This document shows, in pieces, positions 1-64,000 of a DNA stretch of 64,000 nucleotides (positions are counted from its first letter, which is position 1; every line of letters begins with the position of its first letter). This DNA comes from Lentisphaerota bacterium (GTDB taxonomy: Bacteria > Verrucomicrobiota > Kiritimatiellia > CAIQIC01 > Lenti-01). The notes under the pieces are model-generated. The model ran no database searches. It saw nothing but the letters and a program-made list of their open reading frames with translations, and was not told where the DNA came from. Made by a program: the position numbers and the translations under genes. The stretch spans positions 31,077 to 95,076 of the forward strand of contig JAAZBB010000015.1 in NCBI GenBank assembly GCA_012514035.1. The letters are read 5' to 3'.

Positions 1-2
1 TC

Positions 3-158
3 ACGCTCGCCGATTTTCACCGCCTGCTGGATTCGTCTTCCGCGCCTGAGCCCGTGAAACAGCGCCTGCGGAAACTGGACGTGTGCTCCTATACCGGACT
101 GGCCGCGCGCATCTGCCGCGATGTTGTGACCGCCGCCGAGCAGGAGGTTCCGGATTGA
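3..158 (+). CDS. 3' end of an unidentified upstream gene (partial; continues left of window)
   Basis: Open frame from the window edge to a TGA at 156-158 that overlaps the purD TTG start (TTGA). The 51-aa tail has no recognisable family. Confidence 0.3.
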   Translation, partial: TLADFHRLLDSSSAPEPVKQRLRKLDVCSYTGLAARICRDVVTAAEQEVPD

Positions 159-1396
159 AGATTGCCGTCATCGGCCGCGGCGGGCGGGAACACGCCCTCG
201 CCTGGAAGCTGGCGCAAAGCGCCGGAACCGGCAACGTGTACTGCTTGCCCGGCAACGGCGGGACCCCGAACAACCGCCCCGTCGCCGAACACGATTATCC
301 GGCCATCCGCGCATTTTGCGCGGCCGAGGGCGTCGAACTTGTCGTCGTGGGGCCCGAGGCCCCGCTGGCCGGCGGCATCGTGGACGCGCTGGGAGGCGGG
401 CGCTTCCGGATTTTCGGTCCGTCGCACGCGGCGGCCCGTCTGGAGGCATCCAAGACGTGGGCCAAGCAGTTCATGCTGCGCCACGGCATCGCCACCGCCG
501 TTGGCGCTTTTTTTTCGTCTCCGCGCGCCGCGAGCCCGCACGTCCGCGCTCAGCCGGGCGGCATGGTGGTCAAGTACAGCGGTCTCGCCGCCGGCAAGGG
601 TGTATTCATCTGCAGCACCCCCGGCGCCGCGCTTGACGCCTTGAAGAAAATCGAAGCCCGCCACGGCGCGGACGCCCCCGTCGTGGTCGAGGAATTGCTG
701 GAAGGTCCCGAGGTCTCCGTCATGGGTCTCACCGACGGCCGGACCATCCAGTTGCTTCCGCCGTCGCGCGACCACAAGCGCCTGCTCGACGGGGACCGCG
801 GCCCCAACACCGGCGGCATGGGGGCCTACACACCCGTGCCCGACGTGGACGCGGCCACCATGGCGGAAATCCACCGGACCATCATCGCCCCTACGCTCGC
901 GGGGCTGGCCAAGGACGGTATCGAGTACCGCGGCTTCCTGTATTTCGGCCTGATGCTGACTGCCGCGGGGCCGAAGCTGCTGGAGTACAACGCGCGGCTG
1001 GGCGATCCGGAAACCGAGGTGCTGCTGCCCGCGCTTGACGGCGATCTGCTGGCGCCGATTCTGGCCTGCTTCGACGGTACGCTGGAGAAGCACCCTTTGG
1101 CCGCCAGACCCGGCGCGGTTCTCGATGTCGTGCTCGCGGCCGGCGGCTATCCGGGCGACATCCGCAAGGGCGATCCAATCACCGGAATTGAACAGGCTGA
1201 CGCGCTGGTGTTCCACACGGGCACCGCAATCCAGAACGGCCAGCTCGTCACCTCCGGCGGGCGCGTGCTGAACGTGGTCGCCCACGGCGCCGACCTCGAA
1301 TCTGCACGCCGCAAGGTCTATGCCGCGTGCGGGAAAATCCATTTTGAAGGCATGCAGTATCGCACCGACATCGGGCAGGGGAGGGCGTCGGCGTGA
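155..1396 (+). CDS. purD: phosphoribosylamine--glycine ligase
   Basis: Translation LKIAVIGRGGREHALAWKLAQS... has the ATP-grasp PurD N-terminus. Start inferred as TTG 155 inside the longer track ORF 83..1396. The stop overlaps the purN start. Confidence 0.88.
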   Translation: MKIAVIGRGGREHALAWKLAQSAGTGNVYCLPGNGGTPNNRPVAEHDYPAIRAFCAAEGVELVVVGPEAPLAGGIVDALGGGRFRIFGPSHAAARLEASKTWAKQFMLRHGIATAVGAFFSSPRAASPHVRAQPGGMVVKYSGLAAGKGVFICSTPGAALDALKKIEARHGADAPVVVEELLEGPEVSVMGLTDGRTIQLLPPSRDHKRLLDGDRGPNTGGMGAYTPVPDVDAATMAEIHRTIIAPTLAGLAKDGIEYRGFLYFGLMLTAAGPKLLEYNARLGDPETEVLLPALDGDLLAPILACFDGTLEKHPLAARPGAVLDVVLAAGGYPGDIRKGDPITGIEQADALVFHTGTAIQNGQLVTSGGRVLNVVAHGADLESARRKVYAACGKIHFEGMQYRTDIGQGRASA

Positions 1397-2007
1397 TTCC
1401 GCGCATCGCCATCCTGATATCCGGCCGCGGCAGCAACATGGTCGCGCTGGCCGAAAGCGTGTGTAGCGGGGTGCTGGCCGGGTGCTGCGAAATCGCGGCT
1501 GTGATCTCGAGCCGCCCCGGCGTTCCGGGGCTTGCCAAGGCGCAGGAACTGGGCCTGCCGATCGTCGCGCTCGACGCCCGCGCCTTGGGCAAGGAAGCCT
1601 ATGACGCCGCCTTGCTGCTGGCCCTGGAACAGGCCCGCGCCGACGTGGTTGTGTTGGCCGGATACCTGCGCATTGTTTCGCCGCGGGTGGTCGCAAAATA
1701 CCGCGGCCGGATTTTGAACATCCACCCGGCCGACACGAAGCTCCACCAAGGACTCCACGGCTACGAGTGGGCCTTCGCCAACGAATTGGCTGCGACGAAA
1801 ATCACCGTCCATCTCGTGGACGAAGGCCTCGACACCGGCCCCGTCCTCGCGCAGCGCGAGGTGGATCTCCGCGGCACAGGCATCCTCGAAGAAGTCGAGC
1901 GCCGCGGCCTCGCCGTCGAACACCGGCTTTATCCCGAAGCCTTGAAAACCTTTTTAACTACGAATTACCCGAATTTCGCGAATGGAACCCCATCCTGTGA
2001 ATCCTGA
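1393..2007 (+). CDS. purN: phosphoribosylglycinamide formyltransferase
   Basis: IAILISGRGSNM...HPADTKLHQGLHGYEWA is the PurN family. GTG start overlaps the purD stop (GTGA). The last ~17 codons are encoded by the CGAATT/ATCCTG repeat element. Confidence 0.85.
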   Translation: MIPRIAILISGRGSNMVALAESVCSGVLAGCCEIAAVISSRPGVPGLAKAQELGLPIVALDARALGKEAYDAALLLALEQARADVVVLAGYLRIVSPRVVAKYRGRILNIHPADTKLHQGLHGYEWAFANELAATKITVHLVDEGLDTGPVLAQREVDLRGTGILEEVERRGLAVEHRLYPEALKTFLTTNYPNFANGTPSCES

Positions 2008-2042
2008 ACCATCCTGTAATCCTGTCTAAAAAAAATATAATT

Positions 2043-3476
2043 ATGTGTGGAATCCTGGGCATCATCGGACACGACGACATCGCCGGCACGCTGCTGGAGG
2101 GCCTGACAGCGATCCAGCACCGCGGCCAGGACGCCGCCGGCATTGTCACCTTCAACCACCGCTTTCACCTGCACAAGGCCGACGGGCTCGTCAGCCAGGC
2201 CTTCAAAAAGGTGGACCTGGCGCGGTTTTCCGGCCGGATCGGGCTGGGTCACGTGCGCTACGCCACGCAGGGCTCGACCGACGTGCTCGATGCGCAGCCG
2301 ACGGTGGTGATGTATCCCTTCGGCCTTGCGATGGTCCACAACGGCAACGTTGTCAACTTCAGCCAGCTCAAGCAGACGCTCTGCGAGGATGCCCACCGTC
2401 TGCTGGACACATCCAACGACGTGGCCCTGATCCTCTACGCCCTCGCTGCCGCGCTTGAAACCAAGAATCTGAAAGCTCTGACTCCCGACGCCATTTTCGA
2501 TTCGGTGCAGGCGGTGCAGGACAAGGTGCAGGGCGCGTATTCGGCGCTGACGATCATCGCTGGCCACGGTCTGCTGGCCTTCACCGATCCCCACGGCATC
2601 CGGCCGCTGGTGCTCGGCCGCAAGTACACCGACCGCGGCATGGTCTACGCCTTTGCCTCGGAAACCGACTGTTTCGATTATCTCGGCTTCGAGCTGATGC
2701 GCGACCTGCGGCCCGGCGAGGCCGTGCTGATCGACACCGCCGGCAAGGTCCACAGCCGGATCTGCCGCGCTGGACCGCAGGCCTTCTGCGTGTTCGAGTA
2801 CATCTACTTTGCGCGCGAGGATTCGGTGATCAACGGACGGCTGGTGGCCAGCGAACGCGTGTGCCTCGGCCGGCAGCTCGCCGAGCAGGTCCGCAAGGCG
2901 GGGCTCCAGCCCGACATTGTGATTGATGTGCCCGCGTCGGCCTATTTCTTCGCCTCCGGAATGGCAGAGGCGCTGGGCGTGCCTTACCGCCGCGGGCTCG
3001 CCAAGAACAACCACATCGGCCGCAGCTTCATCGTGCCGAACCAGGCGCGCCGCGAAAAAATCGTGCGCCAGAAGCTCAACCCGCTCAAGGATGTTGTGCG
3101 TGGCCGAAAGGTGGCGGTTGTGGACGACTCGATCGTGCGCGGCACGACCTCGAAGCACATCGTCAAGCTTCTGCGCGAGAGCGGCGCCGCCGAAATCTAC
3201 TTCGTTTCCGCGGCGCCGCCGATCACGTGCCCCTGCATCTACGGCATCGACATGTCCGTCAAACGGGAGATCATCGCCGCCCATTACGATCCCAGGCAGA
3301 TCGCCCGCTATCTCGAAGCCGACGCCGTCATCTACCAGTCGCTCGACGACCTGCGCGCGCGCTACTGCGATCTGCCCTGCTGCTATGCCTGCTTTTCGGG
3401 CGAGTATCCCACCGGCGCATCGGAGGAAGTCCTCAAGCAATTCGAACAGGAGAAGGAATGCTCCGCCCGGATCTAG
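2043..3476 (+). CDS. purF: amidophosphoribosyltransferase
   Basis: MCGILGIIGHDD... with Ntn-hydrolase Cys2 and a PRTase domain (VVDDSIVRGTT). Confidence 0.95.
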   Translation: MCGILGIIGHDDIAGTLLEGLTAIQHRGQDAAGIVTFNHRFHLHKADGLVSQAFKKVDLARFSGRIGLGHVRYATQGSTDVLDAQPTVVMYPFGLAMVHNGNVVNFSQLKQTLCEDAHRLLDTSNDVALILYALAAALETKNLKALTPDAIFDSVQAVQDKVQGAYSALTIIAGHGLLAFTDPHGIRPLVLGRKYTDRGMVYAFASETDCFDYLGFELMRDLRPGEAVLIDTAGKVHSRICRAGPQAFCVFEYIYFAREDSVINGRLVASERVCLGRQLAEQVRKAGLQPDIVIDVPASAYFFASGMAEALGVPYRRGLAKNNHIGRSFIVPNQARREKIVRQKLNPLKDVVRGRKVAVVDDSIVRGTTSKHIVKLLRESGAAEIYFVSAAPPITCPCIYGIDMSVKREIIAAHYDPRQIARYLEADAVIYQSLDDLRARYCDLPCCYACFSGEYPTGASEEVLKQFEQEKECSARI

Positions 3477-5329
3477 AACACATCGCCGTCCTCGATTTCG
3501 GCGGGCAGTACGCGCACCTGATCGCGAACCGCGTGCGCGGGCTGGGCGTCTACTGCACCGTGCTGCCGCCCGAGAATTTTCGGCCGGGCGCCGATCCGCG
3601 CCTCGCCGGCCTGATCCTCTCCGGCGGCCCGCAGTCGGTGTCCGCCGACCACGTGGCCCTGATGCAGCCCCGGCTCGCGGGCTTCACCAAGCCGATCCTC
3701 GGGATTTGCTTCGGCCACCAGTTGCTCGCCAAACTGTTCGGCGGCGGCCTCGCCCGCGGCCGCGAACGGCAGTACGGTCCCACACCCATCCGCTGCGATC
3801 CGAGGACGCGGCTCTTTCATGAATTGCCGGCGGAGCAATTGGTTTGGATGAGCCACGGCGACCACGTCGCCCAGCTGCCGGACGGCTTCCGTGCCACGGC
3901 GTCAGCCCCCACGTGCGCCATTGCGGCCTACGAGGCGGAAGGCCGCCCCGTCTTCGGCCTGCAGTTCCATCCCGAAGTCGTCCACACCCCCCATGGCAGC
4001 GCCATGCTCAGGAATTTCCTCGAATTGTGCGCCATCCGCACGCCATGGATCCCCGAAAGCATGAAGCAACGCGTCATCGGGCAGACCCGCCAGGCGGCCG
4101 GAGATGCCATGCTCTTCCTGCTGGTCTCCGGCGGCGTGGATTCGCTGGTGACGTTGCAGGTATGCATCGCGGCCGTCGGTGCCGACCGCGTCCGCTCACT
4201 GCACGTGGACACCGGCCTGATGCGCCTCGGCGAGTCGGATGACATCCTGAAATTCCTCGCCGCCGAAGGCTTCCGCAACATCGAAATCGAACGCGCCGAG
4301 CCGGTCTTTTTGCGCGAGCTCGCCGGCGTGGCCGACCCGGAGCAAAAGCGCGCCATCATCGGCCGCCTGTTTGTCGAAGTCCTGCGGAAGAAATTGCAGG
4401 CGCTGAACCTCGGCGACAACTGGAAACTGGTGCAGGGCACGATCTATCCCGACACCATCGAAAGCGGTGGCACCCCGAACGCCGCCAAGATCAAGACTCA
4501 CCACAACCGCGTGCCGGAAATCCAGGCCATGATCGAGCGCGGACTCGTCGTCGAACCCCTGCGCGAACTCTACAAGGACGAGGTCCGCCGGCTCGGCCGC
4601 GAACTCGGCTTGCCGCAGGCCCTGCTCGACCGCCATCCGTTCCCCGGCCCCGGCCTTGGCATCCGCCTGCTCTGCCACGACGGCCAAACGCCAGTGCCCC
4701 CGGAATTCGCCGATCAGCCGCGGCTTGACCACATTTTGCAGTCTGGAGCCGGGACGCCCTCGTCCCGGAAATCTAAATCCACCCGACGAGGGCGTCGGGT
4801 CTCCATTTTGCAAGGCCGCATCCTGCCGGTGAAGAGCGTCGGCGTGCAGGGCGACGAACGCTCCTACCGCCATCCGGCCGTGATCTGGAACCCGGCCGGC
4901 AAACTTCCGGATTGGCCAATGCTCAACACCCTCGCCAACCGGCTCGTCAACGAATTGGCCGACATCAACCGCGTCGTGCTCTGCCTCGACGACCTGACCC
5001 GCGAGCACTTCGAGCTGCGCAAAATGTTCGTCACCCGCGAAGGACTTGATCGGTTGCGCCGGGTGGACGACCTCCTGCACAGTTGCATCGCGCACATCCC
5101 GGAAATCTGGCAGGCGCCGGTCATATCGCTGCCGCTGTTCGACCGGCAGGGCAACCAGGCTTTCGTGCTGCGTCCGGTCTGCTCGAAGGATGCCATGACG
5201 GCCGACGTGTATCCCATCGCTTTCGATTTGCTGGCCGAGCTGGCTGAAAAAGTCCGCGCCGTGCCTGGCGCCGGGCACCTCTTCTACGACCTGACCACCA
5301 AACCGCCGGGGACCATCGAATGGGAATGA
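3458..5329 (+). CDS. guaA: GMP synthase (glutamine-hydrolysing), long form with duplicated C-terminal dimerisation-like region
   Basis: Class I GATase (GICFGHQLL, HPEV), PP-loop SGGVDS, C-terminal KPPGTIEWE. ATG 3458 overlaps the purF 3' end by 19 nt. 623 aa against a typical ~520. Confidence 0.88.
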   Translation: MLRPDLEHIAVLDFGGQYAHLIANRVRGLGVYCTVLPPENFRPGADPRLAGLILSGGPQSVSADHVALMQPRLAGFTKPILGICFGHQLLAKLFGGGLARGRERQYGPTPIRCDPRTRLFHELPAEQLVWMSHGDHVAQLPDGFRATASAPTCAIAAYEAEGRPVFGLQFHPEVVHTPHGSAMLRNFLELCAIRTPWIPESMKQRVIGQTRQAAGDAMLFLLVSGGVDSLVTLQVCIAAVGADRVRSLHVDTGLMRLGESDDILKFLAAEGFRNIEIERAEPVFLRELAGVADPEQKRAIIGRLFVEVLRKKLQALNLGDNWKLVQGTIYPDTIESGGTPNAAKIKTHHNRVPEIQAMIERGLVVEPLRELYKDEVRRLGRELGLPQALLDRHPFPGPGLGIRLLCHDGQTPVPPEFADQPRLDHILQSGAGTPSSRKSKSTRRGRRVSILQGRILPVKSVGVQGDERSYRHPAVIWNPAGKLPDWPMLNTLANRLVNELADINRVVLCLDDLTREHFELRKMFVTREGLDRLRRVDDLLHSCIAHIPEIWQAPVISLPLFDRQGNQAFVLRPVCSKDAMTADVYPIAFDLLAELAEKVRAVPGAGHLFYDLTTKPPGTIEWE

Positions 5330-6663
5330 AGTTTCAAATCCGAAATGCCTGCTGGCTCGGCGACGACGCCTGGTTCCACCACGGCACAATTTCCATCGCG
5401 AACGGTCGCATCATGAAGCTGGAGAGCGACTTTGCCAGCGACACGCCATCCGCCGGCGAATTCATTGTGCCGGGGCTGATCGATGCCCACGTCCACCTGC
5501 GCGAGCCGGGGCAACCCTACAAGGAAGGCATCGCCAACGGGACGCTCGCCGCGCTCAAGGGCGGCGTGACCACCGTGCTCAACATGCCCAACAACGTGCC
5601 GCCGACCGCCTCCCTCGCGCGGCTCGAAGCCAAGCGCGCGCTGTTCGCCCAAAAATCGCGCGTCAACTACGGCCTGTTTTTGCAGGCCCGCATCGGCGGC
5701 CCGCGCGCGCCGGAGAGTGCCGCCGGCGTCAAGATCTACATGGCCAAATCGTCCGCCCTGGCCGCGGTCCGCGACCCCGCCGCTCTCGCCCAGATCTTCC
5801 GCCTTCAGAACCGCGTGGTCGTCCACGCCGAGGACGAGCGGGAGTTTTCCACAGGGTGGAAAAAAAGTTTCCACAGGGTGGAAAAAACGGGCGAAATTTT
5901 CCACAGTGTGGAAAAAAGTTTTCCACAGTGTGGAAAACTTCCCCATCACCTGCGCCGGCCGCGGGCGGCGGTGGTTGCGGCCTTGCAGAGCATCGCCACG
6001 GCCTGGCGGCGGGTGCCACCGAAAGAGCGGCCGCGGCTGGTCATCGCCCATTGCAGCACCGTCGAGGAAATCGACTGGGTGCGGAAGATGAAGCGGCAAG
6101 GCCACGACGTTTGGGCCGAAACCTGCCCGCACTATTTCCTGTTCACCGAACAGGATGATCGCGCGCGCGGCCCGGCATTGCAGGTGAATCCGCCGCTGCG
6201 GACCGAAGAAGACCGCGCGGCGGTTTTTGCGGCGGTGCAAGACGGCGGCATTGATTTCATCTCGACCGATCACGCGCCGCATTTGCCGAAGGAAAAGGCG
6301 GCGGACTCGCCGCCGTCGGGCATCGCGGGCCTGGAATGGTTCGGGCCGGTTTTGCTGACGCTGACCATGCGCGGGGAAATCTCGTGGCAGCGCTACCTAA
6401 AGCTGGCCGGCCAAAAGGCCGCGCAGTGCTACGGGATCGAAGGCCGCGGGCTGGTGCGCGAAGGCGCTTGGGCCGATCTGGCGATCGTGGCGAACAAGCC
6501 GCCGGCGGCGGCCCAGGAAAAAATCGTGACCCGTGCAGCGGTTCACCCCTATCCGCAGTTCGAATTCGCCGTCGGCATTCGGGCTACGCTGGTCAACGGA
6601 CGGCTGGCATGGACGGATGGGCGCGTGCGACCCGGCGTACACGGCAGGGAGGTGTATGGGTGA
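5320..6663 (+). CDS. pyrC: dihydroorotase (amidohydrolase superfamily)
   Basis: DAHVHLREPG HxH motif, VHAEDE, TCPHYF, STDHAPH. Sits in pyrimidine gene context. Carries an in-frame AT-rich tandem repeat at 5845-5938. Confidence 0.8.
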   Translation: MGMKFQIRNACWLGDDAWFHHGTISIANGRIMKLESDFASDTPSAGEFIVPGLIDAHVHLREPGQPYKEGIANGTLAALKGGVTTVLNMPNNVPPTASLARLEAKRALFAQKSRVNYGLFLQARIGGPRAPESAAGVKIYMAKSSALAAVRDPAALAQIFRLQNRVVVHAEDEREFSTGWKKSFHRVEKTGEIFHSVEKSFPQCGKLPHHLRRPRAAVVAALQSIATAWRRVPPKERPRLVIAHCSTVEEIDWVRKMKRQGHDVWAETCPHYFLFTEQDDRARGPALQVNPPLRTEEDRAAVFAAVQDGGIDFISTDHAPHLPKEKAADSPPSGIAGLEWFGPVLLTLTMRGEISWQRYLKLAGQKAAQCYGIEGRGLVREGAWADLAIVANKPPAAAQEKIVTRAAVHPYPQFEFAVGIRATLVNGRLAWTDGRVRPGVHGREVYG

Positions 6664-7280
6664 AGACCGACACGCGGCAATTTGTTCAGTTTCTCGTGGA
6701 CAGCGGCTGCCTGAAGTTTGGCGACTTCCAGCTCAAGTCCGGCGACCGTTCGCCGTTCTTCGTCAATCTCGGTCAGGCCGACAGCGGGGCCAAGCTGGAC
6801 GTACTCGGCCGTGCGCTGGCCGCGGCGGCGGCCGCGGCGTTTCCGCAGGCGACGCTGCTGTTCGGGCCGGCCTATAAGGGCATTGCGCTGGCGGTGGCCA
6901 CGGCGGCCGCGGCGTGGCGGCACCACAACCGCGATTTCCGGTTTTTCTACGACCGCAAGGAGGCCAAGACGCACGGTGAGCGCGGGCTGTTCATCGGGCA
7001 TCTGCCCCAGCCCGGCGAGGCGGTGGTGTTGGTGGACGACGTGCTGAGCGACGGCGGTACCAAGGTGGCGGCCATGGCGGCGATCGAAGCCGCGTTCCAG
7101 ACCCGCCCCGTCGGCATCGTGGTGGCCGTAGACCGGCGCCGGCGCGCCACGCCGCTGCCCACAGGCCTGCCTCCCGTGGCGGCGGTCGTTACGCTGCCCG
7201 ACCTGTGCGACTACCTCGCCGAGACCGGCGACGCCGTCCGCCTGAACGCCATGCAAAAATTTTACGAAGGAGAAAAGTGA
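6660..7280 (+). CDS. pyrE: orotate phosphoribosyltransferase
   Basis: FVQFLVDSGCLKFGDFQLKSGDRSPFFVN...VLVDDVLSDGGT PRTase motif. Start inferred as GTG 6660 overlapping the pyrC stop. Confidence 0.82.
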   Translation: MKTDTRQFVQFLVDSGCLKFGDFQLKSGDRSPFFVNLGQADSGAKLDVLGRALAAAAAAAFPQATLLFGPAYKGIALAVATAAAAWRHHNRDFRFFYDRKEAKTHGERGLFIGHLPQPGEAVVLVDDVLSDGGTKVAAMAAIEAAFQTRPVGIVVAVDRRRRATPLPTGLPPVAAVVTLPDLCDYLAETGDAVRLNAMQKFYEGEK

Positions 7281-8032
7281 TGGCCAAGCAATACAAAATC
7301 ATTCCTGCGCTCGACACGGCCGACCTCGGCGCGGCGCTGCGGCTGGTGTGCCGCGTGGCGGGGCGCGAATCCGTCTACGGTTTCAAGCTGGGCTTCGCGC
7401 TGGGGCTGGGCCATGGCCTGCCCGAGACCGTCCGGCGCATTCGCGAGTGGACCGACAAGCCCCTGATCTACGACCACCAGAAGGCGGCCACCGACATTCC
7501 AGACACGGGTGCGCTTTTCGGCGACGTGATGAAAACGGCCGGCATCAACGAGGTGATCCTGTTTCCGCATACGGGCCCGCGCACGCTCGCGGCGTGGACG
7601 CAGGCGCTGCAGGAACGGGATCTCAAGGTCATTGTCGGCGCGGTGATGACGCATCCGGCCTATCTGGTATCGGAAGGCGGGTTCATCGCCGACGCGGCCG
7701 CGGCGGCGATCTGCAAGCAAGCGGCGGGATTGGGTGTAGCGGCGTTCGTGGTGCCGCTGACCAAGCCGGAAGTCGTGGCCAAATTGGCGCAGGAGGTGCC
7801 CTTCACGGTCCAGCAGGAATTCTACTCGCCGGGCTTCGGCGCGCAGAAAGGCGACCCGGCGCGGTTTCCAATGCTGGCCAGGCATTACCTGATCATGGGC
7901 CGGTCGCTGCTTGCCGCCGCGGACCCGGCGAAGGAACTGGCCAACACCGAAAAACAACTGGGAATAGGAGAGGCGACAGGATCCACAGGATGGACAGGGA
8001 TAAAAGCAGGATCGAAATCCTGTACATCCTGA
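7280..8032 (+). CDS. pyrF: orotidine 5'-phosphate decarboxylase
   Basis: IIPALDTADL...LIYDHQKAATDIPDTG (D-x-K-x-x-D-I-P-x-T motif). ATG overlaps the pyrE stop. C-terminal tail is encoded by the CAGGAT/ATCCTG repeat block. Confidence 0.75.
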   Translation: MAKQYKIIPALDTADLGAALRLVCRVAGRESVYGFKLGFALGLGHGLPETVRRIREWTDKPLIYDHQKAATDIPDTGALFGDVMKTAGINEVILFPHTGPRTLAAWTQALQERDLKVIVGAVMTHPAYLVSEGGFIADAAAAAICKQAAGLGVAAFVVPLTKPEVVAKLAQEVPFTVQQEFYSPGFGAQKGDPARFPMLARHYLIMGRSLLAAADPAKELANTEKQLGIGEATGSTGWTGIKAGSKSCTS

Positions 8033-8060
8033 TCATCCTGCAATCCTGTCTAGAACGAAT

Positions 8061-8996
8061 ATGAAAAAAGACCTGATCTCGATTGACGACCTGCGGCTGG
8101 AGCAGATTCTGAACTATCTCGACCTCGCGGCGCGGGTGGCGGCGATTCCGGACGCGGAAAAGTTCCGTTTCCTGCCGGGGCGGATTCTGGCGACGCTGTT
8201 CTTCGAGCCCAGCACGCGCACACGGCTGAGCTTTGAATCGGCCATGACCCGGCTCGGGGGACGGGTCATCGGGTTTTCGGAGGCGGCGGGCTCCTCGACG
8301 GCCAAGGGCGAATCGTTCTCCGACACGATCCGGACAGTGGAGCAGTATGCCGATATCATCGCAGTGCGGCACCCGAAGGAGGGCACAGCGCGGCGGGCGG
8401 CCGAGATCAGCCGCCTGCCGATCCTCAACGCCGGCGACGGCGCGAACCAGCACCCGACCCAGACGCTGCTGGACCTCTACACGATACGCAAGTTCTTCGG
8501 CCAGGTGGACGGCCTGCGGATCGCATTGGTGGGGGATTTGAAATATTCGCGCACGATCCATTCGCTGTGCCGGGCGCTGCTGATGTTCGACGGGGTGGCC
8601 ATGACCCTGGTGTCGCCCGAGAGCTTGAAACTGCCCGGCTACCTGCTGAAGGCGGCCAAAGGAACAACGGCCACCTTCCGCGAGACCAGCAGCCTGGAGG
8701 AGGCCATCCGCGAAACCGATCTCGTCTACATGACCCGCATTCAGAAGGAGCGTTTTCCCGACGTGGTGGAGTACGAAAAGGTCAAGGATGCCTATGTGCT
8801 GGAGGCCGGAATGCTCGCCGGCGTACCGGCCCGCTTCAAGGTGCTGCATCCGCTGCCGCGGGTGAACGAGATTTCGCCGGACGTGGACGCCACGCCGCAT
8901 GCGGGCTATTTCGAGCAGGCCCGCAACGGCGTGATCATGCGCGAGGCCCTGATCCTCGACTTGCTCGATGCCCGGCCGGCAAGGAGCACGCCATGA
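8061..8996 (+). CDS. pyrB: aspartate carbamoyltransferase catalytic subunit
   Basis: STRTRLSFE, HPTQTLLDLYTI and HPLP motifs. Confidence 0.95.
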   Translation: MKKDLISIDDLRLEQILNYLDLAARVAAIPDAEKFRFLPGRILATLFFEPSTRTRLSFESAMTRLGGRVIGFSEAAGSSTAKGESFSDTIRTVEQYADIIAVRHPKEGTARRAAEISRLPILNAGDGANQHPTQTLLDLYTIRKFFGQVDGLRIALVGDLKYSRTIHSLCRALLMFDGVAMTLVSPESLKLPGYLLKAAKGTTATFRETSSLEEAIRETDLVYMTRIQKERFPDVVEYEKVKDAYVLEAGMLAGVPARFKVLHPLPRVNEISPDVDATPHAGYFEQARNGVIMREALILDLLDARPARSTP

Positions 8997-9472
8997 CTCC
9001 CCAGAGCCAGATTCTCCTGATTCCCAAGATCGAATGCGGCTATGTGATCGACCACATCCCGGCCGGGCTCGGCATCCAGGTCATGGCGCTGATCGGGTGC
9101 CATCCGGAGCTGGAGGCAGCCGTGGTGACGCTGGGCCTGAACTACAAGAGCACGCGGATGGGCCGCAAGGACATGATCAAGCTGCAGACGAAATCCCTGC
9201 CGCCGCGGCTGCTGCAAATGCTGGCGCTGGTGAGCCCTGGCGTGACCATCAAGCGCATCGCCAACTATGAGGTGGTCGAGAAGGTCGTGATCCAGGTGCC
9301 GGAGCTGTTTGACAATCTGGCGCGCTGCATCAACCCCAACTGCATCACCAACGTCGAGCCGCACATCGGGACGCGCTTCAAGCGGCTGGAATCCGGTTCG
9401 CGGCATTTCAAGTGTGCGCACTGCGAGCGCGTCTGCACGCTCGACGAACTGGCGGGGCACCTCAAGGCATGA
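8993..9472 (+). CDS. pyrI: aspartate carbamoyltransferase regulatory subunit
   Basis: MTPQSQILLIPKIECGYVIDHIPAG... and a C-terminal Zn-binding Cys cluster (CINPNCITN...CAHCER). ATGA overlap with pyrB. Confidence 0.9.
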   Translation: MTPQSQILLIPKIECGYVIDHIPAGLGIQVMALIGCHPELEAAVVTLGLNYKSTRMGRKDMIKLQTKSLPPRLLQMLALVSPGVTIKRIANYEVVEKVVIQVPELFDNLARCINPNCITNVEPHIGTRFKRLESGSRHFKCAHCERVCTLDELAGHLKA

Positions 9473-10401
9473 ATCCGCTAGCCGTCCGGATTGCCGGAAT
9501 CGCGCTTGAATCGCCGCTGGTGCTGGCGTCGGGGGTGCTGGGTACGACAGCATCCTCGCTGCGGCGGGTGGCGCAGGCGGGCGCGGGGGCGGTCACGACG
9601 AAGTCGTGCAGCCTTGCGCCGCGCCCGGGGCATCCGGCCCCGTGCATCCTGCCGTGGAAGGGCGGGATGCTCAACGCCGTCGGGCTGTCCAATCCGGGCA
9701 TCGAGGGCGCGCTGGAGGAAATTACCGAATACCGGCGGACCTGCCGGACGCCGCTGTTCGTCTCGATCTTCGCGGGCAGCCCGGCGGAGTTCGGGGAATT
9801 GGCGCAGCGGGTTGCGGCGGCCAAACCGGATTTGATCGAAGTCAACGTGTCCTGCCCGAACGTGGAATCCGAATTCGGCGCGCCCTTCGCCGCGGACCCC
9901 GCCGCCTGCGCGGCGGTGACGCGGGCGGTGAAGGAGAACGCCGGCGGCATTCCGGTTTCCATCAAGCTCGCGTCGCAGTGTGCCTCCATCGCGAAAATGG
10001 CGGAGGTCTGCCAGCGGAGCGGGGCGGACGTGCTCACGGCCATCAACACGGTCGGCCCGGGGATGTGGATTGATCCCGGCGCCGGCCGGCCGGTGCTGTC
10101 GAATCTTGTCGGCGGCGTTTCCGGAACGGCCATCCTGCCCATCGCGGTGCGGGCGGTCTACGAAATCCGCCGCGCGGTGGATTTGCCGATCATCGGCACG
10201 GGCGGGGTGTCGTGTGCGGCGGATGCGCTGCAACTGATCATGGCCGGGGCGGACGCCGTCGGCCTCGGCAGCGCCATCTACGGCGGCGGAATCGGCTTGT
10301 TCGACGAGATCAATCGAGGATTGGCCGATTTCCTCCAGAGCCGGGGATATCAGTCCCTGCACGAGGTTCATGGAATGGCGCACGAAAAAGGCAAGCCATG
10401 A
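9469..10401 (+). CDS. pyrD: dihydroorotate dehydrogenase catalytic subunit (class 1B)
   Basis: TIM-barrel DHODH motifs (GVLGTT, NTVGPG, IGTGGV). Followed by a pyrK-like gene. ATGA overlap with pyrI. Confidence 0.9.
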   Translation: MNPLAVRIAGIALESPLVLASGVLGTTASSLRRVAQAGAGAVTTKSCSLAPRPGHPAPCILPWKGGMLNAVGLSNPGIEGALEEITEYRRTCRTPLFVSIFAGSPAEFGELAQRVAAAKPDLIEVNVSCPNVESEFGAPFAADPAACAAVTRAVKENAGGIPVSIKLASQCASIAKMAEVCQRSGADVLTAINTVGPGMWIDPGAGRPVLSNLVGGVSGTAILPIAVRAVYEIRRAVDLPIIGTGGVSCAADALQLIMAGADAVGLGSAIYGGGIGLFDEINRGLADFLQSRGYQSLHEVHGMAHEKGKP

Positions 10402-11195
10402 AAAGTTTGGCATTGCCCAGTCATGAAATGCACACGCTGCCGATCGAGGACATCGTCGTCCACCACGAAGGGCTGAAGAGTTACCTGTTCCGCCAGACGT
10501 TCGATATCGAGCCGGGGCAGTTTGTGATGCTGTGGCTGCCGGGCGGGGACGAGAAGCCGTTTTCGGTGTCCGATGTGCGAGACGGGCGGATCGAAATCAC
10601 CGCCCGGGCGGTCGGACCGTTTTCACGCGCGCTGATGGCCTGCAAGGTCGGCGGTTTTCTCGGCTTGCGCGGGCCGTTCGGACGCGGTTTCCGTCCGCGC
10701 GGGCGCGGGCTGATCGTGGGCGGCGGCATAGGCATCGCGCCGCTGCGCTATCTGGTCCACCGGCTGGCGCAGGACGGTATGGAATGCCAAATCGCCCTTG
10801 GCGCGCGCACGGCCCGGGAGTTGATGTTTGCCGCCGACTTTGTACGCCGGGGGGCGCGGCTGGCGACGGATGACGGGAGTTTGGGCGAAAAAGTCATGGT
10901 GCTGGCGCTGGCCGAACGGCTGTGTGCCGCCGAAAAGTTTGACGTGATCTACGGTTGCGGGCCGGAGGTCCTGTTGGTCGGGCTTCATCAGTTGGCGGCG
11001 ACAGTTGGCTGCGACTGCCAGCTTGCGCTGGAACGCCACATGAAGTGCGGGATCGGCATCTGCGGAAGCTGTTGCGTGGACGGCAGCGGCATCTGCATCT
11101 GCCGCGAAGGGCCCGTGCTAGATCGCGCGGAGCTGGACCAGGTGGCGGATTTCGGCCGGCCGCATCGCGACGCCACCGGAGCCCGGAAGAATTGA
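10398..11195 (+). CDS. pyrK: dihydroorotate dehydrogenase electron-transfer subunit
   Basis: FAD/NAD-binding fold plus a C-terminal 2Fe-2S Cys cluster (CGIGICGSCCVDGSGICICREGP). ATGA overlap with pyrD. Confidence 0.85.
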   Translation: MKSLALPSHEMHTLPIEDIVVHHEGLKSYLFRQTFDIEPGQFVMLWLPGGDEKPFSVSDVRDGRIEITARAVGPFSRALMACKVGGFLGLRGPFGRGFRPRGRGLIVGGGIGIAPLRYLVHRLAQDGMECQIALGARTARELMFAADFVRRGARLATDDGSLGEKVMVLALAERLCAAEKFDVIYGCGPEVLLVGLHQLAATVGCDCQLALERHMKCGIGICGSCCVDGSGICICREGPVLDRAELDQVADFGRPHRDATGARKN

Positions 11196-11233
11196 CCGAC
11201 CAACCTGCTCCCGATGCAGTCCGGGAACTGGCG

Positions 11234-12109
11234 TTATGTCAGCCGGAGCATGCGGAGCCAGTCGCGGAAATCGCGCGGGAGGGGGGCGGCGGCCGAGACG
11301 GTTCGGCCGGTGACAGGATGCCCGAAATGCAGTTCCGAGGCATGCAGCATCTGGCGGGGCACGCCGGGAAAATCGGCGCTGCGGGCGCTGAAGTATTGCC
11401 GGTCGCCCAGGATCGGGTGCCCGATGTGGTGCAGATGGATCCGGATCTGGTGGGTGCGGCCGGTTTCGATGGCAACCGTGACATGCGCGCTGCGCGGCGG
11501 ACGTGTTTGCACGGCAACCTGTCGCACGTGGCTGACGGCGGGCAAGTGGTCCACGGGTACGCGGATGTCCAGTTGAGGTTCAGGCAGGTTGCCGGCGACC
11601 AGCGCATGATACCGCTTGCGGACCCGGCCTTGCTCGAACTGGGCGATCAACGCGCGGCGGGTGTCTTCGTCCTTGGCAAAAAGCACGCACCCGGAGGTGT
11701 CCTTGTCGAGACGGTGGACGGCCCGCAGGGCGGGCAGGCCAAGCTGATCGCGCAGGCGGGCTTCCAGGGATTTTTCGCCGGTGGTGAGCAGTCGCGGCGG
11801 CTTCTCGGCCACGAGAAAAAGCGGATCGTCCAGCAGGATGCGGACGGCGGCGGCCGTGGCCGGCTGGGGGGCCAGGGCGGCGGCGAGCACTTCGACCGCG
11901 TCGCGGGTCTGGAGCAAATGCCTGGCCATCCAGATGCGCCGGCCGTTGACGAACACCAGGCGGTCATCGAGCAGACTTTTGGCTGCGCGTCGCGAAAGGC
12001 CGAGGTGTTCCGCCAAATGAGCCAGCAATTCCGTCCCGTTGCGCCGCGCGGGCGGCAGGCGGCGAAGGGCGGGGGTGCGGGGTGCCGGGCGTTTCATGCG
12101 GGGCAACAT
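11234..12109 (-). CDS. RluA-family 23S rRNA pseudouridine synthase (S4 domain plus catalytic domain)
   Basis: HRLDKDTSG catalytic motif and an N-terminal S4-like region. Confidence 0.85.
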   Translation of the reverse strand: MLPRMKRPAPRTPALRRLPPARRNGTELLAHLAEHLGLSRRAAKSLLDDRLVFVNGRRIWMARHLLQTRDAVEVLAAALAPQPATAAAVRILLDDPLFLVAEKPPRLLTTGEKSLEARLRDQLGLPALRAVHRLDKDTSGCVLFAKDEDTRRALIAQFEQGRVRKRYHALVAGNLPEPQLDIRVPVDHLPAVSHVRQVAVQTRPPRSAHVTVAIETGRTHQIRIHLHHIGHPILGDRQYFSARSADFPGVPRQMLHASELHFGHPVTGRTVSAAAPLPRDFRDWLRMLRLT

Positions 12110-12123
12110 AGCGCGGCGCAGGG

Positions 12124-12828
12124 TCAGCCGTCGAGGCGGAAGGGGGAGAAGCGAGTGCGGGTGTCGTAGGGATCGGACTGTTCGGCGCGCTTGAGGCGGT
12201 GCACGATCCAGTAGGTCAGCGGAGTCGCCAGGACTTCATAAGCGGTCTTGAGCAGGAAGTTCCAGCAGGCGACCCGGACCACGAGTTGGACCGGCCAGAC
12301 GCCGCCGAAGGCAAGGACGGTGAAGAGGAGCGAATCCAGGCCTTCGCCGGCGATGGTGCTGCCGATGGTACGCATCCAGAGATGGCGGCCGGTCATCCAG
12401 ACCTTCATCTTGGCCATGACCCAGGCATTCAGAAACGAGCCGCACCAGAAGGCAACGAGACTGCCGAACACGACCCGCGGAGTTTGAAGAAGAATAGCGG
12501 CAAAGGCGTCCTGCATCTCCCAGCCGGGGGCCGGGGGCAGCAGCGCAACCAGCGAAAAAGCGGCTGCCGCGAAGAAGTTCAGGGCAAACCCCAGCCAGAT
12601 GACGCGTCGGGCCTGGGCGTATCCGTACACTTCAACCAGGATGTCGCCGAAAATGTAGGAGACCGGAAACAGCAGGTTGCCGCCATCCATCGTGATGAAC
12701 GGCAACCCGGGAAGAGTCAGGGGCTTGATGGCGCTGACGTTGGAAACGACCAGCACGGTGCAGAACACCGCGCTGATCGGTCCCAGCCAGCGCCGGGCGG
12801 AAACGGGGAAGGATTCCCCGGAGGGCAT
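12124..12828 (-). CDS. yhhQ: queuosine precursor transporter (YhhQ/Vut_1 family)
   Basis: FPVSYIFGDILVEVYG signature in a polytopic membrane protein. Confidence 0.78.
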   Translation of the reverse strand: MPSGESFPVSARRWLGPISAVFCTVLVVSNVSAIKPLTLPGLPFITMDGGNLLFPVSYIFGDILVEVYGYAQARRVIWLGFALNFFAAAAFSLVALLPPAPGWEMQDAFAAILLQTPRVVFGSLVAFWCGSFLNAWVMAKMKVWMTGRHLWMRTIGSTIAGEGLDSLLFTVLAFGGVWPVQLVVRVACWNFLLKTAYEVLATPLTYWIVHRLKRAEQSDPYDTRTRFSPFRLDG

Positions 12829-13712
12829 TATTTCCCGAACGGATTGATGTTTTTCAGCGCGCCGCCGACGGCGTCGCCGACGGCCTTCCCGGCATCCACC
12901 GCGCCGCCGACGACAGCCTTGCCCGCGTCGGTTGCGCCGCCAACGACGGCCTTCCCGGCATCCACGGCCCCTTCGCCGACGGCCAGGGCGCCTTCGCCGA
13001 CGGCCTTGCCGGCATCGCCGATCAGGTTGCCCGCACCGGCAATGGCGGTGCCGGCGGCTCCGGCGACGGCATTGAGGATTTCACGGATGGCCTCGGGAAT
13101 GCTGACGCCTTCCTTTTCCTTGCCCAGATCCGTCAGGGTAATGGGGGGCAGGGGAATGGGAATGGCCCCGCCGCCGGTCAGGGCCGCCGCTCCGGTGATG
13201 GAGAAGTTCATCTTGCTGCCGGTGATGGAGAGTTTTTCAATGACGACCTTCTTGCCGGGCTTTTCATCTTTGGGCGGCTCTGCCTTGGCTTCGCCTTCTT
13301 CTTCAGGTTTCTCTTCCTTGCCGGCCGAGAGCTGGTCGATCAAGGCGCCGAGATTGCTGTTGAGCAGGCCCTTTTCATAGGTCAGTTCAAGGCCTTCGAT
13401 GGTGATTTCCCGGATGACCATGGTGTCTGAAAGCAGGGTGGAGTTGTCGATATCCACCCGGACCGACCCGAGGTCAAACAGGCCCGGGGTGTTGAAGCCC
13501 TCGGGATTGCCGATGTGGAGGCCGCTGAGGGCGGCTTTGCCGCGCAGGAGAGAAATGTCGGCGTTGGCCAGGGTGGCCTCCACGCCGAGGGCGCCGGGTG
13601 CGGCGGCGTTGAAGCCCTTCAGGATCATTTTGTCCAGGGACAATTCCAGGACGACGAACAGAACGGCCAGGACGACGAGGACGCCAACCAGGATCTTCAA
13701 CAGCGTTTTCAT
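12828..13712 (-). CDS. membrane-anchored hypothetical protein with Gly/Ala-rich C-terminal repeats (AsmA-like?)
   Basis: Start set at MKTLLKILVGVLVVLAVLF (transmembrane anchor, AAGGAA ribosome-binding site 8 nt upstream). About five 11-aa DAGKAVxGGAx repeats at the C-terminus, encoded by 33-bp tandem DNA repeats. Confidence 0.5.
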   Translation of the reverse strand: MKTLLKILVGVLVVLAVLFVVLELSLDKMILKGFNAAAPGALGVEATLANADISLLRGKAALSGLHIGNPEGFNTPGLFDLGSVRVDIDNSTLLSDTMVIREITIEGLELTYEKGLLNSNLGALIDQLSAGKEEKPEEEGEAKAEPPKDEKPGKKVVIEKLSITGSKMNFSITGAAALTGGGAIPIPLPPITLTDLGKEKEGVSIPEAIREILNAVAGAAGTAIAGAGNLIGDAGKAVGEGALAVGEGAVDAGKAVVGGATDAGKAVVGGAVDAGKAVGDAVGGALKNINPFGK

Positions 13713-13892
13713 GGGCTCGATTCCTTGGATACCGCCGGATTTCACCTGGGCGCCGGGTACGGGGCCTGCAGGAATCCAGCGCCATAAACATAGCGCGGCG
13801 GACGGTGGCAATTCCAGCAAATTTCCGCAAACACTTGCCTGGCGCCAGGGGGGCGGGTTGCTTCTGCACGCGGGCCGGAGCCGGAGGAATGC

Positions 13893-14942
13893 TTATTTCA
13901 CGAATGTGAAGCGGGCGCCGATGGGGAAATGGTCGCTGTAGCCGCCGCGGTAGACTTCCTGGCCCACAAAAGAGGGCACGGGGGCGCCTTTGCGGCGGCC
14001 GCGGGGTTCGGTCATGAAGGCGGGCTGGAGAATCCAGAGGGAATCGTCGTCGTATTCGATGCGAGTGCTGTCGAGGAGGGCGCCGGAGGCGATGATTTGG
14101 TCATACATGCGCCAATCGGTGCGTCCGCGGAAGGAGTGGAAGAAGGTGCCCCGGCCCTGCTCGGACTTGGCGGTGGTGAGATTGTAAAGCGCGTCGGGCT
14201 TGTAGCCGGAGGGCGAGGGATAGGGTTTGACATCGAGGACGATCCGGATAGAGCGGCTGGCGGGTTCGTCGTTGAAATCGCCCAGGATAAGGATGTGGGC
14301 GGCGCGGTCGCGGTCAAGGAGGCCGCCAATGGCGCGCTGCAGGGTGCGGGCGGCAGCGAAACGGTCGGGATCGGATTCCTCGACGCCGGCGCCGCGGGAG
14401 GGCCAGTGGTTGACGAAGACATGCAGGGGTTTTCCGCGCGGGTCCTGGAAGGTGGCTTGGAGAATGTCACGGGTTTCACGCCGCCACTTCAGCCGGACGG
14501 GGTGGGTCATGGAATGGCGCAGGGTGAAGGTGTCCCGGTTGTAGAGCAGGGCGGTATCAATGCCGCGGGGGTCGGGGGAATCGTAGTGAACAATGCCGTA
14601 CGGCTGGGCCGGGAGGCGTTGGATCAGTTCTTCCAGCACCTGGCGGTTTTCGATTTCCTGCAGGCCGAGGAGGTCGGGGCCTGCGCCATGGTTCATGTCC
14701 GAAATGACCCGGGCGAGGTTGTCGAGCTTGGTTTCGAAGCGGACACGGGTCCAGCGGGTGGTCGGGTTGTGCGGCAGAAATTCGTCGTCGTAGGGGTTGT
14801 CCGGATCGTCGTCGGTGTCATAGAGGTTTTCGACATTCCAGTTGGCCACGTGAAACGCATCGGGCGCCGCCGGCCCGGAGAGGGGCAGGAGGAGAAAAAC
14901 ACCGAGCCAGCCGATGAGAACCGGTTGCCGTTTCGGGGCCAT
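13893..14942 (-). CDS. endonuclease/exonuclease/phosphatase (EEP) family protein, secreted
   Basis: N-terminal signal peptide MAPKRQPVLIGWLGVFLLLPLSG. EEP motifs (LGLQE, GDFND, SDHFP). Start trimmed from the 469-aa track ORF to ATG 14942 with an AAGAGG ribosome-binding site. Confidence 0.75.
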   Translation of the reverse strand: MAPKRQPVLIGWLGVFLLLPLSGPAAPDAFHVANWNVENLYDTDDDPDNPYDDEFLPHNPTTRWTRVRFETKLDNLARVISDMNHGAGPDLLGLQEIENRQVLEELIQRLPAQPYGIVHYDSPDPRGIDTALLYNRDTFTLRHSMTHPVRLKWRRETRDILQATFQDPRGKPLHVFVNHWPSRGAGVEESDPDRFAAARTLQRAIGGLLDRDRAAHILILGDFNDEPASRSIRIVLDVKPYPSPSGYKPDALYNLTTAKSEQGRGTFFHSFRGRTDWRMYDQIIASGALLDSTRIEYDDDSLWILQPAFMTEPRGRRKGAPVPSFVGQEVYRGGYSDHFPIGARFTFVK

Positions 14943-14949
14943 CCGCCTC

Positions 14950-16671
14950 TTAAATCCGCTCAGGGGTTTCGATGCCGAGCAGGTCCAGCCCGTGGCGGAG
15001 GACCTTGGCCGCGAGATCGCACAGGCGCACGCGGCTTTCGCGGAGGCCGGCGTCGGCCTTGAGGAAGGGAACGTTCTGGTAGAAGGAAGAGTACGCCTGC
15101 GACAGGTCGTAGAGGGCATCGGCGAGGAGCGAGGGTTTTTCCTGTTCGGCGGCATCGCGCACGGCGTCGGGATAGCGCGCGAGGCGCAGGGCCAGGCGGC
15201 GGGCCTGCGGAGTATCGAGGTCGAGGGGCACGCGCATGAAGTCGATGCCGGGGAAGCGCTCGGCATGCTTGTCGATGACGGAGGCGATGCGGGCGTGGGC
15301 ATATTGCAGGTACGGCGCGGAGTTGCCGTCCATGGCCAGGGCTTTCTCCCACGTGAAGGTCACGGCCGACTGCGGATTCTGCGAGAGGTCGGCGTATTTG
15401 ACGGCGCCGATGCCGACGGCACGGGCAACGGCCTGCTGCTGGCTGGCGGGCATGTCGGGAGAGGCGGTTTTGACGATCTCCAGAGCGCGCTTTTCGGCTT
15501 CGTCGAGCAGCAGGTCGAGCTTGATGGCGTTGCCCATGCGCGTGGAGAGCAGTCCGTCGGGAAGGCGCATCAGGCCGAACCAGACATGGCGCAGCGGGGT
15601 TCGCACGCCGGCTTTTTGCGCCACGGCGAAAAACTGGCGGAAATGGAGTTGCTGGCGCTCATCGGTCACATAGATGATGGCATCGGGACGAAATTCCTCG
15701 ACGCGCGAGAAGACGGTGGCGAGGTCTGTGGTGGCGTAGTTGTAGCCGCCGTCGGACTTGCGGACGATGCAGGGCGGGAGCTTTTCATCATCGAGGAAGG
15801 CGACCAGGGCGCCTTCGGATTCGCGGACGAGCCCGAGGGCCTGCAGTTTCTCGATCAGGGCGGGGAGCGCATCGTGGTAATAGGATTCGCCGCGGGTCAG
15901 TTCGAAGGAGACGCCCAGGCGCCCGTAGATGCGAGCGAGGTCGGCAAGCGACACCTCCATGAACTTGCGCCAGAGGGCACGGTTTTCCGAGTCGCCGGCT
16001 TGCAGCTTCACGAGTTCGGCCCGGCACTGGTCCTCCCAGGCGGGGTCGGCCTCGGCCTTTTGGCTCGACAGCACATAGATGCGTTCCAGTTCGTGAACCG
16101 GAGCGGCCGCGAATTGGGCGGGGTCGAGGAAGTGGCGGTAGCCCATGATGAGTTTGCCGAACTGGGTGCCCCAGTCGCCGAGATGGTTGTCGCTGATGAC
16201 GGTGCAGCCCAGGGCGCGGTGGATGCGCTTGAGGGCGTCGCCAATGACCGTGGAGCGGATGTGGGCGACGTGCATCGGCTTGGCGACGTTCGGCGAGGAG
16301 TAGTCGAGGATCAGCGTCTGGCCGGCACCCGGTTGCGGGATGCCGAGGAGGGGATCGGCCTGCATGGCTTCGAGATGGCGCGCCAGGGCGGATTCGGAAA
16401 GCGTCAGGTTGATGAAGCCGGGCCCGGCGATCTCCGCCCTGGCGCTCAGGCCATCAGCGGGAATCCGGGCGGCAACCTGTTCGGCGATTTTGCGCGGCGG
16501 CAGGCGCAGGACCTTCGCGGCGGCCATGGCGCCGTTGCACTGGTAGTCGCCGAAGGCTTCGTCGCCGGCGGGCAGGGCGTCCAGCGGCAGGCCGGAGAGG
16601 TCCGCGCCGGGAAACGCCGCTTGAAACGCAGCCCGAAGGTGCGCGGACAGGATTTCTTTGAGCGTCTGCAT
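14950..16671 (-). CDS. argS: arginine--tRNA ligase
   Basis: Class I aaRS HIGH-like PMHVAHIRSTVIGD, a KMS-like region, and a 573-aa length typical of ArgS. Confidence 0.95.
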   Translation of the reverse strand: MQTLKEILSAHLRAAFQAAFPGADLSGLPLDALPAGDEAFGDYQCNGAMAAAKVLRLPPRKIAEQVAARIPADGLSARAEIAGPGFINLTLSESALARHLEAMQADPLLGIPQPGAGQTLILDYSSPNVAKPMHVAHIRSTVIGDALKRIHRALGCTVISDNHLGDWGTQFGKLIMGYRHFLDPAQFAAAPVHELERIYVLSSQKAEADPAWEDQCRAELVKLQAGDSENRALWRKFMEVSLADLARIYGRLGVSFELTRGESYYHDALPALIEKLQALGLVRESEGALVAFLDDEKLPPCIVRKSDGGYNYATTDLATVFSRVEEFRPDAIIYVTDERQQLHFRQFFAVAQKAGVRTPLRHVWFGLMRLPDGLLSTRMGNAIKLDLLLDEAEKRALEIVKTASPDMPASQQQAVARAVGIGAVKYADLSQNPQSAVTFTWEKALAMDGNSAPYLQYAHARIASVIDKHAERFPGIDFMRVPLDLDTPQARRLALRLARYPDAVRDAAEQEKPSLLADALYDLSQAYSSFYQNVPFLKADAGLRESRVRLCDLAAKVLRHGLDLLGIETPERI

Positions 16672-16690
16672 AACAGCCGGGGAACCTTAA

Positions 16691-17101
16691 CTACGAATTA
16701 ATCGAATTGCACGAATGGGAAGGGGCTAGAAAACGTTCATATTCCAATTTGGGATAGTGACTGAAATTGACCAGCAAAGCCAGTATCTTGCCGGTAGCTT
16801 TCAGGTAATTGATGACTTGGGCGCGGTGTTCGTCGCTCAAGTTCTTTGCCGACTTGATTTCCACGATGATTTTATCGAAACAGAGAAAATCCGGTTGATA
16901 AGTTTGTTTGAGGGATTTCGTTTTGTAGCACAGTTTCAGTTGGGGATGCTCGATAAATGGGATGCCTTGATCTCTGAACTCCATTGCCAGGCATTCCTGA
17001 TAGACCGCTTCCAGGAATCCGTGTCCCAATTGATTGTAGACTTCGAAACAGGCTCCAACGATCTTGAAGCTTTCTTCCTTGAACAGGATTTCGGTTTTCA
17101 T
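16691..17101 (-). CDS. GxxExxY protein (PDDEXK_3 nuclease-superfamily-like)
   Basis: GACFEVYNQLGHGFLEAVYQECL matches the GxxExxY signature. Local GC is roughly 40% against ~65% in the flanks. Its ATG lies inside a 27-bp terminal inverted repeat. Confidence 0.7.
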   Translation of the reverse strand: MKTEILFKEESFKIVGACFEVYNQLGHGFLEAVYQECLAMEFRDQGIPFIEHPQLKLCYKTKSLKQTYQPDFLCFDKIIVEIKSAKNLSDEHRAQVINYLKATGKILALLVNFSHYPKLEYERFLAPSHSCNSINS

Positions 17102-17141
17102 TCGTTTAATTCGCGCAATTCGTAGTGGGTCTTCCGGCGGT

Positions 17142-17927
17142 TCAGCACTCGCCGAATTCGCTGGGCCGGTCGGGATGGGTGGGCAGGACGCGGATGCGGT
17201 CGAGGCCGGCGGCGGCCAGGCGGTTGCGGACGATCTGCATGGCCAGCTCGAGGGTGTTGCACTCGCGGCTGAGATGGGCCAGGAAGACTTGCTGGAGGGT
17301 CTCGCCGGCGATTTCAGTCAAGAGCATCGCGGCGGTTTCGTTGGAGAGATGTCCCTGGCGGCCACGGATCCGCTTTTTGAGGGCCCAGGGCCGGAAGGAA
17401 TTCTGCAGGAGGGTTTCATCGTGGTTGGCCTCCAGCACCAGGAGCTGGCAGCCGCGCAGGCGCTCGCGGGTCACCTGGGTGGGGATGCCGAGGTCGGTGG
17501 CCACGCCCAGGCGGGAGGTGCCGCAGGTCAGGACGAATCCGACGGGATCGTAGGCGTCGTGAGGCAGGGGGAAGGGCAGGATTTCGATGTCGCCGATGGC
17601 GAAGCGCGAGCCGGAACTGAAAAGGTTCCAGGGCAGATCCTGGGCGTTCCGGATGGCGAGAGCGGTATCGCGGTTGGCATACAGGCCCAGACCGAGCCGC
17701 TTGTGAAGCTGGAGCAAGCCGGCGATGTGATCGGCATGCTCGTGCGAGATGCAGATGGCGCGCAGCTTGGCGGGATCGAGGCCGGCCGCGGCCATCCGGC
17801 GCAGGGTTTCCCGCGCGGACAGCCCGGCGTCGATGAGGAGTGCCGTGGTCGGGCTTTCCACATGGATGCAATTGCCGCTGCTGCCGGAGGCGAGCACGCA
17901 AACGCGGAGTTGGGTGGCAGGGGGCAT
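17142..17927 (-). CDS. MBL-fold metallo-hydrolase
   Basis: HEHADH metal-binding motif. Start set at MPPATQLRVCVLASGSSGNC. Confidence 0.75.
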   Translation of the reverse strand: MPPATQLRVCVLASGSSGNCIHVESPTTALLIDAGLSARETLRRMAAAGLDPAKLRAICISHEHADHIAGLLQLHKRLGLGLYANRDTALAIRNAQDLPWNLFSSGSRFAIGDIEILPFPLPHDAYDPVGFVLTCGTSRLGVATDLGIPTQVTRERLRGCQLLVLEANHDETLLQNSFRPWALKKRIRGRQGHLSNETAAMLLTEIAGETLQQVFLAHLSRECNTLELAMQIVRNRLAAAGLDRIRVLPTHPDRPSEFGEC

Positions 17928-17991
17928 GGGGGCTTCGGAAACAGAATATTCAATATCCAACATTCAATGTCCAATGTCCAGGCGGGGACGG

Positions 17992-18864
17992 TCAGGAGGG
18001 GGCGCCATCGGGAAGGGCCTCGGCGGCGGGCGGGGCCGGTTCCGGCGCGGCCGGCGCCTCGGCCGGCGCCTCGGCGGGCGCGGCTTCGGCGGCCTTGCGG
18101 CGTTTCAGAAATTCCCGGGCCAGCTGGCGATAGGCGGCGGCCCCGGTGCAATTGGGGTCGTAGGCGAGGATGGGCAGGCCGTGGGAGGGGGCTTCCGCCA
18201 GGCGCACGGAGCGGGGAATGACCGATTCGTAGATCTGGGCGGGGAAGTGCGTGCGGATTTCGTTGACGACCTGTTGGGAGAGATTGGTGCGCACGTCAAA
18301 CATGGTCATGACGATGCCTTCGACGGCCAGGCGGGGCGCGGCGCCGGTGTCGTGAAGCTTCTTGACCAGATTCAGGATGATGCTGATGCCTTCGAGCGCG
18401 TAGTATTCGCATTGCATGGGGATCAGCAATCCATCGGCGGCGCACAAGGCGTTCATGGTGAGAATGCCCAGGGATGGCGGGCAGTCCACGAGGATGAAAT
18501 CGTAGCGCGATTCGGCTGCCAGCGGCTCGAGGGCCAGCGCCAGGCGCTGCAGGTAGTGGTCGGCGCGGGCGACGTCGATCTCCGCCCCCGCCAGGTCCAC
18601 TTCCGAAGCGACCAGATCCAGGCGGTCCATGGCCGTTTTCTGGATGACGCTGGTCAACGGCTTGTCGCTCAACAGGATGTCGTAGATGCTGGCGCCTGCG
18701 GTCTTGGCCAGGCCCAGCCCGCTGGTGGCGTTGGCCTGGGGATCGAGATCGATCAGCAGCACCTTCTTGCGCCGCTCGGCCAGGCAGGCGGCCAGGTTGA
18801 CGGCTGTGGTCGTCTTGCCGACGCCGCCTTTCTGGTTGGCAATCGCGATGACGGGAGTGGGCAT
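17992..18864 (-). CDS. parA: ParA/Soj-family ATPase with Pro/Ala/Glu-rich C-terminal tail
   Basis: Deviant Walker [22 protein letters not shown] ribosome-binding site before ATG 18864. No parB adjacent. Confidence 0.85.
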
Positions 18865-18987
18865 TGAGGGGTATCCTTGTGCAACGGGTTTGGGGGGCAT
18901 TATAGCGGTTGGGATCGGCACGCAAACCTTTTTCGCCCGGGACCGTCCCCAGGAATAAAAGATGAAGCGCAGCGGAAATAAGGTAGA

Positions 18988-19698
18988 ATGGCCGCCGGGA
19001 TGAAGAAAGCGCGAAAACAATGGCTGGTGCTGTTCGACATCGACGGCACCCTGCTGGACACGCACGGGGCGGGGCGCGAGGCGTTCGTCCGGGGTCTGGC
19101 CCGGTGGTCGGGCGTCCGGGATGAACTGGCCGATGTGTCATTTGCGGGGAATACGGATCGCAACGTGCTGGATCAGGTGGCGGCAACCCGCGGATGGCGG
19201 CTGGGCCCGGCGGACATCCAGCGGATTTTCGGTTTCATTGCCGAGGAATTGCGGCAGCTCCTGCAGGACAGCCCGGCCCGGGCCATTGCCGGGGCGCACG
19301 ACTTGCTCGGGCGGCTGACTACGGCCGGCGCCGCGCTGGGGCTGGTGACCGGGAACATCCGCGTGTGCGCCTATCTCAAGCTGGGCAGCGTCGGATTCGA
19401 CCGGTTTTTCCGCTTCGGCGGCTTCGGCGACGACCATCCCCAACGGACCCGGATCGTTCACGCGGCGCTGGCGGCCGCGCGCGCGGCCGGCATCGACCTG
19501 GCGACCACCGCCGCCTGCCTGGTGGGCGATACGCCGTTCGATGTCGCCGCCGGCCAGGCGGCCGGCATGCCGGTCATCGGCGTGGCCACGGGGGCCTACG
19601 ACGAGGAGGCATTGCGGGCGGCGGGGGCGCAGCGGGTCGCGGGGGATTTGTCCGGCCCGGACCGGTTCCTGCAATGGATGGATGAAGCCCTGCGTTGA
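18988..19698 (+). CDS. HAD-family hydrolase (phosphoglycolate-phosphatase-like)
   Basis: [10 protein letters not shown] (DxDGT) motif I. An alternative ATG at 19000 is possible. Confidence 0.72.
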
Positions 19699-19722
19699 AT
19701 TTATAGGGAGATCGTTCGAACC

Positions 19723-21138
19723 ATGAGAAACACCAAGATTGTCGGCACCATCGGCCCCGCTTCGGATACCCGGGAAATCCTGGGGCGGATGCTGGACGCC
19801 GGCCTGAACGTTGTCCGGCTGAATTTTTCACACGGCACGCGCGAAGCGCATGCCGCCAAGATTGCCCTGGTACGGGAACTGGCCGCCGGGAAAGGGCTGC
19901 CGATCGCCATTTTGCAGGATCTGGCCGGGCCCAAGATCCGGACCGGGGCCTTTGCCTGCGGCAGCATCGAACTGCACCCCGGCGACGAATTCATCCTGAC
20001 CGCCCGCGATGTCCCCGGCAGCTCCCGGGAAGTGGGCTTGACCTATCGGGAACTGCCCCGCGACGTGAGCCCCGGCGACACCCTGCTGCTGGCCGACGGC
20101 GCGTTGGAATTGCGCGTGGAACAGGTGACCGGTCCCGACATCCATTGCCGCGTGATCCTGGGCGGCCGCCTGAGCAGCCACAAGGGCATCAACCTGCCCT
20201 CCCGCAGCGTGCGCGCGCCGATCCTGACCCCGAAGGATCACGAGGATCTCGCGTTCGGACTGGCCCAGGGCGTGGACTATGTCGCGCTCTCGTTCGTGCG
20301 CTCGGCGGCCGACATCGAAGTGGCGCGCGCCTTCATGCGCGCTCAGGGCCGCCAGTGCCCGCTCATCGCCAAGATCGAGAAGCATGAAGCCCTGGACCAA
20401 CTGGATGCGATCATCGCCGCGGTGGATGGCGTCATGGTCGCCCGCGGGGACCTCGGCGTGGATATCCCCCCGGAACAGGTGCCCACGGCGCAGCGGAAAA
20501 TCATTGAGAAAGCCAACTTCGCCGGCAAGCCGGTCATCACGGCCACGCAGATGCTCAAGAGCATGACCGAAGCGCCGCGGCCGACCCGCGCGGAAGTGAC
20601 CGATGTCACCAACGCCGTTCTGGAAGGCACCGACGCGGTGATGTTGTCGGAGGAGACCGCCATGGGCCGTTTTCCCGTGGAGGCGGTCGCCACCATGGCC
20701 CGGATCGCGGCGGAAGCGGAAAGATGGTATTCCCGGGAAGCCTGGCGCCACCGTCTCCAGCAGGCGCCTCCGGAGGATGATTCCGAGGCAATCGCCCGCT
20801 CCGCCTGTGCCCTGGCGGAAACGATCGGGGCGAAGGCGCTGGTGATTGCCACCCAGACCGGCGGTACTGCGCGCCTGGCGGCAAAAACGCGGCCGCGCCA
20901 GCCCATCCTGGCCGGGACGGCGGATCCGGAAGTCTATCGCCGCCTGGCGCTGGTCCGCGGCGTGCGCCCCGCACTGATCCGGCCTGTCGATCACCTGCGG
21001 GATTTATTGGCGGAACTCCACCGCGCCGGCAAGGCATCCGGATGCATGGTTCCGGGCGATATCGTCGTTTGCACGGCCGGCTTTCCCCTCGGCCAGGCCG
21101 GAGCCAGCAATCTCATCAAGGTCGAGATGGTCCCCTGA
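19723..21138 (+). CDS. pyk: pyruvate kinase
   Basis: KIVGTIGPAS...NFSHG, MVARGDLG, and a 471-aa length. Confidence 0.95.
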   Translation: MRNTKIVGTIGPASDTREILGRMLDAGLNVVRLNFSHGTREAHAAKIALVRELAAGKGLPIAILQDLAGPKIRTGAFACGSIELHPGDEFILTARDVPGSSREVGLTYRELPRDVSPGDTLLLADGALELRVEQVTGPDIHCRVILGGRLSSHKGINLPSRSVRAPILTPKDHEDLAFGLAQGVDYVALSFVRSAADIEVARAFMRAQGRQCPLIAKIEKHEALDQLDAIIAAVDGVMVARGDLGVDIPPEQVPTAQRKIIEKANFAGKPVITATQMLKSMTEAPRPTRAEVTDVTNAVLEGTDAVMLSEETAMGRFPVEAVATMARIAAEAERWYSREAWRHRLQQAPPEDDSEAIARSACALAETIGAKALVIATQTGGTARLAAKTRPRQPILAGTADPEVYRRLALVRGVRPALIRPVDHLRDLLAELHRAGKASGCMVPGDIVVCTAGFPLGQAGASNLIKVEMVP

Positions 21139-21158
21139 CATGGTGGATGGGATCGGGG

Positions 21159-21557
21159 CGCATCTCCGTTTCATTGACTTGCATTCCATTTTCCCCCTTC
21201 CTGTGGCCAGAGCCGGCCAGAGACCTCTCCAGAAACCCAACCGTCCGGGCATTGAGCCAACGCGCCCTGCCAACGACCAACAGCCGGCCCGGTCACCGCC
21301 CGGGCCTACAGCAAAACCAAGCCGCCCGCCCGCTGTCCGCAGGACCTGCATACCGGCGGTTGCTTTGGAATTTGCATAAGTAGGTTATGGTTCGGGCGGG
21401 CCCCACCACCTTGTGTGGTGGGGGAGCAAACTTTGCCTCCCATGGCGCAAGGCCATGGGGGGGCGAAACAACCAAGTTCATCACCCATATTAGCAAGGCT
21501 CAATAAAGAAACCGCCATCCCTTGCCCCACGGTCGCTGCCACTCATGTCAATGAACC
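21159..21557. repeat. mosaic interspersed repeat block (modules B', A, D')
   Basis: 21159-21363 is the reverse complement of 49312-49521. 21380-21483 is about 95% identical to 43422-43532. 21506-21557 is the reverse complement of 49244-49294. Confidence 0.85.
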
Positions 21558-21634
21558 GAAGAGGCGGCCCATGAGATCGTTGATTGATTGGTTCTGATTG
21601 AGTTCTGCGCCGGGGATTGGCATGATGCCGCCCT

Positions 21635-22327
21635 ATGTCGCACAAGCGCACGCACGAGATTGCCTGTCCCTTCTGCGGGCGGGAGCAGCGGGTGGACCTG
21701 TGGGATTCCATCTGCGCGGACGAGCAGCCGGAACTGCGCGAGGCCCTGCTGCTGAACCGGGTCAACCGCGTGGAGTGCGCCGGCTGCGGGAAGAGTTTCC
21801 GCATCGACAAGCCCCTGGTCTATCGCGATGGGCGGCGGAATATTTTCATTCACTTCGATCCGCTGATCGGCGGTCGCACCTTGGCCGACGTGGAGGAATC
21901 CTTCCGCCAGGCGCAGGCGGAACTGAATGGTCTGCTGCCCGCGGATGTTGCCCCCCTCCAGGTCCACCTCGTGGTGGAATGGAGCGAGCTGATCGAACGG
22001 ATTTTTCTGCTGGAAGCCGGTCTGGATGCGCGCCTGGTGGAACACATCAAGTACCTCATGTATCGGCAGAACGCCGGCAAGCTCCCCGCCGACCGGAAAG
22101 GTCTCCTGTTCGATGCCCAGGACTCGACCGTTGATCAGCTCTGCTTTGTGGTCCAGGACCGCGCCACCCGGAAACTGGAAGCCGTTTTGAATTTCGCGCG
22201 GGCGGACTACGCGGCGCTGGCCAACGTGTTTCAAGCGGACGGTCAAGGGGGCCTGCTGGCAGAGCAGTTTCCAGGACCCTATCTGAATGGTCGCCTTCGT
22301 TTCCTGCAGGATCAGGCGGAACAATAA
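21635..22327 (+). CDS. CpXC domain-containing protein
   Basis: CPFCG...CAGCG paired Cys motifs typical of CpXC proteins. Confidence 0.55.
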   Translation: MSHKRTHEIACPFCGREQRVDLWDSICADEQPELREALLLNRVNRVECAGCGKSFRIDKPLVYRDGRRNIFIHFDPLIGGRTLADVEESFRQAQAELNGLLPADVAPLQVHLVVEWSELIERIFLLEAGLDARLVEHIKYLMYRQNAGKLPADRKGLLFDAQDSTVDQLCFVVQDRATRKLEAVLNFARADYAALANVFQADGQGGLLAEQFPGPYLNGRLRFLQDQAEQ

Positions 22328-23008
22328 GTGGGCGGCGCCATGGCCAGGGAATCGCTTGAACACCAGCAGGCCCGCGCCCGACTCATTCTGCGGAGGCTGA
22401 AAAAAAACTATCCGGATGCCAAATGCGAGTTGGACTGGTCAACGCCTCTCGAACTGGCGGTCGCCGCCATCCTGTCCGCGCAATGCACCGACCGGCGCGT
22501 GAATCTGGTGACCCCGGCGCTGTTCCGGAAATACCGTTCCGCCCGCGACTGGGCGCAGGCGTCGCCCGTCACCCTGGAACGGGAATTTCATTCCACGGGC
22601 TTCTTTCGCAACAAGGCCAAAAACGTGCGCGCCTTGATGGCGCGGCTGGAGGCGGAATTCTCCGGTGACCTGCCGGGCGACTTCGACACCCTGGTTTCAT
22701 TGCCGGGCATTGGCCGCAAAACCGCCAACCTGCTGATGGCGACGGTGTTCGGGGTGCCGGGTCTGGTGGTGGATACCCATTTTATCCGGCTTTCCAACCG
22801 GCTGGGGTTTGTGCGCAATGAGCAGGATGCGGTGAAGATCGAACGGGCCATGGGCCGGATCGTGCCGGAAAAAGACTGGACGGACTGGTCGCATGCCATG
22901 GTGTTCCACGGGCGGCGTTGCTGTTTCGCGCGGAATCCCGATTGCACGGGCTGCTCGATCCGGATGCAGTGCCCTGCGGCGCCATCCGGCGGGAAATCGC
23001 CGAAGTAG
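22328..23008 (+). CDS. nth: endonuclease III
   Basis: Helix-hairpin-helix LPGIGRKTANLL and a FeS cluster motif CxxxxxxCxxCxxxxxC at the C-terminus. Confidence 0.9.
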   Translation: MGGAMARESLEHQQARARLILRRLKKNYPDAKCELDWSTPLELAVAAILSAQCTDRRVNLVTPALFRKYRSARDWAQASPVTLEREFHSTGFFRNKAKNVRALMARLEAEFSGDLPGDFDTLVSLPGIGRKTANLLMATVFGVPGLVVDTHFIRLSNRLGFVRNEQDAVKIERAMGRIVPEKDWTDWSHAMVFHGRRCCFARNPDCTGCSIRMQCPAAPSGGKSPK

Positions 23009-23012
23009 CGGG

Positions 23013-24614
23013 ATGGATAACCGCAACGTCATCCGGTTTGCGTTCACGGTGGGGGGATTCACGATGCTCAGCCGCGTGCTGGGCATGGTGCGCGACATCC
23101 TGACCGCGGGCGTGTTCGGCACGTCCCTGGCCATGTCGTCGTTCGTGGTGGCCTTCCGCATTCCCAACCTGTTTCGGGCGCTGTTCGGCGAAGGAGCCCT
23201 TTCATCGGCCTTCATTCCGGTGTTCATGGACTCGCGCCGCAAGGAGGGGGAAGAAGCGGCCTGGCGGCTGGCCCGCCGGGTTGTCACGCTGGTGGGTGCG
23301 GTGCTGATCGGGATCGTGGTCCTGGGCATTGCCGGGATGAGCGCGGCGCTGCTGTGGCCGGGGCTCAACGCCAAGGCCGCCGCGGTGCTCCCGCTGGCGC
23401 GCATCATGCTCCCGTACGTCTTTTTCATCTGCATGGCGGCCCTGGCCATGGCCGTCCTGAATTCTTATCGCAAATTTTCGGTTTCGGCCTTCACGCCGGC
23501 CCTGCTGAACATCACCTGGATCCTGGCGGTGCTGTTCATCATCCCGCTGACCGGAAGCAGCCCCGCCCGCCGGATCCAGGCGCTCGCCTGGACGGTCTTT
23601 GTCGCCGGCGCGGTTCAATTGGCCTATCAACTGCCCTCGCTCTGGCGCGTGGGCTGGCGGCCGGGGGTGGATACGGACTGGCGCGATCCCCGGGTAAAGC
23701 AGGTCTTTCTGCTGATGGGCCCGTCCGCCCTGGGCCTTGCGGTGAACCAGATCAACGTCATGGTCAACAGCATGATCGCCCTGTGGGTGGGTGTCTGGGC
23801 GCCCTCTGCGCTCTTCTATGCGGAACGCCTGATCTACTTTCCCCAAGGGATTCTGGCCACCGCACTGGGGACGGTGCTGCTGCCGGTGCTCTCGGATTTC
23901 GCGGCGCAGAACAAGCATCGCGAGATGCGCGCCGCCATTCACCACGGCCTGCGCACGCTGCTGTTCGTGATGACGCCCGCCGCCGTCGGGCTGTTTGTAC
24001 TGGCCGGCCCCATTGTCCAGATGTTGCTGGAGCGCGGGGCGTTCGACCCCAGGAGTACCGTCCTGACCGCCCGCGCTCTCTCGTTCTATGCCCCTGGCCT
24101 GATGGTGTTCTGCCTGGCCAAGGTGTTCGTTCCTGCGTTCTACGCCCTGCAGGACACCCGCACGCCCGTCAAGATCGGCGTCTGCGGGGTCATGCTGAAC
24201 CTGACTCTCAACGTGGCCTCCGCCTTGACGCTTCCCGAAGAATGGCGTCACGCGGGCATGGCGTTTTCCACGGTGATCGCCGAAGGCTTCAACGGCCTGA
24301 TGCTGGCCTGGTTCCTGCGACGCGCGCTGGGACCGTTCGGCCTGCGCGGAATCCTCCTGGGCCTGGCCCGTGCCCTTGGGGCGGCGGCGGCCATGGGCGC
24401 GGTGGCGTACGGGGCCGAACGGGCACTGACGACCTGGCTCTACATCTATTTGCCGCACAAGATCGCCCAGATCATCGGCGTGCCCGCCGCCATCGTCCTC
24501 GGCGCCGCGGTCTATTTCGGCCTGGCCCGCATCTTTCGATTTCCCGAGCTGGGCTATGTGCTGGATGCCCTGCGGAGCAGGCGGAAGCCGCCCGTACCGG
24601 AGCCGGTCCTGTGA
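23013..24614 (+). CDS. murJ: murein biosynthesis lipid II flippase MurJ
   Basis: IRFAFTVGGFTMLSRVLGMVRDILTAGVFG N-terminal MurJ signature in a 14-TM-type protein. Confidence 0.9.
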   Translation: MDNRNVIRFAFTVGGFTMLSRVLGMVRDILTAGVFGTSLAMSSFVVAFRIPNLFRALFGEGALSSAFIPVFMDSRRKEGEEAAWRLARRVVTLVGAVLIGIVVLGIAGMSAALLWPGLNAKAAAVLPLARIMLPYVFFICMAALAMAVLNSYRKFSVSAFTPALLNITWILAVLFIIPLTGSSPARRIQALAWTVFVAGAVQLAYQLPSLWRVGWRPGVDTDWRDPRVKQVFLLMGPSALGLAVNQINVMVNSMIALWVGVWAPSALFYAERLIYFPQGILATALGTVLLPVLSDFAAQNKHREMRAAIHHGLRTLLFVMTPAAVGLFVLAGPIVQMLLERGAFDPRSTVLTARALSFYAPGLMVFCLAKVFVPAFYALQDTRTPVKIGVCGVMLNLTLNVASALTLPEEWRHAGMAFSTVIAEGFNGLMLAWFLRRALGPFGLRGILLGLARALGAAAAMGAVAYGAERALTTWLYIYLPHKIAQIIGVPAAIVLGAAVYFGLARIFRFPELGYVLDALRSRRKPPVPEPVL

Positions 24615-25114
24615 ACATCATCCTGACCGGTTCCATTGGCGCGGGCAAAAGCACCGTGGTCCGCGCCGCGATGAACCGGCTGGGCTGGCGCGAGCCCGCC
24701 GGCTACTTCACCCGCTGGGGGGATCCCGGGCGAACCCTCTTCATCGAAACCTGGAATGGCCGGGCCACCCCGGTGGCCCGCCCCGCGGCCGCCGCCCCCG
24801 ATGCCCTCTCTCCGCCCCTGGTATTTGACCGGGCGCGGTTTACTCGCGAGGCCATGGCCGCTCTGACGCCGGGTTCTGGAAATCCGGTGGTTGTGGATGA
24901 ACTGGGCGTGTTGGAATTAGGCGCCGACGATCTGGCCCGCCGTCTGGCCGCGGTGTTCCAGGGGCCGGCAGGCGTCCTGGCCGTGATTCAGCAGCGCGCA
25001 TTTGAACGCTGGATGGCCATCCTCGATCCCCGCACCCTCACGCACGTCTTCACCGTGGATTCCTCCACCCGCAACGATCTGCCTGCCCGAATCGCCGCGC
25101 TCTTCCAGGCCTGA
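24611..25114 (+). CDS. small P-loop NTPase (THEP1/NTPase_1-like)
   Basis: GTG start overlapping the murJ stop. Walker A GSIGAGKST and Walker B-like VVVDELG. Confidence 0.5.
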   Translation: MNIILTGSIGAGKSTVVRAAMNRLGWREPAGYFTRWGDPGRTLFIETWNGRATPVARPAAAAPDALSPPLVFDRARFTREAMAALTPGSGNPVVVDELGVLELGADDLARRLAAVFQGPAGVLAVIQQRAFERWMAILDPRTLTHVFTVDSSTRNDLPARIAALFQA

Positions 25115-25304
25115 GCTCCAGCCGGAAGGCCGCCCTGCAAACACGCTCCGTTCGCAGTCCACGCTTCAGCGTGCGGAAATTCCTGCGCCCAGCCACCAAG
25201 CCCGCGCCCCGCGAAGACCTTTACATCCCCGAAATCATCTGTCAGTCTCATCTTGATGTATTTGCCGGTGGAATAGCCCCGGGCGGCAGGGAGAATGGGC
25301 CCCA

Positions 25305-26081
25305 ATGGTTCGATGGTGGCGCGAAATCTTTTCAAAGCGGGAGTTGGTCTGGATCCTGATCGAGCGGAATCTCAAGATCCGCTATAAAAACTCCTTTCTG
25401 GGCTTTTTCTGGTCGTTGCTCGGCCCGCTGTCCCTGATTGCCATCTACAGCATTTTCCTGTCCCTGATCCGCATACCGATTGCCCTGCCCACCCTGGTCA
25501 GCGGCATCATCATCTGGCAGTTTCTGGCCATGTGCATGGGCGATGCCCTGCACAGCATCGTCGGCAATGCCAACCTGGTCACCAAGGCGGCCTTTCCCCG
25601 TCTGATTTTGCCCCTGTCCATGGTGGGGGCGAATGCCGTCAATTTCCTGTTTTCGTTTGCCGTGCTGCTGGCCTATCTGTTGGCGGCGGGGGCGGACTTC
25701 GGGCCGGTCCTGATGCTGCCGGTGATCCTGCTTACCCAGACCGCCCTGTGCCTGGGCATGGCGCTCATGATTGGAGCCGCCAACGTGTTCTTCCGCGACA
25801 CCGAGCATGTGCTGTCCGTCGTCATGCTGGCGTGGTTCTTCCTTTCTCCCGTCATCTACGGGCCGGAACTCGTCATGACGTCCTTCCCCCGATGGGTTCA
25901 TATCCTGTTTTTCCTGAATCCAATGAGCGGCATTCTGACGGCCTACCGCGGGGCGCTGCTCTCGCAGCAGGCCGCGGGTTTTGGCCTGGTCGCCCTGTCC
26001 TTTGGGGTCGCCTGGGCGATTTTCCTGATCGGCCTGGGGGTGTTCCGCGCCGTGGAACCGCGTTTTGGAGATGAACTGTGA
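25305..26081 (+). CDS. ABC-2 type polysaccharide/O-antigen exporter permease (Wzm/TagG-like)
   Basis: RNLKIRYKNSFLGFFWSLLGPL ABC-2 signature with six transmembrane segments. Confidence 0.8.
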   Translation: MVRWWREIFSKRELVWILIERNLKIRYKNSFLGFFWSLLGPLSLIAIYSIFLSLIRIPIALPTLVSGIIIWQFLAMCMGDALHSIVGNANLVTKAAFPRLILPLSMVGANAVNFLFSFAVLLAYLLAAGADFGPVLMLPVILLTQTALCLGMALMIGAANVFFRDTEHVLSVVMLAWFFLSPVIYGPELVMTSFPRWVHILFFLNPMSGILTAYRGALLSQQAAGFGLVALSFGVAWAIFLIGLGVFRAVEPRFGDEL

Positions 26082-27292
26082 CAGACCCGGTCCAGGACAA
26101 TCGCGCGATTGTCGTCGAACAGATGGGCAAATGCTTCCGCCTCCAACGGTCGGGAACCCGCACCGTCAAATCCGCCGTCCTGGATCTCGTGCGGAACCGG
26201 GGCGCCGGGAAAAACGCCTTCTGGGCCCTGCGGGATATTGATTTTTCGGTGGGCCGCGGCGAGACGCTGGGGATTGTCGGCGCCAACGGCGCCGGTAAAA
26301 GCACTCTGCTTTCCCTGCTGGCGGGCACGAAAGTTCCGACCACCGGCCGGATCCGGACCTCCGGCACCGTCTCTTCCCTGCTGGAGCTCGGGGCCGGCTT
26401 TCATCCCGACCTCACAGGCCGCGAAAACGTCTTCCTGGCCGGCGCGATCATGGGCCTGAGCCGTCGGCAGATGCGCGAGCGCTTCGAGGCCATCGTCGAT
26501 TTTGCCGGTCTCCGGGATTTCATCGACCAGCCCGTCAAACACTATTCCTCCGGCATGTACGTGCGCCTTGGGTTTGCCGTGGCTGTCGAGGTCGATCCCG
26601 ACATCCTCCTGATCGATGAAGTCCTGGCCGTCGGCGATGACAACTTCCAGAAGAAATGCCTCGGCAAGATTGACGCCTTTCGCCGGGCCGGCAAAACCAT
26701 GCTGATCATCTCCCACGATCTTCCGACGATCCAGTCCATCAGCGATCGCATTCTATTCCTGGAAGAAGGCCGCATGGCCGGCCTGGGCGACCCGCATGAA
26801 GTGGTCGGCCGCTACCGGGCCTCTGCGCGGGCACGCCAGGCCGGCGGCCATGAGCGGGAGTGGGGCACCGGCGAGGCGCGCATCGCAGACGTGGTGTTCG
26901 AAGACGAAGCCGGCCGGAAAACCGACACGTTTTCTTCGGGCGGCCTCCTCCGTTGCCGCATCCGCTTCCAGTCGCAAATCCGCATCGAGGATCCCGTTTT
27001 TGGTTTTGCGCTGGCCGATGCCAATGCCCGGCTTGTTTTCGGCAGCAATACGCAGATCGAGGGGTTCCGCATCCCCGCCATCGAAGGTGAAGGCGAAGTG
27101 GTGCTCATCTTGCGGGATCTGCCGATGGGCACCGGCAACTACCTGTTCTCGTTTTCGCTCCACTCCGCCGACCACCGGACCAATTACCACCGGCTGGACC
27201 ATTGTTTCTCCATCTCCGTATTGAGCCCCAGCCGGTTTGAAGGCGTCTGCCGCATTCCCTGCCAGTGGCAACTGCCGCCGGCAACTACCTAA
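26078..27292 (+). CDS. ABC transporter ATP-binding protein with C-terminal extension (Wzt/TagH-like)
   Basis: Walker A GANGAGKST, signature YSSGM, Walker B LLIDEV. The roughly 150-aa C-terminal extension is typical of O-antigen-binding Wzt. Confidence 0.85.
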   Translation: MTDPVQDNRAIVVEQMGKCFRLQRSGTRTVKSAVLDLVRNRGAGKNAFWALRDIDFSVGRGETLGIVGANGAGKSTLLSLLAGTKVPTTGRIRTSGTVSSLLELGAGFHPDLTGRENVFLAGAIMGLSRRQMRERFEAIVDFAGLRDFIDQPVKHYSSGMYVRLGFAVAVEVDPDILLIDEVLAVGDDNFQKKCLGKIDAFRRAGKTMLIISHDLPTIQSISDRILFLEEGRMAGLGDPHEVVGRYRASARARQAGGHEREWGTGEARIADVVFEDEAGRKTDTFSSGGLLRCRIRFQSQIRIEDPVFGFALADANARLVFGSNTQIEGFRIPAIEGEGEVVLILRDLPMGTGNYLFSFSLHSADHRTNYHRLDHCFSISVLSPSRFEGVCRIPCQWQLPPATT

Positions 27293-27738
27293 CCGCAGAG
27301 GACCGCAGAGGAACACAGAGAAATATCCCGTGCTTAGCAGGAAAACAGGAAACCCAGGAAAACAGGAAGGGAATGATAGCCATTTTTCTATCACGCGAAG
27401 GCATGAAACCACCGGCTGCGGACAGGGAAGGCAGGGACGCCACTGAAACCTTCTCACGCTGAAGCGGGTACTAATAACGAGTTGTGTTTGTAGTCCAGCC
27501 TTTCAGGCTGCAAATTCGGCTTTTTATCGCGAAAAACGCCCCTTTTTGATGAAAATTTCAATAAATTGCCGGATTTTTGATTATTTTGCCTAAAAAATGC
27601 CTAAAAAATGCCAAAAATATGCCAAATTTTCCTGTTTTCCTGTTTTTCCTGCTTTCTTGCTTCGGTTTTGGGCTGTTCCTCCTGTAAATTTTGAAAAATT
27701 CTGTTCCTCCTGTCTAAATTCTTAGTAATTTGACCAAA
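27293..27738. promoter_or_regulatory. AT-rich structured intergenic region with inverted (CAGGAAAA)x3 / (TTTTCCTG)x3 arrays and TGCC-A6 tandem repeats
   Basis: 27338-27369 CAGGAAAACAGGAAACCCAGGAAAACAGGAAGG and 27627-27652 TTTTCCTGTTTTCCTGTTTTTCCTGC are inverted. TGCCTAAAAAA appears twice in tandem. TTCCTCCTGTCTAAATT appears twice before the ATG at 27739. Confidence 0.5.
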
Positions 27739-28812
27739 ATGCGGGCGATTCATCAAATTGTGGCCGGATTTGCCAATGGCGACGCCATCAGCAACGAGGC
27801 GCGGACGATGCGCGATTTGTTCCGCTCCTGGGGCCATGAATCGCACATTTACTCGGAATTGAAGCGCATCCTGCCTGAACTACGGGGCGACGCCCGTGAT
27901 CTGACGGCCTGCAAGGGCGATTTCCGCCCCGACGACATCGTTCTGCTCCATTTATCCATCGGTTCGGACGTCAATGACATCTTTCCCGCCCTGCCAGGGC
28001 GAAAGGCCATTCTGTACCATAATATCACCCCGCCCGAGTATTTCCGCGGCGTACAGGAGCAAACGGCGCACTTGCTGGCCCGCGGACGCCAGCAGGCCGC
28101 CGCCTTGGCCGGCACCGCCGAGGTCGTCATGGCCGATAGCCGGTTCAATGCCGAAGAAATCGCCGCCATGGGCCATGCCAATCCGCAGGTCCTGCCGTTG
28201 ATGCTGGATTTTTCCCGGCTGCGTGCCAAGGCCGACCGGCGCATCCTGCGGCAATATCGCGACGGCCTGGTGAACATCCTGTTTGTCGGCCGCTGCGCAC
28301 CCAACAAGCGCATTGAAGACCTGCTCAACGCCTTCTACTATTTCCAGCGCTATGTCCAGCCCGCCTCTCGCCTGATCCATGTTGGGTCCTACGCCGGAAT
28401 GGAGCAGTATCATGCGCTGCTGTTGACCCGGAAACGCGAACTGCAGCTCAAGAACGTGGAACTGGTCGGCGCCGTCCGGCAGGATGAATTGAATGCCTAT
28501 TACGCGGTGTCCCGCGCATTCCTGTGCCTGAGCGAGCACGAGGGCTTCTGCATCCCCCTGCTCGAAGCCATGACCCATGATGTGCCCGTCATCGCCTATG
28601 CCGCCGGGGCCGTCCCCGAAACCCTCGACGGTGCCGGCGTCCTCCTCCACGAAAAACGCTTCGACCTCATTGCTGAAACCCTCGGCCGCATCACCGAGGA
28701 CGAACCCCTCCGCAACGCCCTCCTCACCGCCCAGCGCGCCCGCCTCGACCGATATGAGAAGCAAGACCTCGCGGCTAATCTCAGACGCCATTTCGGAGCG
28801 CTGCTTGCTTGA
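27739..28812 (+). CDS. glycosyltransferase family 4
   Basis: EX7E-type motif EGFCIPLLEAMTHDVPVIAYAAGAVPE. First ATG at 27739; the track ORF opens at TTG 27730. Confidence 0.85.
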   Translation: MRAIHQIVAGFANGDAISNEARTMRDLFRSWGHESHIYSELKRILPELRGDARDLTACKGDFRPDDIVLLHLSIGSDVNDIFPALPGRKAILYHNITPPEYFRGVQEQTAHLLARGRQQAAALAGTAEVVMADSRFNAEEIAAMGHANPQVLPLMLDFSRLRAKADRRILRQYRDGLVNILFVGRCAPNKRIEDLLNAFYYFQRYVQPASRLIHVGSYAGMEQYHALLLTRKRELQLKNVELVGAVRQDELNAYYAVSRAFLCLSEHEGFCIPLLEAMTHDVPVIAYAAGAVPETLDGAGVLLHEKRFDLIAETLGRITEDEPLRNALLTAQRARLDRYEKQDLAANLRRHFGALLA

Positions 28813-28838
28813 AATTCAGGCCGGCGGGTCGCGGCGAA

Positions 28839-30059
28839 TCAAGCAGATTCGCTTCGCGATGCCTTGATCCAGGAGCGCAGCAACTTCCGCGCTTTCCCAA
28901 TGCCGCGTACCCACAGGGATGGAGCCGGAGAAATGGGGTATTTCTTCATCAGAACTGGCAATTTCCGGCGAAAGGCATCGCGCAAGAACTTCCGGCGCAG
29001 GGGCGGGCGGGCAAAGGAAAAACGAATGGGCGGGTTTTTGCCGATCGCAGACTCGAAATCCACTTCCGCCAGGAACAGGCGATCGGCAATGTCCTCGATG
29101 GCCTTGAATCCTTTATTGGTCATCAGCACAACCAGCGATGTGCCCCGGTCATCGGTGTCGAATTCGGAATGCAGTGATCCCACGCCCCAGAAATCGGCCA
29201 GTAAAATATCCGCCGGCATGTTGTCCCCCTTGTAGCGGCATTCATAGCAGGTATAGCGGAGGCAAAGGTTCCGCAGGAATGACCACATGAAATAGTTGTG
29301 TCCAAAATACTCTTGGAGCACCTGTCCATTCCGGAGCACCTGCCGGATTTGAAATTTTTTCCAGCCTTTGGCCTTGTTGCGGAAGGAAAAATCGACCACC
29401 GGGGATTCCCGCGCGATATCGCATTGCGCGCGATAGTGCTGAAACCAACCCGGAGAGGAGATGCCGTGGCACGCAACCGCACAGGTCAGTAAATTCGGAT
29501 AATCCGATTGCAGGAACAGGCGCAGGCCTGCCACTTGGCATGGGCATCCGGAAAACAAGACCGTGTGGCCTGCATCCAATGCCTGCCGGATGCCATGATA
29601 GGTTTCAGTTCCGATATCGCTTTGGACATATTTGCTGGTGCGGAAAAGGGGTAACTCCCTGGCGGTGGAAGCCAGCAGGTGGCGGACACCCGTAAAATCC
29701 GGATTGAAGATGGCGCCCGAAACCAACCCGCCCCCGGCGACGACCTGCTCCGCCAAGGCCGTAAATACTCCGCCGGATGAACTGGCCGCGCGGATTTGCG
29801 GATCCAGGTGCCAAGCGGCATACGCCCGGGAGTCATACGGGGGTTCCGGTGCAGGCGGGCGTTCAATCCATGGGCAAACCCGCCGGCATTGGCCGCACCG
29901 CACGCATTTTGCGGAATCGACTTTCGGATAGTCAAACCCCTCCTGGTTGCGAACCATGCCGATGGCTTGTACCGGACAGATCGCCAGGCACGCGCCGCAT
30001 CCGCAGCAAGCGGCCGGATCGCTCGGTTGAATGTGCACAGACTGATGCGCAGGCTTCAA
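28839..30059 (-). CDS. coenzyme F420 hydrogenase/dehydrogenase beta-subunit-like protein (FrhB/FdhB family) with N-terminal 2x[4Fe-4S] ferredoxin domain
   Basis: CCGCGACLAICP and CVRCGQCRRVCP ferredoxin motifs. Divergent from a pyruvyl transferase, as commonly seen in polysaccharide pyruvylation loci. Confidence 0.62.
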   Translation of the reverse strand: MKPAHQSVHIQPSDPAACCGCGACLAICPVQAIGMVRNQEGFDYPKVDSAKCVRCGQCRRVCPWIERPPAPEPPYDSRAYAAWHLDPQIRAASSSGGVFTALAEQVVAGGGLVSGAIFNPDFTGVRHLLASTARELPLFRTSKYVQSDIGTETYHGIRQALDAGHTVLFSGCPCQVAGLRLFLQSDYPNLLTCAVACHGISSPGWFQHYRAQCDIARESPVVDFSFRNKAKGWKKFQIRQVLRNGQVLQEYFGHNYFMWSFLRNLCLRYTCYECRYKGDNMPADILLADFWGVGSLHSEFDTDDRGTSLVVLMTNKGFKAIEDIADRLFLAEVDFESAIGKNPPIRFSFARPPLRRKFLRDAFRRKLPVLMKKYPISPAPSLWVRGIGKARKLLRSWIKASRSESA

Positions 30060-30106
30060 TGTGTGAGTCTATTGCCAAACGCCGGGGTCGGTGGCAAGAT
30101 GTTTCC

Positions 30107-31321
30107 ATGCCGAGGCGCACGAATCAGATTATGAAAGCCCATGGGATTTTGATTTACCGGCACTTCGGCAGTCTGAATCGTGGCAACGAAGCCATTGTGC
30201 GCGGAACCAGCTCCTTGCTGAAAGAAATCTGCGGTCCCGAGCTCCGGATTCGGGTTGCCAGCCGTGCACCCCGGGAGGACCAGCGGGTCTTCCTGCCCGC
30301 GGTGGATGCCATGATGGGCATTGGCAATCCGTGGTCCGGCCATCCGCTGTTGTGGAGACTGCATGCGGCAGTGGAATGGCGGTTGCGGAAGCCAGAACAT
30401 CGCGTAGTCTGGGACAGTCTTCAAACCCTCCGCTGGGCCAGGCGATCGGATGTGTGCCTGTCGGTGGGCGGAGATCTCTATTGTTATAACACTTCACACT
30501 ATTCTTATCCTTTGCAGCGCATTATGCGACGGCTCACGCGCAAGATGGTGCTGTGGGGTTGCTCGATCGAACCGGACCGGGTCGATGAACCCATGCTGGC
30601 AGACTTGCGCCGGTTCGACCTGATTACGGCGCGCGAATCGATTACCCTGGCCGCGTTGCGGGACAAAGGGCTGTTACGGGTGCGGTGGTATCCGGATTCG
30701 GCGTTCCTCATGGAAGAGGACCGACAACCCTTGCCGGCGGGATGGCGGGACGGACAGATGGTCGGGCTTAACGTCAGTCCGCTGATTGAGAGTTATGAAA
30801 GCCAACCCGGAGCCTCGTTGACGGCCTGTCGGGAATTGGTGAGGCACATTCTGGACCATACCGACATGGGGGTCGTGCTGGTGCCTCATGTGACCAAACG
30901 GGAGTCTGACGATCAAATTCCGCTGCGGAAGATATGGGAGGCATTCGCCGCCACTGGCCGGGTTTTTGCATTGTCAGGCGATCTGAATGCACCTCAAATC
31001 AAAGGCTATATCTCCCGTTGTCGCTTTTTCGTGGGTGCGCGCACCCACGCCACCATCGCAGCGTATTCCACGGGCGTGCCCACCCTGGTGTTGGGATACA
31101 GCGTCAAAGCGCGTGGCATTGCCCGGGATTTATTCGGGAACGAACAGGGGCTGGTATTGCCGGTTCAAGATCTGACCGAGCCCCGTTTGTTGGTGCGCCT
31201 GTTCGCGGGATTGCAGCAAAGGGAGACAGCACTCCGGGCACATTTGGCAGCTGTCTTGCCGGGCTATATCCGTGCGGCAAGAGAAGCCGGGTGGGAAATC
31301 TGCCGGCTCCTGCACGAATAG
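30107..31321 (+). CDS. polysaccharide pyruvyl transferase family protein (WcaK/CsaB-like)
   Basis: N-terminal LIYRHFGSLNRGNEAIVRGT. Start set at ATG 30107. The longer track ORF from 29777 overlaps the divergent gene. Confidence 0.68.
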   Translation: MPRRTNQIMKAHGILIYRHFGSLNRGNEAIVRGTSSLLKEICGPELRIRVASRAPREDQRVFLPAVDAMMGIGNPWSGHPLLWRLHAAVEWRLRKPEHRVVWDSLQTLRWARRSDVCLSVGGDLYCYNTSHYSYPLQRIMRRLTRKMVLWGCSIEPDRVDEPMLADLRRFDLITARESITLAALRDKGLLRVRWYPDSAFLMEEDRQPLPAGWRDGQMVGLNVSPLIESYESQPGASLTACRELVRHILDHTDMGVVLVPHVTKRESDDQIPLRKIWEAFAATGRVFALSGDLNAPQIKGYISRCRFFVGARTHATIAAYSTGVPTLVLGYSVKARGIARDLFGNEQGLVLPVQDLTEPRLLVRLFAGLQQRETALRAHLAAVLPGYIRAAREAGWEICRLLHE

Positions 31322-31389
31322 GGGGGGCTGTGCCGGCTTGCCGCGGCATGCATTCTGCCGGCGCTGCGGCGGAAGGAATGTGATGGAAA

Positions 31390-31608
31390 TCAGTTGCTGG
31401 CGTGGGCGGCTCTCCACGCCCCGTGGATTTCATGCCGGGCGAAGATTCTTCCGGGCTGGCGGCCCAGCAGCAGGACGCGCTCGCCGTCCTTGTCGGTCCA
31501 TTCCGTGTTGTTTTGCTCGCACTTTTCGAAGGGCTTGAGCGTGGCGGGATCCGGCAGCCCTTCGACGATGGTGTCAGTCATGACATCCGGGCCCGTGTTG
31601 TAGAGCAC
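31390..31608 (-). pseudogene. duplicated 3' fragment of the GT32 glycosyltransferase gene at 34800-35582
   Basis: The 72-aa ORF is more than 90% identical to the C-terminal 70 aa of the 34800-35582 protein. The underlying 235-bp DNA (31418-31652) is about 96% identical to 34825-35059. Confidence 0.7.
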
Positions 31609-31778
31609 GCCATACTGCGACAGCGGGGCATGGGCGTTGCGCCCCAGGCGTTATAATGGGCCATCTGGCCATTTGTTCTTGGATCCTCGGCGGGCGGAAT
31701 TGAGTGTCCGCCGCGGCAGGCCAACATGCCGCTAGCTTATATTAAGAAACACCCATGGGGTGGCGGGAGGCCGCGATT

Positions 31779-33494
31779 CTATTCATATTTTAGAAACAGC
31801 GGAGTGCCCTTATCGGGTCCACCAGTGATGATGCCGCGATCCACTTGGACTTTGCAGACTTCATCAGCGAGGGTGAGCGGCTCAATCCGGGCATCGAGGA
31901 TGGAGGCATCCTGAAAGAGATGCGCGAAAATCACGGGAAATATGTCCTGCAGGATTTGGATGCCGCCGGCGGACGCTAATTGGGGATCCGGCCAACGTAT
32001 GGCCAGAAAACTGCCATAGCGGTCCTGAATGTCGAGTCTATTGATTTCACTTGCCGGGTACCCTTCCAGGTTAAAGCAGTTTTTTGTGAGATAAGGGCCG
32101 TGGTCTCCCGCCAAGATGATAATGGCATCGGGATGATGCTGGAGGATCGTTTGAACATCCACTTGCATTTCTTGGTTGGCCTTGACGACATCCATTAGAT
32201 AGAGTTGCGTTTCGTCAGGCCGGCATATCCCGGAGTTTTGGCTATGTCCAGGCAGGCGATTATGGCAGTAACAGAAGATGGGCGCTGGATATGGCCGAGA
32301 GAGCGCATCTCTTTTTTCAGCAAGGAAAGAGTCATATGGGGTGGCGTCAAAGGAAATGTCAAATCTGAATTCTCCCTCCCATATCGCCCGGCTGATGATG
32401 TGGGCCGGTTTTGATGTCACCTTGGGATAGTAATAATCGTAGGCGGGAAAGGTGCGCTGGAATACATAGCCCTGGCCGATGATAGCGGTGGTTTGGTACC
32501 CCTGTTCTTTGAAAATGGCAGGTACGGCCGAGTACCCCGCCGTGAACAGCCGGTAATTGCTGTGCGGCAATATACGCACCGGATGCAACACGCGGCTCAT
32601 GGATTTGAGAGTATCGGCGCCAACTGTGTAGGTTCCTTCGTAGATATGAAACCCGTGGCTTTCAAGGAAATCGGTCTGCGGGGAGTTGTCGAATCCATAC
32701 GCATCCAAGGTTTCACGGTTGGCGTATGATTCGTAGATCAGCAAGAAAACATCTGGGCGGTGCAACATGTGTTTGCCGGCAAGAAATGAAAGAAGGGGGG
32801 CCGGCGGGACTTCCGCGGTTGCCGCCCGGTCGGAGCCGTCGCGTGCGCCGGTCTTCCATCCCGCGATTAGGCTGACGGAAAACATGCCAACGACCATGGC
32901 GTAGCATGTTTTTCTGCTGGCCGCGTAGACGCCGGTCAAGGCTGCGATGGTGACAAGCAGAATGGGGCCTTGAACCTTGAAGATTCCTGCTTGATACCAT
33001 CCGAATGCCGAGGAGTACGAGCCCATGTTGAACATGGTGTGGGCGAGTCCCACGCTCGTCAGCATGATGATGTGATTGGGCCATCGCGGAAATGCCAGAG
33101 AAAGCAGCCCCGGACAGGCGATGCAGCAAGCCCCAATAATTGCGGAAAAAAACAGGAAAACGAGAGCCGAATCCATGATTGATAGCATATCTTGATTTGC
33201 CAAAATATACTGAACAATCGGCGTGAGAGGCAGGAGGAGGAGAAGGAGGTCGCCCCAAATGGTTTGTTCGGCTTGGCAGCGGGGTTGAGGTGCGCCCTTA
33301 GGACGGTGAATCCTGCGGACGGTTTGAATAAGCCCTACCCCGATCAGGCCCGCGGCAACGGGCAACAACGCCTTGGACACAAATACCCTGTTGACACCTG
33401 AAGGCAGGAGAAACATGCCAATCGCCATCCAGGCCCCAAGCGTGCACAGCATCGCGAGCCCGCTTATAATCAATTTGTTGTAAGACGGAACCAT
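31779..33494 (-). CDS. membrane-anchored sulfatase-like protein (alkaline-phosphatase superfamily; LTA-synthase/phospho-transferase-like)
   Basis: Five N-terminal transmembrane helices, then a sulfatase-type domain (LLIYESYAN...LAGDHGP). Noticeably lower GC than the surroundings. Confidence 0.58.
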   Translation of the reverse strand: MVPSYNKLIISGLAMLCTLGAWMAIGMFLLPSGVNRVFVSKALLPVAAGLIGVGLIQTVRRIHRPKGAPQPRCQAEQTIWGDLLLLLLPLTPIVQYILANQDMLSIMDSALVFLFFSAIIGACCIACPGLLSLAFPRWPNHIIMLTSVGLAHTMFNMGSYSSAFGWYQAGIFKVQGPILLVTIAALTGVYAASRKTCYAMVVGMFSVSLIAGWKTGARDGSDRAATAEVPPAPLLSFLAGKHMLHRPDVFLLIYESYANRETLDAYGFDNSPQTDFLESHGFHIYEGTYTVGADTLKSMSRVLHPVRILPHSNYRLFTAGYSAVPAIFKEQGYQTTAIIGQGYVFQRTFPAYDYYYPKVTSKPAHIISRAIWEGEFRFDISFDATPYDSFLAEKRDALSRPYPAPIFCYCHNRLPGHSQNSGICRPDETQLYLMDVVKANQEMQVDVQTILQHHPDAIIILAGDHGPYLTKNCFNLEGYPASEINRLDIQDRYGSFLAIRWPDPQLASAGGIQILQDIFPVIFAHLFQDASILDARIEPLTLADEVCKVQVDRGIITGGPDKGTPLFLKYE

Positions 33495-33759
33495 GTCCTG
33501 GCCGGTGATGGTTGTGAAGCTGCGCCCCCGTTTTGCATCAAAGAATGCCCGAACCTGATCCTCGATGGAGAGATCTTGGATCCTGGTGATCTTTTAGAAC
33601 AATCGGTAGATCAATTGGCATTCGAACGCTATGTTTCTTCTGACAAATCAATATGTCATATCCCGATGGCAAGTCAAGCGGGCGGCGACAGTCAAGCGGG
33701 CGGCCGGGCGGCGAGAATGGGTCCTGTCCAGCTCGTCGGAGCCGGTCTGGGCGGGCACC

Positions 33760-34522
33760 CGCCCGGCGCCGCACCTCTTCAAAGAACCGCCCCTTGACGG
33801 GCACCCACGTCTACGTGTGGCTGGACGCGATCTGGCTGAAGCGCAGCTGGGCCGGCGAGGTCCGCAATGTGTCGGTGCTGGTGGCCATCGGCGTGGGGGA
33901 CGAAGGCTACCGGGAAGTGCTGGGCGTGCAGGAAGGGATGAAGGAGGACAAGGAGAGCTGGTCGGACTTCCTGAAGAACCTGCGGGGCCGCGGCCTGAAG
34001 GGCACGGAACTGTTCGTCACGGACAAGTGCCAGGGCCTGGTGGAGTCCGTCGGGGAGATCTTTCCCGAAGCCCGCTGGCAGCCATGCGTGGTGCATTGGT
34101 ACCGCAACGTGCTGCGGACCGTCCCCAAGACGAAGTGGCGGGAGGTGGCGGCCATGCTCAAGGCCATCCACGCCCAGGAAGACCGCCGCGCGGCGCTGCG
34201 CAAGGCGCACGACGTGCACAAGAAGCTGTTGGCCATGAAGCTGGCGAAGGCGGCGCAGATCATGCGCGAAGGCGTCGAGGAGGCCTTGGCCTACATGTCG
34301 TTCCCCCGGGAACACTGGCTCAAGATCCGCACGACCAATCCGCTGGAACGGATCAACCGGGAGATCCGGCGCCGGACCCGCGTGGTGGGCGCCTTCCCCG
34401 ACGGAAACGCGGCCGTTCTGCTGGTGGTAGTCCGATTGCGACATATTGCCGGCACCCGCTGGGGCACGAAAATGTACATGGACGTGAAACGCCTGGAAAA
34501 CCGGAAGGAGACCGCCGCCTGA
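33760..34522 (+). mobile_element. IS256-family transposase, N-terminally truncated remnant
   Basis: NRPLTGTHVYVWLDAIWLKRSWAGEVRNVSVLVAIGV...DGYREVLG matches the DDE region of the IS256/mutator family from the first Asp onward. The roughly 150 N-terminal residues are missing and no intact inverted repeats were seen. Confidence 0.8.
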
Positions 34523-34799
34523 CCTGGCGAAAATTTCCTCGGGGGGATTCCCCCCGGGAAGGAAGAAGAGAGCAAGCCATGCCTCAACCGAGAACCTGTC
34601 TCAAACCAAAGTGCGAAATATTCTGGACACTACCCTTGGTAACAATGAGGGCGCGGTAACTTATTTGAAGCCAAAACAGCTTCCTCGAATGCTTAATGCG
34701 TGACGCAAGACCCAGAAGGCCAACTTGTGCAAGTAAACGTTTCCCCAGCTGATATAATGTCATGAGATATCTCGAGTGATCGGTCTGCAAATTGGAATG

Positions 34800-35582
34800 C
34801 TATTTTGCATGCGCCTCGCGCCATGCCCCGTGGATTTCATGCCGGGCGAAGGTTTTGCCGGGCTGGCGGCCCAGCAGCAGGACGCGCTCGCCGTCCTTGT
34901 CGATCCATTCCGTATTGTTGTGCTCGCACTTTTCGAAGGGCTTGAGCGTGGCGGGATCCGGCAGCCCTTCGACGATGGTGTCAGTCATGACATCCGGCCC
35001 CGTGTTGTAGAGCACGCCATACTGCGACAGCGGGGCATGGGCGTTGCGCCCCAGGCGTTCCTGAATCCGGTTCAGGCACCGGGCCAGAATGGGCGAGTGG
35101 GGACGGCGGCTCCAGAAGACATAGTTGGCGATCCGCACGTTGTATTCCGGAACCTCCCCGCGAAACTCCCGGGTCATGGCCATGTTTTTCTGGACGGCCT
35201 CGTCGCTGTTTACGAATTCCGTCCAAGCCACGAAATCGGGTCCAGTTGGCACGGGCTTGCGTCCCCATTCAATATCGTGGTCGGAATAGATGCCCGCGCG
35301 GTCGTAGATCAGCAGCAAACGCAGGATGTCGGATCGCATCACCGGCGACGTGTAGGGTGCCCAGAAAAGTTCATAAATTCCCGGGAATTGGTCTTGATGC
35401 CGGGCCAAAAGGGCCCGGGTCTCGGCTTGACTGGACCACAGGATGACTTTTGCGCCCCGCGGCTTCCGTTTGTCCAGCGATCGCAAGTACCCGGTCGGAA
35501 TCGGATTGCCGTCGTTTTCCAGCCAGATCTTGTAAACTAGAACGACTGACTGAGGGGCAAAAGGCCAGCGGAAGAATTTCAT
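34800..35582 (-). CDS. glycosyltransferase family 32-like (DXD sugar-binding region)
   Basis: LLLIYDRAGIYSDHDIEW resembles the Gly_transf_sug DxD region. Start set at MKFFRWPF (ATG 35582). Confidence 0.58.
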   Translation of the reverse strand: MKFFRWPFAPQSVVLVYKIWLENDGNPIPTGYLRSLDKRKPRGAKVILWSSQAETRALLARHQDQFPGIYELFWAPYTSPVMRSDILRLLLIYDRAGIYSDHDIEWGRKPVPTGPDFVAWTEFVNSDEAVQKNMAMTREFRGEVPEYNVRIANYVFWSRRPHSPILARCLNRIQERLGRNAHAPLSQYGVLYNTGPDVMTDTIVEGLPDPATLKPFEKCEHNNTEWIDKDGERVLLLGRQPGKTFARHEIHGAWREAHAK

Positions 35583-35854
35583 GATGGAATCCGTTCGAAG
35601 AACTGGTGTTGGGTTGTCTGCCGCTCTGGCGCGAATTCGCATGTCCAATCGGCGCGAGCCGGTTCATCTCTTGAAGCCAAGCAGATCGTCGGGCAAACCA
35701 CAAGACAGATGTCCAGGGCATGGAAATCCTCATGGCGCGCTCCCCAGGTTCCGCCGTCTTCATCAGCGGGACACAGAAGGGCGCCAAACGGAAAGAACCG
35801 GAGTCCGGTCCCCCGGCCGCTTCCATTGAACAAAGCATGTGTTGACCACCGGCC

Positions 35855-37678
35855 ATGCCCGGGATGACGGGGTTGCGAAATCTGAGCAGCCGACGGCGGT
35901 CATTTCACCTGCTCCGGCGGATGCATTTGGCGCTTTCTCTGCTTTGCGGTTCCCTTTACTATCACGGTGAAATGAACTGGGGAGTCACAATGGCCAGAAG
36001 AGCATCCGGCATAACGAATCTGATCCAGACGGCGCAGCATGGGCTCCGGGCCATAATCCGCCGCAGGTGGCTGCGATACGCGTGCTATGGTTCGGCCGGG
36101 GTGTTCATGTATCTGGCTCAGTGTTCCGCCTTGCATTTGAATCTGAACGGTGGAGATGCGTTCATGGGGGGGCATGACATAACCGCGCATTACATCGGAT
36201 GGCAATTTTATCGGGCAGAGCCATGGGGACTTCCTCTGGGAAGAATTCAGAGTTACATGCACCCTTTCGGAACAACAATTACCCAGACGGATTCCATTCC
36301 CTGGGTGGCGGCAATCGCCAAATTGTTTTCAAGATGGCTGCCGCAGAAGTTTCAGTATTTTGGGTGGTGGACCCTATTCTGCTTTATCATGCAGGGCGTG
36401 ATGGCCGGCCGGCTTTTCGACGCGCGTTTCAGGTCTTTCCTGGCAACGATGGCCGCCGTGACCCTCCTGCTGTTGAGCCCGCCCATGATGTACCGGCTGT
36501 TTTTCCACTCGGCGCTTGTGGCGCACTGGCTGCTGCTCTGGGCCGTTTATCTGTTTCTGGAAGCGTTGGATGGCCGTTCACACTGGCGGGAATGGGTCCT
36601 GAATCTGTCCCTCAGCATCGTCACCCATCCCTATCTGTTCGCCATGAATTTCATGATGGGATTTTGGTGCACGGTTCATGCGGTATGCGACCACCGTGCC
36701 CATCCCCTGAATAGATGGAGCCTGGTGCATGCGGCCCTGCCGTGCCTGTGCAGCCTCGCAGCGGGTTTCGTGTTCGGGGTGTTTTCTTCCATCGGGAAGG
36801 CCCCGGCCATCGGGCTGGGCGTTTGGTCTGCCAATTTGAATGCTTTTTTCAATCCCATGGATTGGTCCGTTTTTTTGAAGGGTCTCGATTACCTGAAAGG
36901 GCAATACGCGGGTTTTGCCTATCCGGGACTCGGGGTCCTCCTGGCGGGATTCATGGCGCTGATCTTGGTGGCGGCGCGCTGGCGGGCGCATGAGTTCCAG
37001 GCCGCAGGCAGGAAACTGATCTTTCTGGCGTTGGTTGTCCTGTCGCTGATGGCCTTTGCCGTCGGGCCGAAGGTGGCCTTCGGTTCGAGGGAGTTGTTCT
37101 CCTATGAGCTCCCGCATGGCCTCATGGAAATGTGGTCGATCTTCCGGGCCACAGGTCGCTTTGTCTGGCCCGTGTGCTACTTGTTGGTTTTTATCAGCCT
37201 GTTGCAGTACTGGCGCGGGTTGGATGTCCTGTCCCGTGGCCGTCAGAGCCGGAATGTCTTGGCGATGTGGCTGTTGGTGCTCATCCAGGTGGCGGATTTG
37301 TCATGGGCGGCGCGGATACGCAGGTGGCAGCATTCCCTGCCCCGGCAATATACGCCCACTCTGGTTGATTCCGCCTGGGAGCGCCTCGGCGATCGTTATA
37401 AGCATCTGATTGCATTGCCGCTTGACTACTCCCGATACGATGAACTGGCCCTGATTGCGGTGCGGAACGGCATGACACTCAATTATGGCTACGTATCCCG
37501 TGAACATCCTGACTACGTGGCCAAGGCCGAAGAAGACATTCGCAAATTGTGTCAGGGCGTGCCTGATGCCCAGACGGCGTACGTCATCAAGACAGAGGAC
37601 CTTCTGGCCCGGATCCAAACGGCCAATCCCCAATTAAATGCGACCTGCGCGGATGGCTTTTGGCTGGTGGCGCCGTGA
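35855..37678 (+). CDS. large polytopic membrane protein (possible GT-C-like glycosyl transferase/polymerase)
   Basis: More than 12 predicted transmembrane helices. Sits in a glycosyltransferase locus. Start uncertain: in-frame ATGs at 35855, 35921 and 35990. Confidence 0.45.
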   Translation: MPGMTGLRNLSSRRRSFHLLRRMHLALSLLCGSLYYHGEMNWGVTMARRASGITNLIQTAQHGLRAIIRRRWLRYACYGSAGVFMYLAQCSALHLNLNGGDAFMGGHDITAHYIGWQFYRAEPWGLPLGRIQSYMHPFGTTITQTDSIPWVAAIAKLFSRWLPQKFQYFGWWTLFCFIMQGVMAGRLFDARFRSFLATMAAVTLLLLSPPMMYRLFFHSALVAHWLLLWAVYLFLEALDGRSHWREWVLNLSLSIVTHPYLFAMNFMMGFWCTVHAVCDHRAHPLNRWSLVHAALPCLCSLAAGFVFGVFSSIGKAPAIGLGVWSANLNAFFNPMDWSVFLKGLDYLKGQYAGFAYPGLGVLLAGFMALILVAARWRAHEFQAAGRKLIFLALVVLSLMAFAVGPKVAFGSRELFSYELPHGLMEMWSIFRATGRFVWPVCYLLVFISLLQYWRGLDVLSRGRQSRNVLAMWLLVLIQVADLSWAARIRRWQHSLPRQYTPTLVDSAWERLGDRYKHLIALPLDYSRYDELALIAVRNGMTLNYGYVSREHPDYVAKAEEDIRKLCQGVPDAQTAYVIKTEDLLARIQTANPQLNATCADGFWLVAP

Positions 37679-37705
37679 CTCCAGCCGGAATGCAAAGGTT
37701 TGCGC

Positions 37706-38575
37706 TTAATTTCGGCGGCTGCCATGTGGGGGAACAAATTCCCTCAAAGACAGATCGATCTGGCCGGCATCGCCTGGAGGAAGAATCCGACCACCTCGCC
37801 AGGCAAGCAAAACCATTTCTTTGAATGAGGCAACCAGGTTTTTGGGTAATGCGCCCCGGCCAACGCCGCTTTTTCGGATTTGATCATCGAGCGGAGCCTC
37901 TTTCACCCGGGCATTCAACATGCGCGCCATGGCCAGCATCTCCGTGTCCACGAACGGGCTGCGGCATTGTACGGTCATCCGGTCAAGAAGTGACCTGCGG
38001 AAAAAGCGGATCCAGTGCAGATCACGTACTTGTATTCCAAAAAGAAACCGGACCAGCAGGCGATCACAAGCGGATATGGCCTTGCGGTACATGGGCTCCT
38101 TCCGTGACCTGGGATCGCGATAGGTAATCAGCGCATCGCAATCGGTCAGGCCCGCTGCCAGCCGGGGCAGTTCATTCAAGTCGGCTTGCAGGTCCGCGGG
38201 AAACCAAGTTGACCATTCGCCCCGGCTTGTAAAGTAACAGGTACGGATGCCTTCCCCGATTCCCAGATTACGCCGGTGAAGCACCGCTCGGCAGTGCGGG
38301 AGCACCTCGACCAGGTGCGTAATCAGATTGCGGGACCCGTCGGATGAGCCGTCATCCACCAATACAATTTCGTGAGTGACTCCCATTAGGGCCAAGACCC
38401 GGGCAGCCGTCCGGGCGGCTTCTTCCAGCGTGTGGATTTCGTTGTAGTTTAATATGGCCACGCTGAGAAAAGGGTTGATTCCTGGCGGGTTTGGCTGGGG
38501 CTGACAGGACGGTGGCCGGGGCGGATCAGGGATGTCTTCCTGGTGGCCTGTTTCGGCATGTTGGGGTTTCATCAT
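37706..38575 (-). CDS. glycosyltransferase family 2 (Dpm1/polyprenyl-phosphate sugar transferase-like)
   Basis: LSVAILNYNE...VLVDDGSSDGS GT-A signature. Start set at ATG 38575. Confidence 0.8.
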   Translation of the reverse strand: MMKPQHAETGHQEDIPDPPRPPSCQPQPNPPGINPFLSVAILNYNEIHTLEEAARTAARVLALMGVTHEIVLVDDGSSDGSRNLITHLVEVLPHCRAVLHRRNLGIGEGIRTCYFTSRGEWSTWFPADLQADLNELPRLAAGLTDCDALITYRDPRSRKEPMYRKAISACDRLLVRFLFGIQVRDLHWIRFFRRSLLDRMTVQCRSPFVDTEMLAMARMLNARVKEAPLDDQIRKSGVGRGALPKNLVASFKEMVLLAWRGGRILPPGDAGQIDLSLREFVPPHGSRRN

Positions 38576-39043
38576 CGCTATGCAATATGATTCCCTTGAA
38601 AGCGTTGGCTGTCGAGTCAGGAATAGATCAGGGATCAGATATCCGCACGGATCTGGCTGAATGTTGTCCGGTTGAGGATGGCATCCTGCGCGGGCCGTCC
38701 CCCAAGGATACGTTCCGGCGCAGCGATGGTTCATGGCATGCAGGGGGGCTGCGGGCCGATGGATTGGCGGCACTCACCGGTTGTGACGGGATCGACGATG
38801 GTGCTGATGCCCTTCCCGCCTTGATTCCATTCCGCCATCAACCAGCGCGCTTTTCAATGGAAATGCAGTGGCAAAAATAATTCCGAAAAGGACTTGCTAT
38901 GGGAATGGCTTTGCAGTCCAATTTGCATCGTCCTCTTCTTCTGGAAACGATGGGAGGGCCGCGGGCCGACTCAGGTACGGGAGGGAATCCATGCCCCGAC
39001 CGGTCGGCTTGTTATTCGAAAAAAACACAGCGAAAGGAATGGC

Positions 39044-40285
39044 ATGAAACATACGAGACTCCTCGCCGGGACGCTGTGCGTCGCGGCAGCTTTGGCCGCG
39101 CAGGGTGTGTTCGGCGCGGGTTTTGGCATCTATGAAGGTTCCGCCCGCGGCAACGCCATGGGCACGGAAGTCACGGCCGATCCGGCCTCGCCCTCGGTGT
39201 TGTACAACAATGCTGCGGCCATGACGGAACTGGAGGGCACCCAGGTCGAAGCGGGGGCCACGTTCATTCGGCCGCATGTGACGGTGGTCACGCTGACGCC
39301 GGCGGGCGCCGTGGACAACAAGGCTGAAAGCCGGTGGTGGACGCCTCCGCATGCCTACGTGACCCATCAGGTCAACGACAAGATCTGGGCGGGCCTGGGC
39401 GTGTTCAGCCGTTTCGGACTGGGCGTGGACCACGATGATGACTGGCTTGGACGCTACAACTGCCAGGAAGCCACCATCCAGAGCATTGACGTCAATCCCT
39501 CCGTGGCCTTCAAGGTGATGGATACCCTTTCGCTGGCCGCCGGCCTGCGCGCCGAATGGTTCGAGTTTGCCCTGGATCAGGCTCTGCCCACGGGTACCCC
39601 GTTCGTCGATCCGGACCTGCAGTTCCACATGAAAGGAGACAGCTGGGGCATCGGTTACAATCTGGGCGCCTTTTTCCAGGCCAGTGAATGGCTGGCTTTC
39701 GGCCTGGCGTATGAAAGCGAAGTCGACCAGGAGGTCGAAGGCACCTATCATGTCAGCCATCCGAATCCCGCGGTGGCCAGCGGCGACGGCGAGGGCGACG
39801 TTACCACGCCCTCGATTCTGCGTTTCGGGGCCTCGGCCAAGGCCACGGACAAGCTGACGGTCAACGCCGGCCTTGTCTACACGATGTGGAGTTCTTATGA
39901 GGACCTGACCATTGATTTCAATCCTGCGCTGCTGGGCGCAGTGCCGCGCAGCTCCAAGGTGAAGGATTGGGACGATGCGTTCCGCTATCAGATTGGCGCG
40001 GAATATGCGTTGGATGAGACCTGGGCGCTGCGCGCCGGCTACATCTATGATGAAACCCCGATTCCCGATGCGCACGTGGATTACATTGTGCCGGCCAATG
40101 ACCGCAATTTGTTCTCGCTGGGCGTCGGCTACAAGAAGGGCGATTTCTTCTGCGACCTGGCCTACACCTATCTGTTGATCAAGGATCGCGACGTGGCCGC
40201 CCGGGTTGCCGATGGCGTGCTGCCCGGCGAGTTCAAGGACGGCGATGCCCACATGATCGGCCTGTCGCTCGGCTACAAACTCTAA
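39044..40285 (+). CDS. outer-membrane transport protein, FadL/OmpP1/TodX family
   Basis: Signal peptide MKHTRLLAGTLCVAAALAAQG, then GIYEGSARGNAMGTEVTAD and beta-barrel periodicity. C-terminal ...GLSLGYKL. Confidence 0.72.
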   Translation: MKHTRLLAGTLCVAAALAAQGVFGAGFGIYEGSARGNAMGTEVTADPASPSVLYNNAAAMTELEGTQVEAGATFIRPHVTVVTLTPAGAVDNKAESRWWTPPHAYVTHQVNDKIWAGLGVFSRFGLGVDHDDDWLGRYNCQEATIQSIDVNPSVAFKVMDTLSLAAGLRAEWFEFALDQALPTGTPFVDPDLQFHMKGDSWGIGYNLGAFFQASEWLAFGLAYESEVDQEVEGTYHVSHPNPAVASGDGEGDVTTPSILRFGASAKATDKLTVNAGLVYTMWSSYEDLTIDFNPALLGAVPRSSKVKDWDDAFRYQIGAEYALDETWALRAGYIYDETPIPDAHVDYIVPANDRNLFSLGVGYKKGDFFCDLAYTYLLIKDRDVAARVADGVLPGEFKDGDAHMIGLSLGYKL

Positions 40286-40307
40286 AATTCCAGTTCATCT
40301 GGGCTGA

Positions 40308-40338
40308 AGCCCCGAAACTCCCGTTTCGGGGCTTTTTG
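40308..40338 (+). terminator. rho-independent terminator after the FadL-like gene
   Basis: AGCCCCGAAAC-tccc-GTTTCGGGGCT, an 11-bp stem followed by TTTTTGT. Confidence 0.75.
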
Positions 40339-40610
40339 TCGCCCGTTGAGGGATTGTGCAGGATGCTCAAAGTGCATGCGGACGCATAGAGACGCATGGA
40401 ATGAACATTGTGCCTGCCGGAACTGGGCCGGGAAAAGGGGCGCTCGGGGGGGGGCGCGAAGGCTCTCTTGCCACGCAGACGGCTTGCAGAAATTGCCGCC
40501 GAATTGTTGCTTTGGGGCGGGGGAGCCGGGAGCGGTACGCATTTCGATGAATCCGCCTCCGGAACAAGAATCCAGGTGGAGATCAGGGACGCGAGGGCGG
40601 AGATATCCGT

Positions 40611-42068
40611 TTACCGGGGGGCAAAGGGGAAAAGCAGGGCTTTCTTCACGGCCTCCTCGTTGTGGACGTGGGCCAGCACAGTCACTTGGTCGCCGCCCCG
40701 GAGGCGGGTCGAGCCGTTGGGACTGACGACCTGCGGTCCCCGGCTGACCAAGGTGATGACGCTGTCGGGCGGCAGGCGCAGATCTTGAATGCGCAGTTCC
40801 GGGTTAGGCCCGTGTTCGGGAAGATCGACGACCACGAGATCCATGTCACTGGGGGCCATGGTGACGAGTTCGAGGCTGTACATCGGTTCGGGCCGGGTGC
40901 GTCGGGCCAGGAGGCGAAAGAGCCGGGCGACGGGCCCGAGCGTGGAACCCTGGATCAGGACGGAGAGGATCACGGCGAAAAAGACCAGGTTGAATATGTC
41001 TTGGCTGCCGGGGAGATTGGCGGCGGCGGGATAGGTGGCCAGTACGATCGGAACGGCGCCGCGGAGACCCGCCCAGCTCATGAAAACAAGGTGAGGAATG
41101 CGGATTCCCATGCCGAGGGTGCTGAGGGCAACGGCGAGCGGGCGGGAGATGAAGGTCAAGGTCAGGAAGAGAATCAGGCCGTCCGCCCAGATGTGGGTCC
41201 ATTGCCGGGGAAAAACAAGCAGGCCGAGAAGAATGAAGGTGCAGATGTTCGCAACGCTGGCGAAAGCGGCCGAAAACTGGGCGACGCCCTGCTTGTGGAC
41301 GAAGGAGTGGTTGCCCATGACGTGGCCGGCGATGAAAACGGCCAGCATGCCGCTGGAATGCATGAGTTCGGCCAGCCCGTAGGTGAGCAGGACGATGCCG
41401 AAGAACAGGACGTAGTAGTAGCCGCGATCCTGGAAGCGGAGCTTGTTGAACAGCCAAACCGAGGCGCGGCCCATGAGCCAGCCGAGAAGGGGACCGGCGG
41501 CAAACTTCCAGGCGGATGCAAGTGCCGTCCAGAAATTCGGAACCTGGCCGGCGGCGAGGGTTTGGACGGCCACGACCGTGAGCAGCACCGCCATCGGATC
41601 GTTCGCGGCGCTTTCGATGACGAGCGTGCTGGAAAGTCGTTTGGGGAGCGCGTATCGGCGGAGAATCGAGAAGGTGGCGGCCGCGTCGGTGGAAGAAATG
41701 ATGGCGGCCAGCAGGCAAGCCTTTTCGAACGGCCAGCCCAGCACTTTCCAGAGGAACGCCAAGGTGATGCCGGCGGTGAGCATGACGCCCCAGACAGCCA
41801 GCCCTCCGGCGGGAAGGGCAACGGCCCTGAAATCGTTGCGCTTGATGCCGAAGCCCCCCTGGAAAAGAATGAAAACCAGGGCGAAATTGGCAATCCGGTT
41901 GGCGAGCAGCGCGTTGTCGAAATGCCACAGGTTGAGGACGTCGCTGCCAAACAGGATGCCGCCGCCAAGGGCAACGAGAATGACGGGCACGCTCCAGCGG
42001 TCGAGCCAGACCGCGGCGAGCACGACCGAAATCAAAATCATGGGACTGACGATGTAAACGAGGTCCAT
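40611..42068 (-). CDS. cation:proton antiporter (CPA1; NhaP2-like) with C-terminal TrkA-C domain
   Basis: Twelve to thirteen transmembrane helices and a C-terminal regulatory domain (LVVVDLPEHG...VTVLAHV). Start set at ATG 42068. Confidence 0.78.
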   Translation of the reverse strand: MDLVYIVSPMILISVVLAAVWLDRWSVPVILVALGGGILFGSDVLNLWHFDNALLANRIANFALVFILFQGGFGIKRNDFRAVALPAGGLAVWGVMLTAGITLAFLWKVLGWPFEKACLLAAIISSTDAAATFSILRRYALPKRLSSTLVIESAANDPMAVLLTVVAVQTLAAGQVPNFWTALASAWKFAAGPLLGWLMGRASVWLFNKLRFQDRGYYYVLFFGIVLLTYGLAELMHSSGMLAVFIAGHVMGNHSFVHKQGVAQFSAAFASVANICTFILLGLLVFPRQWTHIWADGLILFLTLTFISRPLAVALSTLGMGIRIPHLVFMSWAGLRGAVPIVLATYPAAANLPGSQDIFNLVFFAVILSVLIQGSTLGPVARLFRLLARRTRPEPMYSLELVTMAPSDMDLVVVDLPEHGPNPELRIQDLRLPPDSVITLVSRGPQVVSPNGSTRLRGGDQVTVLAHVHNEEAVKKALLFPFAPR

Positions 42069-42228
42069 GGGCGTTATTCCACAGGCGGAACGCAGCACTT
42101 TAGCGGCGTTCAAGCGAACAAATGACCCATAAGTATGGCGGCAAGGATGCGTTTTAGGCAAACGTATTTTGGCGGTTTAGATCTGGCGATCGGGCGCAGC
42201 CCGGTTCCATTGACAACGATTGGCCAAA

Positions 42229-42440
42229 TTTGGAGTGCGGCGGGAAGCGAGGCTCGGCGATCGCCACGCCGCTTTTTGTTTTTGGGGAGGCAGCCGAACG
42301 GTCAGCCATAACAGCCGGAACAGCCAAAGCGGGGCCGCCTCCCGTTGGTCGTTGTCCCCGCACTCCAAACCGATCCGCGCAATTTGGAGTGCGGCGGGAA
42401 GCGAGGCTCGGCGATCGCCACGCCGTTTTGGGGGGTGCCC
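42229..42440. repeat. interspersed repeat module C (one full and one partial tandem copy)
   Basis: 42229-42369 is about 90% identical to 49522-49664, with TTTGGAGTGCGG...CCGCACTCCAAA terminal inverted ends. A second partial copy sits at 42381-42425. Confidence 0.85.
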
Positions 42441-42571
42441 GGTTTTGAGCGTGTGTGTTTTTGGCCTTGCAACCGGCGGGAATTTGAAGTAATGAAGATT
42501 AGATCGCCGAGTCACTCAGCGGGCATTCCGTGTAACGGCCGAGTTGCGGATATGCCCAAGGAGGTGCCACC

Positions 42572-43387
42572 ATGAAACAAAGCACGAAAGCCCCGGCCAA
42601 GCACGTCAGCCGCACGGTCCAGTCGCCTCGGTTGCTCGGCAGCAAAAGCGACATGCCCCGGATGTTGCTGGTCGACGTTTCCAGGCCCATGCGCCGGCTT
42701 CTGGTCAAAATGCTGAAGAAATCGTCGCCCGACATTGTCGTGGCCGCAGCCGGTTCCGTAGCCGAGGCCGTGCGTATCATCGATGCACTGAGGCCCCAGA
42801 CCATCCTGCTGAGCCTGGACCTTCCGGACGGCAGCGGGTTGGAAATCCTGCGCCACGCCATGGCGTTGGACCCCTATTGCATGGTCGTCGTCCTGACGGG
42901 CCGTACGGATGCGGAAACCCGGCTGGAGTGCTTCGAGGAAGGCGCGGATTTCGTGTTCGACAAATCGGCCTCTTTTGAGCGCGCCATCGAAACGGCGGGA
43001 CAGGCTTCGCGCCGGCAGTTGTTCAGAATTCCGCGTCAGCCGATCTCGCGACAATTCATCAGCGAGGATTTCGTGTTGGCGAACAAATCGGGGTTGCATG
43101 TTTTGCCCGCGGCCCGGCTGGTGAAGCTGGCCAGCGGGTACCATGCGGCCATCGAGATTGCCTATGGTGACCAGAAAGCCAATGCCAAGGCCATGATGGA
43201 AGTCATGGCCCTCGGCGCCGAATGCGGCGCCCGTATAACCGTGACGGCTGCGGGCCAGGATGCGGACCAGGCGCTGGCGGGAATCCGCAGCCTCGTCGCG
43301 AAAAACTTTCATGACGAGGCTTGTTCGCGCCGCCGCCGAAACAGGGCAAGCCGGAGCCCCCGGCCGAATAATGGCCCGCCGAAATAG
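42572..43387 (+). CDS. response-regulator receiver (REC) domain fused to HPr phosphocarrier domain
   Basis: N-terminal REC (LLVDVS..., LLSLDLPDGSG, VVLTGRTD, FVFDKS). C-terminal HPr fold (GLHVLPAARLVKLASGYHAAIEI...MEVMALGAECGARITVTAAG) with His15 retained and the Ser46 position occupied by Ala. Confidence 0.75.
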   Translation: MKQSTKAPAKHVSRTVQSPRLLGSKSDMPRMLLVDVSRPMRRLLVKMLKKSSPDIVVAAAGSVAEAVRIIDALRPQTILLSLDLPDGSGLEILRHAMALDPYCMVVVLTGRTDAETRLECFEEGADFVFDKSASFERAIETAGQASRRQLFRIPRQPISRQFISEDFVLANKSGLHVLPAARLVKLASGYHAAIEIAYGDQKANAKAMMEVMALGAECGARITVTAAGQDADQALAGIRSLVAKNFHDEACSRRRRNRASRSPRPNNGPPK

Positions 43388-43421
43388 GAAGTCCGGCCCA
43401 TCTCTATTGAGTTTTTCAAAA

Positions 43422-43532
43422 GTAGGTTGCGGTTATGGTTCGGGCGGGCCCCGCCACCTTGTGTGGTGGGGGAGCTAACTTTGCCTCCCATGGCGCAAGG
43501 CCATGGGGGGGGCGAAACAGCCAAGTTCATCA
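43422..43532. repeat. interspersed repeat module A (solo copy), two GC-rich hairpins
   Basis: About 95% identical to 21380-21483. The hairpins are CCCC(A/G)CCACC-ttgtg-TGGTGGGGG and CCCATGGC-gcaag-GCCATGGG. Confidence 0.85.
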
Positions 43533-43609
43533 ATTTGGATGCGTCCGAGAAACTCGGCTGATCAAAATGGACTGGATTCGAAAGGCGCGCGGCGGCTAGA
43601 CTGCGCGCC

Positions 43610-44767
43610 ATGGACCCGGTTCGGGCAAAACGGATTGCAGTGGATGCGCGGTGGGTGTTCCGTGAATTGAGCGGGATCGGCCGCTACACACTCGAACTGT
43701 TGCGGGAACTGGGGGAAATCGGCGGGGCATTCCATTTCCTGGTGCTGGTGCGCGACGCGGAGCGGCGGGCATTCATCGCGCGGGAGGCCGGGCTGGCGGA
43801 CCGGGCGAATTTCGAGTTTGCGGAGCTGCCCCATGGCGTGTTTTCGCCGCTGGGCCAGTTCGCCGCAGCGCGACTGCTGCGCGAACGCATGGTGGACATC
43901 TACCACTCGACGAATTTCATGATTCCGCTACCGGCCTTTCCCCGGCACCGGCCGCATGCGATCCGCTGCGTCTGCAACATCCACGATTTGATTCCCCTGG
44001 TGCATCCGGAATTCACGCCGCGCGCGCTGAAGACGCGGTTTTACCCGGTGTACAAGGCGCTGATGCATCAAATTGCGCGGCGGGTGGATACGGTGGTGAC
44101 GGGCAGTGAATCGGCCCGTCGTGACATTGTCCGCCTGCTGGGGATTCCCGGGGAACGCATCGTGGTGGCGCCGGATGGCGTGGCGGCGCACTATGGGCCC
44201 GCCGGCGAGAAGCCGTCGGCCCGGGGCGGGCCGAAGACCGTGCTCTATGTGGGCCGGAGCGATCCTTACAAGAACCTGCCCGGGCTGGTTGCGGTCTTTG
44301 CACGGCTGGTGCGCGAGACCGGGATGGACGTCCGCCTGCGCATCGTGGGCTCTCCGGACGCGCGCTATCCGGAGGCCGGGGAGGCGGCGCGGCGGCTAGG
44401 GGTGGCCGACCGGGTGGAATGGTCGGGTTATCTCGACGAGGCCGGACTGCTGAAGGCTTATCAGGAGGCCGATGTGCTGGCGCTGTTGTCGCGCTACGAG
44501 GGATTCGGCCTGCCGGTGCTGGAGGCCATGGCCTGCGGCACACCCGTGGTTTGTTCCGATGCGGCCAGCCTGCCGGAAGTGGTCGGCGGCGCGGCTTGGC
44601 TGGTCAATCCGGATGACCAGGCGGAGGCCGTGGCGGCCCTGCGCGAGGTGCTGACCAATCCGGCGGCGGCGGAGCGCTTGCGGACCGCCGGACTGGAACG
44701 GGCGCGGCAATTCACCTGGCAGGCGGCGGCGGCGGCCGTTCTGCGCGTGTATGGCGGGGCACCATGA
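43610..44767 (+). CDS. glycosyltransferase family 4
   Basis: EGFGLPVLEAMACGTPVVCSDAASLPEVVG EX7E motif. Confidence 0.85.
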   Translation: MDPVRAKRIAVDARWVFRELSGIGRYTLELLRELGEIGGAFHFLVLVRDAERRAFIAREAGLADRANFEFAELPHGVFSPLGQFAAARLLRERMVDIYHSTNFMIPLPAFPRHRPHAIRCVCNIHDLIPLVHPEFTPRALKTRFYPVYKALMHQIARRVDTVVTGSESARRDIVRLLGIPGERIVVAPDGVAAHYGPAGEKPSARGGPKTVLYVGRSDPYKNLPGLVAVFARLVRETGMDVRLRIVGSPDARYPEAGEAARRLGVADRVEWSGYLDEAGLLKAYQEADVLALLSRYEGFGLPVLEAMACGTPVVCSDAASLPEVVGGAAWLVNPDDQAEAVAALREVLTNPAAAERLRTAGLERARQFTWQAAAAAVLRVYGGAP

Positions 44768-45873
44768 GCCGTGTGCGGAAGGTGGTGCTCGCCCATGACT
44801 GGCTGAACGGCATGCGCGGAGGCGAACGATGCCTCGATTTGATCTGCCAGGAATATCCGCAGGCGGATCTGTACACGCTGCTCTTTCGCCCCGAACTGGT
44901 GTCGGATGCAATCCGGAACCGCAAGGTCCATGTCTCAGGCCTTCAGCGCGTGCCGGGATTCCGGGCGCATTACCGGTGGTTTCTGCCGTTGTTCCCGATG
45001 GCGATCGAGTCGTTTCGGGTGCCCGCGGACGTGGATCTGGTGTTGAGCACAAGCCATTGCGTGGCCAAGGGGCTGGTGCCGCCGCCAGGCGCGAGGCACC
45101 TGTGCTATTGCTTCACGCCGATGCGCTACGCCTGGTCCATGCAGGCGGATTATTTCGGGCGGAACCGCTTCAAGCGGGCCGTGATCGACCGGATGCTGGC
45201 GCGCCTGCGCACGTGGGATCGGACGGCCAGCGAGCGGGTGGACCGGTTCGTGGCCATCAGCCGGCACGTGCAACGGCGCATCGAAAAATACTATGGCCGC
45301 GAATCCACGGTGGTCTATCCGCCGGTGGCCACCCGGTTCTTCACCCCGGACGAACGCGGGGGACACGACGGCTTCGATCTGATCGTGTCTGCCCTGGTCC
45401 CGTACAAGCGGGTGGATTTGGCGGTGCGGGCCTATTCGCAGACGGGGCGTCCGCTGAAAATCGCGGGCGTGGGCACCGATTTGGCGGTTTTGAAAGACAT
45501 CGCGGCGCCCAACGTGGCATTTCTCGGACATGTGCCCGACGAACACATCCGCGAACTGTACCGCCGCTGCCGGTTCCTGGTGTTCCCGGGCGAAGAGGAC
45601 TTCGGGATTGTGCCGCTCGAAGCGCAGGCCTGCGGCAAACCCGTCGTGGCCTACGGCCAGGGAGGCTTGCTGGAAACAGTGGTGGCCGGCCAGACCGGCC
45701 TGTTCTTCGATCAACAAACGCCGGAAGCGCTGGCGGACGCCGTGGGGCGTGCGGAGCATGTCGCATGGGATCCGGCTGCCATCCGCCGGCATGCCGAGGA
45801 ATTCAGCGAAGCGCGTTTTCTTGCCGGATTGCGCGCGGAAATTGCGAAGGTGATGGAAGGGCCGGGGCGATGA
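44764..45873 (+). CDS. glycosyltransferase family 4
   Basis: EDFGIVPLEAQACGKPVVAYGQGGLLETVV. ATGA overlap with the upstream GT4. Confidence 0.85.
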   Translation: MSRVRKVVLAHDWLNGMRGGERCLDLICQEYPQADLYTLLFRPELVSDAIRNRKVHVSGLQRVPGFRAHYRWFLPLFPMAIESFRVPADVDLVLSTSHCVAKGLVPPPGARHLCYCFTPMRYAWSMQADYFGRNRFKRAVIDRMLARLRTWDRTASERVDRFVAISRHVQRRIEKYYGRESTVVYPPVATRFFTPDERGGHDGFDLIVSALVPYKRVDLAVRAYSQTGRPLKIAGVGTDLAVLKDIAAPNVAFLGHVPDEHIRELYRRCRFLVFPGEEDFGIVPLEAQACGKPVVAYGQGGLLETVVAGQTGLFFDQQTPEALADAVGRAEHVAWDPAAIRRHAEEFSEARFLAGLRAEIAKVMEGPGR

Positions 45874-46583
45874 TGGCCCCCCATGCCCTTCGTTCCCCCG
45901 CCGGAGCTGGCGCGCCCCGGGCGGTCGCGCCTGGCGACGCGGCCCGGTTGATGCGCATGTCGCGCGGATTTTCCTGCCTGTTCTGGAGTATGCCGCTGCT
46001 CTCCGCGGCGCATGCCGCGGCCTGGAGATCCGTCCTTCCGGTACATTGGATGATCGGCGTGCTGCTGGCCGGCTTTCTGCCCCTCGGGTGCGGCTTGGGA
46101 ATGTTCCGGGCGTGCGGGAATATTGCCCCGCAATGGAACACCCGGACCGGCCGCGTGTTGCTGCTGGCACTGGTTGGAGCCAGTCTCTCGCCGTTTCTGG
46201 TGTGGTGGCGCAACGCCCCGACCCGGGGGTATTTGGCGGCGAACGCGGCCGCCCATTATCTGGTCATGATTGCCCTGCTGGGGGGCTTGAACCGGCTGGC
46301 CGGGGCCGCGGCGCGCCGGATGAAGGACGTGCCGCTGGAGCGGGAAGCGCGGGCCGGTCTGATCATGGTGCTGTGGCTGGGCTTCTGTACCCTCGGGGCT
46401 CTGGTTTGGTTGTATTACCGCAGTGGCGTGATCGAGGCAGGGGTGACGACCGTCTTGATCCATCTGGCCCAGCTCCCGACCGAGGCCCACATGCTCTTTG
46501 TGCTGCCCTATGCCATGACCGCCTATGTGATGTGGCGGGCCAAGGAGACCGGCTTCCGCGGTGCGGTTCGTCCCGGCCCTTGA
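45870..46583 (+). CDS. hypothetical integral membrane protein
   Basis: ATG overlaps the GT4 stop. Five to six hydrophobic segments. No recognisable family. Confidence 0.45.
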   Translation: MMAPHALRSPAGAGAPRAVAPGDAARLMRMSRGFSCLFWSMPLLSAAHAAAWRSVLPVHWMIGVLLAGFLPLGCGLGMFRACGNIAPQWNTRTGRVLLLALVGASLSPFLVWWRNAPTRGYLAANAAAHYLVMIALLGGLNRLAGAAARRMKDVPLEREARAGLIMVLWLGFCTLGALVWLYYRSGVIEAGVTTVLIHLAQLPTEAHMLFVLPYAMTAYVMWRAKETGFRGAVRPGP

Positions 46584-46596
46584 ATGGGCGACGGCC

Positions 46597-49008
46597 TCAT
46601 TCCCAAGGAAATCGGCGCGCGGATTTTTCTTCGGGGGGCTCGGTAACCGGTTCCGGTTCGCTGGGCAGTTTGGCTTGAATCCGGGCCTGGAGGGCAAGGC
46701 CTTCCGGATCGTGCGGCATGAAGGTCAGATAGCGGGAGATTTGGATGTTGGCTCGCTTATACTGCCGGAGGCGATACATCGCTTCGGCCCATTTCAAATA
46801 CCGGTCATACCGGTAGGGGGCGATGTCCGAGACCTTGTTGTAGCACCTGGTTGCGATTTGCCAGTCATTGCCCCGGGAGCGCAGCGTGTACAGGACGGCC
46901 AGTTTCTCCCAAAGAAGGGGATTGTCCGGATTGCGCTTGATGGCCTGCTGTAAAAACTCGATGGCGTACCCCTCGGGTTTGAGCTGCTTCAAGGCTTCGC
47001 GCAGGAAAACACTTGTCCATGACAGGCGCTGCCGAGGGTCCTGTTCCAAGCGATTTACCAGATTTTCCAACGCCAGATTGCGACCTTCCAGTTGATGGTA
47101 GACTTCCGCCAGCAGGACGCTGGCCTCGGAGTTCCACGCATCGCGCTCCAATGCCTGAGTCAGCCAGAGACGCGCATCGGCCGGCCGTTTCCGGGCGAGT
47201 AGTTCCCGGCCGATGGCGACGGCCAGTTCAACTTCTTGATCACCGTTGTCCGAGTCCCCCTGGAGAAAGGGGAAGCCATCCCGGGCGTCCTGGCCCTGGA
47301 GTGCGCGGATCAGGCAAAGCAGGGCGCGGATATCCAGGCGGTGGGGCCACTGGCGTTGGGCTGCCTGCGCGGCCGCCTCGGCCCGGTCAAAGTCATTCGC
47401 CTCCAGCAAAAGCCAGGCCCCTCGCGCTGCCAGCCAGGGATCATTTGGGCGCCCCGCCAGTTGGCGTGACACAATCGCGCGGGTACTGGCGGGGGAAAGC
47501 GCCGCGGCATGGGCGTCCCAGGTCGTTTTTTCCTCGTTCAGCCGGGCAATGGTTTCCGGATGGGTGAGCTGCCGGCGGAAAGGCAGGCGGAGCTGCTGTT
47601 TCAGCACCGCCTCCATCTGGGCGGCGCGGCCCCAGGGATGATAGAACAGTTCGCCCGCCAGTGATTTGGAATCCGTCTCGGACGGGGCCGGACCGATGGC
47701 TTGGGCGGCTTCCAGGCGGGCCAGCAGCGCGTTGGCGAGCAGGCGGCTGGCATCGAAGGTGAAATGAATATGATCCAGAAACAGGTTGTTCCCCGGGATC
47801 CCCTCGGGCGAGGTATCGGCAAAAAGCGCCTCGGCGTCAACCAGCAACACCCCGGCCTCCGCGGCGGTGGCCCGAATGATGCCGTTCAGGCGTGAATCGG
47901 CCCGCAGGCGCAGAGCGTCGGCATCCCGCGCCCGGAGGAACAGAGCCGCCGCTTCTGCGGCCTGGTCCTGCTGCAGGGCCAGCCGGGCCGCCCGGTACAG
48001 TCCCTCGGCGTGGACCGGATCGAGCCGAATGGCCTCGGCGTAGAGCCGCGCAGCCTCCACCTGGTTGGTGGCGGTTTCGGCGACCCGGGCCATCCGCAGG
48101 ATTTCACGCACCTGCTGGGCCGCGGTTTCATCCTCCAGATAACTGGTTGAAAATGGCGCGCAGTCCCGCAGGTTGACCGGCACCGTGCAGGCCATGACGA
48201 CCGGCGCCGCGCGGCGGGCCTCCTGGAGAATCGCCGTCAGGTTTTTGCTGAACGAACGATAAACCTCTTCCAGTCGTGGATCCGCCGGCGACATCCGGCC
48301 CGCCAGCGTGGGATTCTCCTCGTGGCGCCAGGCCAGGACATCGGCCCGGGCCGGGAACAGCCGGGTCATGCCAGCCCGGTAGAGCTGCATCAGGCGGGTG
48401 CGTGAAATGACAGCCAGCGCACGCGCCAGGCGGAACCCAGGCGTGAATCCGCCTGCGCCGGAAGCAGGGCCAAAGGGTCCACTCACTTCGTGGTTTCCGA
48501 TGGACACGATCACCGCATCGGGCTTGAGCCGCCGGAGATCGCGGACTGCCTCGCGCAGCACATGGGAATTACCCTCTTCCACCCAGCCCATGGGAATCAC
48601 TTCCACGGGTCGCTCCGGATAACGGATCTGGAGCAGGCGTTCCAGTTGCCGCCCGACACCGAACGCCGCGTTGGGCGCGCCCATGAGCGCGGAATCGCCG
48701 ACCAGGCAGACGCGCAGGGCGCCGGCCGGCGGCTCTTTCCGCGCCACGACCGGAATGGGGGCCGGGGCCGTCCGCTCGGCCAGGAACCGATACGGGAAAA
48801 ACCGGTTGTCGATCCAAACCGGCTGTCCGTCGGAAATGCCCTCGCACAGGAACCGGCCGGATCGTTCCGGGTACAGCAGGAAGGCAACGGCTTCCAGCAG
48901 CAGCATGCTGCCGGCCAGCAGGGTCACCGTGATCGCCAGCCGCCGCATCCAGCGCCATCCTGGCGCCAGCCAAGGCGGATGATCGGATGGGCGGGGCGGG
49001 GTGTTCAT
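46597..49008 (-). CDS. membrane-anchored SGNH/GDSL-hydrolase-like domain protein with C-terminal TPR repeats
   Basis: N-terminal transmembrane helix. VCLVGDSALMG (GDS motif) and HEV (SGNH His). The C-terminal roughly 350 aa are TPR-like. Confidence 0.6.
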   Translation of the reverse strand: MNTPPRPSDHPPWLAPGWRWMRRLAITVTLLAGSMLLLEAVAFLLYPERSGRFLCEGISDGQPVWIDNRFFPYRFLAERTAPAPIPVVARKEPPAGALRVCLVGDSALMGAPNAAFGVGRQLERLLQIRYPERPVEVIPMGWVEEGNSHVLREAVRDLRRLKPDAVIVSIGNHEVSGPFGPASGAGGFTPGFRLARALAVISRTRLMQLYRAGMTRLFPARADVLAWRHEENPTLAGRMSPADPRLEEVYRSFSKNLTAILQEARRAAPVVMACTVPVNLRDCAPFSTSYLEDETAAQQVREILRMARVAETATNQVEAARLYAEAIRLDPVHAEGLYRAARLALQQDQAAEAAALFLRARDADALRLRADSRLNGIIRATAAEAGVLLVDAEALFADTSPEGIPGNNLFLDHIHFTFDASRLLANALLARLEAAQAIGPAPSETDSKSLAGELFYHPWGRAAQMEAVLKQQLRLPFRRQLTHPETIARLNEEKTTWDAHAAALSPASTRAIVSRQLAGRPNDPWLAARGAWLLLEANDFDRAEAAAQAAQRQWPHRLDIRALLCLIRALQGQDARDGFPFLQGDSDNGDQEVELAVAIGRELLARKRPADARLWLTQALERDAWNSEASVLLAEVYHQLEGRNLALENLVNRLEQDPRQRLSWTSVFLREALKQLKPEGYAIEFLQQAIKRNPDNPLLWEKLAVLYTLRSRGNDWQIATRCYNKVSDIAPYRYDRYLKWAEAMYRLRQYKRANIQISRYLTFMPHDPEGLALQARIQAKLPSEPEPVTEPPEEKSARRFPWE

Positions 49009-49084
49009 GTTCTGCAGGTTGTCCCGACTATAGGGGAGGCTGCGTCATGCTGTAAAGAAGCTCCGCCCGCCCGGCGCGGCAGAA

Positions 49085-49160
49085 TGGAGCCAAAGGTCGG
49101 ATTCGAACCGACGACCGTCGCATTACGAATGCGGTGCTCTGCCAGCTGAGCTACTTTGGC
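49085..49160 (-). tRNA. tRNA-Thr (anticodon CGU)
   Basis: Reverse complement folds as a cloverleaf: acceptor GCCAAAG/CTTTGGC, D-arm GCTC-AGCTGGCA-GAGC, anticodon loop TTCGTAA (CGT), T-arm GTCGG-TTCGAAT-CCGAC, encoded CCA. Closely resembles canonical tRNA-Thr(CGU). Confidence 0.9.
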
Positions 49161-49216
49161 GCCAACGGAGGCGGACTATGCCAAACAGGTCGCGGGCAAG
49201 TCAAGGGTCTGCATGG

Positions 49217-49735
49217 TGCGCGGTTGTTTCCGGGCGTCTCTCCGGTTCATGGACATGAGTGGCAGGGACCGTGGGGCAAGGGATGGCGGTTTCTTCAGGA
49301 TTTTGACGGCGCGAAAACCAACCGCCGGCATGCAGGTCCTGCGGACAGCGGGCGGGCGGCTTGGTTTTGCTGTAGGCCCGGGCGGTGACCGGGCGGGCTG
49401 TTGGTCGTTTGGCAGGGTGCGTTGGCCAAATGCCCGGACAGTTGGATTTCTGGAGAGGTTTCTGGCCGGCTCTGGCCACAGGAAGGGGGGGGATGCAAGT
49501 CAATGAAACGGAGATGCGCCCTTTGGAGTGCGGCGGGAAGCGAGGCTTGGCGAGCGCCACACCGCTTTTTCTGGGTGCAGCCGAACCGGCGGCGGAACAG
49601 CCAACAGCCGGAACAGCCAAAGCGGGGCCGCCTCCCGTTGGTCGTTGTCCCCGCACTCCAAAAAGGCCGGCCGATGGGAGTCAGATATTTCATGTCCGGT
49701 CGGTCAATGACACAGAGATGCGCGGTTGTTTCCGG
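49217..49735. repeat. composite repeat element (modules D-B-C) bounded by 17-bp direct repeats TGCGCGGTTGTTTCCGG
   Basis: Direct repeats at 49217-49233 and 49719-49735. D at 49244-49294, B at 49312-49521 and C at 49522-49664 match the copies at 21159-21557 and 42229-42369. Confidence 0.85.
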
Positions 49736-49788
49736 CCGTAATCCGAAAATGGCCAATTTGACGGCACAAAGCCGGCTTGCGCCGGATC

Positions 49789-52700
49789 TCATAACTCGAT
49801 GGCGTCGCCGGTGCGGACAAAAAGCAGCGTGCAGACGATCTGGCCTGGGGGCAGGCCAAAGAGCCGGGCGACGGCCTGGCGGTAATCATCCATCTGCAGG
49901 CGGTGGCGTCCGGGATCCGGCGTGCGGTCGGTCTTGAAATCCAGAACCCGCGCACGGACCGGCAGGCCCGCGGCGTCGCGCTCCAGATGCAGGCGATCGA
50001 TTTTGCCCGAAAGCCACCGGCCGTCCAGAACGGCTTCGAAAGCTTGCTCGCGCAGCAGTTCGACTGCGCCGCCGGGATGTTCCAAAACGGCGTGGGCGTC
50101 GGGATGCTGCAGGAATTCGGTCACCAGCCCCGCCGCGAGAGGGTCGCGGGTCTCAAGCTTGGGCAGTTCTCCGGCCGCCAGCCATTCGATCTGTTCGAAC
50201 AGGGCATGAACCCGGGTGCCGAGATCGCGGGCTTCGGCACCTTCGGGGCGGAAATACCGGCCATCCAGGCCTTCGCCTCCGGCGTGGTCCTCCGAGGCAA
50301 TATGCGATTCCATGGGCCGTTCGAAGGGCGCCCGCGGCAGGGTTTCGAACCGGAGCGGGGCGCATGGCGCGTCGGCGGGCTTTTCGTCGCCCGTCTTGCG
50401 CCGCCACCATTCGCGCTCACCGGCTTCCCAGGCGGGGATTTCCGGATCGGCCTCCGCCCCCGGAGCCAAGGTGTTCTGCAGCACATTGTCCAGGCGCAGG
50501 GTGCTGCTTTTTTCGGCGGGGGCGGTCGTGATCAGGTAAAGTGCGCGCTTGGCGCGGGTCATGGCGACATAGAGCAGGCGCAGCTCCTCCAGCGCGTTAT
50601 GGCGGCGGTCCTCGGCATATTGTGCGGCCAGGACCGGATCGGCCTCGAGCGCCTTGGTCTCGGGGGAGGACAGGATCCAGTCCACGGGCGGAAGGGGTTC
50701 GTCGCCGGCCCTCTCGTGCACCAGCAGCGGCTCCTTGCTGTGCGCGGTGATGCCGTTGCTTCCCAGGGCCGGCAGGATGACGATGTCATATTCCAGCCCC
50801 TTGGCCTTGTGCATGGTCAGGATGTGGATGTTGGACCCGCTTTGCTCGGCGGGAATTTCCTGCGCCTGCACGTGGGAGCAGAAGAGCAGGGCGTTGCCGC
50901 CCGGCATCCGGTCGAAATCGGCCGCAATGGAGATCAGCAGGCGCAGGCGGTTTTGCTCCAGCGGAGCCTGGCTCAGGTCCAGCCGGGCGGCCAGGCGGGT
51001 GACGAATCCGGCATAGCCTTGTTCGCGGATCAGCCGCGCCCATGCAGTCAGTTCGACGGGTTCGAGCGAAACGACGGGCGCCAGCGCCGACATCAATACA
51101 TGCTGTCGGGCGAACTCATCGCCGGGATGCTCGCTGAGCCTGGCCAAAGAAAGCACCGCCGGGATCAGGGTGTTGTCGAGCAGTTCGGAATTGCCGGCCC
51201 AGACGGCGTGGATGCCCTTGGCGGCCAGCGCCCCGAGCATGTTCCGCCCGTCGGGGTTGCTGCGGGTCAGGATGGCCACCGAATGCCGGTCGAAATCCGG
51301 AATCTCCCCGCGGAGTTGTTCCACCAGCCTGGCCGCGCGCTGGATGGCCGGCGGATAGGATGCTTCTGCTTCTTCGGGTTCTTCCTGCCCGGGCCGGGGC
51401 AGCACATGCAGGGCAACGTGGCCGGACAGGTCCTTGTTTGGATCGGCCGCCCGGTGCGCCGTCCATTCCGGCTGCCAGCGGCCGGCGATCTCGATCCAAT
51501 CGCCATGAAGCTGTTCGTTACGGGGCAGCGGCATGCCGGCCAGCGCATTGAAAACGCGGTTCACGGCCTCGAGCACCACCGGGCTGGAGCGCCATGAGGC
51601 GACGAGCGGCTCGGATACGTCAATGGCCGGTGCGGCACCGGGCCGGTTGTATTTCGCCAGGATGCGCCGGAACAGGCGCGGATCGCCCCCGCGCCATTCA
51701 TAGATGGCCTGTTTCACGTCCCCCACATAGAAAAACGTGCGCCCGCCCTCCGCATCCTGGATGACCTCGTCCACCAGGTTCTCGATGACGGACCACTGCA
51801 CCAGCGAGGTGTCCTGGAATTCGTCGAGCAACCAATGCCGGAAGCGGGCGTCGAGGCGGTAATCCATTCGCGCCCGGAGGTCGGCCACCGCCGCGCCCGC
51901 CGCGGGGCTGAGCAGGTGGGCGATGTCGCTGAACGCCACCTGTCCGCTGCCGCGGATATGTTCGCTGCGGCTCCGCCCATAGGCGGACAGCAACTGGAAC
52001 AGACCGCGCGTCCGGGCGATCTGCCGCCCGAGGATGGCGTGGCGGATATGCGCGAACACCCCGGCCAACGTGTGTCGCGTTTCCGCCGACAACTTGACCT
52101 CGGACTTGCGGATCTGGATGGAAGCGCCGGTTTCCCCCGGCGCGGCGAAGGCTTGGTACAGGCGGTTGGCCAGGGTGTTTCCAAAATCAAAGTCGCCGGT
52201 TTGCCGGCAGGCCCGTAGAACGCCGATGAACCGCCGCCAATCATTCTGGGCCTGGCCGGGGGGGATGGACTCCGCCTGGTCTTCCAGGGTGGAAAAGACT
52301 GTCGGCCAATCGGGCTGCGCGGGGGCGGGCAGGCCGCCCGGCCAAATCCGGGAGGCATCGCCCCACAGTTCCGACCGGGGCGCGCGGCGATAGAGTTCAT
52401 ACTGGTTCCCGATCAGGTCTTGCAGGGCTCCATAGACGCTTTTCTTCTCTTCCCCGAAGGTGGCCCGCTGGAAGGCCTCCATCAGCTCGCGGCGGTGCGG
52501 CTCCGTCGCGGCCACCTGTCCCAGCAGCCGTTGCAGGACGAGATCCTCCTCGGCGGCTTGCACGTCCGGCGCAATGCCCGGCTCCGCCGCAATCCCGTAT
52601 TCCAGGCGGAACTGGCGCAGAATCTGCAAAAAGAACGAATCCAGCGTGCCGATCCGCAGGCCCGGCAGCGCATGCACCAGGGCGTGCAAGGCGGCCTGTG

Positions 52701-52977
52701 CGGCGGCGTGGCTGGCGAATTCCGGCAGACCGCCGTCGGCCAGGTGGCGGTTCAAATCCGCGAATTCCTTTGCGCTGGCGGCTGCCTGCGCCAGCCGCGT
52801 CAGGATGCGCGCCAGGATTTCGCCCGCCGCCTTGCGCGTGAAGGTCAGCGCGACGATGGAGGCCGGGTCCGCCCCGCCGGCCAGCAGGGCCAGGTAGCGG
52901 CTGCTCAGCGCAAAGGTTTTCCCGGTGCCGGCGGATGCCGCCATCGCCGCGCTGCGGATGGAACAAGCGGTGTTCAT
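49789..52977 (-). CDS. addA: ATP-dependent helicase/nuclease subunit A (UvrD-like helicase plus C-terminal PD-(D/E)XK nuclease)
   Basis: N-terminal AGTGKTFAL Walker A of the UvrD/Rep family. C-terminal LDFKTD nuclease motif. 1062 aa. Overlaps the addB stop by 4 nt. Confidence 0.85.
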   Translation of the reverse strand: MNTACSIRSAAMAASAGTGKTFALSSRYLALLAGGADPASIVALTFTRKAAGEILARILTRLAQAAASAKEFADLNRHLADGGLPEFASHAAAQAALHALVHALPGLRIGTLDSFFLQILRQFRLEYGIAAEPGIAPDVQAAEEDLVLQRLLGQVAATEPHRRELMEAFQRATFGEEKKSVYGALQDLIGNQYELYRRAPRSELWGDASRIWPGGLPAPAQPDWPTVFSTLEDQAESIPPGQAQNDWRRFIGVLRACRQTGDFDFGNTLANRLYQAFAAPGETGASIQIRKSEVKLSAETRHTLAGVFAHIRHAILGRQIARTRGLFQLLSAYGRSRSEHIRGSGQVAFSDIAHLLSPAAGAAVADLRARMDYRLDARFRHWLLDEFQDTSLVQWSVIENLVDEVIQDAEGGRTFFYVGDVKQAIYEWRGGDPRLFRRILAKYNRPGAAPAIDVSEPLVASWRSSPVVLEAVNRVFNALAGMPLPRNEQLHGDWIEIAGRWQPEWTAHRAADPNKDLSGHVALHVLPRPGQEEPEEAEASYPPAIQRAARLVEQLRGEIPDFDRHSVAILTRSNPDGRNMLGALAAKGIHAVWAGNSELLDNTLIPAVLSLARLSEHPGDEFARQHVLMSALAPVVSLEPVELTAWARLIREQGYAGFVTRLAARLDLSQAPLEQNRLRLLISIAADFDRMPGGNALLFCSHVQAQEIPAEQSGSNIHILTMHKAKGLEYDIVILPALGSNGITAHSKEPLLVHERAGDEPLPPVDWILSSPETKALEADPVLAAQYAEDRRHNALEELRLLYVAMTRAKRALYLITTAPAEKSSTLRLDNVLQNTLAPGAEADPEIPAWEAGEREWWRRKTGDEKPADAPCAPLRFETLPRAPFERPMESHIASEDHAGGEGLDGRYFRPEGAEARDLGTRVHALFEQIEWLAAGELPKLETRDPLAAGLVTEFLQHPDAHAVLEHPGGAVELLREQAFEAVLDGRWLSGKIDRLHLERDAAGLPVRARVLDFKTDRTPDPGRHRLQMDDYRQAVARLFGLPPGQIVCTLLFVRTGDAIEL

Positions 52978-55787
52978 CGTTGGCCCGGCTCCCGGATCAG
53001 CGGCCGCCCCCCGGAAAACAGCGGCCCGAAATCGTCAAACCGGATGCTTCGATCCGTCGGCGGCCAGAACGTTCCGGCCTGGATGCGGGCAATGACTTCG
53101 CGGGCCTTGGCCAGGGCTGCGGGGTAGAGGTCTTCCCCGCCCTTGGAGCGCAGGTCCCACTCGAGGATTCCGGTCCGCCCGGTGGCCTGGGGCAGATTGA
53201 AATAGCCCACGGTGATGTCCGCGGCCGGAACATGCAACTGTTCGTAGATGAAGCGATAGAGCGGCAACTGCAGATCGGCCCAGCGCTCTTCCGAATTCGG
53301 CCGGAAGTGCGTTTTGAGGGGCGCATCCCCGCTGTCGGACGTCTTGTAGTCGAGGATGCGGATGCGCCCGGTTTCCAGATGCCGGTCAATCCGGTCTATG
53401 CGCGCCCGCAGAAGCATGCCGTCGAGTTCAGCCTCATGGTTCTCCTCGGCGGAGATGATTCGCCACCCCTCCCGAACCGCGGCCGCGTGGATGCGCGCAG
53501 CCGCGATCAGCCGCCGCCGCAGGGATTCCAGCTGGACGATCGCCGCAACCGGCGGCTGCGGCCCGAATCGCCGCCCCGCCAATTCGTCGAGTTCATGCAG
53601 CAGCCGGGCGCTGAGTTCTTCTTCATCGGCCAGCGCGGGGTGCTGCTTGAGGATGCGCAGGACCTCGTGCGCCAGGGTCCCGAAATCCATGATGCTGATT
53701 TCCCGGGCGCGGTCGTCTTCGGCCTGCATGCCGAACACCTCGGCCAGATAGAAGCGGAACGGACAGGTGAGATAGGTCTTGAACGCCGTCACGGACAACC
53801 GGCGTGGAATCCGCTCCGGCGGACAGGCCGGTGGCGTCAGTGGGAGTACCGGCCGCGCCGGAACCGCGGCGGCCGTCCCGCGCCATCCGGGCCGCCCGAA
53901 AATCAGGTTCACACGCCCGGGCAGAGCGGAATCCGGGCACGCCAGCAGGAGGCGGGAAGGCAATTGCGGGTCCTGGTTTGCGGCCCGCCGGCTGTACAGG
54001 AAACGCACCCCCCCGGCCGGGCGCGATTCCAGCAACGTGCGGGCCAGATACAGGTCCCGGGCATGCAACTCGCGGTTCCCGGCCATGCCCGCCTTGGCGC
54101 GGATGGAATCCGGCAGGAAGGCATCGCCCATCCGGGTTTCCGGAATGACGCCTTCACGCATGTCCGCCAGCAGGACTGCCGGCGACGTTTCCCATTGCAC
54201 TTCCAGCCAGCCGATGGTCTCCCGTGTGGCGGACCGGTTGGGCTTGGGAAACACCGTTTCGTTGCCCATCGCCGCCAGCAGCAGATCAATGGCATCTTCC
54301 CTGGTCAGTTTCAGGAGGCGGGCAGTCTCTGCGGTTGTCCCGATCAAGTCGGCCAGGCGGGCGGCCGCCTCGGCAAACAGCGGATCGGGAGGGAAATCCG
54401 CCGCCGGCCGGCGCGCATCATGGACATCGGCCAGGAAACGCGGCAGGGCATCCCCGAAATGTTTGCTCAATTCGTCCAGGGCACTGGCCAGCACCCGCCC
54501 ATCCGGGTCCTGCTGCGCAAACCGGCGCAGGTCATCGAAGGTCATCGGCAGGTGTCGGGCCTGGCATTGATCCAGTTGGGACAGCAACTCCACCGCGTCC
54601 TGCAGCCCCAGCCGGCCGCAGAGCCAGGCCTGGGCGTCGGGATGCCGGAGAAAAGCGGCGGTGGCGGCATAATCCCGCCGTCGCAGCAGCGACAGCCAGT
54701 CGGCCAACAGCCGGCCCGGCGCGGTAGCGGCCAGCGGCACCCCGTTGGGCAGGTACAGCGCGACATTCTCCGCCTGCAGGCGGCGGGCGAGGGCCTGGGC
54801 GTTTCCGGGATCAGGTGTGCAGACCGTCAGCGCCTGCTTCTTCCGGTGCGCTTCCAGCACCATGGCTGCCAGCGTTTCCGTTTCGTCGGGAGCCTGTTCA
54901 AAGACATGAATCTGGTGTTCCGGCAAGGGCAGGGGCTGGTTTTCCCAGTGCGCGGGGAGGGGTCGCCCCCAATCGTCGAACCGGTTCCCCTCCGCGGCCG
55001 GCGCCAGGATATGCAGCTCAATCTCACATGGCGCGGCCAGCGTTTGGATCCGGTGCACGGCCAGGGCCGGCAAATCCGGAACGAACAGAACCAACACCCG
55101 CTGAAAAGGCGCCGGCGGCGATGCCTGCCCCGCCGCTTCGCGGCGGGCCTGGAACGGATCCCGCAATCCCTGCCGCGCGATATCCTGCAACAAGCCCTGT
55201 TCCAGTGCGGCGATCTCGCTCCAGCGTTCCCGTTCCTCGTCCGGCACCAGCGCGATCATGTCGGCGGCCGCACGATCCGCCTGGGTCAACTGCCGCCGGA
55301 CCTCCTGGAGCTGCGCGGCGATTCCGAGGGCAAAGGCAAAGTCCCATGGCGTGCCATGGGTGGGCAGCAACGCCGGAAGTTGGTTGTGCTGGTTGAGCAG
55401 CCGCCGCGCCAGCAGCGCCAGCACCAGGGTTTCGTCCGCCACTCCATCCGGCAGCGAACCCATATGCTCCGGCGTCACAATGGAACCACCCAGGACAGCC
55501 GTCCCTCTCGCCGCAGCCGTTCGGGCCAGTTCCGCGCGTAACCGCCGCCCTGCGTGGCGCGTCGGCACCACGATCAGGCAACTCCGCAGATCCAGCGGCC
55601 CCGGCCCCGGCCAGTCCCGCGACAGCACCTCCACCGCCGCTCGCAGGACCGGGGTTTTCCAGTCGTGGAAATGCCGGGAAATGCTCACCCCCGAACCCTG
55701 ACGGAAAGAACCGTAAAAATCAATTTCAACCCGGCATGCGCCGGCGGCCATGCCCGGCCATTGCCATCCCGGGTTTTCCAGGCTCAT
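52974..55787 (-). CDS. addB: helicase/nuclease subunit B-like PD-(D/E)XK nuclease family protein
   Basis: 937 aa. N-terminal degenerate ATPase region (LIVVPTRHAGRRL). C-terminal RecB-type nuclease region (YLTCPFRFY). Co-operonic with addA. Confidence 0.68.
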   Translation of the reverse strand: MSLENPGWQWPGMAAGACRVEIDFYGSFRQGSGVSISRHFHDWKTPVLRAAVEVLSRDWPGPGPLDLRSCLIVVPTRHAGRRLRAELARTAAARGTAVLGGSIVTPEHMGSLPDGVADETLVLALLARRLLNQHNQLPALLPTHGTPWDFAFALGIAAQLQEVRRQLTQADRAAADMIALVPDEERERWSEIAALEQGLLQDIARQGLRDPFQARREAAGQASPPAPFQRVLVLFVPDLPALAVHRIQTLAAPCEIELHILAPAAEGNRFDDWGRPLPAHWENQPLPLPEHQIHVFEQAPDETETLAAMVLEAHRKKQALTVCTPDPGNAQALARRLQAENVALYLPNGVPLAATAPGRLLADWLSLLRRRDYAATAAFLRHPDAQAWLCGRLGLQDAVELLSQLDQCQARHLPMTFDDLRRFAQQDPDGRVLASALDELSKHFGDALPRFLADVHDARRPAADFPPDPLFAEAAARLADLIGTTAETARLLKLTREDAIDLLLAAMGNETVFPKPNRSATRETIGWLEVQWETSPAVLLADMREGVIPETRMGDAFLPDSIRAKAGMAGNRELHARDLYLARTLLESRPAGGVRFLYSRRAANQDPQLPSRLLLACPDSALPGRVNLIFGRPGWRGTAAAVPARPVLPLTPPACPPERIPRRLSVTAFKTYLTCPFRFYLAEVFGMQAEDDRAREISIMDFGTLAHEVLRILKQHPALADEEELSARLLHELDELAGRRFGPQPPVAAIVQLESLRRRLIAAARIHAAAVREGWRIISAEENHEAELDGMLLRARIDRIDRHLETGRIRILDYKTSDSGDAPLKTHFRPNSEERWADLQLPLYRFIYEQLHVPAADITVGYFNLPQATGRTGILEWDLRSKGGEDLYPAALAKAREVIARIQAGTFWPPTDRSIRFDDFGPLFSGGRPLIREPGQR

Positions 55788-55896
55788 GCGGCCACCGTCC
55801 GTTCGCGGCCAAAGTAAAAAAGGGGGCGTTTATTCTTTCCGGCCCACCGGACCCGTGGCACAATGCAACTGGCAAACGCAACAGGAGCATTCAGCC

Positions 55897-56460
55897 ATGC
55901 AAACCGCACTGCCGGCGGAATTCAAACGGGGCCAGGTGTTGCAGCTCGACGGCGTGCCGTACCTCATCGAAGAACTGCACGTCACGGGAACGGCGAAGAC
56001 CAAGCACAAGCTGCATGTCCAGGTCCGGAATCTCCACAACGGCCACGTGTTCGAACGGACGTTCCCGGACAACGAGCGGGTGCCGACGGCGGAACTGGAA
56101 TACCGGCGCGCCAGTTACAGCTATGCCAGGGATAACGTCTTCATGTTCCTCGACGCGGAAACCTTCGTAGAACTCTCGCTGACCGGCGACCAGCTCGGCC
56201 CCCGCCGCTATTTCCTCAAGGAGAACGAGGAATACCGCACGGTAGTCCTGGAAGGCCGGCTGCTGGATATCGTTTTACCCGACATCGTGACCCTGAAGGT
56301 GCGGGAGACCGCCCCGGCGCAGCACGGCGGCGGCGATTCCGCCTGGAAATCCGCGGTCATGGAAGGCGGCCTGGAAATCCAGGTGCCGCTGTTCATCGCC
56401 CCCGGCGAATCCCTCCTGGTCGACACTAAGACCCGCAAATACGTCGGCAAGTCCGGATGA
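55897..56460 (+). CDS. efp: elongation factor P family protein
   Basis: KRGQVLQLDGVPYLIEELHVTGTAKTKHKLHVQVRNL (KOW-like domain I) and a three-domain length of 187 aa. ACAGGAG ribosome-binding site. Confidence 0.82.
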   Translation: MQTALPAEFKRGQVLQLDGVPYLIEELHVTGTAKTKHKLHVQVRNLHNGHVFERTFPDNERVPTAELEYRRASYSYARDNVFMFLDAETFVELSLTGDQLGPRRYFLKENEEYRTVVLEGRLLDIVLPDIVTLKVRETAPAQHGGGDSAWKSAVMEGGLEIQVPLFIAPGESLLVDTKTRKYVGKSG

Positions 56461-56632
56461 GAGGTGGCGGTGGCTGGCTGTATATTGTAGAACCTGTTTC
56501 GACCCCGACTTTGCCACGCGAAGCCTGTAGCCGCGCACGGTGGGCGCGGGGCTGTTGACGAACCGCTGAAACACTTGCCATGACTCCAAATTTACCTTAG
56601 TAATATAGAACTAGCCCGGTTGCACGCAGCGT

Positions 56633-58315
56633 GTGAAAGCTACAGCAGAACGCCTTTACTGGATTATGATTGTTGTATTGCCGTGCGCTTTTGTGTTAGC
56701 GGCGGGAGCCATGGGGGTATGGGCCTTGATGGATATGCCCGTGATGGGAATCAAGCTGGCCTTTGCGGATCATGGCATTCGGGTTGCGGCGATTGAGGAC
56801 GATGGACCCCTGGCGGGGCTGATTGTGCCAGGGGAATATGTGCGCGCCATCGGGAACGTACAATTGGAGCGTGACGACATCCTGCGTTATCCCGAATTTG
56901 TTGAGCGGAGGGATGAAAACGCCTGGTGGAACCGGCAGAGAGCCATATACGACGAATTGAAAAATAACAATCCGGTTGATCTGGCCATCGTTTCGTCCGC
57001 TCAGGAAGAAAGAACCATCCAGATCAAAACCATTCAGTGGCCGCTGCGGTCGGTGATGACGCGCGGATTTCCCGTCTTCCTGTCCGGCGCGATCCTGGCC
57101 GTCATGTCGCTCGTCATATATGCCTTGAGTCGCAGTCCGGTGCACCGCACCTGCCAGGTGTTTTTCGTGTCGCTGGGACTTTACCACATGGTGACGGCCC
57201 CCATGGCCTTGCGGGAGATTGCGCTGTGCCCCTGGATGGAGCGGGGGATGGCTTACGTGGCTTTCATCTCCGCGGGGGCTTGCATTGCCTTGGCCCATTT
57301 TTCGTTGATTTTTCCCAGGCGCAAGAAGTGGGTGGTGACGCACCCCTGGCTGCTTGGACTCCCCTATCTGTATTTTGCGGTGTCGGTTGGCCTGTATCTG
57401 GCCGGCATCACGGCGTTTGGCTCCACCTGCCTGTGGGTCGTGTTCTGGGCTCTGCTGATCGTGGGGGCTACCCTGCATGCCTATGTGACCGAGGAAGACC
57501 TGTTGCTGAAGCGCCAGATTCTGCTGTTCCTGATGATTCCCGTCTTGCTGGCCATTTTCTTCTGCATGTACATCATCATTCCCGGCGTCATGCGCACCAA
57601 CATGTTTCAATATTCGTATTTTGCGATTCTATCGATCGCCTCGGTCTTTTCAATGGCGCTGGCGGTGGAAAACCAGCGCATCTATCAAGCGGCGCTCGCA
57701 AAGGAGCAGGCCGATCTGCGGGACCGGCTGCAGATGGTGCGCGAGGTGCACGACAACTTCGGCAACGTGTTGTCCGGCATCGTGCGACTGGCAGACCGGG
57801 GGCATTTGCCTGACGGCGCGGATTCGGCCGCCTCCGCGGTGCTGCCCCAGATCCACGGGGTCGCCCAACACTGTCTGACGGAGATGCGGGACTTTATGGT
57901 GGCGATTGATCCGGTGTCGTCCCGTTGGGAAGACTACGTGGTCCAATGCCGCGAACATTTCGCAGACTATCTAGCCGCTTTCAACATCCGGCTGACCTTG
58001 CATGCGGCGATCGATGCGGCTTGCGAAACCATCCGTCCGTCGGTGCAGTACCATTTGACCGGAATTTTACGGGAGGCGCTTGGAAATGTGATCAAGCATG
58101 CGGGGGCGGATGAAGTCCATGTCGAACTGGTGGTTCGCCATGGGGGATCGGAACTGACGATTGAAGACAATGGCGCGGGGTGCCGGGAGCCCGCGCGGAC
58201 CTTCGATGCCTATGGGCTGTCCAACATGGAAGGTCGGGCCAAAGAGCTGGGCGGGAGTTTCCGCATGGAATCGACCGCCGGAGGGTGCCGGTTGCGGGTT
58301 GGATTTTCTCCCTAA
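56633..58315 (+). CDS. membrane sensor histidine kinase (HisKA_3/HATPase_c, NarL-partner type)
   Basis: Six to seven transmembrane helices. H-box VREVHDNFGN. ATPase motifs REALGNVIKHA and EDNGAGC. Start codon uncertain: GTG 56633 or ATG 56666. Confidence 0.78.
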   Translation: MKATAERLYWIMIVVLPCAFVLAAGAMGVWALMDMPVMGIKLAFADHGIRVAAIEDDGPLAGLIVPGEYVRAIGNVQLERDDILRYPEFVERRDENAWWNRQRAIYDELKNNNPVDLAIVSSAQEERTIQIKTIQWPLRSVMTRGFPVFLSGAILAVMSLVIYALSRSPVHRTCQVFFVSLGLYHMVTAPMALREIALCPWMERGMAYVAFISAGACIALAHFSLIFPRRKKWVVTHPWLLGLPYLYFAVSVGLYLAGITAFGSTCLWVVFWALLIVGATLHAYVTEEDLLLKRQILLFLMIPVLLAIFFCMYIIIPGVMRTNMFQYSYFAILSIASVFSMALAVENQRIYQAALAKEQADLRDRLQMVREVHDNFGNVLSGIVRLADRGHLPDGADSAASAVLPQIHGVAQHCLTEMRDFMVAIDPVSSRWEDYVVQCREHFADYLAAFNIRLTLHAAIDAACETIRPSVQYHLTGILREALGNVIKHAGADEVHVELVVRHGGSELTIEDNGAGCREPARTFDAYGLSNMEGRAKELGGSFRMESTAGGCRLRVGFSP

Positions 58316-58333
58316 ACAGCGGGCCGGTCCGAT

Positions 58334-58993
58334 TCAATCGTCGATTTCCTTGGTGCGCCGGTAAATGGCCCACCGCACGAGATCGGTTTGACTGTCGATG
58401 TCGAGCTTGCGGCGGATGTTCAAACGGTGGGTTTCCACTGTTTTCACGCTGATATCCAATGCCAGCGCGATGCGGGCGGTGGTGAGTCCCTCCGCAAGCA
58501 AATCGAGAATTTGCTGTTCCTTCTTCGACAATGACGCGCGGATGGGCGGGGAGAGACGGTGGGGAAGGCGACAAGATTGGATCCGCCAGCGTTTCTCCAG
58601 TTGGGGGGATTGATAGATCTGTCCGTTGAGAACCGTACGGATGGCATGGACGATTTCGTCTTCCGGCTGATCCTTCCTGACCAGACCCCGGGCGCCGACG
58701 GAAAAGGCGGCCGGAGCGCTGATCATTTCGTCGTGGCAGGTGAAAATCAGTATTGGAATGGCAGGGAACGCCGCCGTCAGATGTCGGGTGGCGACCAAAC
58801 CATTGGTACCATTCATGGAGATGTCCATGATGATCAGATCGGGCATATGCGTTTGCAAAAAGGCGCTGGCCGATTCAGGGGTCGGGCAAGCACCTACAAT
58901 GGATAAATCCGGGTGCCGGGCCAGCAGGATGCGCAATCCCTCGTGCACGATCGGGTGGTCATCCACCAGGAGAATATGACGGGTTCGGCTCAC
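58334..58993 (-). CDS. response regulator, NarL/LuxR family
   Basis: REC domain (ILLVDDHPIV, DLIIMDISM) plus a LuxR helix-turn-helix (LTTARIALALDISVKTVETHRLNIRRKL). Confidence 0.88.
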   Translation of the reverse strand: MSRTRHILLVDDHPIVHEGLRILLARHPDLSIVGACPTPESASAFLQTHMPDLIIMDISMNGTNGLVATRHLTAAFPAIPILIFTCHDEMISAPAAFSVGARGLVRKDQPEDEIVHAIRTVLNGQIYQSPQLEKRWRIQSCRLPHRLSPPIRASLSKKEQQILDLLAEGLTTARIALALDISVKTVETHRLNIRRKLDIDSQTDLVRWAIYRRTKEIDD

Positions 58994-59008
58994 GGCGCGG
59001 GGACGGGA

Positions 59009-59653
59009 TCAACTGAGGTGATTTTCCCACAGAACGGCCTGCTGCATCAAGTGGGACAGGTCGCCCAGGCGCAGCTTTCTTTTGATCCGGAGTCGATAGG
59101 CATGCACGGTATATTCGCTCAAGTGCATCACTTCGGCAATATGCTGGGTTGTGTAGCCCTTGCCGAGGAATCGAAAGAGTTCCAATTCGCGATCCGACAG
59201 CAGGTCCCGGGGTGCCTCGGAGAAAGTCCGGGCGTTGCCTGATGCCACTGGGTCCGAACGCGCCTGACCGCTGAGCACGGTCTTTACGGTACTCAGCAGC
59301 TTCTCAGGTGAGGCAGATTTGGGAAGGAATTCGCACGCGCCCGAGCGGAAGAGCCGAGGGGCATACTCTTTTTCATCGAGGACACTGAAAACGAGAATGG
59401 GGGTTTGATGGTGAAATTTAGAAAAAAGCCAGACGAGTTTAAGACCGTCACAGTCTCTGATTGCCGGCTCCATGATGATCAGGTCGGGGTGGGGACGATG
59501 CAGCCACTGAAGGCATTCATCCCGAGTCGCGGCTACTCCGATAACCTCCAGTTGGGCTTGCCGAGTCAACCAGGCAGTCAATCCTCTGGAGACGGCAGGA
59601 TAAGGTTCCACCAGCAGAATCCGCCTCCGGCCAGGTTCAGAAGCACTCATCAT
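59009..59653 (-). CDS. response regulator, NarL/LuxR family
   Basis: REC domain (ILLVEPYPAV, DLIIMEPAIRDCDG) plus a LuxR helix-turn-helix (HIAEVMHLSEYTVHAYRLRIKRKL). Confidence 0.85.
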   Translation of the reverse strand: MMSASEPGRRRILLVEPYPAVSRGLTAWLTRQAQLEVIGVAATRDECLQWLHRPHPDLIIMEPAIRDCDGLKLVWLFSKFHHQTPILVFSVLDEKEYAPRLFRSGACEFLPKSASPEKLLSTVKTVLSGQARSDPVASGNARTFSEAPRDLLSDRELELFRFLGKGYTTQHIAEVMHLSEYTVHAYRLRIKRKLRLGDLSHLMQQAVLWENHLS

Positions 59654-59991
59654 GTTTACATGATTACTGCCAAATACATTCGAATATCAAGAAAACAGTA
59701 TCATGAATTCAGCCAGACTCGGAAACGCCGCGTCGTTACTGATTCCCAAAAGTATACAAAAAACCCCGATAGACTTAACGCCTGCGATTGTGCCAATTTC
59801 AAAACAAGCGGGAGTCTCATTATGTATAAGTATATACAATAAGAATATTGACTCACACATGTGAAGATGCTTGACGGCCTCTGTGTTCAGTAGTCAAACT
59901 ATTTATGGAAAAAGAACCTTACCAGACAGAATGTCATCCGGTGACATAATGAGCGGACCACAACTAGCGAATTCAAAAGGACAATCGAACG

Positions 59992-61101
59992 ATGAGCCAG
60001 GGCAAATCCAGGATAGCGGTGATGGTGCTTCTAATCGGTTCTGTTATCATGGCATCAGGGGCAACGCCATATGTGGAAACATGGAATGAGGATATTCAGG
60101 GATGGGGGGATCGGGACGCCGCGGGCTTAGCTGTCCAACATGATTCTGAATCGGGCATTCCCCCGGGAGCCCTCATGGGGATGTTTTCGCCGCAGGAAGT
60201 TCCAATGCCCGAGGCGGACGCATTCCATGCAACCGCGACTTCCTCTGCCGGGGCATATATTGGAAATTATTGGCAAATGCAAGACGGATTCTTCGGCTGG
60301 CGTTTCGATTTCTATGCCGCGCGGGTGTTACCTTCGGATTTGGTGGTGCGTTTCGGCGGCGCCGGAAATGTGTTTTTTACCAATGTGAAACCCCAAGTGG
60401 GTGGCACCGGGACATGGTATGCCGTACAAACGCCGGCGACATATGAGGGTTGGTTTGGCGGCACCGAAATTCAATGGTCCAATGCTCTTGCAAACGTGGA
60501 GTTTGTCGAGGTGCAATTGACCCGCAACACAACGCAAGAACAAATCTACTACATAGATAATTTCAGCAATACATCGGAAGATTCAAGCGGGGTTGTATTA
60601 TATTACTTTATCGCACGGGAGGAAAACGGCCATGTTGTGCTCCACTGGCGTACGGCCTCGGAAAATGACACGGTTGGATATTGGGTGGAACGTTGGGATC
60701 GGACCCATTGGGTTCGGGTGAATGACGAAATCATCTATGCTCGCGGTGATGACGGCATGGGTACCGCATATGCCCTGGTGGATGATAAGGCAAAAGCCGG
60801 TGTCGCTTATCGCTATCGATTGGTGGAGGAAGAGGTCGAGGGCGAACAGGTATATGGCCCATTTCACCGGATCGCAAGTGCACTGGCATTCCCTTGTCCG
60901 GTTATGCCAGCGCAGGAAGGAATGTGCATTCGTTGGTTAAGTCGTCAGGGCGAGAATTATAATATTCTGCGGACCAGTGACATGTGCGATGGATTTGTTC
61001 CGATCGCCATCGGCATCGCCGCCACGCCTCCAGAGAACGAATACATCGACAAAACGGCCGGAAGCAGAGGAATTTACCGGATCGAATTGCAGGAAGACTG
61101 A
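59992..61101 (+). CDS. secreted hypothetical protein (paralog family 1)
   Basis: Signal-peptide-like N-terminus MSQGKSRIAVMVLLIGSVIMASGA. About 52% GC. Roughly 45% identical over ~250 aa to the start of the next gene. Confidence 0.5.
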   Translation: MSQGKSRIAVMVLLIGSVIMASGATPYVETWNEDIQGWGDRDAAGLAVQHDSESGIPPGALMGMFSPQEVPMPEADAFHATATSSAGAYIGNYWQMQDGFFGWRFDFYAARVLPSDLVVRFGGAGNVFFTNVKPQVGGTGTWYAVQTPATYEGWFGGTEIQWSNALANVEFVEVQLTRNTTQEQIYYIDNFSNTSEDSSGVVLYYFIAREENGHVVLHWRTASENDTVGYWVERWDRTHWVRVNDEIIYARGDDGMGTAYALVDDKAKAGVAYRYRLVEEEVEGEQVYGPFHRIASALAFPCPVMPAQEGMCIRWLSRQGENYNILRTSDMCDGFVPIAIGIAATPPENEYIDKTAGSRGIYRIELQED

Positions 61102-61372
61102 CATTTACAAAAAGGCCCGATGGACAGCAAGCGGCAGCGGAGGCGCTTTGGCGCAGTTGAGAAAATCAAAGACGCCCATGTAGGGGCTTGAGATGTGGAT
61201 CAGGCATTTCATCATGAGCCATCTCGCCGGATCCCGACTCTCCATCATACGTTGGGTATTGCCATCGTGTGTTGATGTGCAGAAAACAACGCTGTGGTTG
61301 CCAAGTCAATGTGAAACGCCGACGTAGTCACAATGGCAGGCACATTGCGCTGTATGCAATATCGGAGAAGTC

Positions 61373-63282
61373 GTGAAAAGTATTAGTGAACTGCATGCAA
61401 TGTGGGCGGTTTTATCGCCCGCATATTCTTTCGAGGCGTCGCGCCATCTGAAAACATGGGTGGAATACGGAAAGCGGCGGCAGTTCAATGAAACAGGAGG
61501 AATGGCAGTTGCGCACGACGCTTCCGCGGGAACCCCAGCCGACTTACTCATGGGTTGGTTCGGCTTCCCGAAACATTCTGTGCCGGAAGTATATGCATTT
61601 CGGGCGGCTGAAGGTTCATCGGCCAGCGCATTCACAGGGAATGATGGGGGCCTTCCCCATGGTTATGAAGGCTGGCGATTTTCATGATCGTGCCGAACAT
61701 ATCCGTGCCGTCGGATGTTCTGGTTCGTATTGGAGGCGCGGGTTCCGTCTTTATTGTTCCTGTCAAACCGCATAATGGCGGAATTGGCGAGTGGTGTAAT
61801 TTGCACACCTTCGCATCGTATGTGGGGTGGATCGAGGGTACAGAAACGCAATGGTCCCATGCTCTCGTAAACGTGATGTACGCCGAAATTCATACCATGC
61901 GCAGCGGAACTGGTGAACAGATTTGCCGTGTGGATGGGTATGCCAACGCCGCCGATGGATTTGTCGTTCTGGAGATCAGCCAAACCTCCATCAAGATCCG
62001 CGAAAACGGCGAAGTTCGTTTCCACGTATGGTTGAACCTGGAGCCCGCATCGACGGTGGTGGTAACGGTGTCGCGCACATCCGGCAGTGAGAGCATTGTC
62101 GTTCAAAAAGGCGCGAAAATGGCGTTCGAGCCGATCCGTCGGGATGCTGGGCAGGAGGTGAGTCTTTCGCAGGCGTCGGACGCAAATTCGCCGAGCAAAG
62201 AGGCCACCTTATCGGCGTCCATAGAAGGGGGCGAGGATGTGACCAATGAAACCGTGGCCGTGGGCAGCGGTGTCGGCGTAAACCTTGCTTTCGCCTCGGC
62301 GGGAAGCGTCGCAACCGCACAGACGGGCTCTTGGTCCCGGACCGGACAGGTTAATGACGGAGTACATGCCGTTCGGACCAACGATGGTTGGACGGCGTGG
62401 ACGAACTTATCGGCGCCGGGGTTTATGGCGCTGGATCGCCAGCAAGCCTTGACGGTCTTGCGGGTGCGTTTGCTGAACTGGAACTGGTTCCGGCCGATCC
62501 AGCGGTATCAGATGGAGTTGTCGAGGGACAAAGAAACCTGGACGATCCTGGCGAATGCGAGTGTCAACGTCCGCGAAGGCGGCGCGCTATTCGAGAATCC
62601 CATCACCGGGATTCCGGCGGGCATGGCCTGGACCTGCGGGGATAAAAGGTTGGTGGGGCAGAGCGGCGTGACCTTTGAGTTCAAATCGGCCAACTGGAAT
62701 GTCTGGCGTCTGGTGACGGGGGCTCAGGCGGCGGACGAGAACCGCGACAACGAAACAGCGATGTTCATGCTGTCGATGCTGGGGTTCTCGCAGGACGCGA
62801 CAGTATTGGCAATGGCACTGGACAGGGACATTGGCGAGACTCTGGCTCTGGCCTCGCGAGGAACGACCATCGCGCGGAAGAAGGCGATCCGGGCGGTGCA
62901 GTTGATTGACGGCCTCCAGGCTTTGAGCCTGCTGAATTCCGAGTTGGAAGTCGACAGCTCCCCGTCTCCCCCGCAGGGGCAAGGACAGTCTTTGACCCTG
63001 AGTCGGGAGGGCAGTTCCATCTCGGCGCTGACCAGCGGCGGGCCGCAAAACGAGACCGATTGGCTGGCCGTGGAGGTGACCGAGGAATCGCGATCGGATG
63101 CCCGGATACTCTACAGCCAGGATTACGAGGACTGGCGGTCGTTGTCGGAGGACATGGAGGCGAATCCGGTTGCGCTGAACTTCCTGTGTCGGCTCTTCCC
63201 GGGCAATGGCGCCGCCGCCGTGTCCCATGTGGTGGATATTTGGGCGAATCCCAGCGGGATTAGGGCAGTGGAGGAATTGTGA
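61373..63282 (+). pseudogene. paralogous secreted protein with discoidin-like C-terminal region, split by a -1 frameshift in a T4 run
   Basis: Track ORFs 61373..61687 and 61684..63282 are collinear with the 59992 paralog (WRF|DFYAARVLPSDLVV against WRFS*/MIVPNISVPSDVLV). A single extra T at 61679-61682 would restore the frame. Confidence 0.5.
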
Positions 63283-63401
63283 TTGCGGGAGAAGAGTACC
63301 CGGATCATGCGGGGAAGACGGATGGATCGTCGCAATCGATAAACGGGTTAACGCGATGTGGAGCGGGTGTCGATGGGGGCGAAGGGGCGGAGGTTGTGAC
63401 G

Positions 63402-64000
63402 ATGAAGTCAAAGAACGCTGGCGGACGCGGATCGCGCTGCGGTTCTCTGGGGAACAAACTGAAGCGCGCCTCGTTGCTGATCGGGGCCTGCAGTGGATTG
63501 TGGACAGTGGCCGCCTCGGCCCAGGAATCCATCACGCATGTTGTTTTCGGTTATACCGGCAGCAATCAAACGTTCACGGTCCCGGCGAATGTGAACCAGG
63601 TCATGCTCACGATGTGGGGCGCGGGCGGCGGGGGGGGGGCGGGGACCGGCGGGGCGGGCGGTTATTCCAAGGGGTTGATTGCCGTCACGCCGGGGCAGGA
63701 GTTGACCGTCATTGTCGGCGGCGGCGGACAAGGGTGCCAATCCTTGGCACGGGGGGGCTGGCCCAACGGGGGGGATTCCGGGAATACGAACGCCGGATAC
63801 TATGGCGCGGGCGGCGGTGGCCGTTCGGCTGTGACGACGAGTGAAGGAGTTGATCTGATTGTGGCCGGCGGCGGCGGCGCGGCCGGGGCGCACCCCGAGA
63901 CGGCACAGCCGGGCGGCGCGGGCGGCGGGGAGACCGGCGAGGATGCGCCGGCCAGTCCGTGGTACGGCGACTCTGGCAAGGGCGGCACCCAATCCGCCGG
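63402..64000 (+). CDS. glycine-rich secreted protein (ALK-type glycine-rich-domain-like), 5' partial; continues beyond window
   Basis: Signal peptide MKSKNAGG...LLIGACSGLWTVAASAQE. Then TFTVPANVNQVMLTMWGAGGGGGAGTGGAGGYSKGLIAVTPGQELTVIVGGGGQG and further poly-Gly blocks. No stop before the window end. Confidence 0.55.
   Translation, partial: MKSKNAGGRGSRCGSLGNKLKRASLLIGACSGLWTVAASAQESITHVVFGYTGSNQTFTVPANVNQVMLTMWGAGGGGGAGTGGAGGYSKGLIAVTPGQELTVIVGGGGQGCQSLARGGWPNGGDSGNTNAGYYGAGGGGRSAVTTSEGVDLIVAGGGGAAGAHPETAQPGGAGGGETGEDAPASPWYGDSGKGGTQSA

Follow-up and report, generated by a model that had tools for sequence, protein, structure and literature searches.

Orphan arms of two dispersed palindromic repeat families probably separate purN and purF in a Lentisphaerota operon

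Structure of the purN-purF junction

Why does an operon of largely overlapping genes carry phased short repeats between purN and purF? The window, that is the whole stretch of DNA analysed (64,000 nt from a Lentisphaerota bacterium), contains purN (phosphoribosylglycinamide formyltransferase; 1393..2007, + strand), identified by its ORF and by profile searches, followed by purF (amidophosphoribosyltransferase; 2043..3476, + strand), the product of which begins with MCGILG. From purB to pyrB the genes overlap by 4 nt (purB/purD), 4 nt (purD/purN), 19 nt (purF/guaA), 10 nt (guaA/pyrC), 4 nt (pyrC/pyrE) and 1 nt (pyrE/pyrF); gaps of 35 nt and 28 nt, filled with arrays in both cases, are found at purN-purF and pyrF-pyrB. 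Over this range the original prediction, that starts and stops overlap everywhere except before purF and pyrB, where arrays intervene, was correct.

Direct reading and motif mapping agreed that TTAACTACG begins at 1954, and the order downstream is TCCTGTCTA, an A-run, TATAATT and the purF ATG at 2043. Motif mapping assigned positions 1954..1985 (+ strand) to a solo 5′-type arm of a CGAAT family, TTAACTACGAATTACCCGAATTTCGCGAATGG, with three 9-nt CGAAT(T/G) units at 1961, 1970 and 1979, both intervals being exactly 9 nt. Positions 1986..2028 (+ strand) comprise a linker and a solo 3′-type arm of an ATCCTG family, with units at 1992, 2001, 2011 and 2019 (spacing 9, 10 and 8 nt) and the family terminus AATCCTGTCTAA at its end. 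The remaining 14 nt (2029..2042, + strand), AAAAAATATAATT, form an A/T-rich spacer directly 5′ of the purF start, which is not conserved. Both arms are without a partner, and the two lack mutual complementarity. Their orientation is that expected of arms flanking a cassette co-transcribed with the operon. The CGAAT arm has its final ATG at 1981-1983, as does the arm upstream of the GxxExxY gene described below, and a mini-ORF of 15 codons, ATG to TAA (MEPHPVNPEPSCNPV; 1981..2028, + strand, read from the sequence), runs from the end of the 5′-type arm to the end of the 3′-type arm; no other ORF content was found at the junction.

The phased arrays and the A-run before the purF ATG were thus confirmed where they had been proposed, and shuffling placed the words above chance. 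ATCCTGNNNATCCTG, with at most one mismatch, has 6 matches in the window against 0.25 expected (6 or more in 0 of 100 shuffles), and CGAATTNNNCGAATT has 7 against 0.57 expected, a number reached in 0 of 100 shuffles. TRF flagged only the CGAAT array, weakly (score 32), and missed the ATCCTG array because of its irregular unit spacing. G + C falls to 0.48-0.53 at the junction, compared with about 0.65 in its surroundings.

The repeat-encoded PurN tail

The PurN and formyl-transferase profiles stop at residues 190 and 184 of 204; therefore the last 14-17 or so codons fall beyond the domain, within the repeat, in agreement with the approximately 17 codons originally proposed to be read from it. 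The C-terminal tail (1963..2007, + strand; about 14 residues past the domain, plus stop codon) ends in LTTNYPNFANGTPSCES, and the purN stop codon, TGA at 2005-2007, is located within the ATCCTG 3′-type arm segment. Among 120 homologues the PurN tails were found to be mosaics of array-encoded peptides in differing frames, and in the 82 closest they are CGAAT-coded, ATCCTG-coded, coded by both, or directly overlap purF. In three relatives (loci L122, L123 and L126) the tail ends in NPVNPEPSCNPV and reads the conserved 3′ part of the mini-ORF stretch (...NPEPSCNPV, then stop) in the frame of the mini-ORF, which may be what is left of a collapsed cassette ORF. Since the odd PurN tail is repeat read-through, annotation pipelines should not count it as a domain.

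Complete copies in the window

A related array had been expected before pyrB, and one is present as a CAGGAT/ATCCTG hairpin. This gene-less, complete palindrome of the ATCCTG family (7968..8052, + strand) consists of about four CAGG(G)AT-type units followed by four ATCCTG units and a final AATCCTGTCTAG, and the terminus of the ATCCTG arm at purN-purF recurs in it. Its RNA has a predicted folding energy of -38 kcal/mol (z = -3.7). Translation places the last 20 or so codons of PyrF within the palindrome.

The second complete copy encloses an unrelated gene some 15 kb from purN-purF. It is a cassette on the − strand (16689..17128), with a GxxExxY (PD-(D/E)XK_3) ORF at 16691-17101 between inverted CGAAT arms. 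The arms (16690-16717 and 17099-17126) are 28 nt long and 82% complementary, with arrays at 16694 and 17099, and in the MFE and centroid structures alike they pair as the closing stem (z = -3.1). The gene starts at the ATG of CGAATG, its stop codon TAG lies inside the 3′ arm, and its G + C content is 44%, compared with 63% for the window. The protein matches TIGR04256 (137 bits) and PF13366 (E = 5e-40); at the sequence level it has a PD-(D/E)XK nuclease fold with the D...E-x-K motif intact.

Dispersal of the two families

Further genomic copies, for which a motif search had been proposed, were indeed found. CTACGAATTNNNCGAATTNNNCGAATG occurs at more than 117 genome loci, a lower bound among the matches listed, and by our own estimate the pattern would be expected by chance less than once in 596 Gb. 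Its carriers, among the matches listed, belong to Bacteroidota, Verrucomicrobiota, Kiritimatiellia, Chloroflexota, Acidobacteriota and Bacillota, and at least 37 of 123 CGAAT instances have a strict inverted partner. ATCCTGNAATCCTGTCTA was found at more than 120 metagenome loci, with a partner arm at most 130 nt away in 72 of 130 instances; the metagenome loci of this ATCCTG family are mostly palindromes of the form TTAGACAGGATT...AATCCTGTCTAA. Each arm has 2-4 tandem units of 7-10 nt, and the palindromes (47-132 nt, median 66) are either empty or enclose a small gene. They end in TTA...TAA or TTAAC...GTTAA, letters that may belong to the arm or represent a duplicated TA or TTAA. Because of the AAC...GTT ends, integron attC sites were considered as well and rejected, the core-site consensus being a poor fit by eye and no integrase being found; to our knowledge, attC sites are without tandem words.

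Array copies lie mostly at gene 3′ ends and follow no orientation rule. A similar array was found as an in-frame insert in PyrC, and in relative L123 a PF05635 gene (23S_rRNA_IVP/S23p, four-helix-bundle) at 11522-11884 is located between pyrC and pyrE and flanked by CAGGA(G/T)T and A(C/A)TCCTG arms. A four-helix-bundle homologue was sought in the loci fetched and was seen in L123 alone. In a sample of plasmid GxxExxY genes picked without regard to arrays, the copies of Bacteroides finegoldii, Bernardetia and Treponema have inverted word-array flanks and sit between housekeeping genes on the same strand.

Viral contigs gave only 4 and 1 matches to the repeat patterns, and hence no sign of a phage vehicle. 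Neither cargo gene (GxxExxY or PF05635) matched a known transposase. No copy polymorphic for presence or absence within a species was caught and no target-site duplication could be defined, so mobility is inferred from distribution only. An ungapped comparison of the arms of 54 metagenome palindromes found imperfect complementarity, many 5′ CAAGAT or CATGAT units facing ATCCTG, so that the chief constraint may be something other than hairpin formation. No clear compensatory pattern between the arms emerged from the same 54 palindromes, a comparison in which the 3′ arm was biased by the search pattern and the register was disturbed by indels.

Comparison with related genomes

The same CGAAT + ATCCTG composite was found between purN and purF in three relatives, with different PurN reading frames through the arms. 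Composite arms are 84-100% identical among these orthologues, compared with 58-67% at fourfold sites. The CGAAT arm shows 84-97% identity and has 2 or 3 units, and the core at 2001-2028 is identical at 27-28 of 28 positions in four species, the fraction at fourfold sites being 0.58-0.67 (P about 1e-5 to 1e-7). The spacer at 2029..2042 is only 50-57% identical to that of the orthologues, which is the neutral level. Paralogous arms within the source genome are less alike, at about 80% by hand count from the window sequences.

Other relatives differ at this site. In L125 it is empty and purN overlaps purF by 16 nt; L124 has a perfect CACGGATGA-type hairpin with a paired closing stem (-57 kcal/mol, z = -6.2); in L128 an ATCCTG array is enclosed by CAGAGGT/ACCTCTG arms; L129 combines a related CGAA array with a CAACCA array; and L127 has a tandem duplication. 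Judged by sequence, this junction is a target for insertions that undergo turnover. A dead remnant should decay, and these arms do not; therefore some function or conversion process appears to remain. The strong conservation of the orphan arms suggests either that the words are recognised or that they are kept close to the consensus of the family by selection or conversion, and conserved unpaired arms offer a concrete handle for finding their recogniser.

Regulatory and other alternative readings

Regular phasing had been likened to iteron or operator arrays. The arrays could be bound by a sequence-specific protein, in the manner of operators, iterons or transposase ends, the phased 9-nt words recruiting a multimer and the bound protein altering operon transcription or local DNA handling at the junction. 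The exact 9-nt phasing of the CGAAT units is consistent with this, as are the near identity of the words across phyla, the PD-(D/E)XK fold of one cargo protein with its intact motif, and the imperfect pairing of arms, which fits repeated protein sites better than a selected helix. The orphan arms, moreover, are conserved with no pairing partner and through differing PurN frames, which would place the constraint on the words themselves. However, no candidate binding protein is tied to the junction, unit number varies between 2 and 3, close relatives have other words or no array, the prevailing position at gene 3′ ends without fixed orientation does not favour such sites, and nothing ties the arrays to purine control. 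We therefore consider this reading unlikely in its general form. As an operator of the purine operon it was abandoned, since the same arrays flank the GxxExxY gene and occur across phyla at unrelated loci, while relatives have other words or nothing at this junction; no regulator gene was found in the operon. A trans-acting protein may recognise the arms and, if so, would do so across the family and not specifically in the pur operon.

An internal promoter or attenuator had also been suggested, and a wider version would make the element a promoter or translation-initiation module for purF, in which an AT-rich, G-poor, unstructured leader replaces coupling and possibly supplies a -10 box. The local dip in G + C, the TATAAT at 2035-2040, the folding of the 136-nt junction RNA, less structured than its shuffles (z = +1.1; z = -0.96 for 89 nt), and the lack of a Shine-Dalgarno sequence before purF in every composite-bearing species are in its favour, and promoters are known on some MITEs (Correia; PMC10969869). 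A scan of positions 1-18000 for sigma-70 promoter and intrinsic terminator consensus, the promoter type covered being sigma-70, nevertheless found nothing at 1954-2042, neither a -35/-10 pair nor a terminator-like site on the + strand. Only 2 nt separate TATAAT from the ATG, which would place the transcription start site inside the ORF, and the hexamer is absent from the orthologues. The 14 nt beside the ATG are neutral and the conserved part is the arms further upstream; solo ATCCTG arms show no preference for positions upstream of same-strand starts (of 58 arms, 15 have a same-strand ORF within 60 nt downstream, and more follow stop codons); and the empty-site relative copes with overlapping genes. 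On the position of the solo arms and the neutrality of the 14 nt, a 5′ leader module was rejected as the main explanation, and a purF promoter or initiation module seems to us quite improbable. An attenuator is contradicted by the RNA, which is no more structured than its shuffles.

Rfam gave no hit at the gathering threshold anywhere in the window except one tRNA, there is no rRNA in the window, and permissive searches found nothing in 1850-2150 (E <= 5) or 27150-27750. A kinship of the CGAAT and ATCCTG words with the T-arm, suggested by their likeness to TTCGAATCCTG, was dropped after a tRNA scan gave only distant tRNA-Thr and tRNA-SeC genes.

Local slippage or duplication of native sequence such as the purF start TGTGGAATCCTG, giving a low-complexity spacer unrelated to other loci, would account for the resemblance of the purN stop context TGTGAATCCTGA to the purF start TGTGGAATCCTGG, for the purN genes of empty-site relatives that end inside the purF start (...CAAS or ...CAES), for the variable unit copy number and for the tandem duplication in L127. 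It is very hard to reconcile with the finding that the 18-mer ATCCTGNAATCCTGTCTA and the 27-mer CGAAT pattern recur, with identical ends and inverted partners, at hundreds of unrelated loci, or with the same arms bracketing cassette genes, and we regard it as highly improbable.

Proposed origin of the junction

The best explanation, which we hold to be probable, is that the purN-purF junction consists of two orphan arms, inserted from two related dispersed palindromic repeat families, and is not a purine operator, promoter or attenuator. The purN-purF pair would ancestrally have overlapped, and the repeat arms would have been inserted between the two genes. In complete repeats the inverted arms either adjoin and form a hairpin or surround a single small AT-rich gene, the cargo being a GxxExxY nuclease-fold protein or a four-helix-bundle S23p/Avd-like protein. 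At this locus purN is uncoupled from purF: PurN continues into the repeat to the first stop and gains a non-conserved tail, and the purF start now lies behind a mostly unstructured stretch of low G + C. As the two arms come from different word families, a simple collapse of one cassette would need an extra recombination or deletion step that was not observed.

Full copies such as the pyrF-pyrB hairpin and the GxxExxY cassette would put long stems into the polycistronic RNA, and these are probably cut by RNase III, by analogy with rRNA intervening sequences and Correia elements. The orphan arms at purN-purF would be incapable of forming such stems or of being cut in this way, and are predicted to form no hairpin, terminator or recognisable promoter. 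For this locus the outcome is deflationary, with no hidden purine operator or attenuator. More widely, the arms make variable protein tails (PurN and PyrF), break translational coupling and can put long double-stranded RNA stems into polycistronic messages.

A bolder extension, unlikely in our judgement, is that array-armed palindromes with or without cargo form one unnamed, multi-phylum class of IVS-like mini-elements, the words being recognised by a trans-acting factor and the purN-purF arms being a functional binding or processing site. Candidates for the factor are the GxxExxY PD-(D/E)XK protein, with a part in homing or transposition, and a protein of the host that binds RNA or DNA. If so, these elements would colonise operon junctions and even coding regions.

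Relation to known elements

A literature search for the repeat sequences themselves gave no match, and three known systems come closest. Cyanobacterial STRR sequences consist of tandem units of about 7 bp, are capable of forming hairpins and occur between the co-transcribed genes hupS and hupL; of unknown function, they have been proposed to act in transcript stability or in translational coupling (PMC2670836). The elements described here share with them tandem units of 7-10 nt, the capacity to form hairpins and a position between co-transcribed genes, but STRR units differ and their hosts are filamentous cyanobacteria; no link to GxxExxY or four-helix-bundle cassettes is described in the parts of the STRR literature consulted.

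MITEs and other palindromic repeats (Correia/NEMIS, ERIC, REP/BIME and RPE) are likewise small, dispersed and intergenic, with inverted arms, and are co-transcribed with their neighbours; Correia elements can be cleaved by RNase III, and Rickettsia palindromic elements (RPE) are read into host proteins (PMC10969869). The terminal inverted repeats, small size and many copies typical of MITEs are all found here. Unlike MITEs, the present arms are made of tandem 7-10-nt words that vary by element, near-identical words span several phyla, no related transposase-bearing parent was seen, and there is no clear target duplication.

The nearest likeness is to the intervening sequences (IVS) of 23S rRNA in Coxiella, Leptospira and Salmonella, with terminal inverted repeats, a stem of about 28 bp and a small ORF. 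In Coxiella the IVS is closed by a 28-bp terminal inverted-repeat stem and contains an S23p ORF and, before the ATG, 2-3 tandem GACAGAT heptamers that differ in copy number by strain; RNase III cuts at the first repeat, and the element is regarded as selfish (PMC4990558). Short tandem repeats of variable copy number just 5′ of the ATG are found here also, the GxxExxY cassette of the window has a similar predicted RNA fold, and the cassette of L123 carries cargo of the same Pfam family, PF05635. A closing stem of the IVS type is present in 16689-17128, in 7968-8052 and at the L124 junction, and absent at purN-purF; an S23p/23S_rRNA_IVP ORF in the loop is found in L123, whereas the window cassette has GxxExxY instead. 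Unlike IVS, the elements here occupy junctions of protein-coding operons (and one the inside of pyrC) and not rRNA helices 25/45, the cargo may be a GxxExxY nuclease-fold protein or none, and the purN-purF copy has unmatched arms only; RNase III excision, known for IVS, is putative here. The biology of such a family of small selfish cassettes is essentially unstudied, and GxxExxY is sparsely covered in the literature searched. The same kind of short-word arms surround GxxExxY and S23p-like genes in operons of distant phyla with an anatomy that matches that of rRNA intervening sequences, and this analogy suggests that small selfish cassettes form a broader family, of which rRNA intervening sequences represent one habitat.

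The purN-purF junction

The window (G+C ~63%) begins inside a conserved operon ordered purL-purQ-purCE-purB-purD-purN-purF-guaA-pyrC-pyrE-pyrF-pyrB. In it purN occupies 1393..2007 and purF starts at 2043, and the stretch between and across the two genes reads TTAACTACGAATTACCCGAATTTCGCGAATGG AACCCCATCCTGTGAATCCTGAACCATCCTGTAATCCTGTCTAA AAAAAATATAATT ATG. Motif mapping located CGAAT(T/G) units at 1961, 1970 and 1979 and ATCCTG units at 1992, 2001, 2011 and 2019, in agreement with the original prediction of phased repeats; each motif was strongly over-represented in the window against shuffles. The PurN profile match ends at residue 190 of 204, and therefore the tail, ...NYPNFANGTPSCES and stop, is read from the repeat, as had been proposed. 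An identical PurN is present on GCA_036791855.1 and a close homologue in a Lentisphaerae MAG. It had also been claimed that the genes overlap except before purF and pyrB, and this holds over the stretch purB-pyrB, where the genes at six junctions share 1-19 nt and only purN|purF (35-nt gap) and pyrF|pyrB (28-nt gap) are open, both filled by arrays.

The purN stop context TGTGAATCCTGA (1999-2007) and the purF start TGTGGAATCCTGG (2046-2058) almost match, and in relatives with an empty site the purN stop falls within the purF start (tails ...CAAS or ...CAES). This likeness may be due to chance, CCTGTGAATCCTG fitting the family consensus too, or alternatively may be microhomology that guided insertion.

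Other arrays in the window

A search for further copies found two more CGAAT arrays and, before pyrB, an ATCCTG array in the window, and families across phyla. The CGAAT copies (16690-16717 and 17099-17126) are mutually inverted and enclose an AT-rich 136-codon ORF (44% G+C) for a GxxExxY / PD-(D/E)XK_3 protein (TIGR04256, 137 bits; PF13366). The last CGAATG unit provides its start ATG, and the far arm contains its stop TAG; in the cassette RNA the arms pair as a closing stem in both the minimum-energy and centroid folds (z = -3.1).

The ATCCTG copy at pyrF|pyrB (7968-8052) is a complete palindrome, in which a short loop joins about four CAGG(G)AT-type units to four ATCCTG units, ending with AATCCTGTCTAG 11 nt before the pyrB ATG. 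Its predicted fold is -38 kcal/mol (z = -3.7), and it supplies the last ~20 codons of PyrF (tail GIGEATGSTGWTGIKAGSKSCTS and stop). The words of its 5' arm, ACAGGAUG, appear to resemble CsrA-type GGA sites.

A further array-armed element lies at 27292-27662. Its left side is made of ACCGCAGAGG x3 and CAGGAAAA x4, its right side of TTTTCCTG x4; the 33-nt arms are 88% complementary and surround ~260 nt of AT-rich DNA with TGCCTAAAAAA x3.4, and the content had no Rfam match at E <= 1. Within pyrC (5320-6663), four palindromic units TTTTCCACAG(G/T)GTGGAAAA at 5845-5937 encode FHxVEK-type repeats in frame within dihydroorotase; by alignment, their number varies across orthologues, with one at L125 and more at L123 and L124 (loci of relatives). 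The relaxed DnaA-box TTWTNCACA had 6 matches in the window versus 1.5 expected, five of them from these units; the cumulative GC skew has its minimum at the same place, near 5.8 kb, and a ParA-like ORF is located at 17992-19065. The units could be a coding-region repeat insertion, an origin-related feature, or both.

History of the junction among relatives

The junction at L125 represents the empty state: purN runs 16 nt into purF and takes its tail ...DENGRKTCAAS from the start of that gene. The window and three relatives (L122, L123 and L126) share a composite of CGAAT arm, ATCCTG arm, TCTAA, 11-14 nt and ATG, with two CGAAT units in L123 and three in the others. Small indels shift its frame, so that the tail ...NPVNPEPSCNPV reaches TCTAA in three species and halts earlier, at TGA, in the window. 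By purF fourfold sites, L122 and L123 have a closer relative in L124 than in the window; despite this closeness, the L124 junction carries a perfect AACCACGGATGA x3 / TCATCCGTG x3 hairpin (-57 kcal/mol, z = -6.2) and TTCAACC repeats. Other relatives have CAGAGGT/ACCTCTG arms enclosing an ATCCTG...TCTAA array (L128), a CGAA array with a CAACCA array (L129), or a tandem duplication of ~57 nt that comprises the 3' end of purN with its CGAA array (L127, 3000-3166; tail ...PEALRMFLTTKFTNHTNEEWPEALRTFLTTKFTNHTK and stop).

Among the 82 closest PurN homologues, tails were of varied array-coded types or overlapped purF: 24 overlapped purF directly, 17 were CGAAT-coded, 15 ATCCTG-coded and nine coded by both arrays, four were CGAAT-coded and overlapped purF, one had all three features, and 12 were classed as other. 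The varied arrays, the empty site and these tail classes indicate that purN|purF is, judging from sequence comparison, an insertion hot spot with turnover, and that the PurN tail is apparently incidental read-through. The left boundary of the insertion lies in the Leu codon that follows ...K-T-F. Carriers have TTA there and the empty site CTG, which would fit elements starting TTA(AC) and finishing (GTC)TAA.

Conservation of the unpaired arms

Across the window, L122, L123 and L126, the core 2001-2028 is identical at 27-28 of 28 positions in every pair and the CGAAT arm is 84-97% identical, against 58-67% for purF fourfold-degenerate sites between the window and the other three (binomial P about 1e-5 to 1e-7). 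The 14 nt adjoining the purF ATG are at the neutral level (50-57%). PurN does not read the arms in one constant frame, so the constraint acts at the level of the nucleic acid. By our own count, the paralogous ATCCTG arm at pyrF|pyrB matches the one at purF at only about 80% of positions, and the spacers between its units are different; this speaks against simple homogenisation within the genome. In metagenome palindromes arm-to-arm pairing was imperfect, without clear compensation, in a comparison where the search pattern biased the 3' arm and indels disturbed the register.

The word families beyond the window

Scanning one genome per species with the exact pattern CTACGAATTNNNCGAATTNNNCGAATG gave at least 117 CGAAT loci, versus fewer than one expected by chance on our own estimate. 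Those among the matches listed were mostly from rumen or gut Bacteroidales, with others in Verrucomicrobiota, Kiritimatiellia, Chloroflexota (Herpetosiphon, Anaerolineae), Acidobacteriota and Bacillota, and included a few clearly coincidental coding matches, e.g. in Alphaproteobacteria. Many listed were hairpins of the form (TT)AACTACGAATT...CGAATG - loop - CATTCG...AATTCGTAGTT(AA), and at least 37 of the 123 instances listed had a strict inverted partner. A Verrucomicrobiota MAG (L106) carries an orthologue of the window cassette, with the same MBL-fold gene, the array and a GxxExxY gene 78% identical. In rumen Bacteroidales (L004, L020, L023, L062, L073, L112 and ~20 others) the array often directly follows ATGAAA(A/G)GRAA, would translate with it as MK(R/G)NYELHEFDEW..., and is succeeded by a conserved segment, GAATTTTGCRGC...GCYGCGAAT; the whole may be a small ORF or a structured repeat.

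The ATCCTG scan (ATCCTGNAATCCTGTCTA in metagenomes) gave at least 120 loci, those listed spanning G+C 0.29 to 0.67. In its typical form the element is TTAGACAGGATTACAGGATT..CAGGATT - loop - AATCCTG..AAATCCTGTAATCCTGTCTAA, each arm containing about four 9-nt units; a partner arm lay within 130 nt in 72 of the 130 instances listed, the remaining 58 being solo arms. Listed elements were mostly at gene ends, with no bias to positions upstream of same-strand starts. At two metagenome loci (L195, 2400-5000, and L204) an ATCCTG arm and a ~30-nt spacer ttgtttgcgcccagctaagcccaacacc form a unit that recurs tandemly in many copies; the spacers are alike, and the arrays are therefore not CRISPR-like. The L195 array adjoins a GxxExxY gene. 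Viral contigs had almost no matches to either family.

Nature of the junction element

The original prediction took the repeats for iterons or an operator, or for an internal promoter or attenuator. A purine-specific operator does not accord with arrays that also flank a GxxExxY gene, precede pyrB and span several phyla. As to a promoter or attenuator, scanning detected no sigma-70-like promoter or intrinsic terminator at 1954-2042; the TATAAT at 2035-2040 ends 2 nt short of the ATG and is missing in orthologues. Junction RNA had no structure beyond shuffles (136 nt, z = +1.1; 89 nt, z = -0.96), Rfam had no match at the junction, in a permissive scan either, and the two arms, being of different word families, cannot pair with each other. 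By these results the purN|purF element is neither an operator or iteron for purine genes nor a promoter or attenuator. What survives of the DNA-binding-protein idea is that arms conserved above neutral, read in differing frames, and with diverged paralogue spacers, leave room for a trans-acting factor reading the repeat words; if so, it would be family-wide and not purine-specific.

We consider it fairly probable that orphan arms of array palindromes, similar to intervening sequences (IVS) or MITEs, make up the junction, and that they were inserted between two genes which ancestrally overlapped. The locus itself is then ordinary, and the points of interest are the conserved unpaired arms and the cassette family behind them.

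Relation to small-gene cassettes and known systems

The pyrC-pyrE junction at L123 contains an inserted gene for a four-helix-bundle protein (PF05635, S23p/Avd-like family), with GGATTCAGGAGTCAGGATTCAGGAG upstream and ATCCTGAATCCTGACTCCTGAAT downstream. The 5' arm of this element (11487-11922) supplies AGGAG 6 nt ahead of the ATG, and the 3' arm (CTCCTG/ATCCTG), which closely precedes the next gene, resembles an anti-Shine-Dalgarno sequence.

GxxExxY genes at the fetched loci, a biased sample picked for having arrays, were flanked by word arrays or whole array hairpins. In an array-independent sample of such genes on plasmids and chromids, inverted arms were found in Bacteroides finegoldii (CACAGAGGA-type) and Bernardetia (CACAGAGA-type), one inverted ACACGGATTCG pair in Treponema, ~50-nt direct repeats on a Fusobacteria plasmid and AATCC arrays in Persicobacter; a high-G+C Gemmatirosa record was uninterpretable. 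A same-strand annotated neighbour was present in all four annotated records (Bacteroides, Bernardetia, Treponema and Fusobacteria). At one locus (L103) differing word modules, AACCACTGAGGCACTGATG, AACTACGAATTGCACGAATTGCACGAATG and AACTACAGACGGCACGGACTGCACGGAC, lie side by side, the GxxExxY gene has an ACAGATA-type hairpin of its own on each side, and words across families share a CAC-N-GA-N-like skeleton.

The array-armed gene cassettes have the same anatomy as the 23S rRNA IVS of Coxiella, in which a 28-bp terminal inverted-repeat stem accompanies an S23p ORF, two or three tandem GACAGAT heptamers, differing in number by strain, precede the ATG, and RNase III cleaves at the first heptamer repeat (PMC4990558). 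By analogy, the window's complete copies probably exert their effect in the RNA, as long stems that RNase III could cleave. Further analogues of the array palindromes are the cyanobacterial STRR hairpins between hupS and hupL (PMC2670836), and MITEs such as Correia and the Rickettsia palindromic elements (PMC10969869).

Follow-up and report, generated by a model that had tools for sequence, protein, structure and literature searches.

REP and BIME elements, like the arrays described here, are short, imperfect and dispersed palindromes that form hairpins, are mostly extragenic and often lie just 3' of genes; both also combine two unit types at fixed spacings (A-22-B-31-B in our arrays). REP/BIME elements have been reported to bind proteins and to confer differential mRNA stability within operons. 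Clusters of DnaA boxes, including those of the dnaA promoter and oriC, datA and the clusters of Bacillus, are dense in 9-mers fitting TTWTNCACA, the stringent DnaA-box consensus, a feature that they share with the array studied here. Rickettsia palindromic elements (RPEs) are in-frame insertions in metabolic genes that are unrelated to one another and stay functional, with a peptide added at a tolerated position, and MITEs (ERIC, Correia, BOX, QMITE) are small non-autonomous repeats, polymorphic for presence or absence and occasionally intragenic with in-frame read-through (PMC10969869, which also gives general context on REP/BIME elements). Here, in-frame insertions are found in the functional genes pyrC (17 genomes) and tilS (L144), and orthologous sites are polymorphic for the presence of arrays (filled in L134, L098 and L182, empty in the window, by which we mean the whole 64-kb stretch of DNA that was analysed).

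The differences are as informative as the similarities. The arms of our units are AT-rich (TTTTCCAY) whereas REP stems are GC-rich, with no sequence relationship between them, and no GTAG-type head was seen, nor a RAYT (Y1 transposase) gene among about 25 annotated array neighbours. The apparent copy density, judged from array-bearing loci, is of tens rather than hundreds per genome, and, unlike REP/BIME elements, copies can be translated in frame within essential genes. The resemblance to RPEs is functional only: an RPE is a single element of ~150 bp, with a conserved peptide and one reading frame, and we find no such element or peptide, but 19-bp units in phased arrays, in three frames and variable number, mostly intergenic, in a different host phylum. 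In contrast to MITEs, the arrays have a modular tandem build, show no target-site duplication at the filled and empty site compared, lack distinct terminal inverted repeats beyond the units, and no parent IS was found. Finally, unlike DnaA-box clusters, they are strict dyads with 22/31-bp phasing, many of their units lack a consensus box, similar and polymorphic arrays occur at many loci, and the array in pyrC lies off any polarity switch and away from dnaA.

We argue that this array is probably one resident member of a lineage-specific, mostly intergenic family of phased palindrome arrays found in a clade of Kiritimatiellia, and that it would serve as a phased, protein-binding and hairpin-forming element at an expression boundary.

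Palindromes in the reading frame of a dihydroorotase

The gene at 5320..6663 (+ strand) encodes a pyrC-type amidohydrolase of 447 residues that scores as Amidohydro_1/DHOase. Between positions 5845 and 5938, its open reading frame runs through four palindromes TTTCCAC-N3-GTGGAAA, which provide residues ~176-207 and separate the HAEDE strand from the HHLRRPRAAV helix. The first-pass annotation had noticed this in-frame palindromic block, and the translation (...HAEDEREFSTGWKKSFHRVEKTGEIFHSVEKSFPQCGKLPHHLRR...) matches it exactly. It had also described ~22-bp units in tandem: there are indeed four palindromic units, but they are not strictly tandem, since the array (5845..5938, no strand assigned to it or to its units) has the structure A-22-A-30-A-22-A, i.e. 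two doublets of 22-bp-spaced palindromes with 30 bp between them. The palindrome cores lie at 5846-5862, 5868-5884, 5898-5914 and 5920-5936 (22/30/22 bp from centre to centre), and the centres are, in order, AGG, AGG, AGT and AGT. Unit 1 (5845..5863, TTTTCCACAGGGTGGAAAA) is translated F-S-T-G-W-K-K, which is frame 0 of the dyad, and unit 2 (5867..5885, GTTTCCACAGGGTGGAAAA) is translated F-H-R-V-E-K, which is frame 2. Unit 3 (5897..5915, TTTTCCACAGTGTGGAAAA) is a perfect 19-bp dyad made of two convergent TTTTCCACA 9-mers and is translated F-H-S-V-E-K, and unit 4 (5919..5937, again TTTTCCACAGTGTGGAAAA), also a perfect dyad, is read in frame 1 as F-P-Q-C-G-K. The GC content of the array is ~38%, against ~0.64-0.65 in the surrounding gene, in line with the ~65% first given for the latter.

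Allowing up to two mismatches, we found no match to TTTCCAC-N3-GTGGAAA in the 64-kb window outside the block at 5845-5938, with 0.01 matches expected from shuffled sequences and none of 100 shuffles reaching 8. With no second copy in the window, the repeat family is not recognisable from the window alone; the search for other copies that had been proposed at first failed there, but found many sites in high-GC metagenome contigs. The possibility of a misassembly, raised in the first-pass annotation, is excluded because the same protein and DNA block occurs in many independent assemblies (59 blocks are listed in the index), including an identical array at four loci, each from a different sample.

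The host enzyme is intact. The residues of catalytic type (H57, H59, K138, H169-A-E-D172, H244 and D317-H318) are invariant across 38 homologues, which bears out the initial remark that the catalytic motifs are preserved. In a structure model of good overall confidence (pLDDT 83.9, pTM 0.87), residues 179-205, which correspond to the insert, are the main low-confidence stretch, with pLDDT below 50. The array is thus predicted to occupy a disordered surface loop of an intact dihydroorotase, as the proposal of a tolerant loop had anticipated. The same loop holds other types of repeats in frame in relatives, including unrelated GC-rich hairpins and REPIN-like elements, and guaA likewise takes other repeats in frame. 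In one locus (L018), the pyrC array has an element of another kind as its neighbour, built as GTAGGGCGA...TCGCCCTAC.

The insertion is not private to this genome: when the orthologues were aligned, all 17 close relatives examined had between one and six units at the same loop, between HAEDE and HHxRRP. The length of the insert ranges from 55 to 169 nt in the loci of the clade, and its frame class never changes. None of more than 60 outgroup pyrC loci has an array unit at this site, which agrees with the initial view of the segment as an insertion. Among relatives, one and the same dyad is read in three frames, as FSTxWKK, FHxVEK and FPQCGK. The palindrome arms are 99.0% identical between relatives (5 mismatches in 504 positions), whereas the four-fold sites shared by the same relatives are 68% identical (49% being expected by chance), a disparity that argues for selection on DNA. 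These comparisons, which are of sequences, show a constraint on the DNA motif and not on the peptide. They also show that a doublet of units was fixed in the dihydroorotase loop in the ancestor of the clade, where it has remained in frame ever since, and that the doublet was duplicated in the pyrC of this genome.

One could still think of a native peptide linker, the conclusion that the first-pass annotation would have drawn from orthologues with a similar segment, or of an assembly artefact. Orthologues do carry such a segment, in 17 cases out of 17, but the number of copies varies, three frames are used, identical arrays are found in non-coding DNA, and the arms are much more conserved than synonymous sites, which together rule out a native linker. 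The low pLDDT of the segment and its absence from outgroups also speak against a linker, as does the identity of the sequence across independent assemblies against an artefact, so that the two together are most improbable.

A dispersed family of phased palindromes

More than 119 stretches matched TTTTCCACNNNGTGGAAAA in a scan of metagenome loci, and only 4 of the 80 loci listed had a pyrC homologue. We identified 95 arrays, with 241 units, in 78 high-GC loci. The unit of the family is a 19-bp dyad, TTTTCCAY-R-S-Y-RTGGAAAA, with centre-to-centre distances fixed at 22 or 30/31 bp; in the first 63 arrays the former spacing was found 40 times and the latter 46 times. There are two types of units, A (C..G) and B (T..G), which often form a module A-22-B-31-B of ~83 bp, present up to three times in tandem. 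Spacer lengths are conserved among arrays and spacer sequences vary. The density of copies seems low, unlike that of classical REPs: this 64-kb window has a single array, and about 250 kb of loci from the clade gave one extra unit.

Arrays are mostly intergenic in the metagenome loci and are found in all gene arrangements, including between convergent genes. These positional counts are approximate, because a first set of gene calls based on GC3 only gave antisense artefacts; the later calls used the criterion GC1>GC2 and were validated on L001. The neighbouring genes are functionally unrelated. We could thus discard an operator specific to a pathway, such as that of a purine or pyrimidine regulator, because arrays flank unrelated genes and also sit between convergent ones. 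A second array translated in frame was found in tilS (L144). Searching the literature for the motif, or for repeats of Kiritimatiellota, brought up only primers and unrelated papers.

The arrays outside pyrC were shown, by sequence comparison of close relatives, to be gained and lost as blocks. The spacer between the parA-like and MBL genes, empty in the window (17913..17991, no strand), is filled at the orthologous position by a 3-unit array block of ~125 bp in L134 and by a 2-unit array in L098. Similarly, the region upstream of the glycosyltransferase gene at 43610 is empty in the window (43387..43610, no strand), and the orthologue in L182 has a 4-unit array directly upstream. The single comparison between the filled site of L134 and the empty site of the window revealed no duplicated flank, hence no target-site duplication, and no transposase was seen when filled and empty sites were compared. 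While these other sites are polymorphic, the pyrC site is occupied in all 17 genomes of the clade. Since the same dyad is present at many sites, and since orthologous sites can be filled or empty, the block in pyrC would be a member, fixed in frame, of a dispersed family of repeats that resembles REP/BIME elements and RPEs. The initial suggestion of a REP/MITE-like palindromic element fits the presence of the same element elsewhere in related genomes.

Operon composition, DnaA-box-like sequences and a rejected replication origin

The pyrC gene belongs to an 18-gene infA-gua-pur-pyr supraoperon of 21 kb with tightly overlapping genes. In the upstream part present in the window (155..5838, + strand; purD, purN, purF, guaA and the 5' part of pyrC), the coding-strand GC skew at four-fold sites ranges from -0.12 to -0.33, and in the downstream part (5950..11195, + strand; the 3' part of pyrC, pyrE, pyrF, pyrB, pyrI, pyrD and pyrK) it ranges from +0.10 to +0.29, the pooled values in this genome being -0.20 upstream and +0.21 downstream of the array. 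Within pyrC itself the skew goes from -0.32 to +0.29, a change of +0.61 to be compared with a null within-gene change of -0.07 +/- 0.18 (n=52). The change is positive in all 16 clade genomes tested, which are not independent, and in most relatives it amounts to only about 1-1.5 null standard deviations; in outgroups it is about +0.035. The array thus lies exactly where synonymous usage, strongly biased to C endings in the upstream purine/guanine genes, changes to the regional norm.

Other arrays show similar trends. The skew rises from -0.05 to +0.57 across the array of tilS, and an increase is seen in 7 of the 8 co-directional cases. The median skew of genes that end at an array is -0.41, against a background of -0.05 (p = 2e-4), a comparison confounded by organism-specific baselines. 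The C-ending bias is common to infA and enolase, and these genes together with pyruvate kinase weakly suggest that it is tied to expression; if strand is disregarded, however, comEC and mutS, which are genes of low expression, have a C bias too.

Genes of nucleotide metabolism are among those regulated by DnaA, and in E. coli RNA polymerase can be stopped by a bound box within a gene. The array might be a cluster of boxes for the initiator DnaA, which it would either titrate, as datA and DnaA-box clusters do, or turn into a transcriptional roadblock that couples the supply of pyrimidines to initiator status. The TTTTCCACA half-site does fit TTWTNCACA, and the block contains five perfect and three one-mismatch 9-mers in 94 bp. 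Allowing one mismatch, the window has 24 matches, when 10.6 are expected, of which 8 are in the block, and the boxes of the array are the only consensus matches across the 21-kb operon. Every exact-arm TTTCCAC/GTGGAAA palindrome of the pyrC arrays has at least one perfect 9-mer. Moreover, an identical palindrome of convergent boxes is found upstream of dnaA in two other lineages, 108 bp upstream and among TTATCCACA boxes in L094, L136, L152 and L154, and about 35 bp upstream in L185. Yet, these palindromes belong to other taxa, with a GC content of 0.57, and in L129, where an array and dnaA are on the same contig, the region upstream of dnaA uses TTATTCACA/TTGTTCACA boxes and the array is 2 kb off, between other genes. 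Across the 241 units of the family, half-sites are perfect in 42% of the cases on the left and 36% on the right, and a fraction of 0.61 of the units has a perfect box on one side or both, as expected under independence (0.63), so that nothing shows selection for consensus boxes and we rejected selection for at least one perfect box per unit. Common unit types (CAT...GTG, and the centres GCC/GGC) depart from the consensus at the positions most important for DnaA, and a protein binding single boxes as a monomer would not need a strict dyad symmetry. Binding by DnaA is therefore a possible but rather unlikely explanation of the array.

An array dense in DnaA-box-like 9-mers, close to the local minimum of cumulative GC skew at 5-6 kb, could even be taken for a chromosomal origin (oriC) within a coding sequence, and the top-strand four-fold skew of this genome does pass from negative values on the left to positive ones on the right, whatever the orientation of the right-hand genes. 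However, when the genes to the left of the operon were reached through guaB, those on both strands had positive top-strand skew in three genomes: mutS has +0.46 in this genome, nine genes of L212 have +0.25 to +0.80, and minus-strand genes of L211 have +0.35 to +0.68. The left side is never negative in L005-L007, some relatives retain a single unit, and other arrays show no polarity switch. Neither dnaA nor dnaN was found in the 64-kb window or its flanks, and there is no AT-rich flank beside the array that could be an unwinding element. As polarity is the same on both sides of the operon, there is no replichore switch, and we reject an origin, to which we give next to no credence. The more general idea that arrays mark switches of strand polarity was also discarded, because most have the same top-strand sign on either side. 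The locus is thus a cautionary case, in which DnaA-box-like sequences cluster densely where GC skew has a local minimum, yet do not make an origin.

Hairpins and the proposed role of the arrays

Folded as a single strand, the array gives one composite hairpin (-56.6 kcal/mol, z = -8.65). It does not look like an intrinsic terminator: the pyrC array has a call on the minus strand only and lacks a hairpin with U-run on the sense strand, and the pyrC arrays of 9 out of 10 genomes score 0 for a sense-strand terminator. Among intergenic arrays with a hairpin and a T-run, the sense strand is favoured in 10 cases and the antisense in 14. Without sense-strand hairpin and U-run, and without an orientation rule, an intrinsic terminator was rejected. 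The hairpin-forming attenuator or recombination site proposed in the first-pass annotation is possible. Known RNA families were also rejected, since Rfam 15 gave only sub-threshold hairpin-type matches, none at the gathering score.

The most likely role of the array, which we infer from codon and strand composition, is that of a phased, protein-binding and hairpin-forming element at the boundary between purine and pyrimidine expression. Because spacer lengths are conserved and spacer sequences are not, all half-sites would be on one face of the helix, where a putative dimeric DNA-binding protein could use the array as a cooperative platform. As RNA or single-stranded DNA, the array would form the very stable composite hairpin. 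It may then separate the purine half of the operon from the pyrimidine half by a boundary in transcript abundance or in ribosome flux, a reading suggested by its presence at the exact point where synonymous G/C usage changes. In a more specific version, which we regard as quite improbable, arrays would be a previously undescribed type of operon-internal insulator: a nucleoid or initiator-like protein, perhaps DnaA, would bind the phased dyads and set the purine:pyrimidine expression ratio, or regulate it by replication status. The supraoperon has no intergenic space, so such an insulator would operate inside an open reading frame, and, if it exists, the mid-gene step in synonymous-site composition would be its visible trace.

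The array could also be a neutral passenger, i.e. a selfish or slippage-prone repeat with no role in the cell, in a loop that tolerates anything, the composition step being of unrelated cause. This loop takes unrelated hairpins and REPIN-like elements, as guaA takes other repeats, and elsewhere arrays come and go next to functionally unrelated genes. Furthermore, the genes of the operon overlap, which leaves few places besides the tolerant loop for an insertion to survive. Nevertheless, a passenger would hardly keep arms 99% identical where synonymous sites are 68% identical, nor be present in 17 out of 17 genomes at this site when the others are polymorphic, nor preserve spacer lengths while spacer sequences vary, and array and composition step coincide in tilS as well as in pyrC. 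We thus find a neutral passenger unlikely, and favour an expression-boundary element.

Whatever its role, the array is a case of non-coding information, a conserved and phased DNA motif, kept for a long time inside the reading frame of an essential enzyme, with the protein tolerating the peptide of each frame. It extends in-frame palindromic elements, known from Rickettsia, to a lineage of the PVC group with a very different, array-type element. The motif TTTTCCAY-RSY-RTGGAAAA, with its 22/31-bp phasing, gives a defined starting point for seeking a putative binding partner. If the composition step reflects expression, then the operon would have a boundary inside a gene, a rare situation, and one detectable from sequence alone.

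An in-frame palindrome array in pyrC

The block at 5845-5938 holds four copies of TTTCCAC-N3-GTGGAAA, with cores starting at 5846, 5868, 5898 and 5920, centres AGG, AGG, AGT and AGT, and centre-to-centre spacings of 22, 30 and 22 bp. Outside the block, the 64 kb window has no other occurrence of this motif with up to two mismatches (shuffles predict 0.01 matches). The first-pass annotation described an in-frame insertion that spares the catalytic motifs of dihydroorotase, and we confirmed both points: ORF 5320-6663 (+), which encodes a dihydroorotase-type amidohydrolase, stays open through the block and reads it as ...HAEDEREFSTGWKKSFHRVEKTGEIFHSVEKSFPQCGKLPHHLRR..., and the metal-site and catalytic-type residues are invariant in 38 homologues. 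The misassembly that it wished to exclude is ruled out, because the PyrC protein of the window is identical in many independent assemblies (59 blocks are listed in the index) and the array is identical in four loci from four different samples.

The gene belongs to a string of 18 co-directional genes, infA-guaB-purM-purL-purQ-purCE-purB-purD-purN-purF-guaA-pyrC-pyrE-pyrF-pyrB-pyrI-pyrD-pyrK, preceded by a divergent mutS, in which the stop and start codons of most neighbours overlap. This infA-guaB-pur-guaA-pyr supraoperon spans ~20.7 kb (155-11195 in the window, extended by locus L208, 1-21242) and is kept across the clade relatives. Several sources assign the organism to the Kiritimatiellia. 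PyrC homologues that share 55-72% identity are 419 to 506 aa long, with all the relevant length variation in one loop, where the inserted peptides are composed of FSTxWKK, FHxVEK and FPQCGK, the three reading frames of a single DNA dyad, TTTTCCACAGTGTGGAAAA. Among 17 clade loci, the distance between the HAEDE and HH codons is 55, 85, 94, 106, 118, 124 or 169 nt, always in the same frame class (17/17). The most frequent state is the 22-bp-spaced doublet (55 nt), which the window array carries in duplicate. Units are absent from outgroup pyrC (more than 60 loci at 49% identity or less).

The first-pass annotation would have taken a similar segment in orthologues as the sign of a native linker. 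Orthologues do carry the segment, but this agreement is only formal and we reject the native linker: in 36 units from 16 genomes the arms match TTTCCAC/GTGGAAA at all but 5 of 504 positions (99.0% identity), whereas shared four-fold sites of the same gene are 68% identical (chance level 49%). Judged from these comparisons, the insert is constrained at the DNA level, and the element is fixed across the clade with its frame maintained.

The loop that hosts the array is permissive. In an AlphaFold model that is confident overall (pLDDT 83.9, pTM 0.87), residues 179-205, which correspond to the insert, have pLDDT below 50. In some relatives, the array has a 50-bp GC-rich hairpin element as an in-frame neighbour (ggacgacacggaggtcgtcc ctccatggag ggtcgggctccgtcccgacc, peptide GRHGGRPSMEGRAPSRPD), and a REPIN-like element, GTAGGGCGA...TCGCCCTAC, is an alternative in-frame insertion adjoining it. 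Such other in-frame repeat types occur at the array in the pyrC loop of loci L012, L013 and L019, and at 10560-10640 of L018. Lineage-specific in-frame insertions also occur in the neighbouring guaA, and one is a translated repeat of another family. In the window (3458-5329), guaA has an insert of ~20 aa, ..AGTPSSRKSKSTRRGRRVSILQ.., absent from relatives L005 and L007; guaA of L006 (7920-10010) has ~70 extra residues in this loop, among them SNIQCPISN, a translation of the 'tccaatatccaat' repeat family.

A dispersed family of phased arrays

Metagenome contigs scanned for TTTTCCACNNNGTGGAAAA gave more than 119 matching stretches, and among the matches listed a pyrC homologue was present in 4 of 80 loci. 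High-GC loci have arrays of 1-9 units (95 arrays and 241 units in 78 loci) with the consensus TTTTCCAY-R-S-Y-RTGGAAAA. In the first 63 arrays, 40 spacings are 22 bp and 46 are 30/31 bp, and an oriented module of A-type (C..G) and B-type (T..G) units, A-22-B-31-B, recurs with a period of ~83 bp; the spacers are constant in length and variable in sequence. Arrays are mostly intergenic, are found in every gene arrangement, and adjoin genes unrelated by function (MBL hydrolase, kinase, ABC permease, MatE, HsdM, DsbD, TrpA, RadC and others). One lies in frame in a TilS-type gene, read as ...VFHSVENFFPQRGKKAESFSTRWKNGGKFFHCVEKS....

Some sites are occupied in one genome and empty in another. At 17913-17991, the window has an empty spacer separating the parA-like gene from the MBL gene; the same site has a 3-unit block of ~125 bp in L134, an organism that shares 83-90% identity with the window in its ParA-like, ArgS and phosphatase proteins, and a 2-unit array in L098. 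Likewise empty is the spacer ahead of the glycosyltransferase gene at 43610, where L182 has a 4-unit array. Comparison of the filled L134 site with the empty one of the window reveals no target-site duplication. The block is thus a member of a dispersed, phased array family, which appears to be undescribed in the literature we searched. The first-pass annotation was essentially right in reading the block as a REP/MITE-type palindromic element within a tolerant loop. Its closest precedents are the REP/BIME arrays and, for in-frame insertion, the Rickettsia palindromic elements (PMC10969869); the block works alike, but belongs to neither family.

Several observations accompany the arrays. A 'ATTCAATATCCAAC' / 'ggatattgaatgttggatattgaa' repeat between the parA-like and MBL genes (17935-17975) is conserved in L134 at the orthologous site, and in L104 it adjoins arrays. 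In several loci, units border a conserved GC-rich core of ~110 bp (…gccgagtrccgagcycaagccg…gcgaggtctatagcg…; L106 826-1210, L142 10968-11121, L151 105-296, L165 ~2290-2400), which suggests that they are the ends of a composite element. In L019, 7 kb downstream of pyrC, a peroxiredoxin-thioredoxin operon has a lone perfect dyad (17690-17706) ~45 bp ahead of its start. The ParA/MinD-type ATPase of the window (17992-19065, minus strand; AAA_31, 200 bits) is an orphan with an N-terminal extension of ~70 aa; no parB adjoins it, and no family matches the ORF upstream of it (19138-19674). Elsewhere in the window, a DUF748/AsmA-like gene (12828-13820, minus strand) has 33-bp and 21-bp tandem repeats in its coding sequence (12878-13021). 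An AT-rich spacer between ABC-transporter and glycosyltransferase genes (27292-27730) has three short tandem repeats: CAGGAAAA x3.8 (27338-27368), TGCCTAAAAAA x3.4 (27587-27623) and TTTTCCTG x3.6 (27627-27662), the last an inverted form of the first. Stretches of reduced GC (0.51-0.60 against ~0.65) at ~26000-39000, with genes for polysaccharide synthesis and a transposase of the Mutator family (33653-34522), and at 58000-62000 are probably acquired islands.

A refuted replication origin and a possibly expression-linked composition step

Several features might place a replication origin at the array. Its half-site TTTTCCACA matches TTWTNCACA, and of the 9-mers in the block, five match perfectly and three with one mismatch, the only such matches within the 21-kb operon. 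Two other lineages carry the same palindrome immediately ahead of dnaA, and the local cumulative GC skew minimum coincides with the block. Top-strand skew at four-fold sites is -0.12 to -0.33 in every segment to the left within the window, and +0.10 to +0.56 over the next 15 genes to the right in either orientation. Yet, the genes left of the operon, which we reached via guaB, have positive top-strand skew on both strands: +0.46 for mutS in this genome, +0.25 to +0.80 for nine genes in L212, and +0.35 to +0.68 for minus-strand genes in L211. The region therefore lies within one replichore, and the same positive skew on both operon flanks refutes an origin at the array. In L005-L007 the left part of the operon is never negative, and skew polarity is usually the same on both sides of other arrays. 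Perfect-box units are not enriched family-wide (0.61 observed, 0.63 expected), and on an array-bearing contig with dnaA the boxes upstream of this gene are TTATTCACA-type, with the array 2 kb off. DnaA binding at the array is a minority possibility. In other taxa (L094, L136, L152, L154 and L185, GC ~0.57), single copies of the same palindrome 35-108 bp upstream of dnaA, which in the L152 group lie among canonical TTATCCACA boxes, probably represent genuine box pairs of a dnaA promoter or oriC.

What is left is a drop in coding-strand G-versus-C usage, which extends from infA through the 5' part of pyrC and stops at the array. The values for 11 of 12 segments spanning 15.7 kb in this genome, all but guaB, lie between -0.12 and -0.38, against +0.11 to +0.28 downstream of the array; in relatives the same segment is at ~0 to +0.13, apart from guaB (+0.32 to +0.38) and infA (-0.15). 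The step is a uniform C-to-G exchange across all eight four-fold codon families, with no change in A/T fractions or two-fold codon choices. Within pyrC, the skew change is +0.61 in this genome (null of 52 genes, -0.07 +/- 0.18), +0.06 to +0.42 in 15 relatives (15/15 positive), and on average ~+0.035 at third positions in outgroups. Skew rises from -0.05 to +0.57 across the tilS array, and increases across arrays in 7/8 co-directional gene pairs. Genes terminating at arrays have a strong C bias (median -0.41 against a background of -0.05, p = 2e-4), a comparison confounded by organism baselines.

The block can fold as a composite hairpin (-56.6 kcal/mol) and matches no Rfam family; a simple intrinsic terminator at the array is not supported. 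The C-ending bias is common to infA, enolase and pyruvate kinase. Since the upstream genes are the deviant ones, we favor an expression-linked explanation of the composition step, under which the array would mark a drop in transcript abundance or ribosome flux.

Follow-up and report, generated by a model that had tools for sequence, protein, structure and literature searches.

A gene-less, IVS-like palindrome outside rRNA, at the pyrF–pyrB junction of a Lentisphaerota bacterium

The window, by which we mean the whole 64-kb stretch of DNA analysed (64,000 nt), contains the genes purN, purF, pyrC, pyrE, pyrF, pyrB and pyrI as well as a GT4 gene, and the Pfam matches (OMPdecase, OTCace, Formyl_trans_N, GATase/Pribosyltran and GT4) support these gene calls. 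Downstream of pyrF, pyrB is followed by pyrI, pyrD and pyrK, with overlapping or tight junctions. The junction of pyrF and pyrB is occupied by a block of two inverted arrays of short repeats (Table 1). A sequence-only reading of this DNA had described four CAGGAT units followed by four ATCCTG units at a spacing of 8–9 bp. The sequence agrees with that description, with the third left-arm unit being CAGGGAT (7995–8001), which carries a 1-nt insertion; the CAGGAT copies proper lie at 7977–7982, 7986–7991 and 8007–8012. The phased triple ATCCTGN{2,4}ATCCTGN{2,4}ATCCTG has four matches in the window, all of them within 1992–2024 and 8017–8048, as against 0.00 in dinucleotide shuffles. When one mismatch was allowed, the box TCCTGTCTARAA was matched three times in the window, with 0.11 matches expected.

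The same reading had suggested that the two halves of the block could form a long hairpin, and the structure prediction bore this out. The predicted fold of 7960–8065 has an energy of −37.9 kcal/mol (z = −3.9), and none of 200 shuffled sequences folded as well. The orthologous junctions of two related species, designated L130 and L129, are also predicted to form hairpins, with energies of −47.3 kcal/mol (z = −11.3) and −46.8 kcal/mol (z = −5.5), respectively.

Table 1. Positions in the window of the parts of the pyrF–pyrB block and of the other repeat elements.
Feature	Positions	Strand	Description
Left arm, pyrF–pyrB	7975–8012	+	GACAGGAT, CAGGAT, CAGGGAT, CAGGAT; ACAGGAT-type heptamers, phasing 9, 9, 12 nt
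Loop of the predicted hairpin	8013–8016	+	CGAA, from folding
Right arm, pyrF–pyrB	8017–8048	+	ATCCTG x4; starts 8017, 8026, 8035, 8043; spacing 9, 9, 8
Terminal box	8049–8055	+	TCTAGAA, 5 nt upstream of the pyrB ATG (8061)
Element-derived PyrF C-terminal extension	7967–8032	+	~20 aa past the ..LGI end of relatives
CGAAT-type left arm, purN–purF	1954–1985	+	TTAACTACGAAT..CCGAAT..GCGAAT; translated as the PurN tail
ACAGGAT-type right arm, purN–purF	1992–2031	+	ATCCTG x4 and TCTAAAA; purF ATG at 2043
Full GxxExxY cassette	16687–17130	-	CGAAT x3 / ATTCG x3 inverted arrays, 16687–16719 and 17099–17130
Variant element before the GT4 gene	27336–27719	.	CAGGAA x4 (27336–27368), 260-nt non-coding insert, TTCCTG x3 (27629–27651)

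The block reaches into the coding sequence of pyrF, whose stop codon (TGA, 8030–8032) lies within the right arm. The OMPdecase domain stops at residue 221 of the 251-residue PyrF, and the PyrF relatives with 77–89% identity are all 230–232 aa long and cover just 92% of the query. As the relatives lack the tail, we conclude that it is encoded by the element, as had been proposed. In both L129 and L130, pyrF ends at the TAG within TTTAGACAGGAT (TTTAGAC); the copy in the window has lost this TAG, and pyrF reads through the left arm. The stop codon of purN (2005–2007) likewise lies within an ATCCTG array, indicating that the PurN tail is also encoded by an element, again as the sequence-only reading had it.

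The element at the purN–purF junction differs in its construction. Its right arm has no complementary partner, and the element is thus a half or chimeric one, composed of one arm with CGAAT x3 and one with ATCCTG x4. No fold was found for this copy by structure prediction (z = −0.2). The outer end TTAACTACGAAT of its left arm is shared with the GxxExxY cassette of the window, which encloses an intact GxxExxY gene (16691–17101, minus strand; PDDEXK_3, TIGR04256, PF13366). In the variant element before the GT4 gene, the TTCCTG x3 array is followed by CCTCCTGTAAA and CCTCCTGTCTAAAT, and the GT4 ATG is at 27739. The claim that an identical box precedes both purF and the GT4 gene needs correction for the GT4 gene, which is preceded by CCTCCTGTCTAAAT (27708–27719) in a TTCCTG/CTCCTG variant and not in an ATCCTG array; before purF, TCTAAAA follows ATCCTG x4. 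A tblastn search with the 260-nt insert (27368–27629) and with 7900–8100 revealed no significant remnant of a GxxExxY or four-helix-bundle gene, and the 64 kb of this organism in the window contained no GxxExxY gene flanked by ACAGGAT arrays. A DnaA-box reading of the repeats at pyrC was considered and set aside.

The operon junctions were then compared with those of seven related species. The entries that match PyrB and ArgRS exactly bear the names of proteins from Kiritimatiellae/Kiritimatiellia metagenome-assembled genomes. The species from which the window derives is frequent in the JGI and ENA metagenome assemblies, and eight contigs of this same species were identical at both junctions, so there is no hint of recent movement. 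The pyrF–pyrB junction of the relatives was found in several states. In L131 and L214, it reads TGA-T-ATG, with the genes 1 nt apart and the site empty, and in L213, 8 nt separate the genes. In L215 and L212, a remnant (TTTAGAGAGGAT) is present, with a CGAA array and a hairpin of high GC content after it. A 3+3 copy is present in L130 (TTTAGACAGGAT GAA CAGGAT TTA CAGGAT, loop, ATCCTG TGA ATCCTG TAA ATCCTGTCTAAG), and a 4+4 copy with a 30-nt loop is present in L129, where the arm starts with TTTAGACAGGAT as in L130. Since GATCGAAATCCTGT is common to L130 and the window, the copies of these two are orthologous. Palindromes of other types occur alone at other junctions of the operon, namely the CACGGAT type at guaA–pyrC and pyrB–pyrI in L215 and the CGCAAAT type at pyrB–pyrI in L213. 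The empty or otherwise occupied junctions of the relatives indicate that the element is an insertion, that it has no fixed link to pyrB and that the operon can do without it, which agrees with the earlier suggestion of a possibly mobile sequence. It should be noted that no direct target-site duplication was visible when the filled sites of L129 and L130 were set against the empty sites of L131 and L214, the inverted ends being clear. No sharp insertion boundary was seen either, and in some copies (L026, L117) the palindrome runs into the flanks.

The repeat units were also compared among the three element-bearing species. The third codon positions of pyrB are ~66% identical among these species, which gives a neutral chance of a perfect hexamer of 0.66^6 = 0.08 per pair. 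Across the three species, 20 of the 22 hexamer units were perfect; meanwhile, the spacers at matched positions nearly all differed (one of those compared was shared), and so did the loops. Set against the ~0.08 expected, this proportion means that the units are either selected or continually homogenised. The right-arm unit of the purN–purF junction varies among the relatives, being ATCCTG with a 9-nt period, ACCCTG with a 7-nt period or, in one of them, CAACCA. Slippage or homogenisation in situ, which is able to mimic both mobility and selection, thus clearly acts on the arrays as well.

To see how far the element extends beyond these species, one genome per species was scanned for phased ATCCTG triples, which yielded at least 120 stretches; none of these loci listed is a close relative of the window. 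The architecture TTTAGACAGGAT..loop..ATCCTGTCTAAA with 9-bp phasing was observed in about a dozen or more phyla, as counted from the record titles among the matches listed. These matches come from Verrucomicrobiota, Kiritimatiellia, Lentisphaerales, Acidobacteriota and Gemmatimonadota, from Gamma- and Betaproteobacteria, Desulfobacterota, Chloroflexota, Armatimonadota, Planctomycetota, Cyanobacteria, Bacteroidota and others, and they include one metagenome-assembled genome (MAG) labelled archaeal and the cultured carriers Thioalkalivibrio denitrificans, Thiobaca trueperi and Arsenicibacter rosenii. With the phased triple at two sites of the window and the same architecture in many phyla, the element does recur, as had been noticed from the window alone.

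The features of these copies, all taken among the matches listed, are fairly uniform. At least 51 CAGGAT..ATCCTG palindromes were present, typically with 3+3 units and with loops of a median length of 36 nt, and 142 of the 182 unit steps had a 9-bp spacing. The position weights of 150 arrays gave the end-box consensus ATCCTG-T-C-[T/C/A]-A-A, the residues T-C-[T/C/A]-A-A after the last unit reaching 81%, 61% and 63% at the informative positions. The arm spacers were exactly complementary in 14 of 72 pairs (4.3 expected), so that the palindrome is real, but with just this number of complementary pairs the hairpin is an imperfect one. About a quarter of the arrays lie within called ORFs, and several of these are evidently codon repeats; the remainder have the features just given. 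According to rough gene calls for the loci listed from other phyla, 12 palindromic copies lie between convergent genes, 20 between co-directional genes and 3 between divergent genes; half arrays among the loci listed showed no orientation bias relative to the neighbouring genes. Such a placement is like that of REP elements and unlike that of promoters or operators. In Thioalkalivibrio denitrificans, an identical inner palindrome, loop included, sits nested between outer arms at two loci, which points to copying as a unit. One locus (L070) carries a 112-bp tandem array. We also searched for loci inside 23S rRNA and found just one candidate (L072), a hairpin in the 23S–5S spacer whose unit differs and whose arms come in the reverse order; it was left out of the argument.

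Some members of the family carry a gene between the arms. At the locus L027, a GxxExxY gene located between gyrB and gyrA is bracketed as CTAGACAGGATTAACAGGATT-[GxxExxY]-AATCCTGTTAATCCTGTTAATCCTGTCTAG, and the ends of this bracket are the same as those of the window element. For an independent test of this association, 80 metagenome loci were picked solely by the similarity of their GxxExxY proteins. The genes at these loci were surrounded by inverted, phased arrays with units of the ACAGGAT, ACAGAAT, CACGAAT, CACGGAT, CGCAGAT, CGCGGAT and CGCAAAT types. The strict ATCCTG triple was present in 20 of the 80 loci, and its orientation around the gene was correct in the approximately ten loci checked by eye. 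Generic heptamers on the proper strand of each flank numbered 2.4–2.5 per 135 nt versus 0.65–0.9 in the controls, and at least two of them occurred on both proper sides in 31 of 55 loci versus 8 in the reverse arrangement. These results show that GxxExxY genes are systematically bracketed by inverted heptamer arrays. The identity of the GxxExxY proteins was 63% within a heptamer type and 53% between types, none of 2000 permutations being as extreme, a difference confounded with orthology and with the phylogeny of the hosts; for instance, the loci of the ACAGAAT type are one orthologous cdsA–dxr cassette. The residues D69, E79 and K81 are kept in the alignment of the GxxExxY proteins and are read as the putative catalytic triad of a PD-(D/E)XK fold. 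A sequence search of the PDB with the GxxExxY protein of the window gave no match. A different kind of gene is found at L102, where an ORF that is four-helix-bundle-like by its sequence motifs is flanked by inverted AAGTC arrays and has neighbours resembling murD and ftsW.

The closest described relatives of the window element are the intervening sequences (IVSs) of the 23S rRNA, for example those of Coxiella burnetii, Leptospira and Salmonella (PMC4990558). The IVS of Coxiella has a 28-bp terminal stem with two to three tandem GACAGAT heptamers, the number of which depends on the strain; RNase III cleaves it at the first repeat, and it is regarded as selfish, with its mobility unknown (PMC4990558). 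[quoted passage not shown] The GACAGAT core of the IVS resembles GACAGGAT, GACAGAAT and CACAGAT, the unit number being variable, and each arm in the window has four (G)ACAGGAT-type units, one of them with a 1-nt insertion. Full IVS copies carry an S23p/four-helix-bundle ORF in the loop, and this ORF decays. In contrast to the IVS, the window copy lies at an operon junction transcribed into mRNA, outside helix 9, 25 or 45 of the 23S rRNA, and it has a 4-nt loop and no ORF, which is found instead in L027, in the GxxExxY loci L132–L211, in L102 and at 16691–17101 of the window. Furthermore, its units are 9 bp apart, whereas those of the IVS abut at 7 bp, and the partner gene is here mostly GxxExxY (PD-(D/E)XK) and not S23p.

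As a functional analogue, the REPIN/REP-RAYT system comes closest (PMC3116915, PMC3337134), although the window element lacks its defining features. Both consist of short palindromic doublets dispersed between genes, mostly at gene 3' ends, as the gene arrangements among the loci listed indicate; both include a protein gene flanked by inverted repeats, with the repeat type co-varying with the protein lineage, and both persist vertically for a long time. However, the window element has no GTAG or CGTC tag, its arms are phased heptamer arrays and not the single 20–40-bp palindrome of a REP, and its heptamer unit is common to many phyla. The associated protein is of the PD-(D/E)XK or four-helix-bundle kind, whereas RAYT is a Y1 (HUH, IS200/IS605-like) transposase. 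The element also resembles MITEs of the Correia, Nezha and RPE types, being a short insertion without coding function that has terminal inverted repeats, is present or absent at orthologous sites and can extend ORFs or sit inside them, as in the PyrF and PurN tails. No target-site duplication was seen, as noted above. The element differs from MITEs in that there is no related IS with a recognised transposase and the ends consist of variable numbers of sub-repeats. In the full-text literature, mainly outside subscription journals, we found no relevant paper on the repeat or the sister heptamer strings and no description of arrays flanking GxxExxY, PDDEXK_3 or PF05635 genes or of gene-less copies in operons.

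Several other explanations of the block have to be weighed. The arrays might be local simple sequences that arose by replication slippage and inverted duplication at AT-rich junctions, with neither mobility nor function. The variation in unit number between species (3+3 versus 4+4) and among Coxiella strains, the differences of unit and period at the orthologous purN–purF junctions and the tandem array of L070 would all fit this explanation. Nevertheless, hexamer, outer ends and the order of CAGGAT before ATCCTG all recur unchanged in about a dozen phyla among the matches listed, identical inner elements are present at two loci of one genome, the junctions of relatives are empty, and the arrays are associated with GxxExxY genes that were chosen independently of the motif. 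We therefore consider slippage as the whole explanation to be unlikely.

An origin of the hexamer conservation at the DNA level is similarly improbable in our estimate. According to this explanation, the arrays are double-stranded sites that bind a chromosomal protein to the benefit of the host, for nucleoid organisation or for RHH-like repression, and RNA structure is irrelevant. It would account for conserved hexamers next to spacers of which 58 of 72 are non-complementary among the matches listed, as well as for the persistence of unfoldable half elements in several species. Proteins of the omega, ParR and MetJ types bind tandem sites with a phasing akin to the 9 bp seen here. On the other hand, no host protein emerged as a candidate, spacer complementarity among the matches listed is three times that expected by chance (14 versus 4.3), and the placement at gene ends, and not in divergent promoter regions, gives no hint of repression.

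The sequence-only reading had taken the block for a regulatory cassette placed before selected genes, and this is the part of it that found no support. As a gene-specific cassette, the element would provide operator or RNA-leader sites controlling purF and pyrB, the genes of the first committed steps of purine and pyrimidine synthesis, and indeed ATCCTG x4 with a TCTA box precedes both ATGs by 5–11 nt and the hexamers are conserved against neutral drift. However, L131, L214 and L213 run the same operon without the element at pyrF–pyrB, other relatives have different elements at guaA–pyrC and pyrB–pyrI, and in many phyla the same element lies between unrelated genes, such as gyrB and gyrA, or at convergent gene ends, its half arrays having no orientation bias. 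The search of the whole window against Rfam at gathering thresholds gave a tRNA as its sole match, and that of 7850–8150 at E ≤ 10 gave nothing relevant and no known riboswitch or leader (PyrR, purine). In addition, a promoter and terminator scan of both junctions detected no promoter-like site and no plus-strand terminator. We regard gene-specific regulation as quite improbable.

That the block terminates transcription after pyrF, as an intrinsic or bidirectional terminator, appears very improbable. The predicted hairpin is strong, and copies elsewhere have a REP-like placement at gene 3' ends; but in the family a T-run precedes the hairpin and an A-run trails it (TTTAGAC...GTCTAAA), the reverse of a terminator, the sole match in the scan was weak and on the minus strand, and termination at this point would silence pyrB, pyrI, pyrD and pyrK. 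Finally, translational control of the CsrA type is scarcely credible: the left arm does read ACAGGAUC, ACAGGAUG, ACAGGGAU, GCAGGAUC, and its CAGGAU units resemble the CAGGAUG repeats of CsrB and the CsrA SELEX consensus, but in the predicted long stem the GGA motifs are base-paired and not exposed in loops, the sister types ACAGAAT, CACGAAT and CGCAGAT share the architecture without any GGA, and copies occur in an archaeal-labelled MAG and in cyanobacterial and Bacteroidota genomes, lineages that to our knowledge mostly lack CsrA.

Taking these results together, we lean towards the interpretation that the pyrF–pyrB block is a "solo" palindrome of the IVS-like kind, without a gene and probably mobile in the past, that gives rise to an RNA hairpin in the operon transcript. 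By its architecture it belongs to the family described above, the orthologous junctions are polymorphic for the insertion, GxxExxY genes are associated with the arrays, and the hexamers are conserved against neutral drift. In this interpretation, the solo is a member of a large cross-phylum class of palindromes built of 8–10-bp-phased heptamers in two inverted arrays with the outer ends TTTAGACAGGAT ... ATCCTGTCTAAA, and the full-length members of this class carry a small GxxExxY (PD-(D/E)XK-fold) or four-helix-bundle gene between the arms. The insertion at pyrF–pyrB probably took place in an ancestral lineage from which a few Kiritimatiellia species descend, and the copy has presumably been passed on vertically since then.

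In the polycistronic transcript, the arms are predicted to pair into a long imperfect hairpin. By analogy with the IVS stems, this hairpin is likely to be a substrate of RNase III or a stabiliser of 3' ends, and its processing would uncouple pyrF and pyrB rather than regulate them specifically. The left end of an element may supply a TAG or TGA stop codon to the upstream gene, and the right end may supply an A-rich leader before the next ATG; we infer that it is owing to these two provisions that the element is tolerated. The block thus looks like selfish DNA tolerated between the genes of an operon and not like a switch of pyrB. The units would be recognised sequence-specifically by a factor acting in trans, most plausibly the GxxExxY proteins, which may mobilise the arrays as RAYTs do REPINs.

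A broader interpretation is possible, and we put it forward only tentatively, since we find it rather doubtful as a whole. The heptamer palindromes, the cassettes with GxxExxY or four-helix-bundle genes and the 23S rRNA IVSs may constitute one undescribed cross-phylum mobile superfamily, in which the small PD-(D/E)XK protein would recognise the phased heptamer arrays of its own type and mobilise both the cassettes and the solos, much as in the REPIN–RAYT system, and RNase III would excise the stem. It is this excision by the RNase III of the host that would permit the colonisation of rRNA and of tight operon junctions.

Independently of this, elements of the present kind have consequences for annotation. 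Such insertions append spurious tails to the C-termini of proteins, PyrF and PurN being examples, their translated repeats yield "hypothetical proteins", and the arrays can be mistaken for regulatory sites. Experiments would be feasible in the cultured carriers Thioalkalivibrio denitrificans ALJD and Thiobaca trueperi DSM 13587. If the superfamily is real, the 23S rRNA IVSs would be the visible tip of a larger family that also resides inside the protein-coding operons of many phyla, and the GxxExxY protein and the four-helix-bundle "IVS protein", both of which are very common, would gain a testable role and a nucleic-acid partner.

The purine and pyrimidine synthesis genes at the start of the window form a single string in the order purC/E, purB, purD, purN, purF, guaA, pyrC, pyrE, pyrF, pyrB, pyrI, pyrD and pyrK, which is kept in every relative examined. 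The junctions of this string are mostly overlapping or tight, and a recognisable Shine-Dalgarno sequence is found at few of its start codons.

Features of the window (positions in nucleotides)
Feature	Position	Remarks
Nucleotide-synthesis gene string	83-11195	co-directional; extends upstream in locus L001
Palindrome insertion	5842-5942	in frame, inside pyrC (5320-6663)
GxxExxY (PDDEXK_3) gene with its flanking arrays	16687-17130	gene intact, on the minus strand; inverted CGAAT x3 arrays on both sides
Variant element before GT4 gene	27336-27719	CAGGAA x4, 260-nt non-coding insert, TTCCTG x3, two CCTCCTGT(A/C)(A/T)AA boxes; the GT4 gene follows
Longer dispersed repeat pair	21156-21569 and 49232-49521	
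Longer dispersed repeat pair	21383-21463 and 43431-43511	
Longer dispersed repeat pair	42217-42429 and 49510-49662	
Longer dispersed repeat pair	31400-31652 and 34807-35059	

At the pyrF-pyrB junction of two related Kiritimatiellia species, L215 (7700-7800) and L212 (7710-7810), a CGAA array stands in place of the right arm of the ACAGGAT element, together with a GC-rich hairpin, GGGCGGTCTCGCCGAGACCGCC, common to both. The comparison shows that elements turn over at a single junction. At the purN-purF junction, the window carries ATCCTG x4, whereas the relative L130 (4830-4870) carries CAACCA(C) x5, and ACCCTGA-type 7-mers are present at this position in L131, L214 and L215. Since the short tandem units differ among these relatives, the arrays seem to undergo slippage or homogenisation in situ.

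The insertion in pyrC consists of four copies of the palindrome TTTTCCAC-N3-GTGGAAAA with a period of 22 bp and is translated as FSTGWKKSFHRVEK..FHSVEKSFPQCGK. It was found at the identical position in all eight of the eight related species, with approximately 1-4 units in each, and the length of PyrC among them is 431-479 aa. The half-site of these palindromes, TTTTCCACA, matches the DnaA-box consensus TTWTNCACA.

The GxxExxY gene of the window lies between argS and a gene of the metallo-beta-lactamase fold; in one strain (L003) GxxExxY is broken into a 49-aa fragment and an overlapping 122-aa ORF. The longer dispersed repeats, of 60-250 nt and 81-100% identity, occur in both direct and inverted orientation, with a tRNA (49088-49160) adjoining one group of them, and may represent another repeat or mobile family of this genome.

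Within the insert of the variant element before the GT4 gene lie tandem repeats of the GCCTAAAAAAT type (27588-27625), and 48 nt of the insert are an inverted copy of 25126-25173; the GC content falls to 0.52 in the surrounding kilobase.

In a Cytophagales MAG (L072, 6510-6600), the 23S-5S rRNA spacer holds a hairpin of GATCCTGAAA x4 and TTCAGGACAGGG x3, which differs from the ACAGGAT-element family in both its unit and its arm order.

A Deltaproteobacteria MAG (L070, 1-640) carries at least five tandem units of 112 bp, each combining an ATCCTG x3 arm with a CAGGAT x3 arm; here the ACAGGAT/ATCCTG element forms a higher-order array. Nested elements were also found: ATCCTG arms enclose CACGAAG/CTTCGTG arrays in L122 (1800-2000), and in Thioalkalivibrio denitrificans (L016, 2870-3190 and 6330-6512) outer ACAGGAT arms enclose a complete inner ACAGGAT palindrome. 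This nesting suggests that the loops of existing elements serve as insertion sites for further elements.
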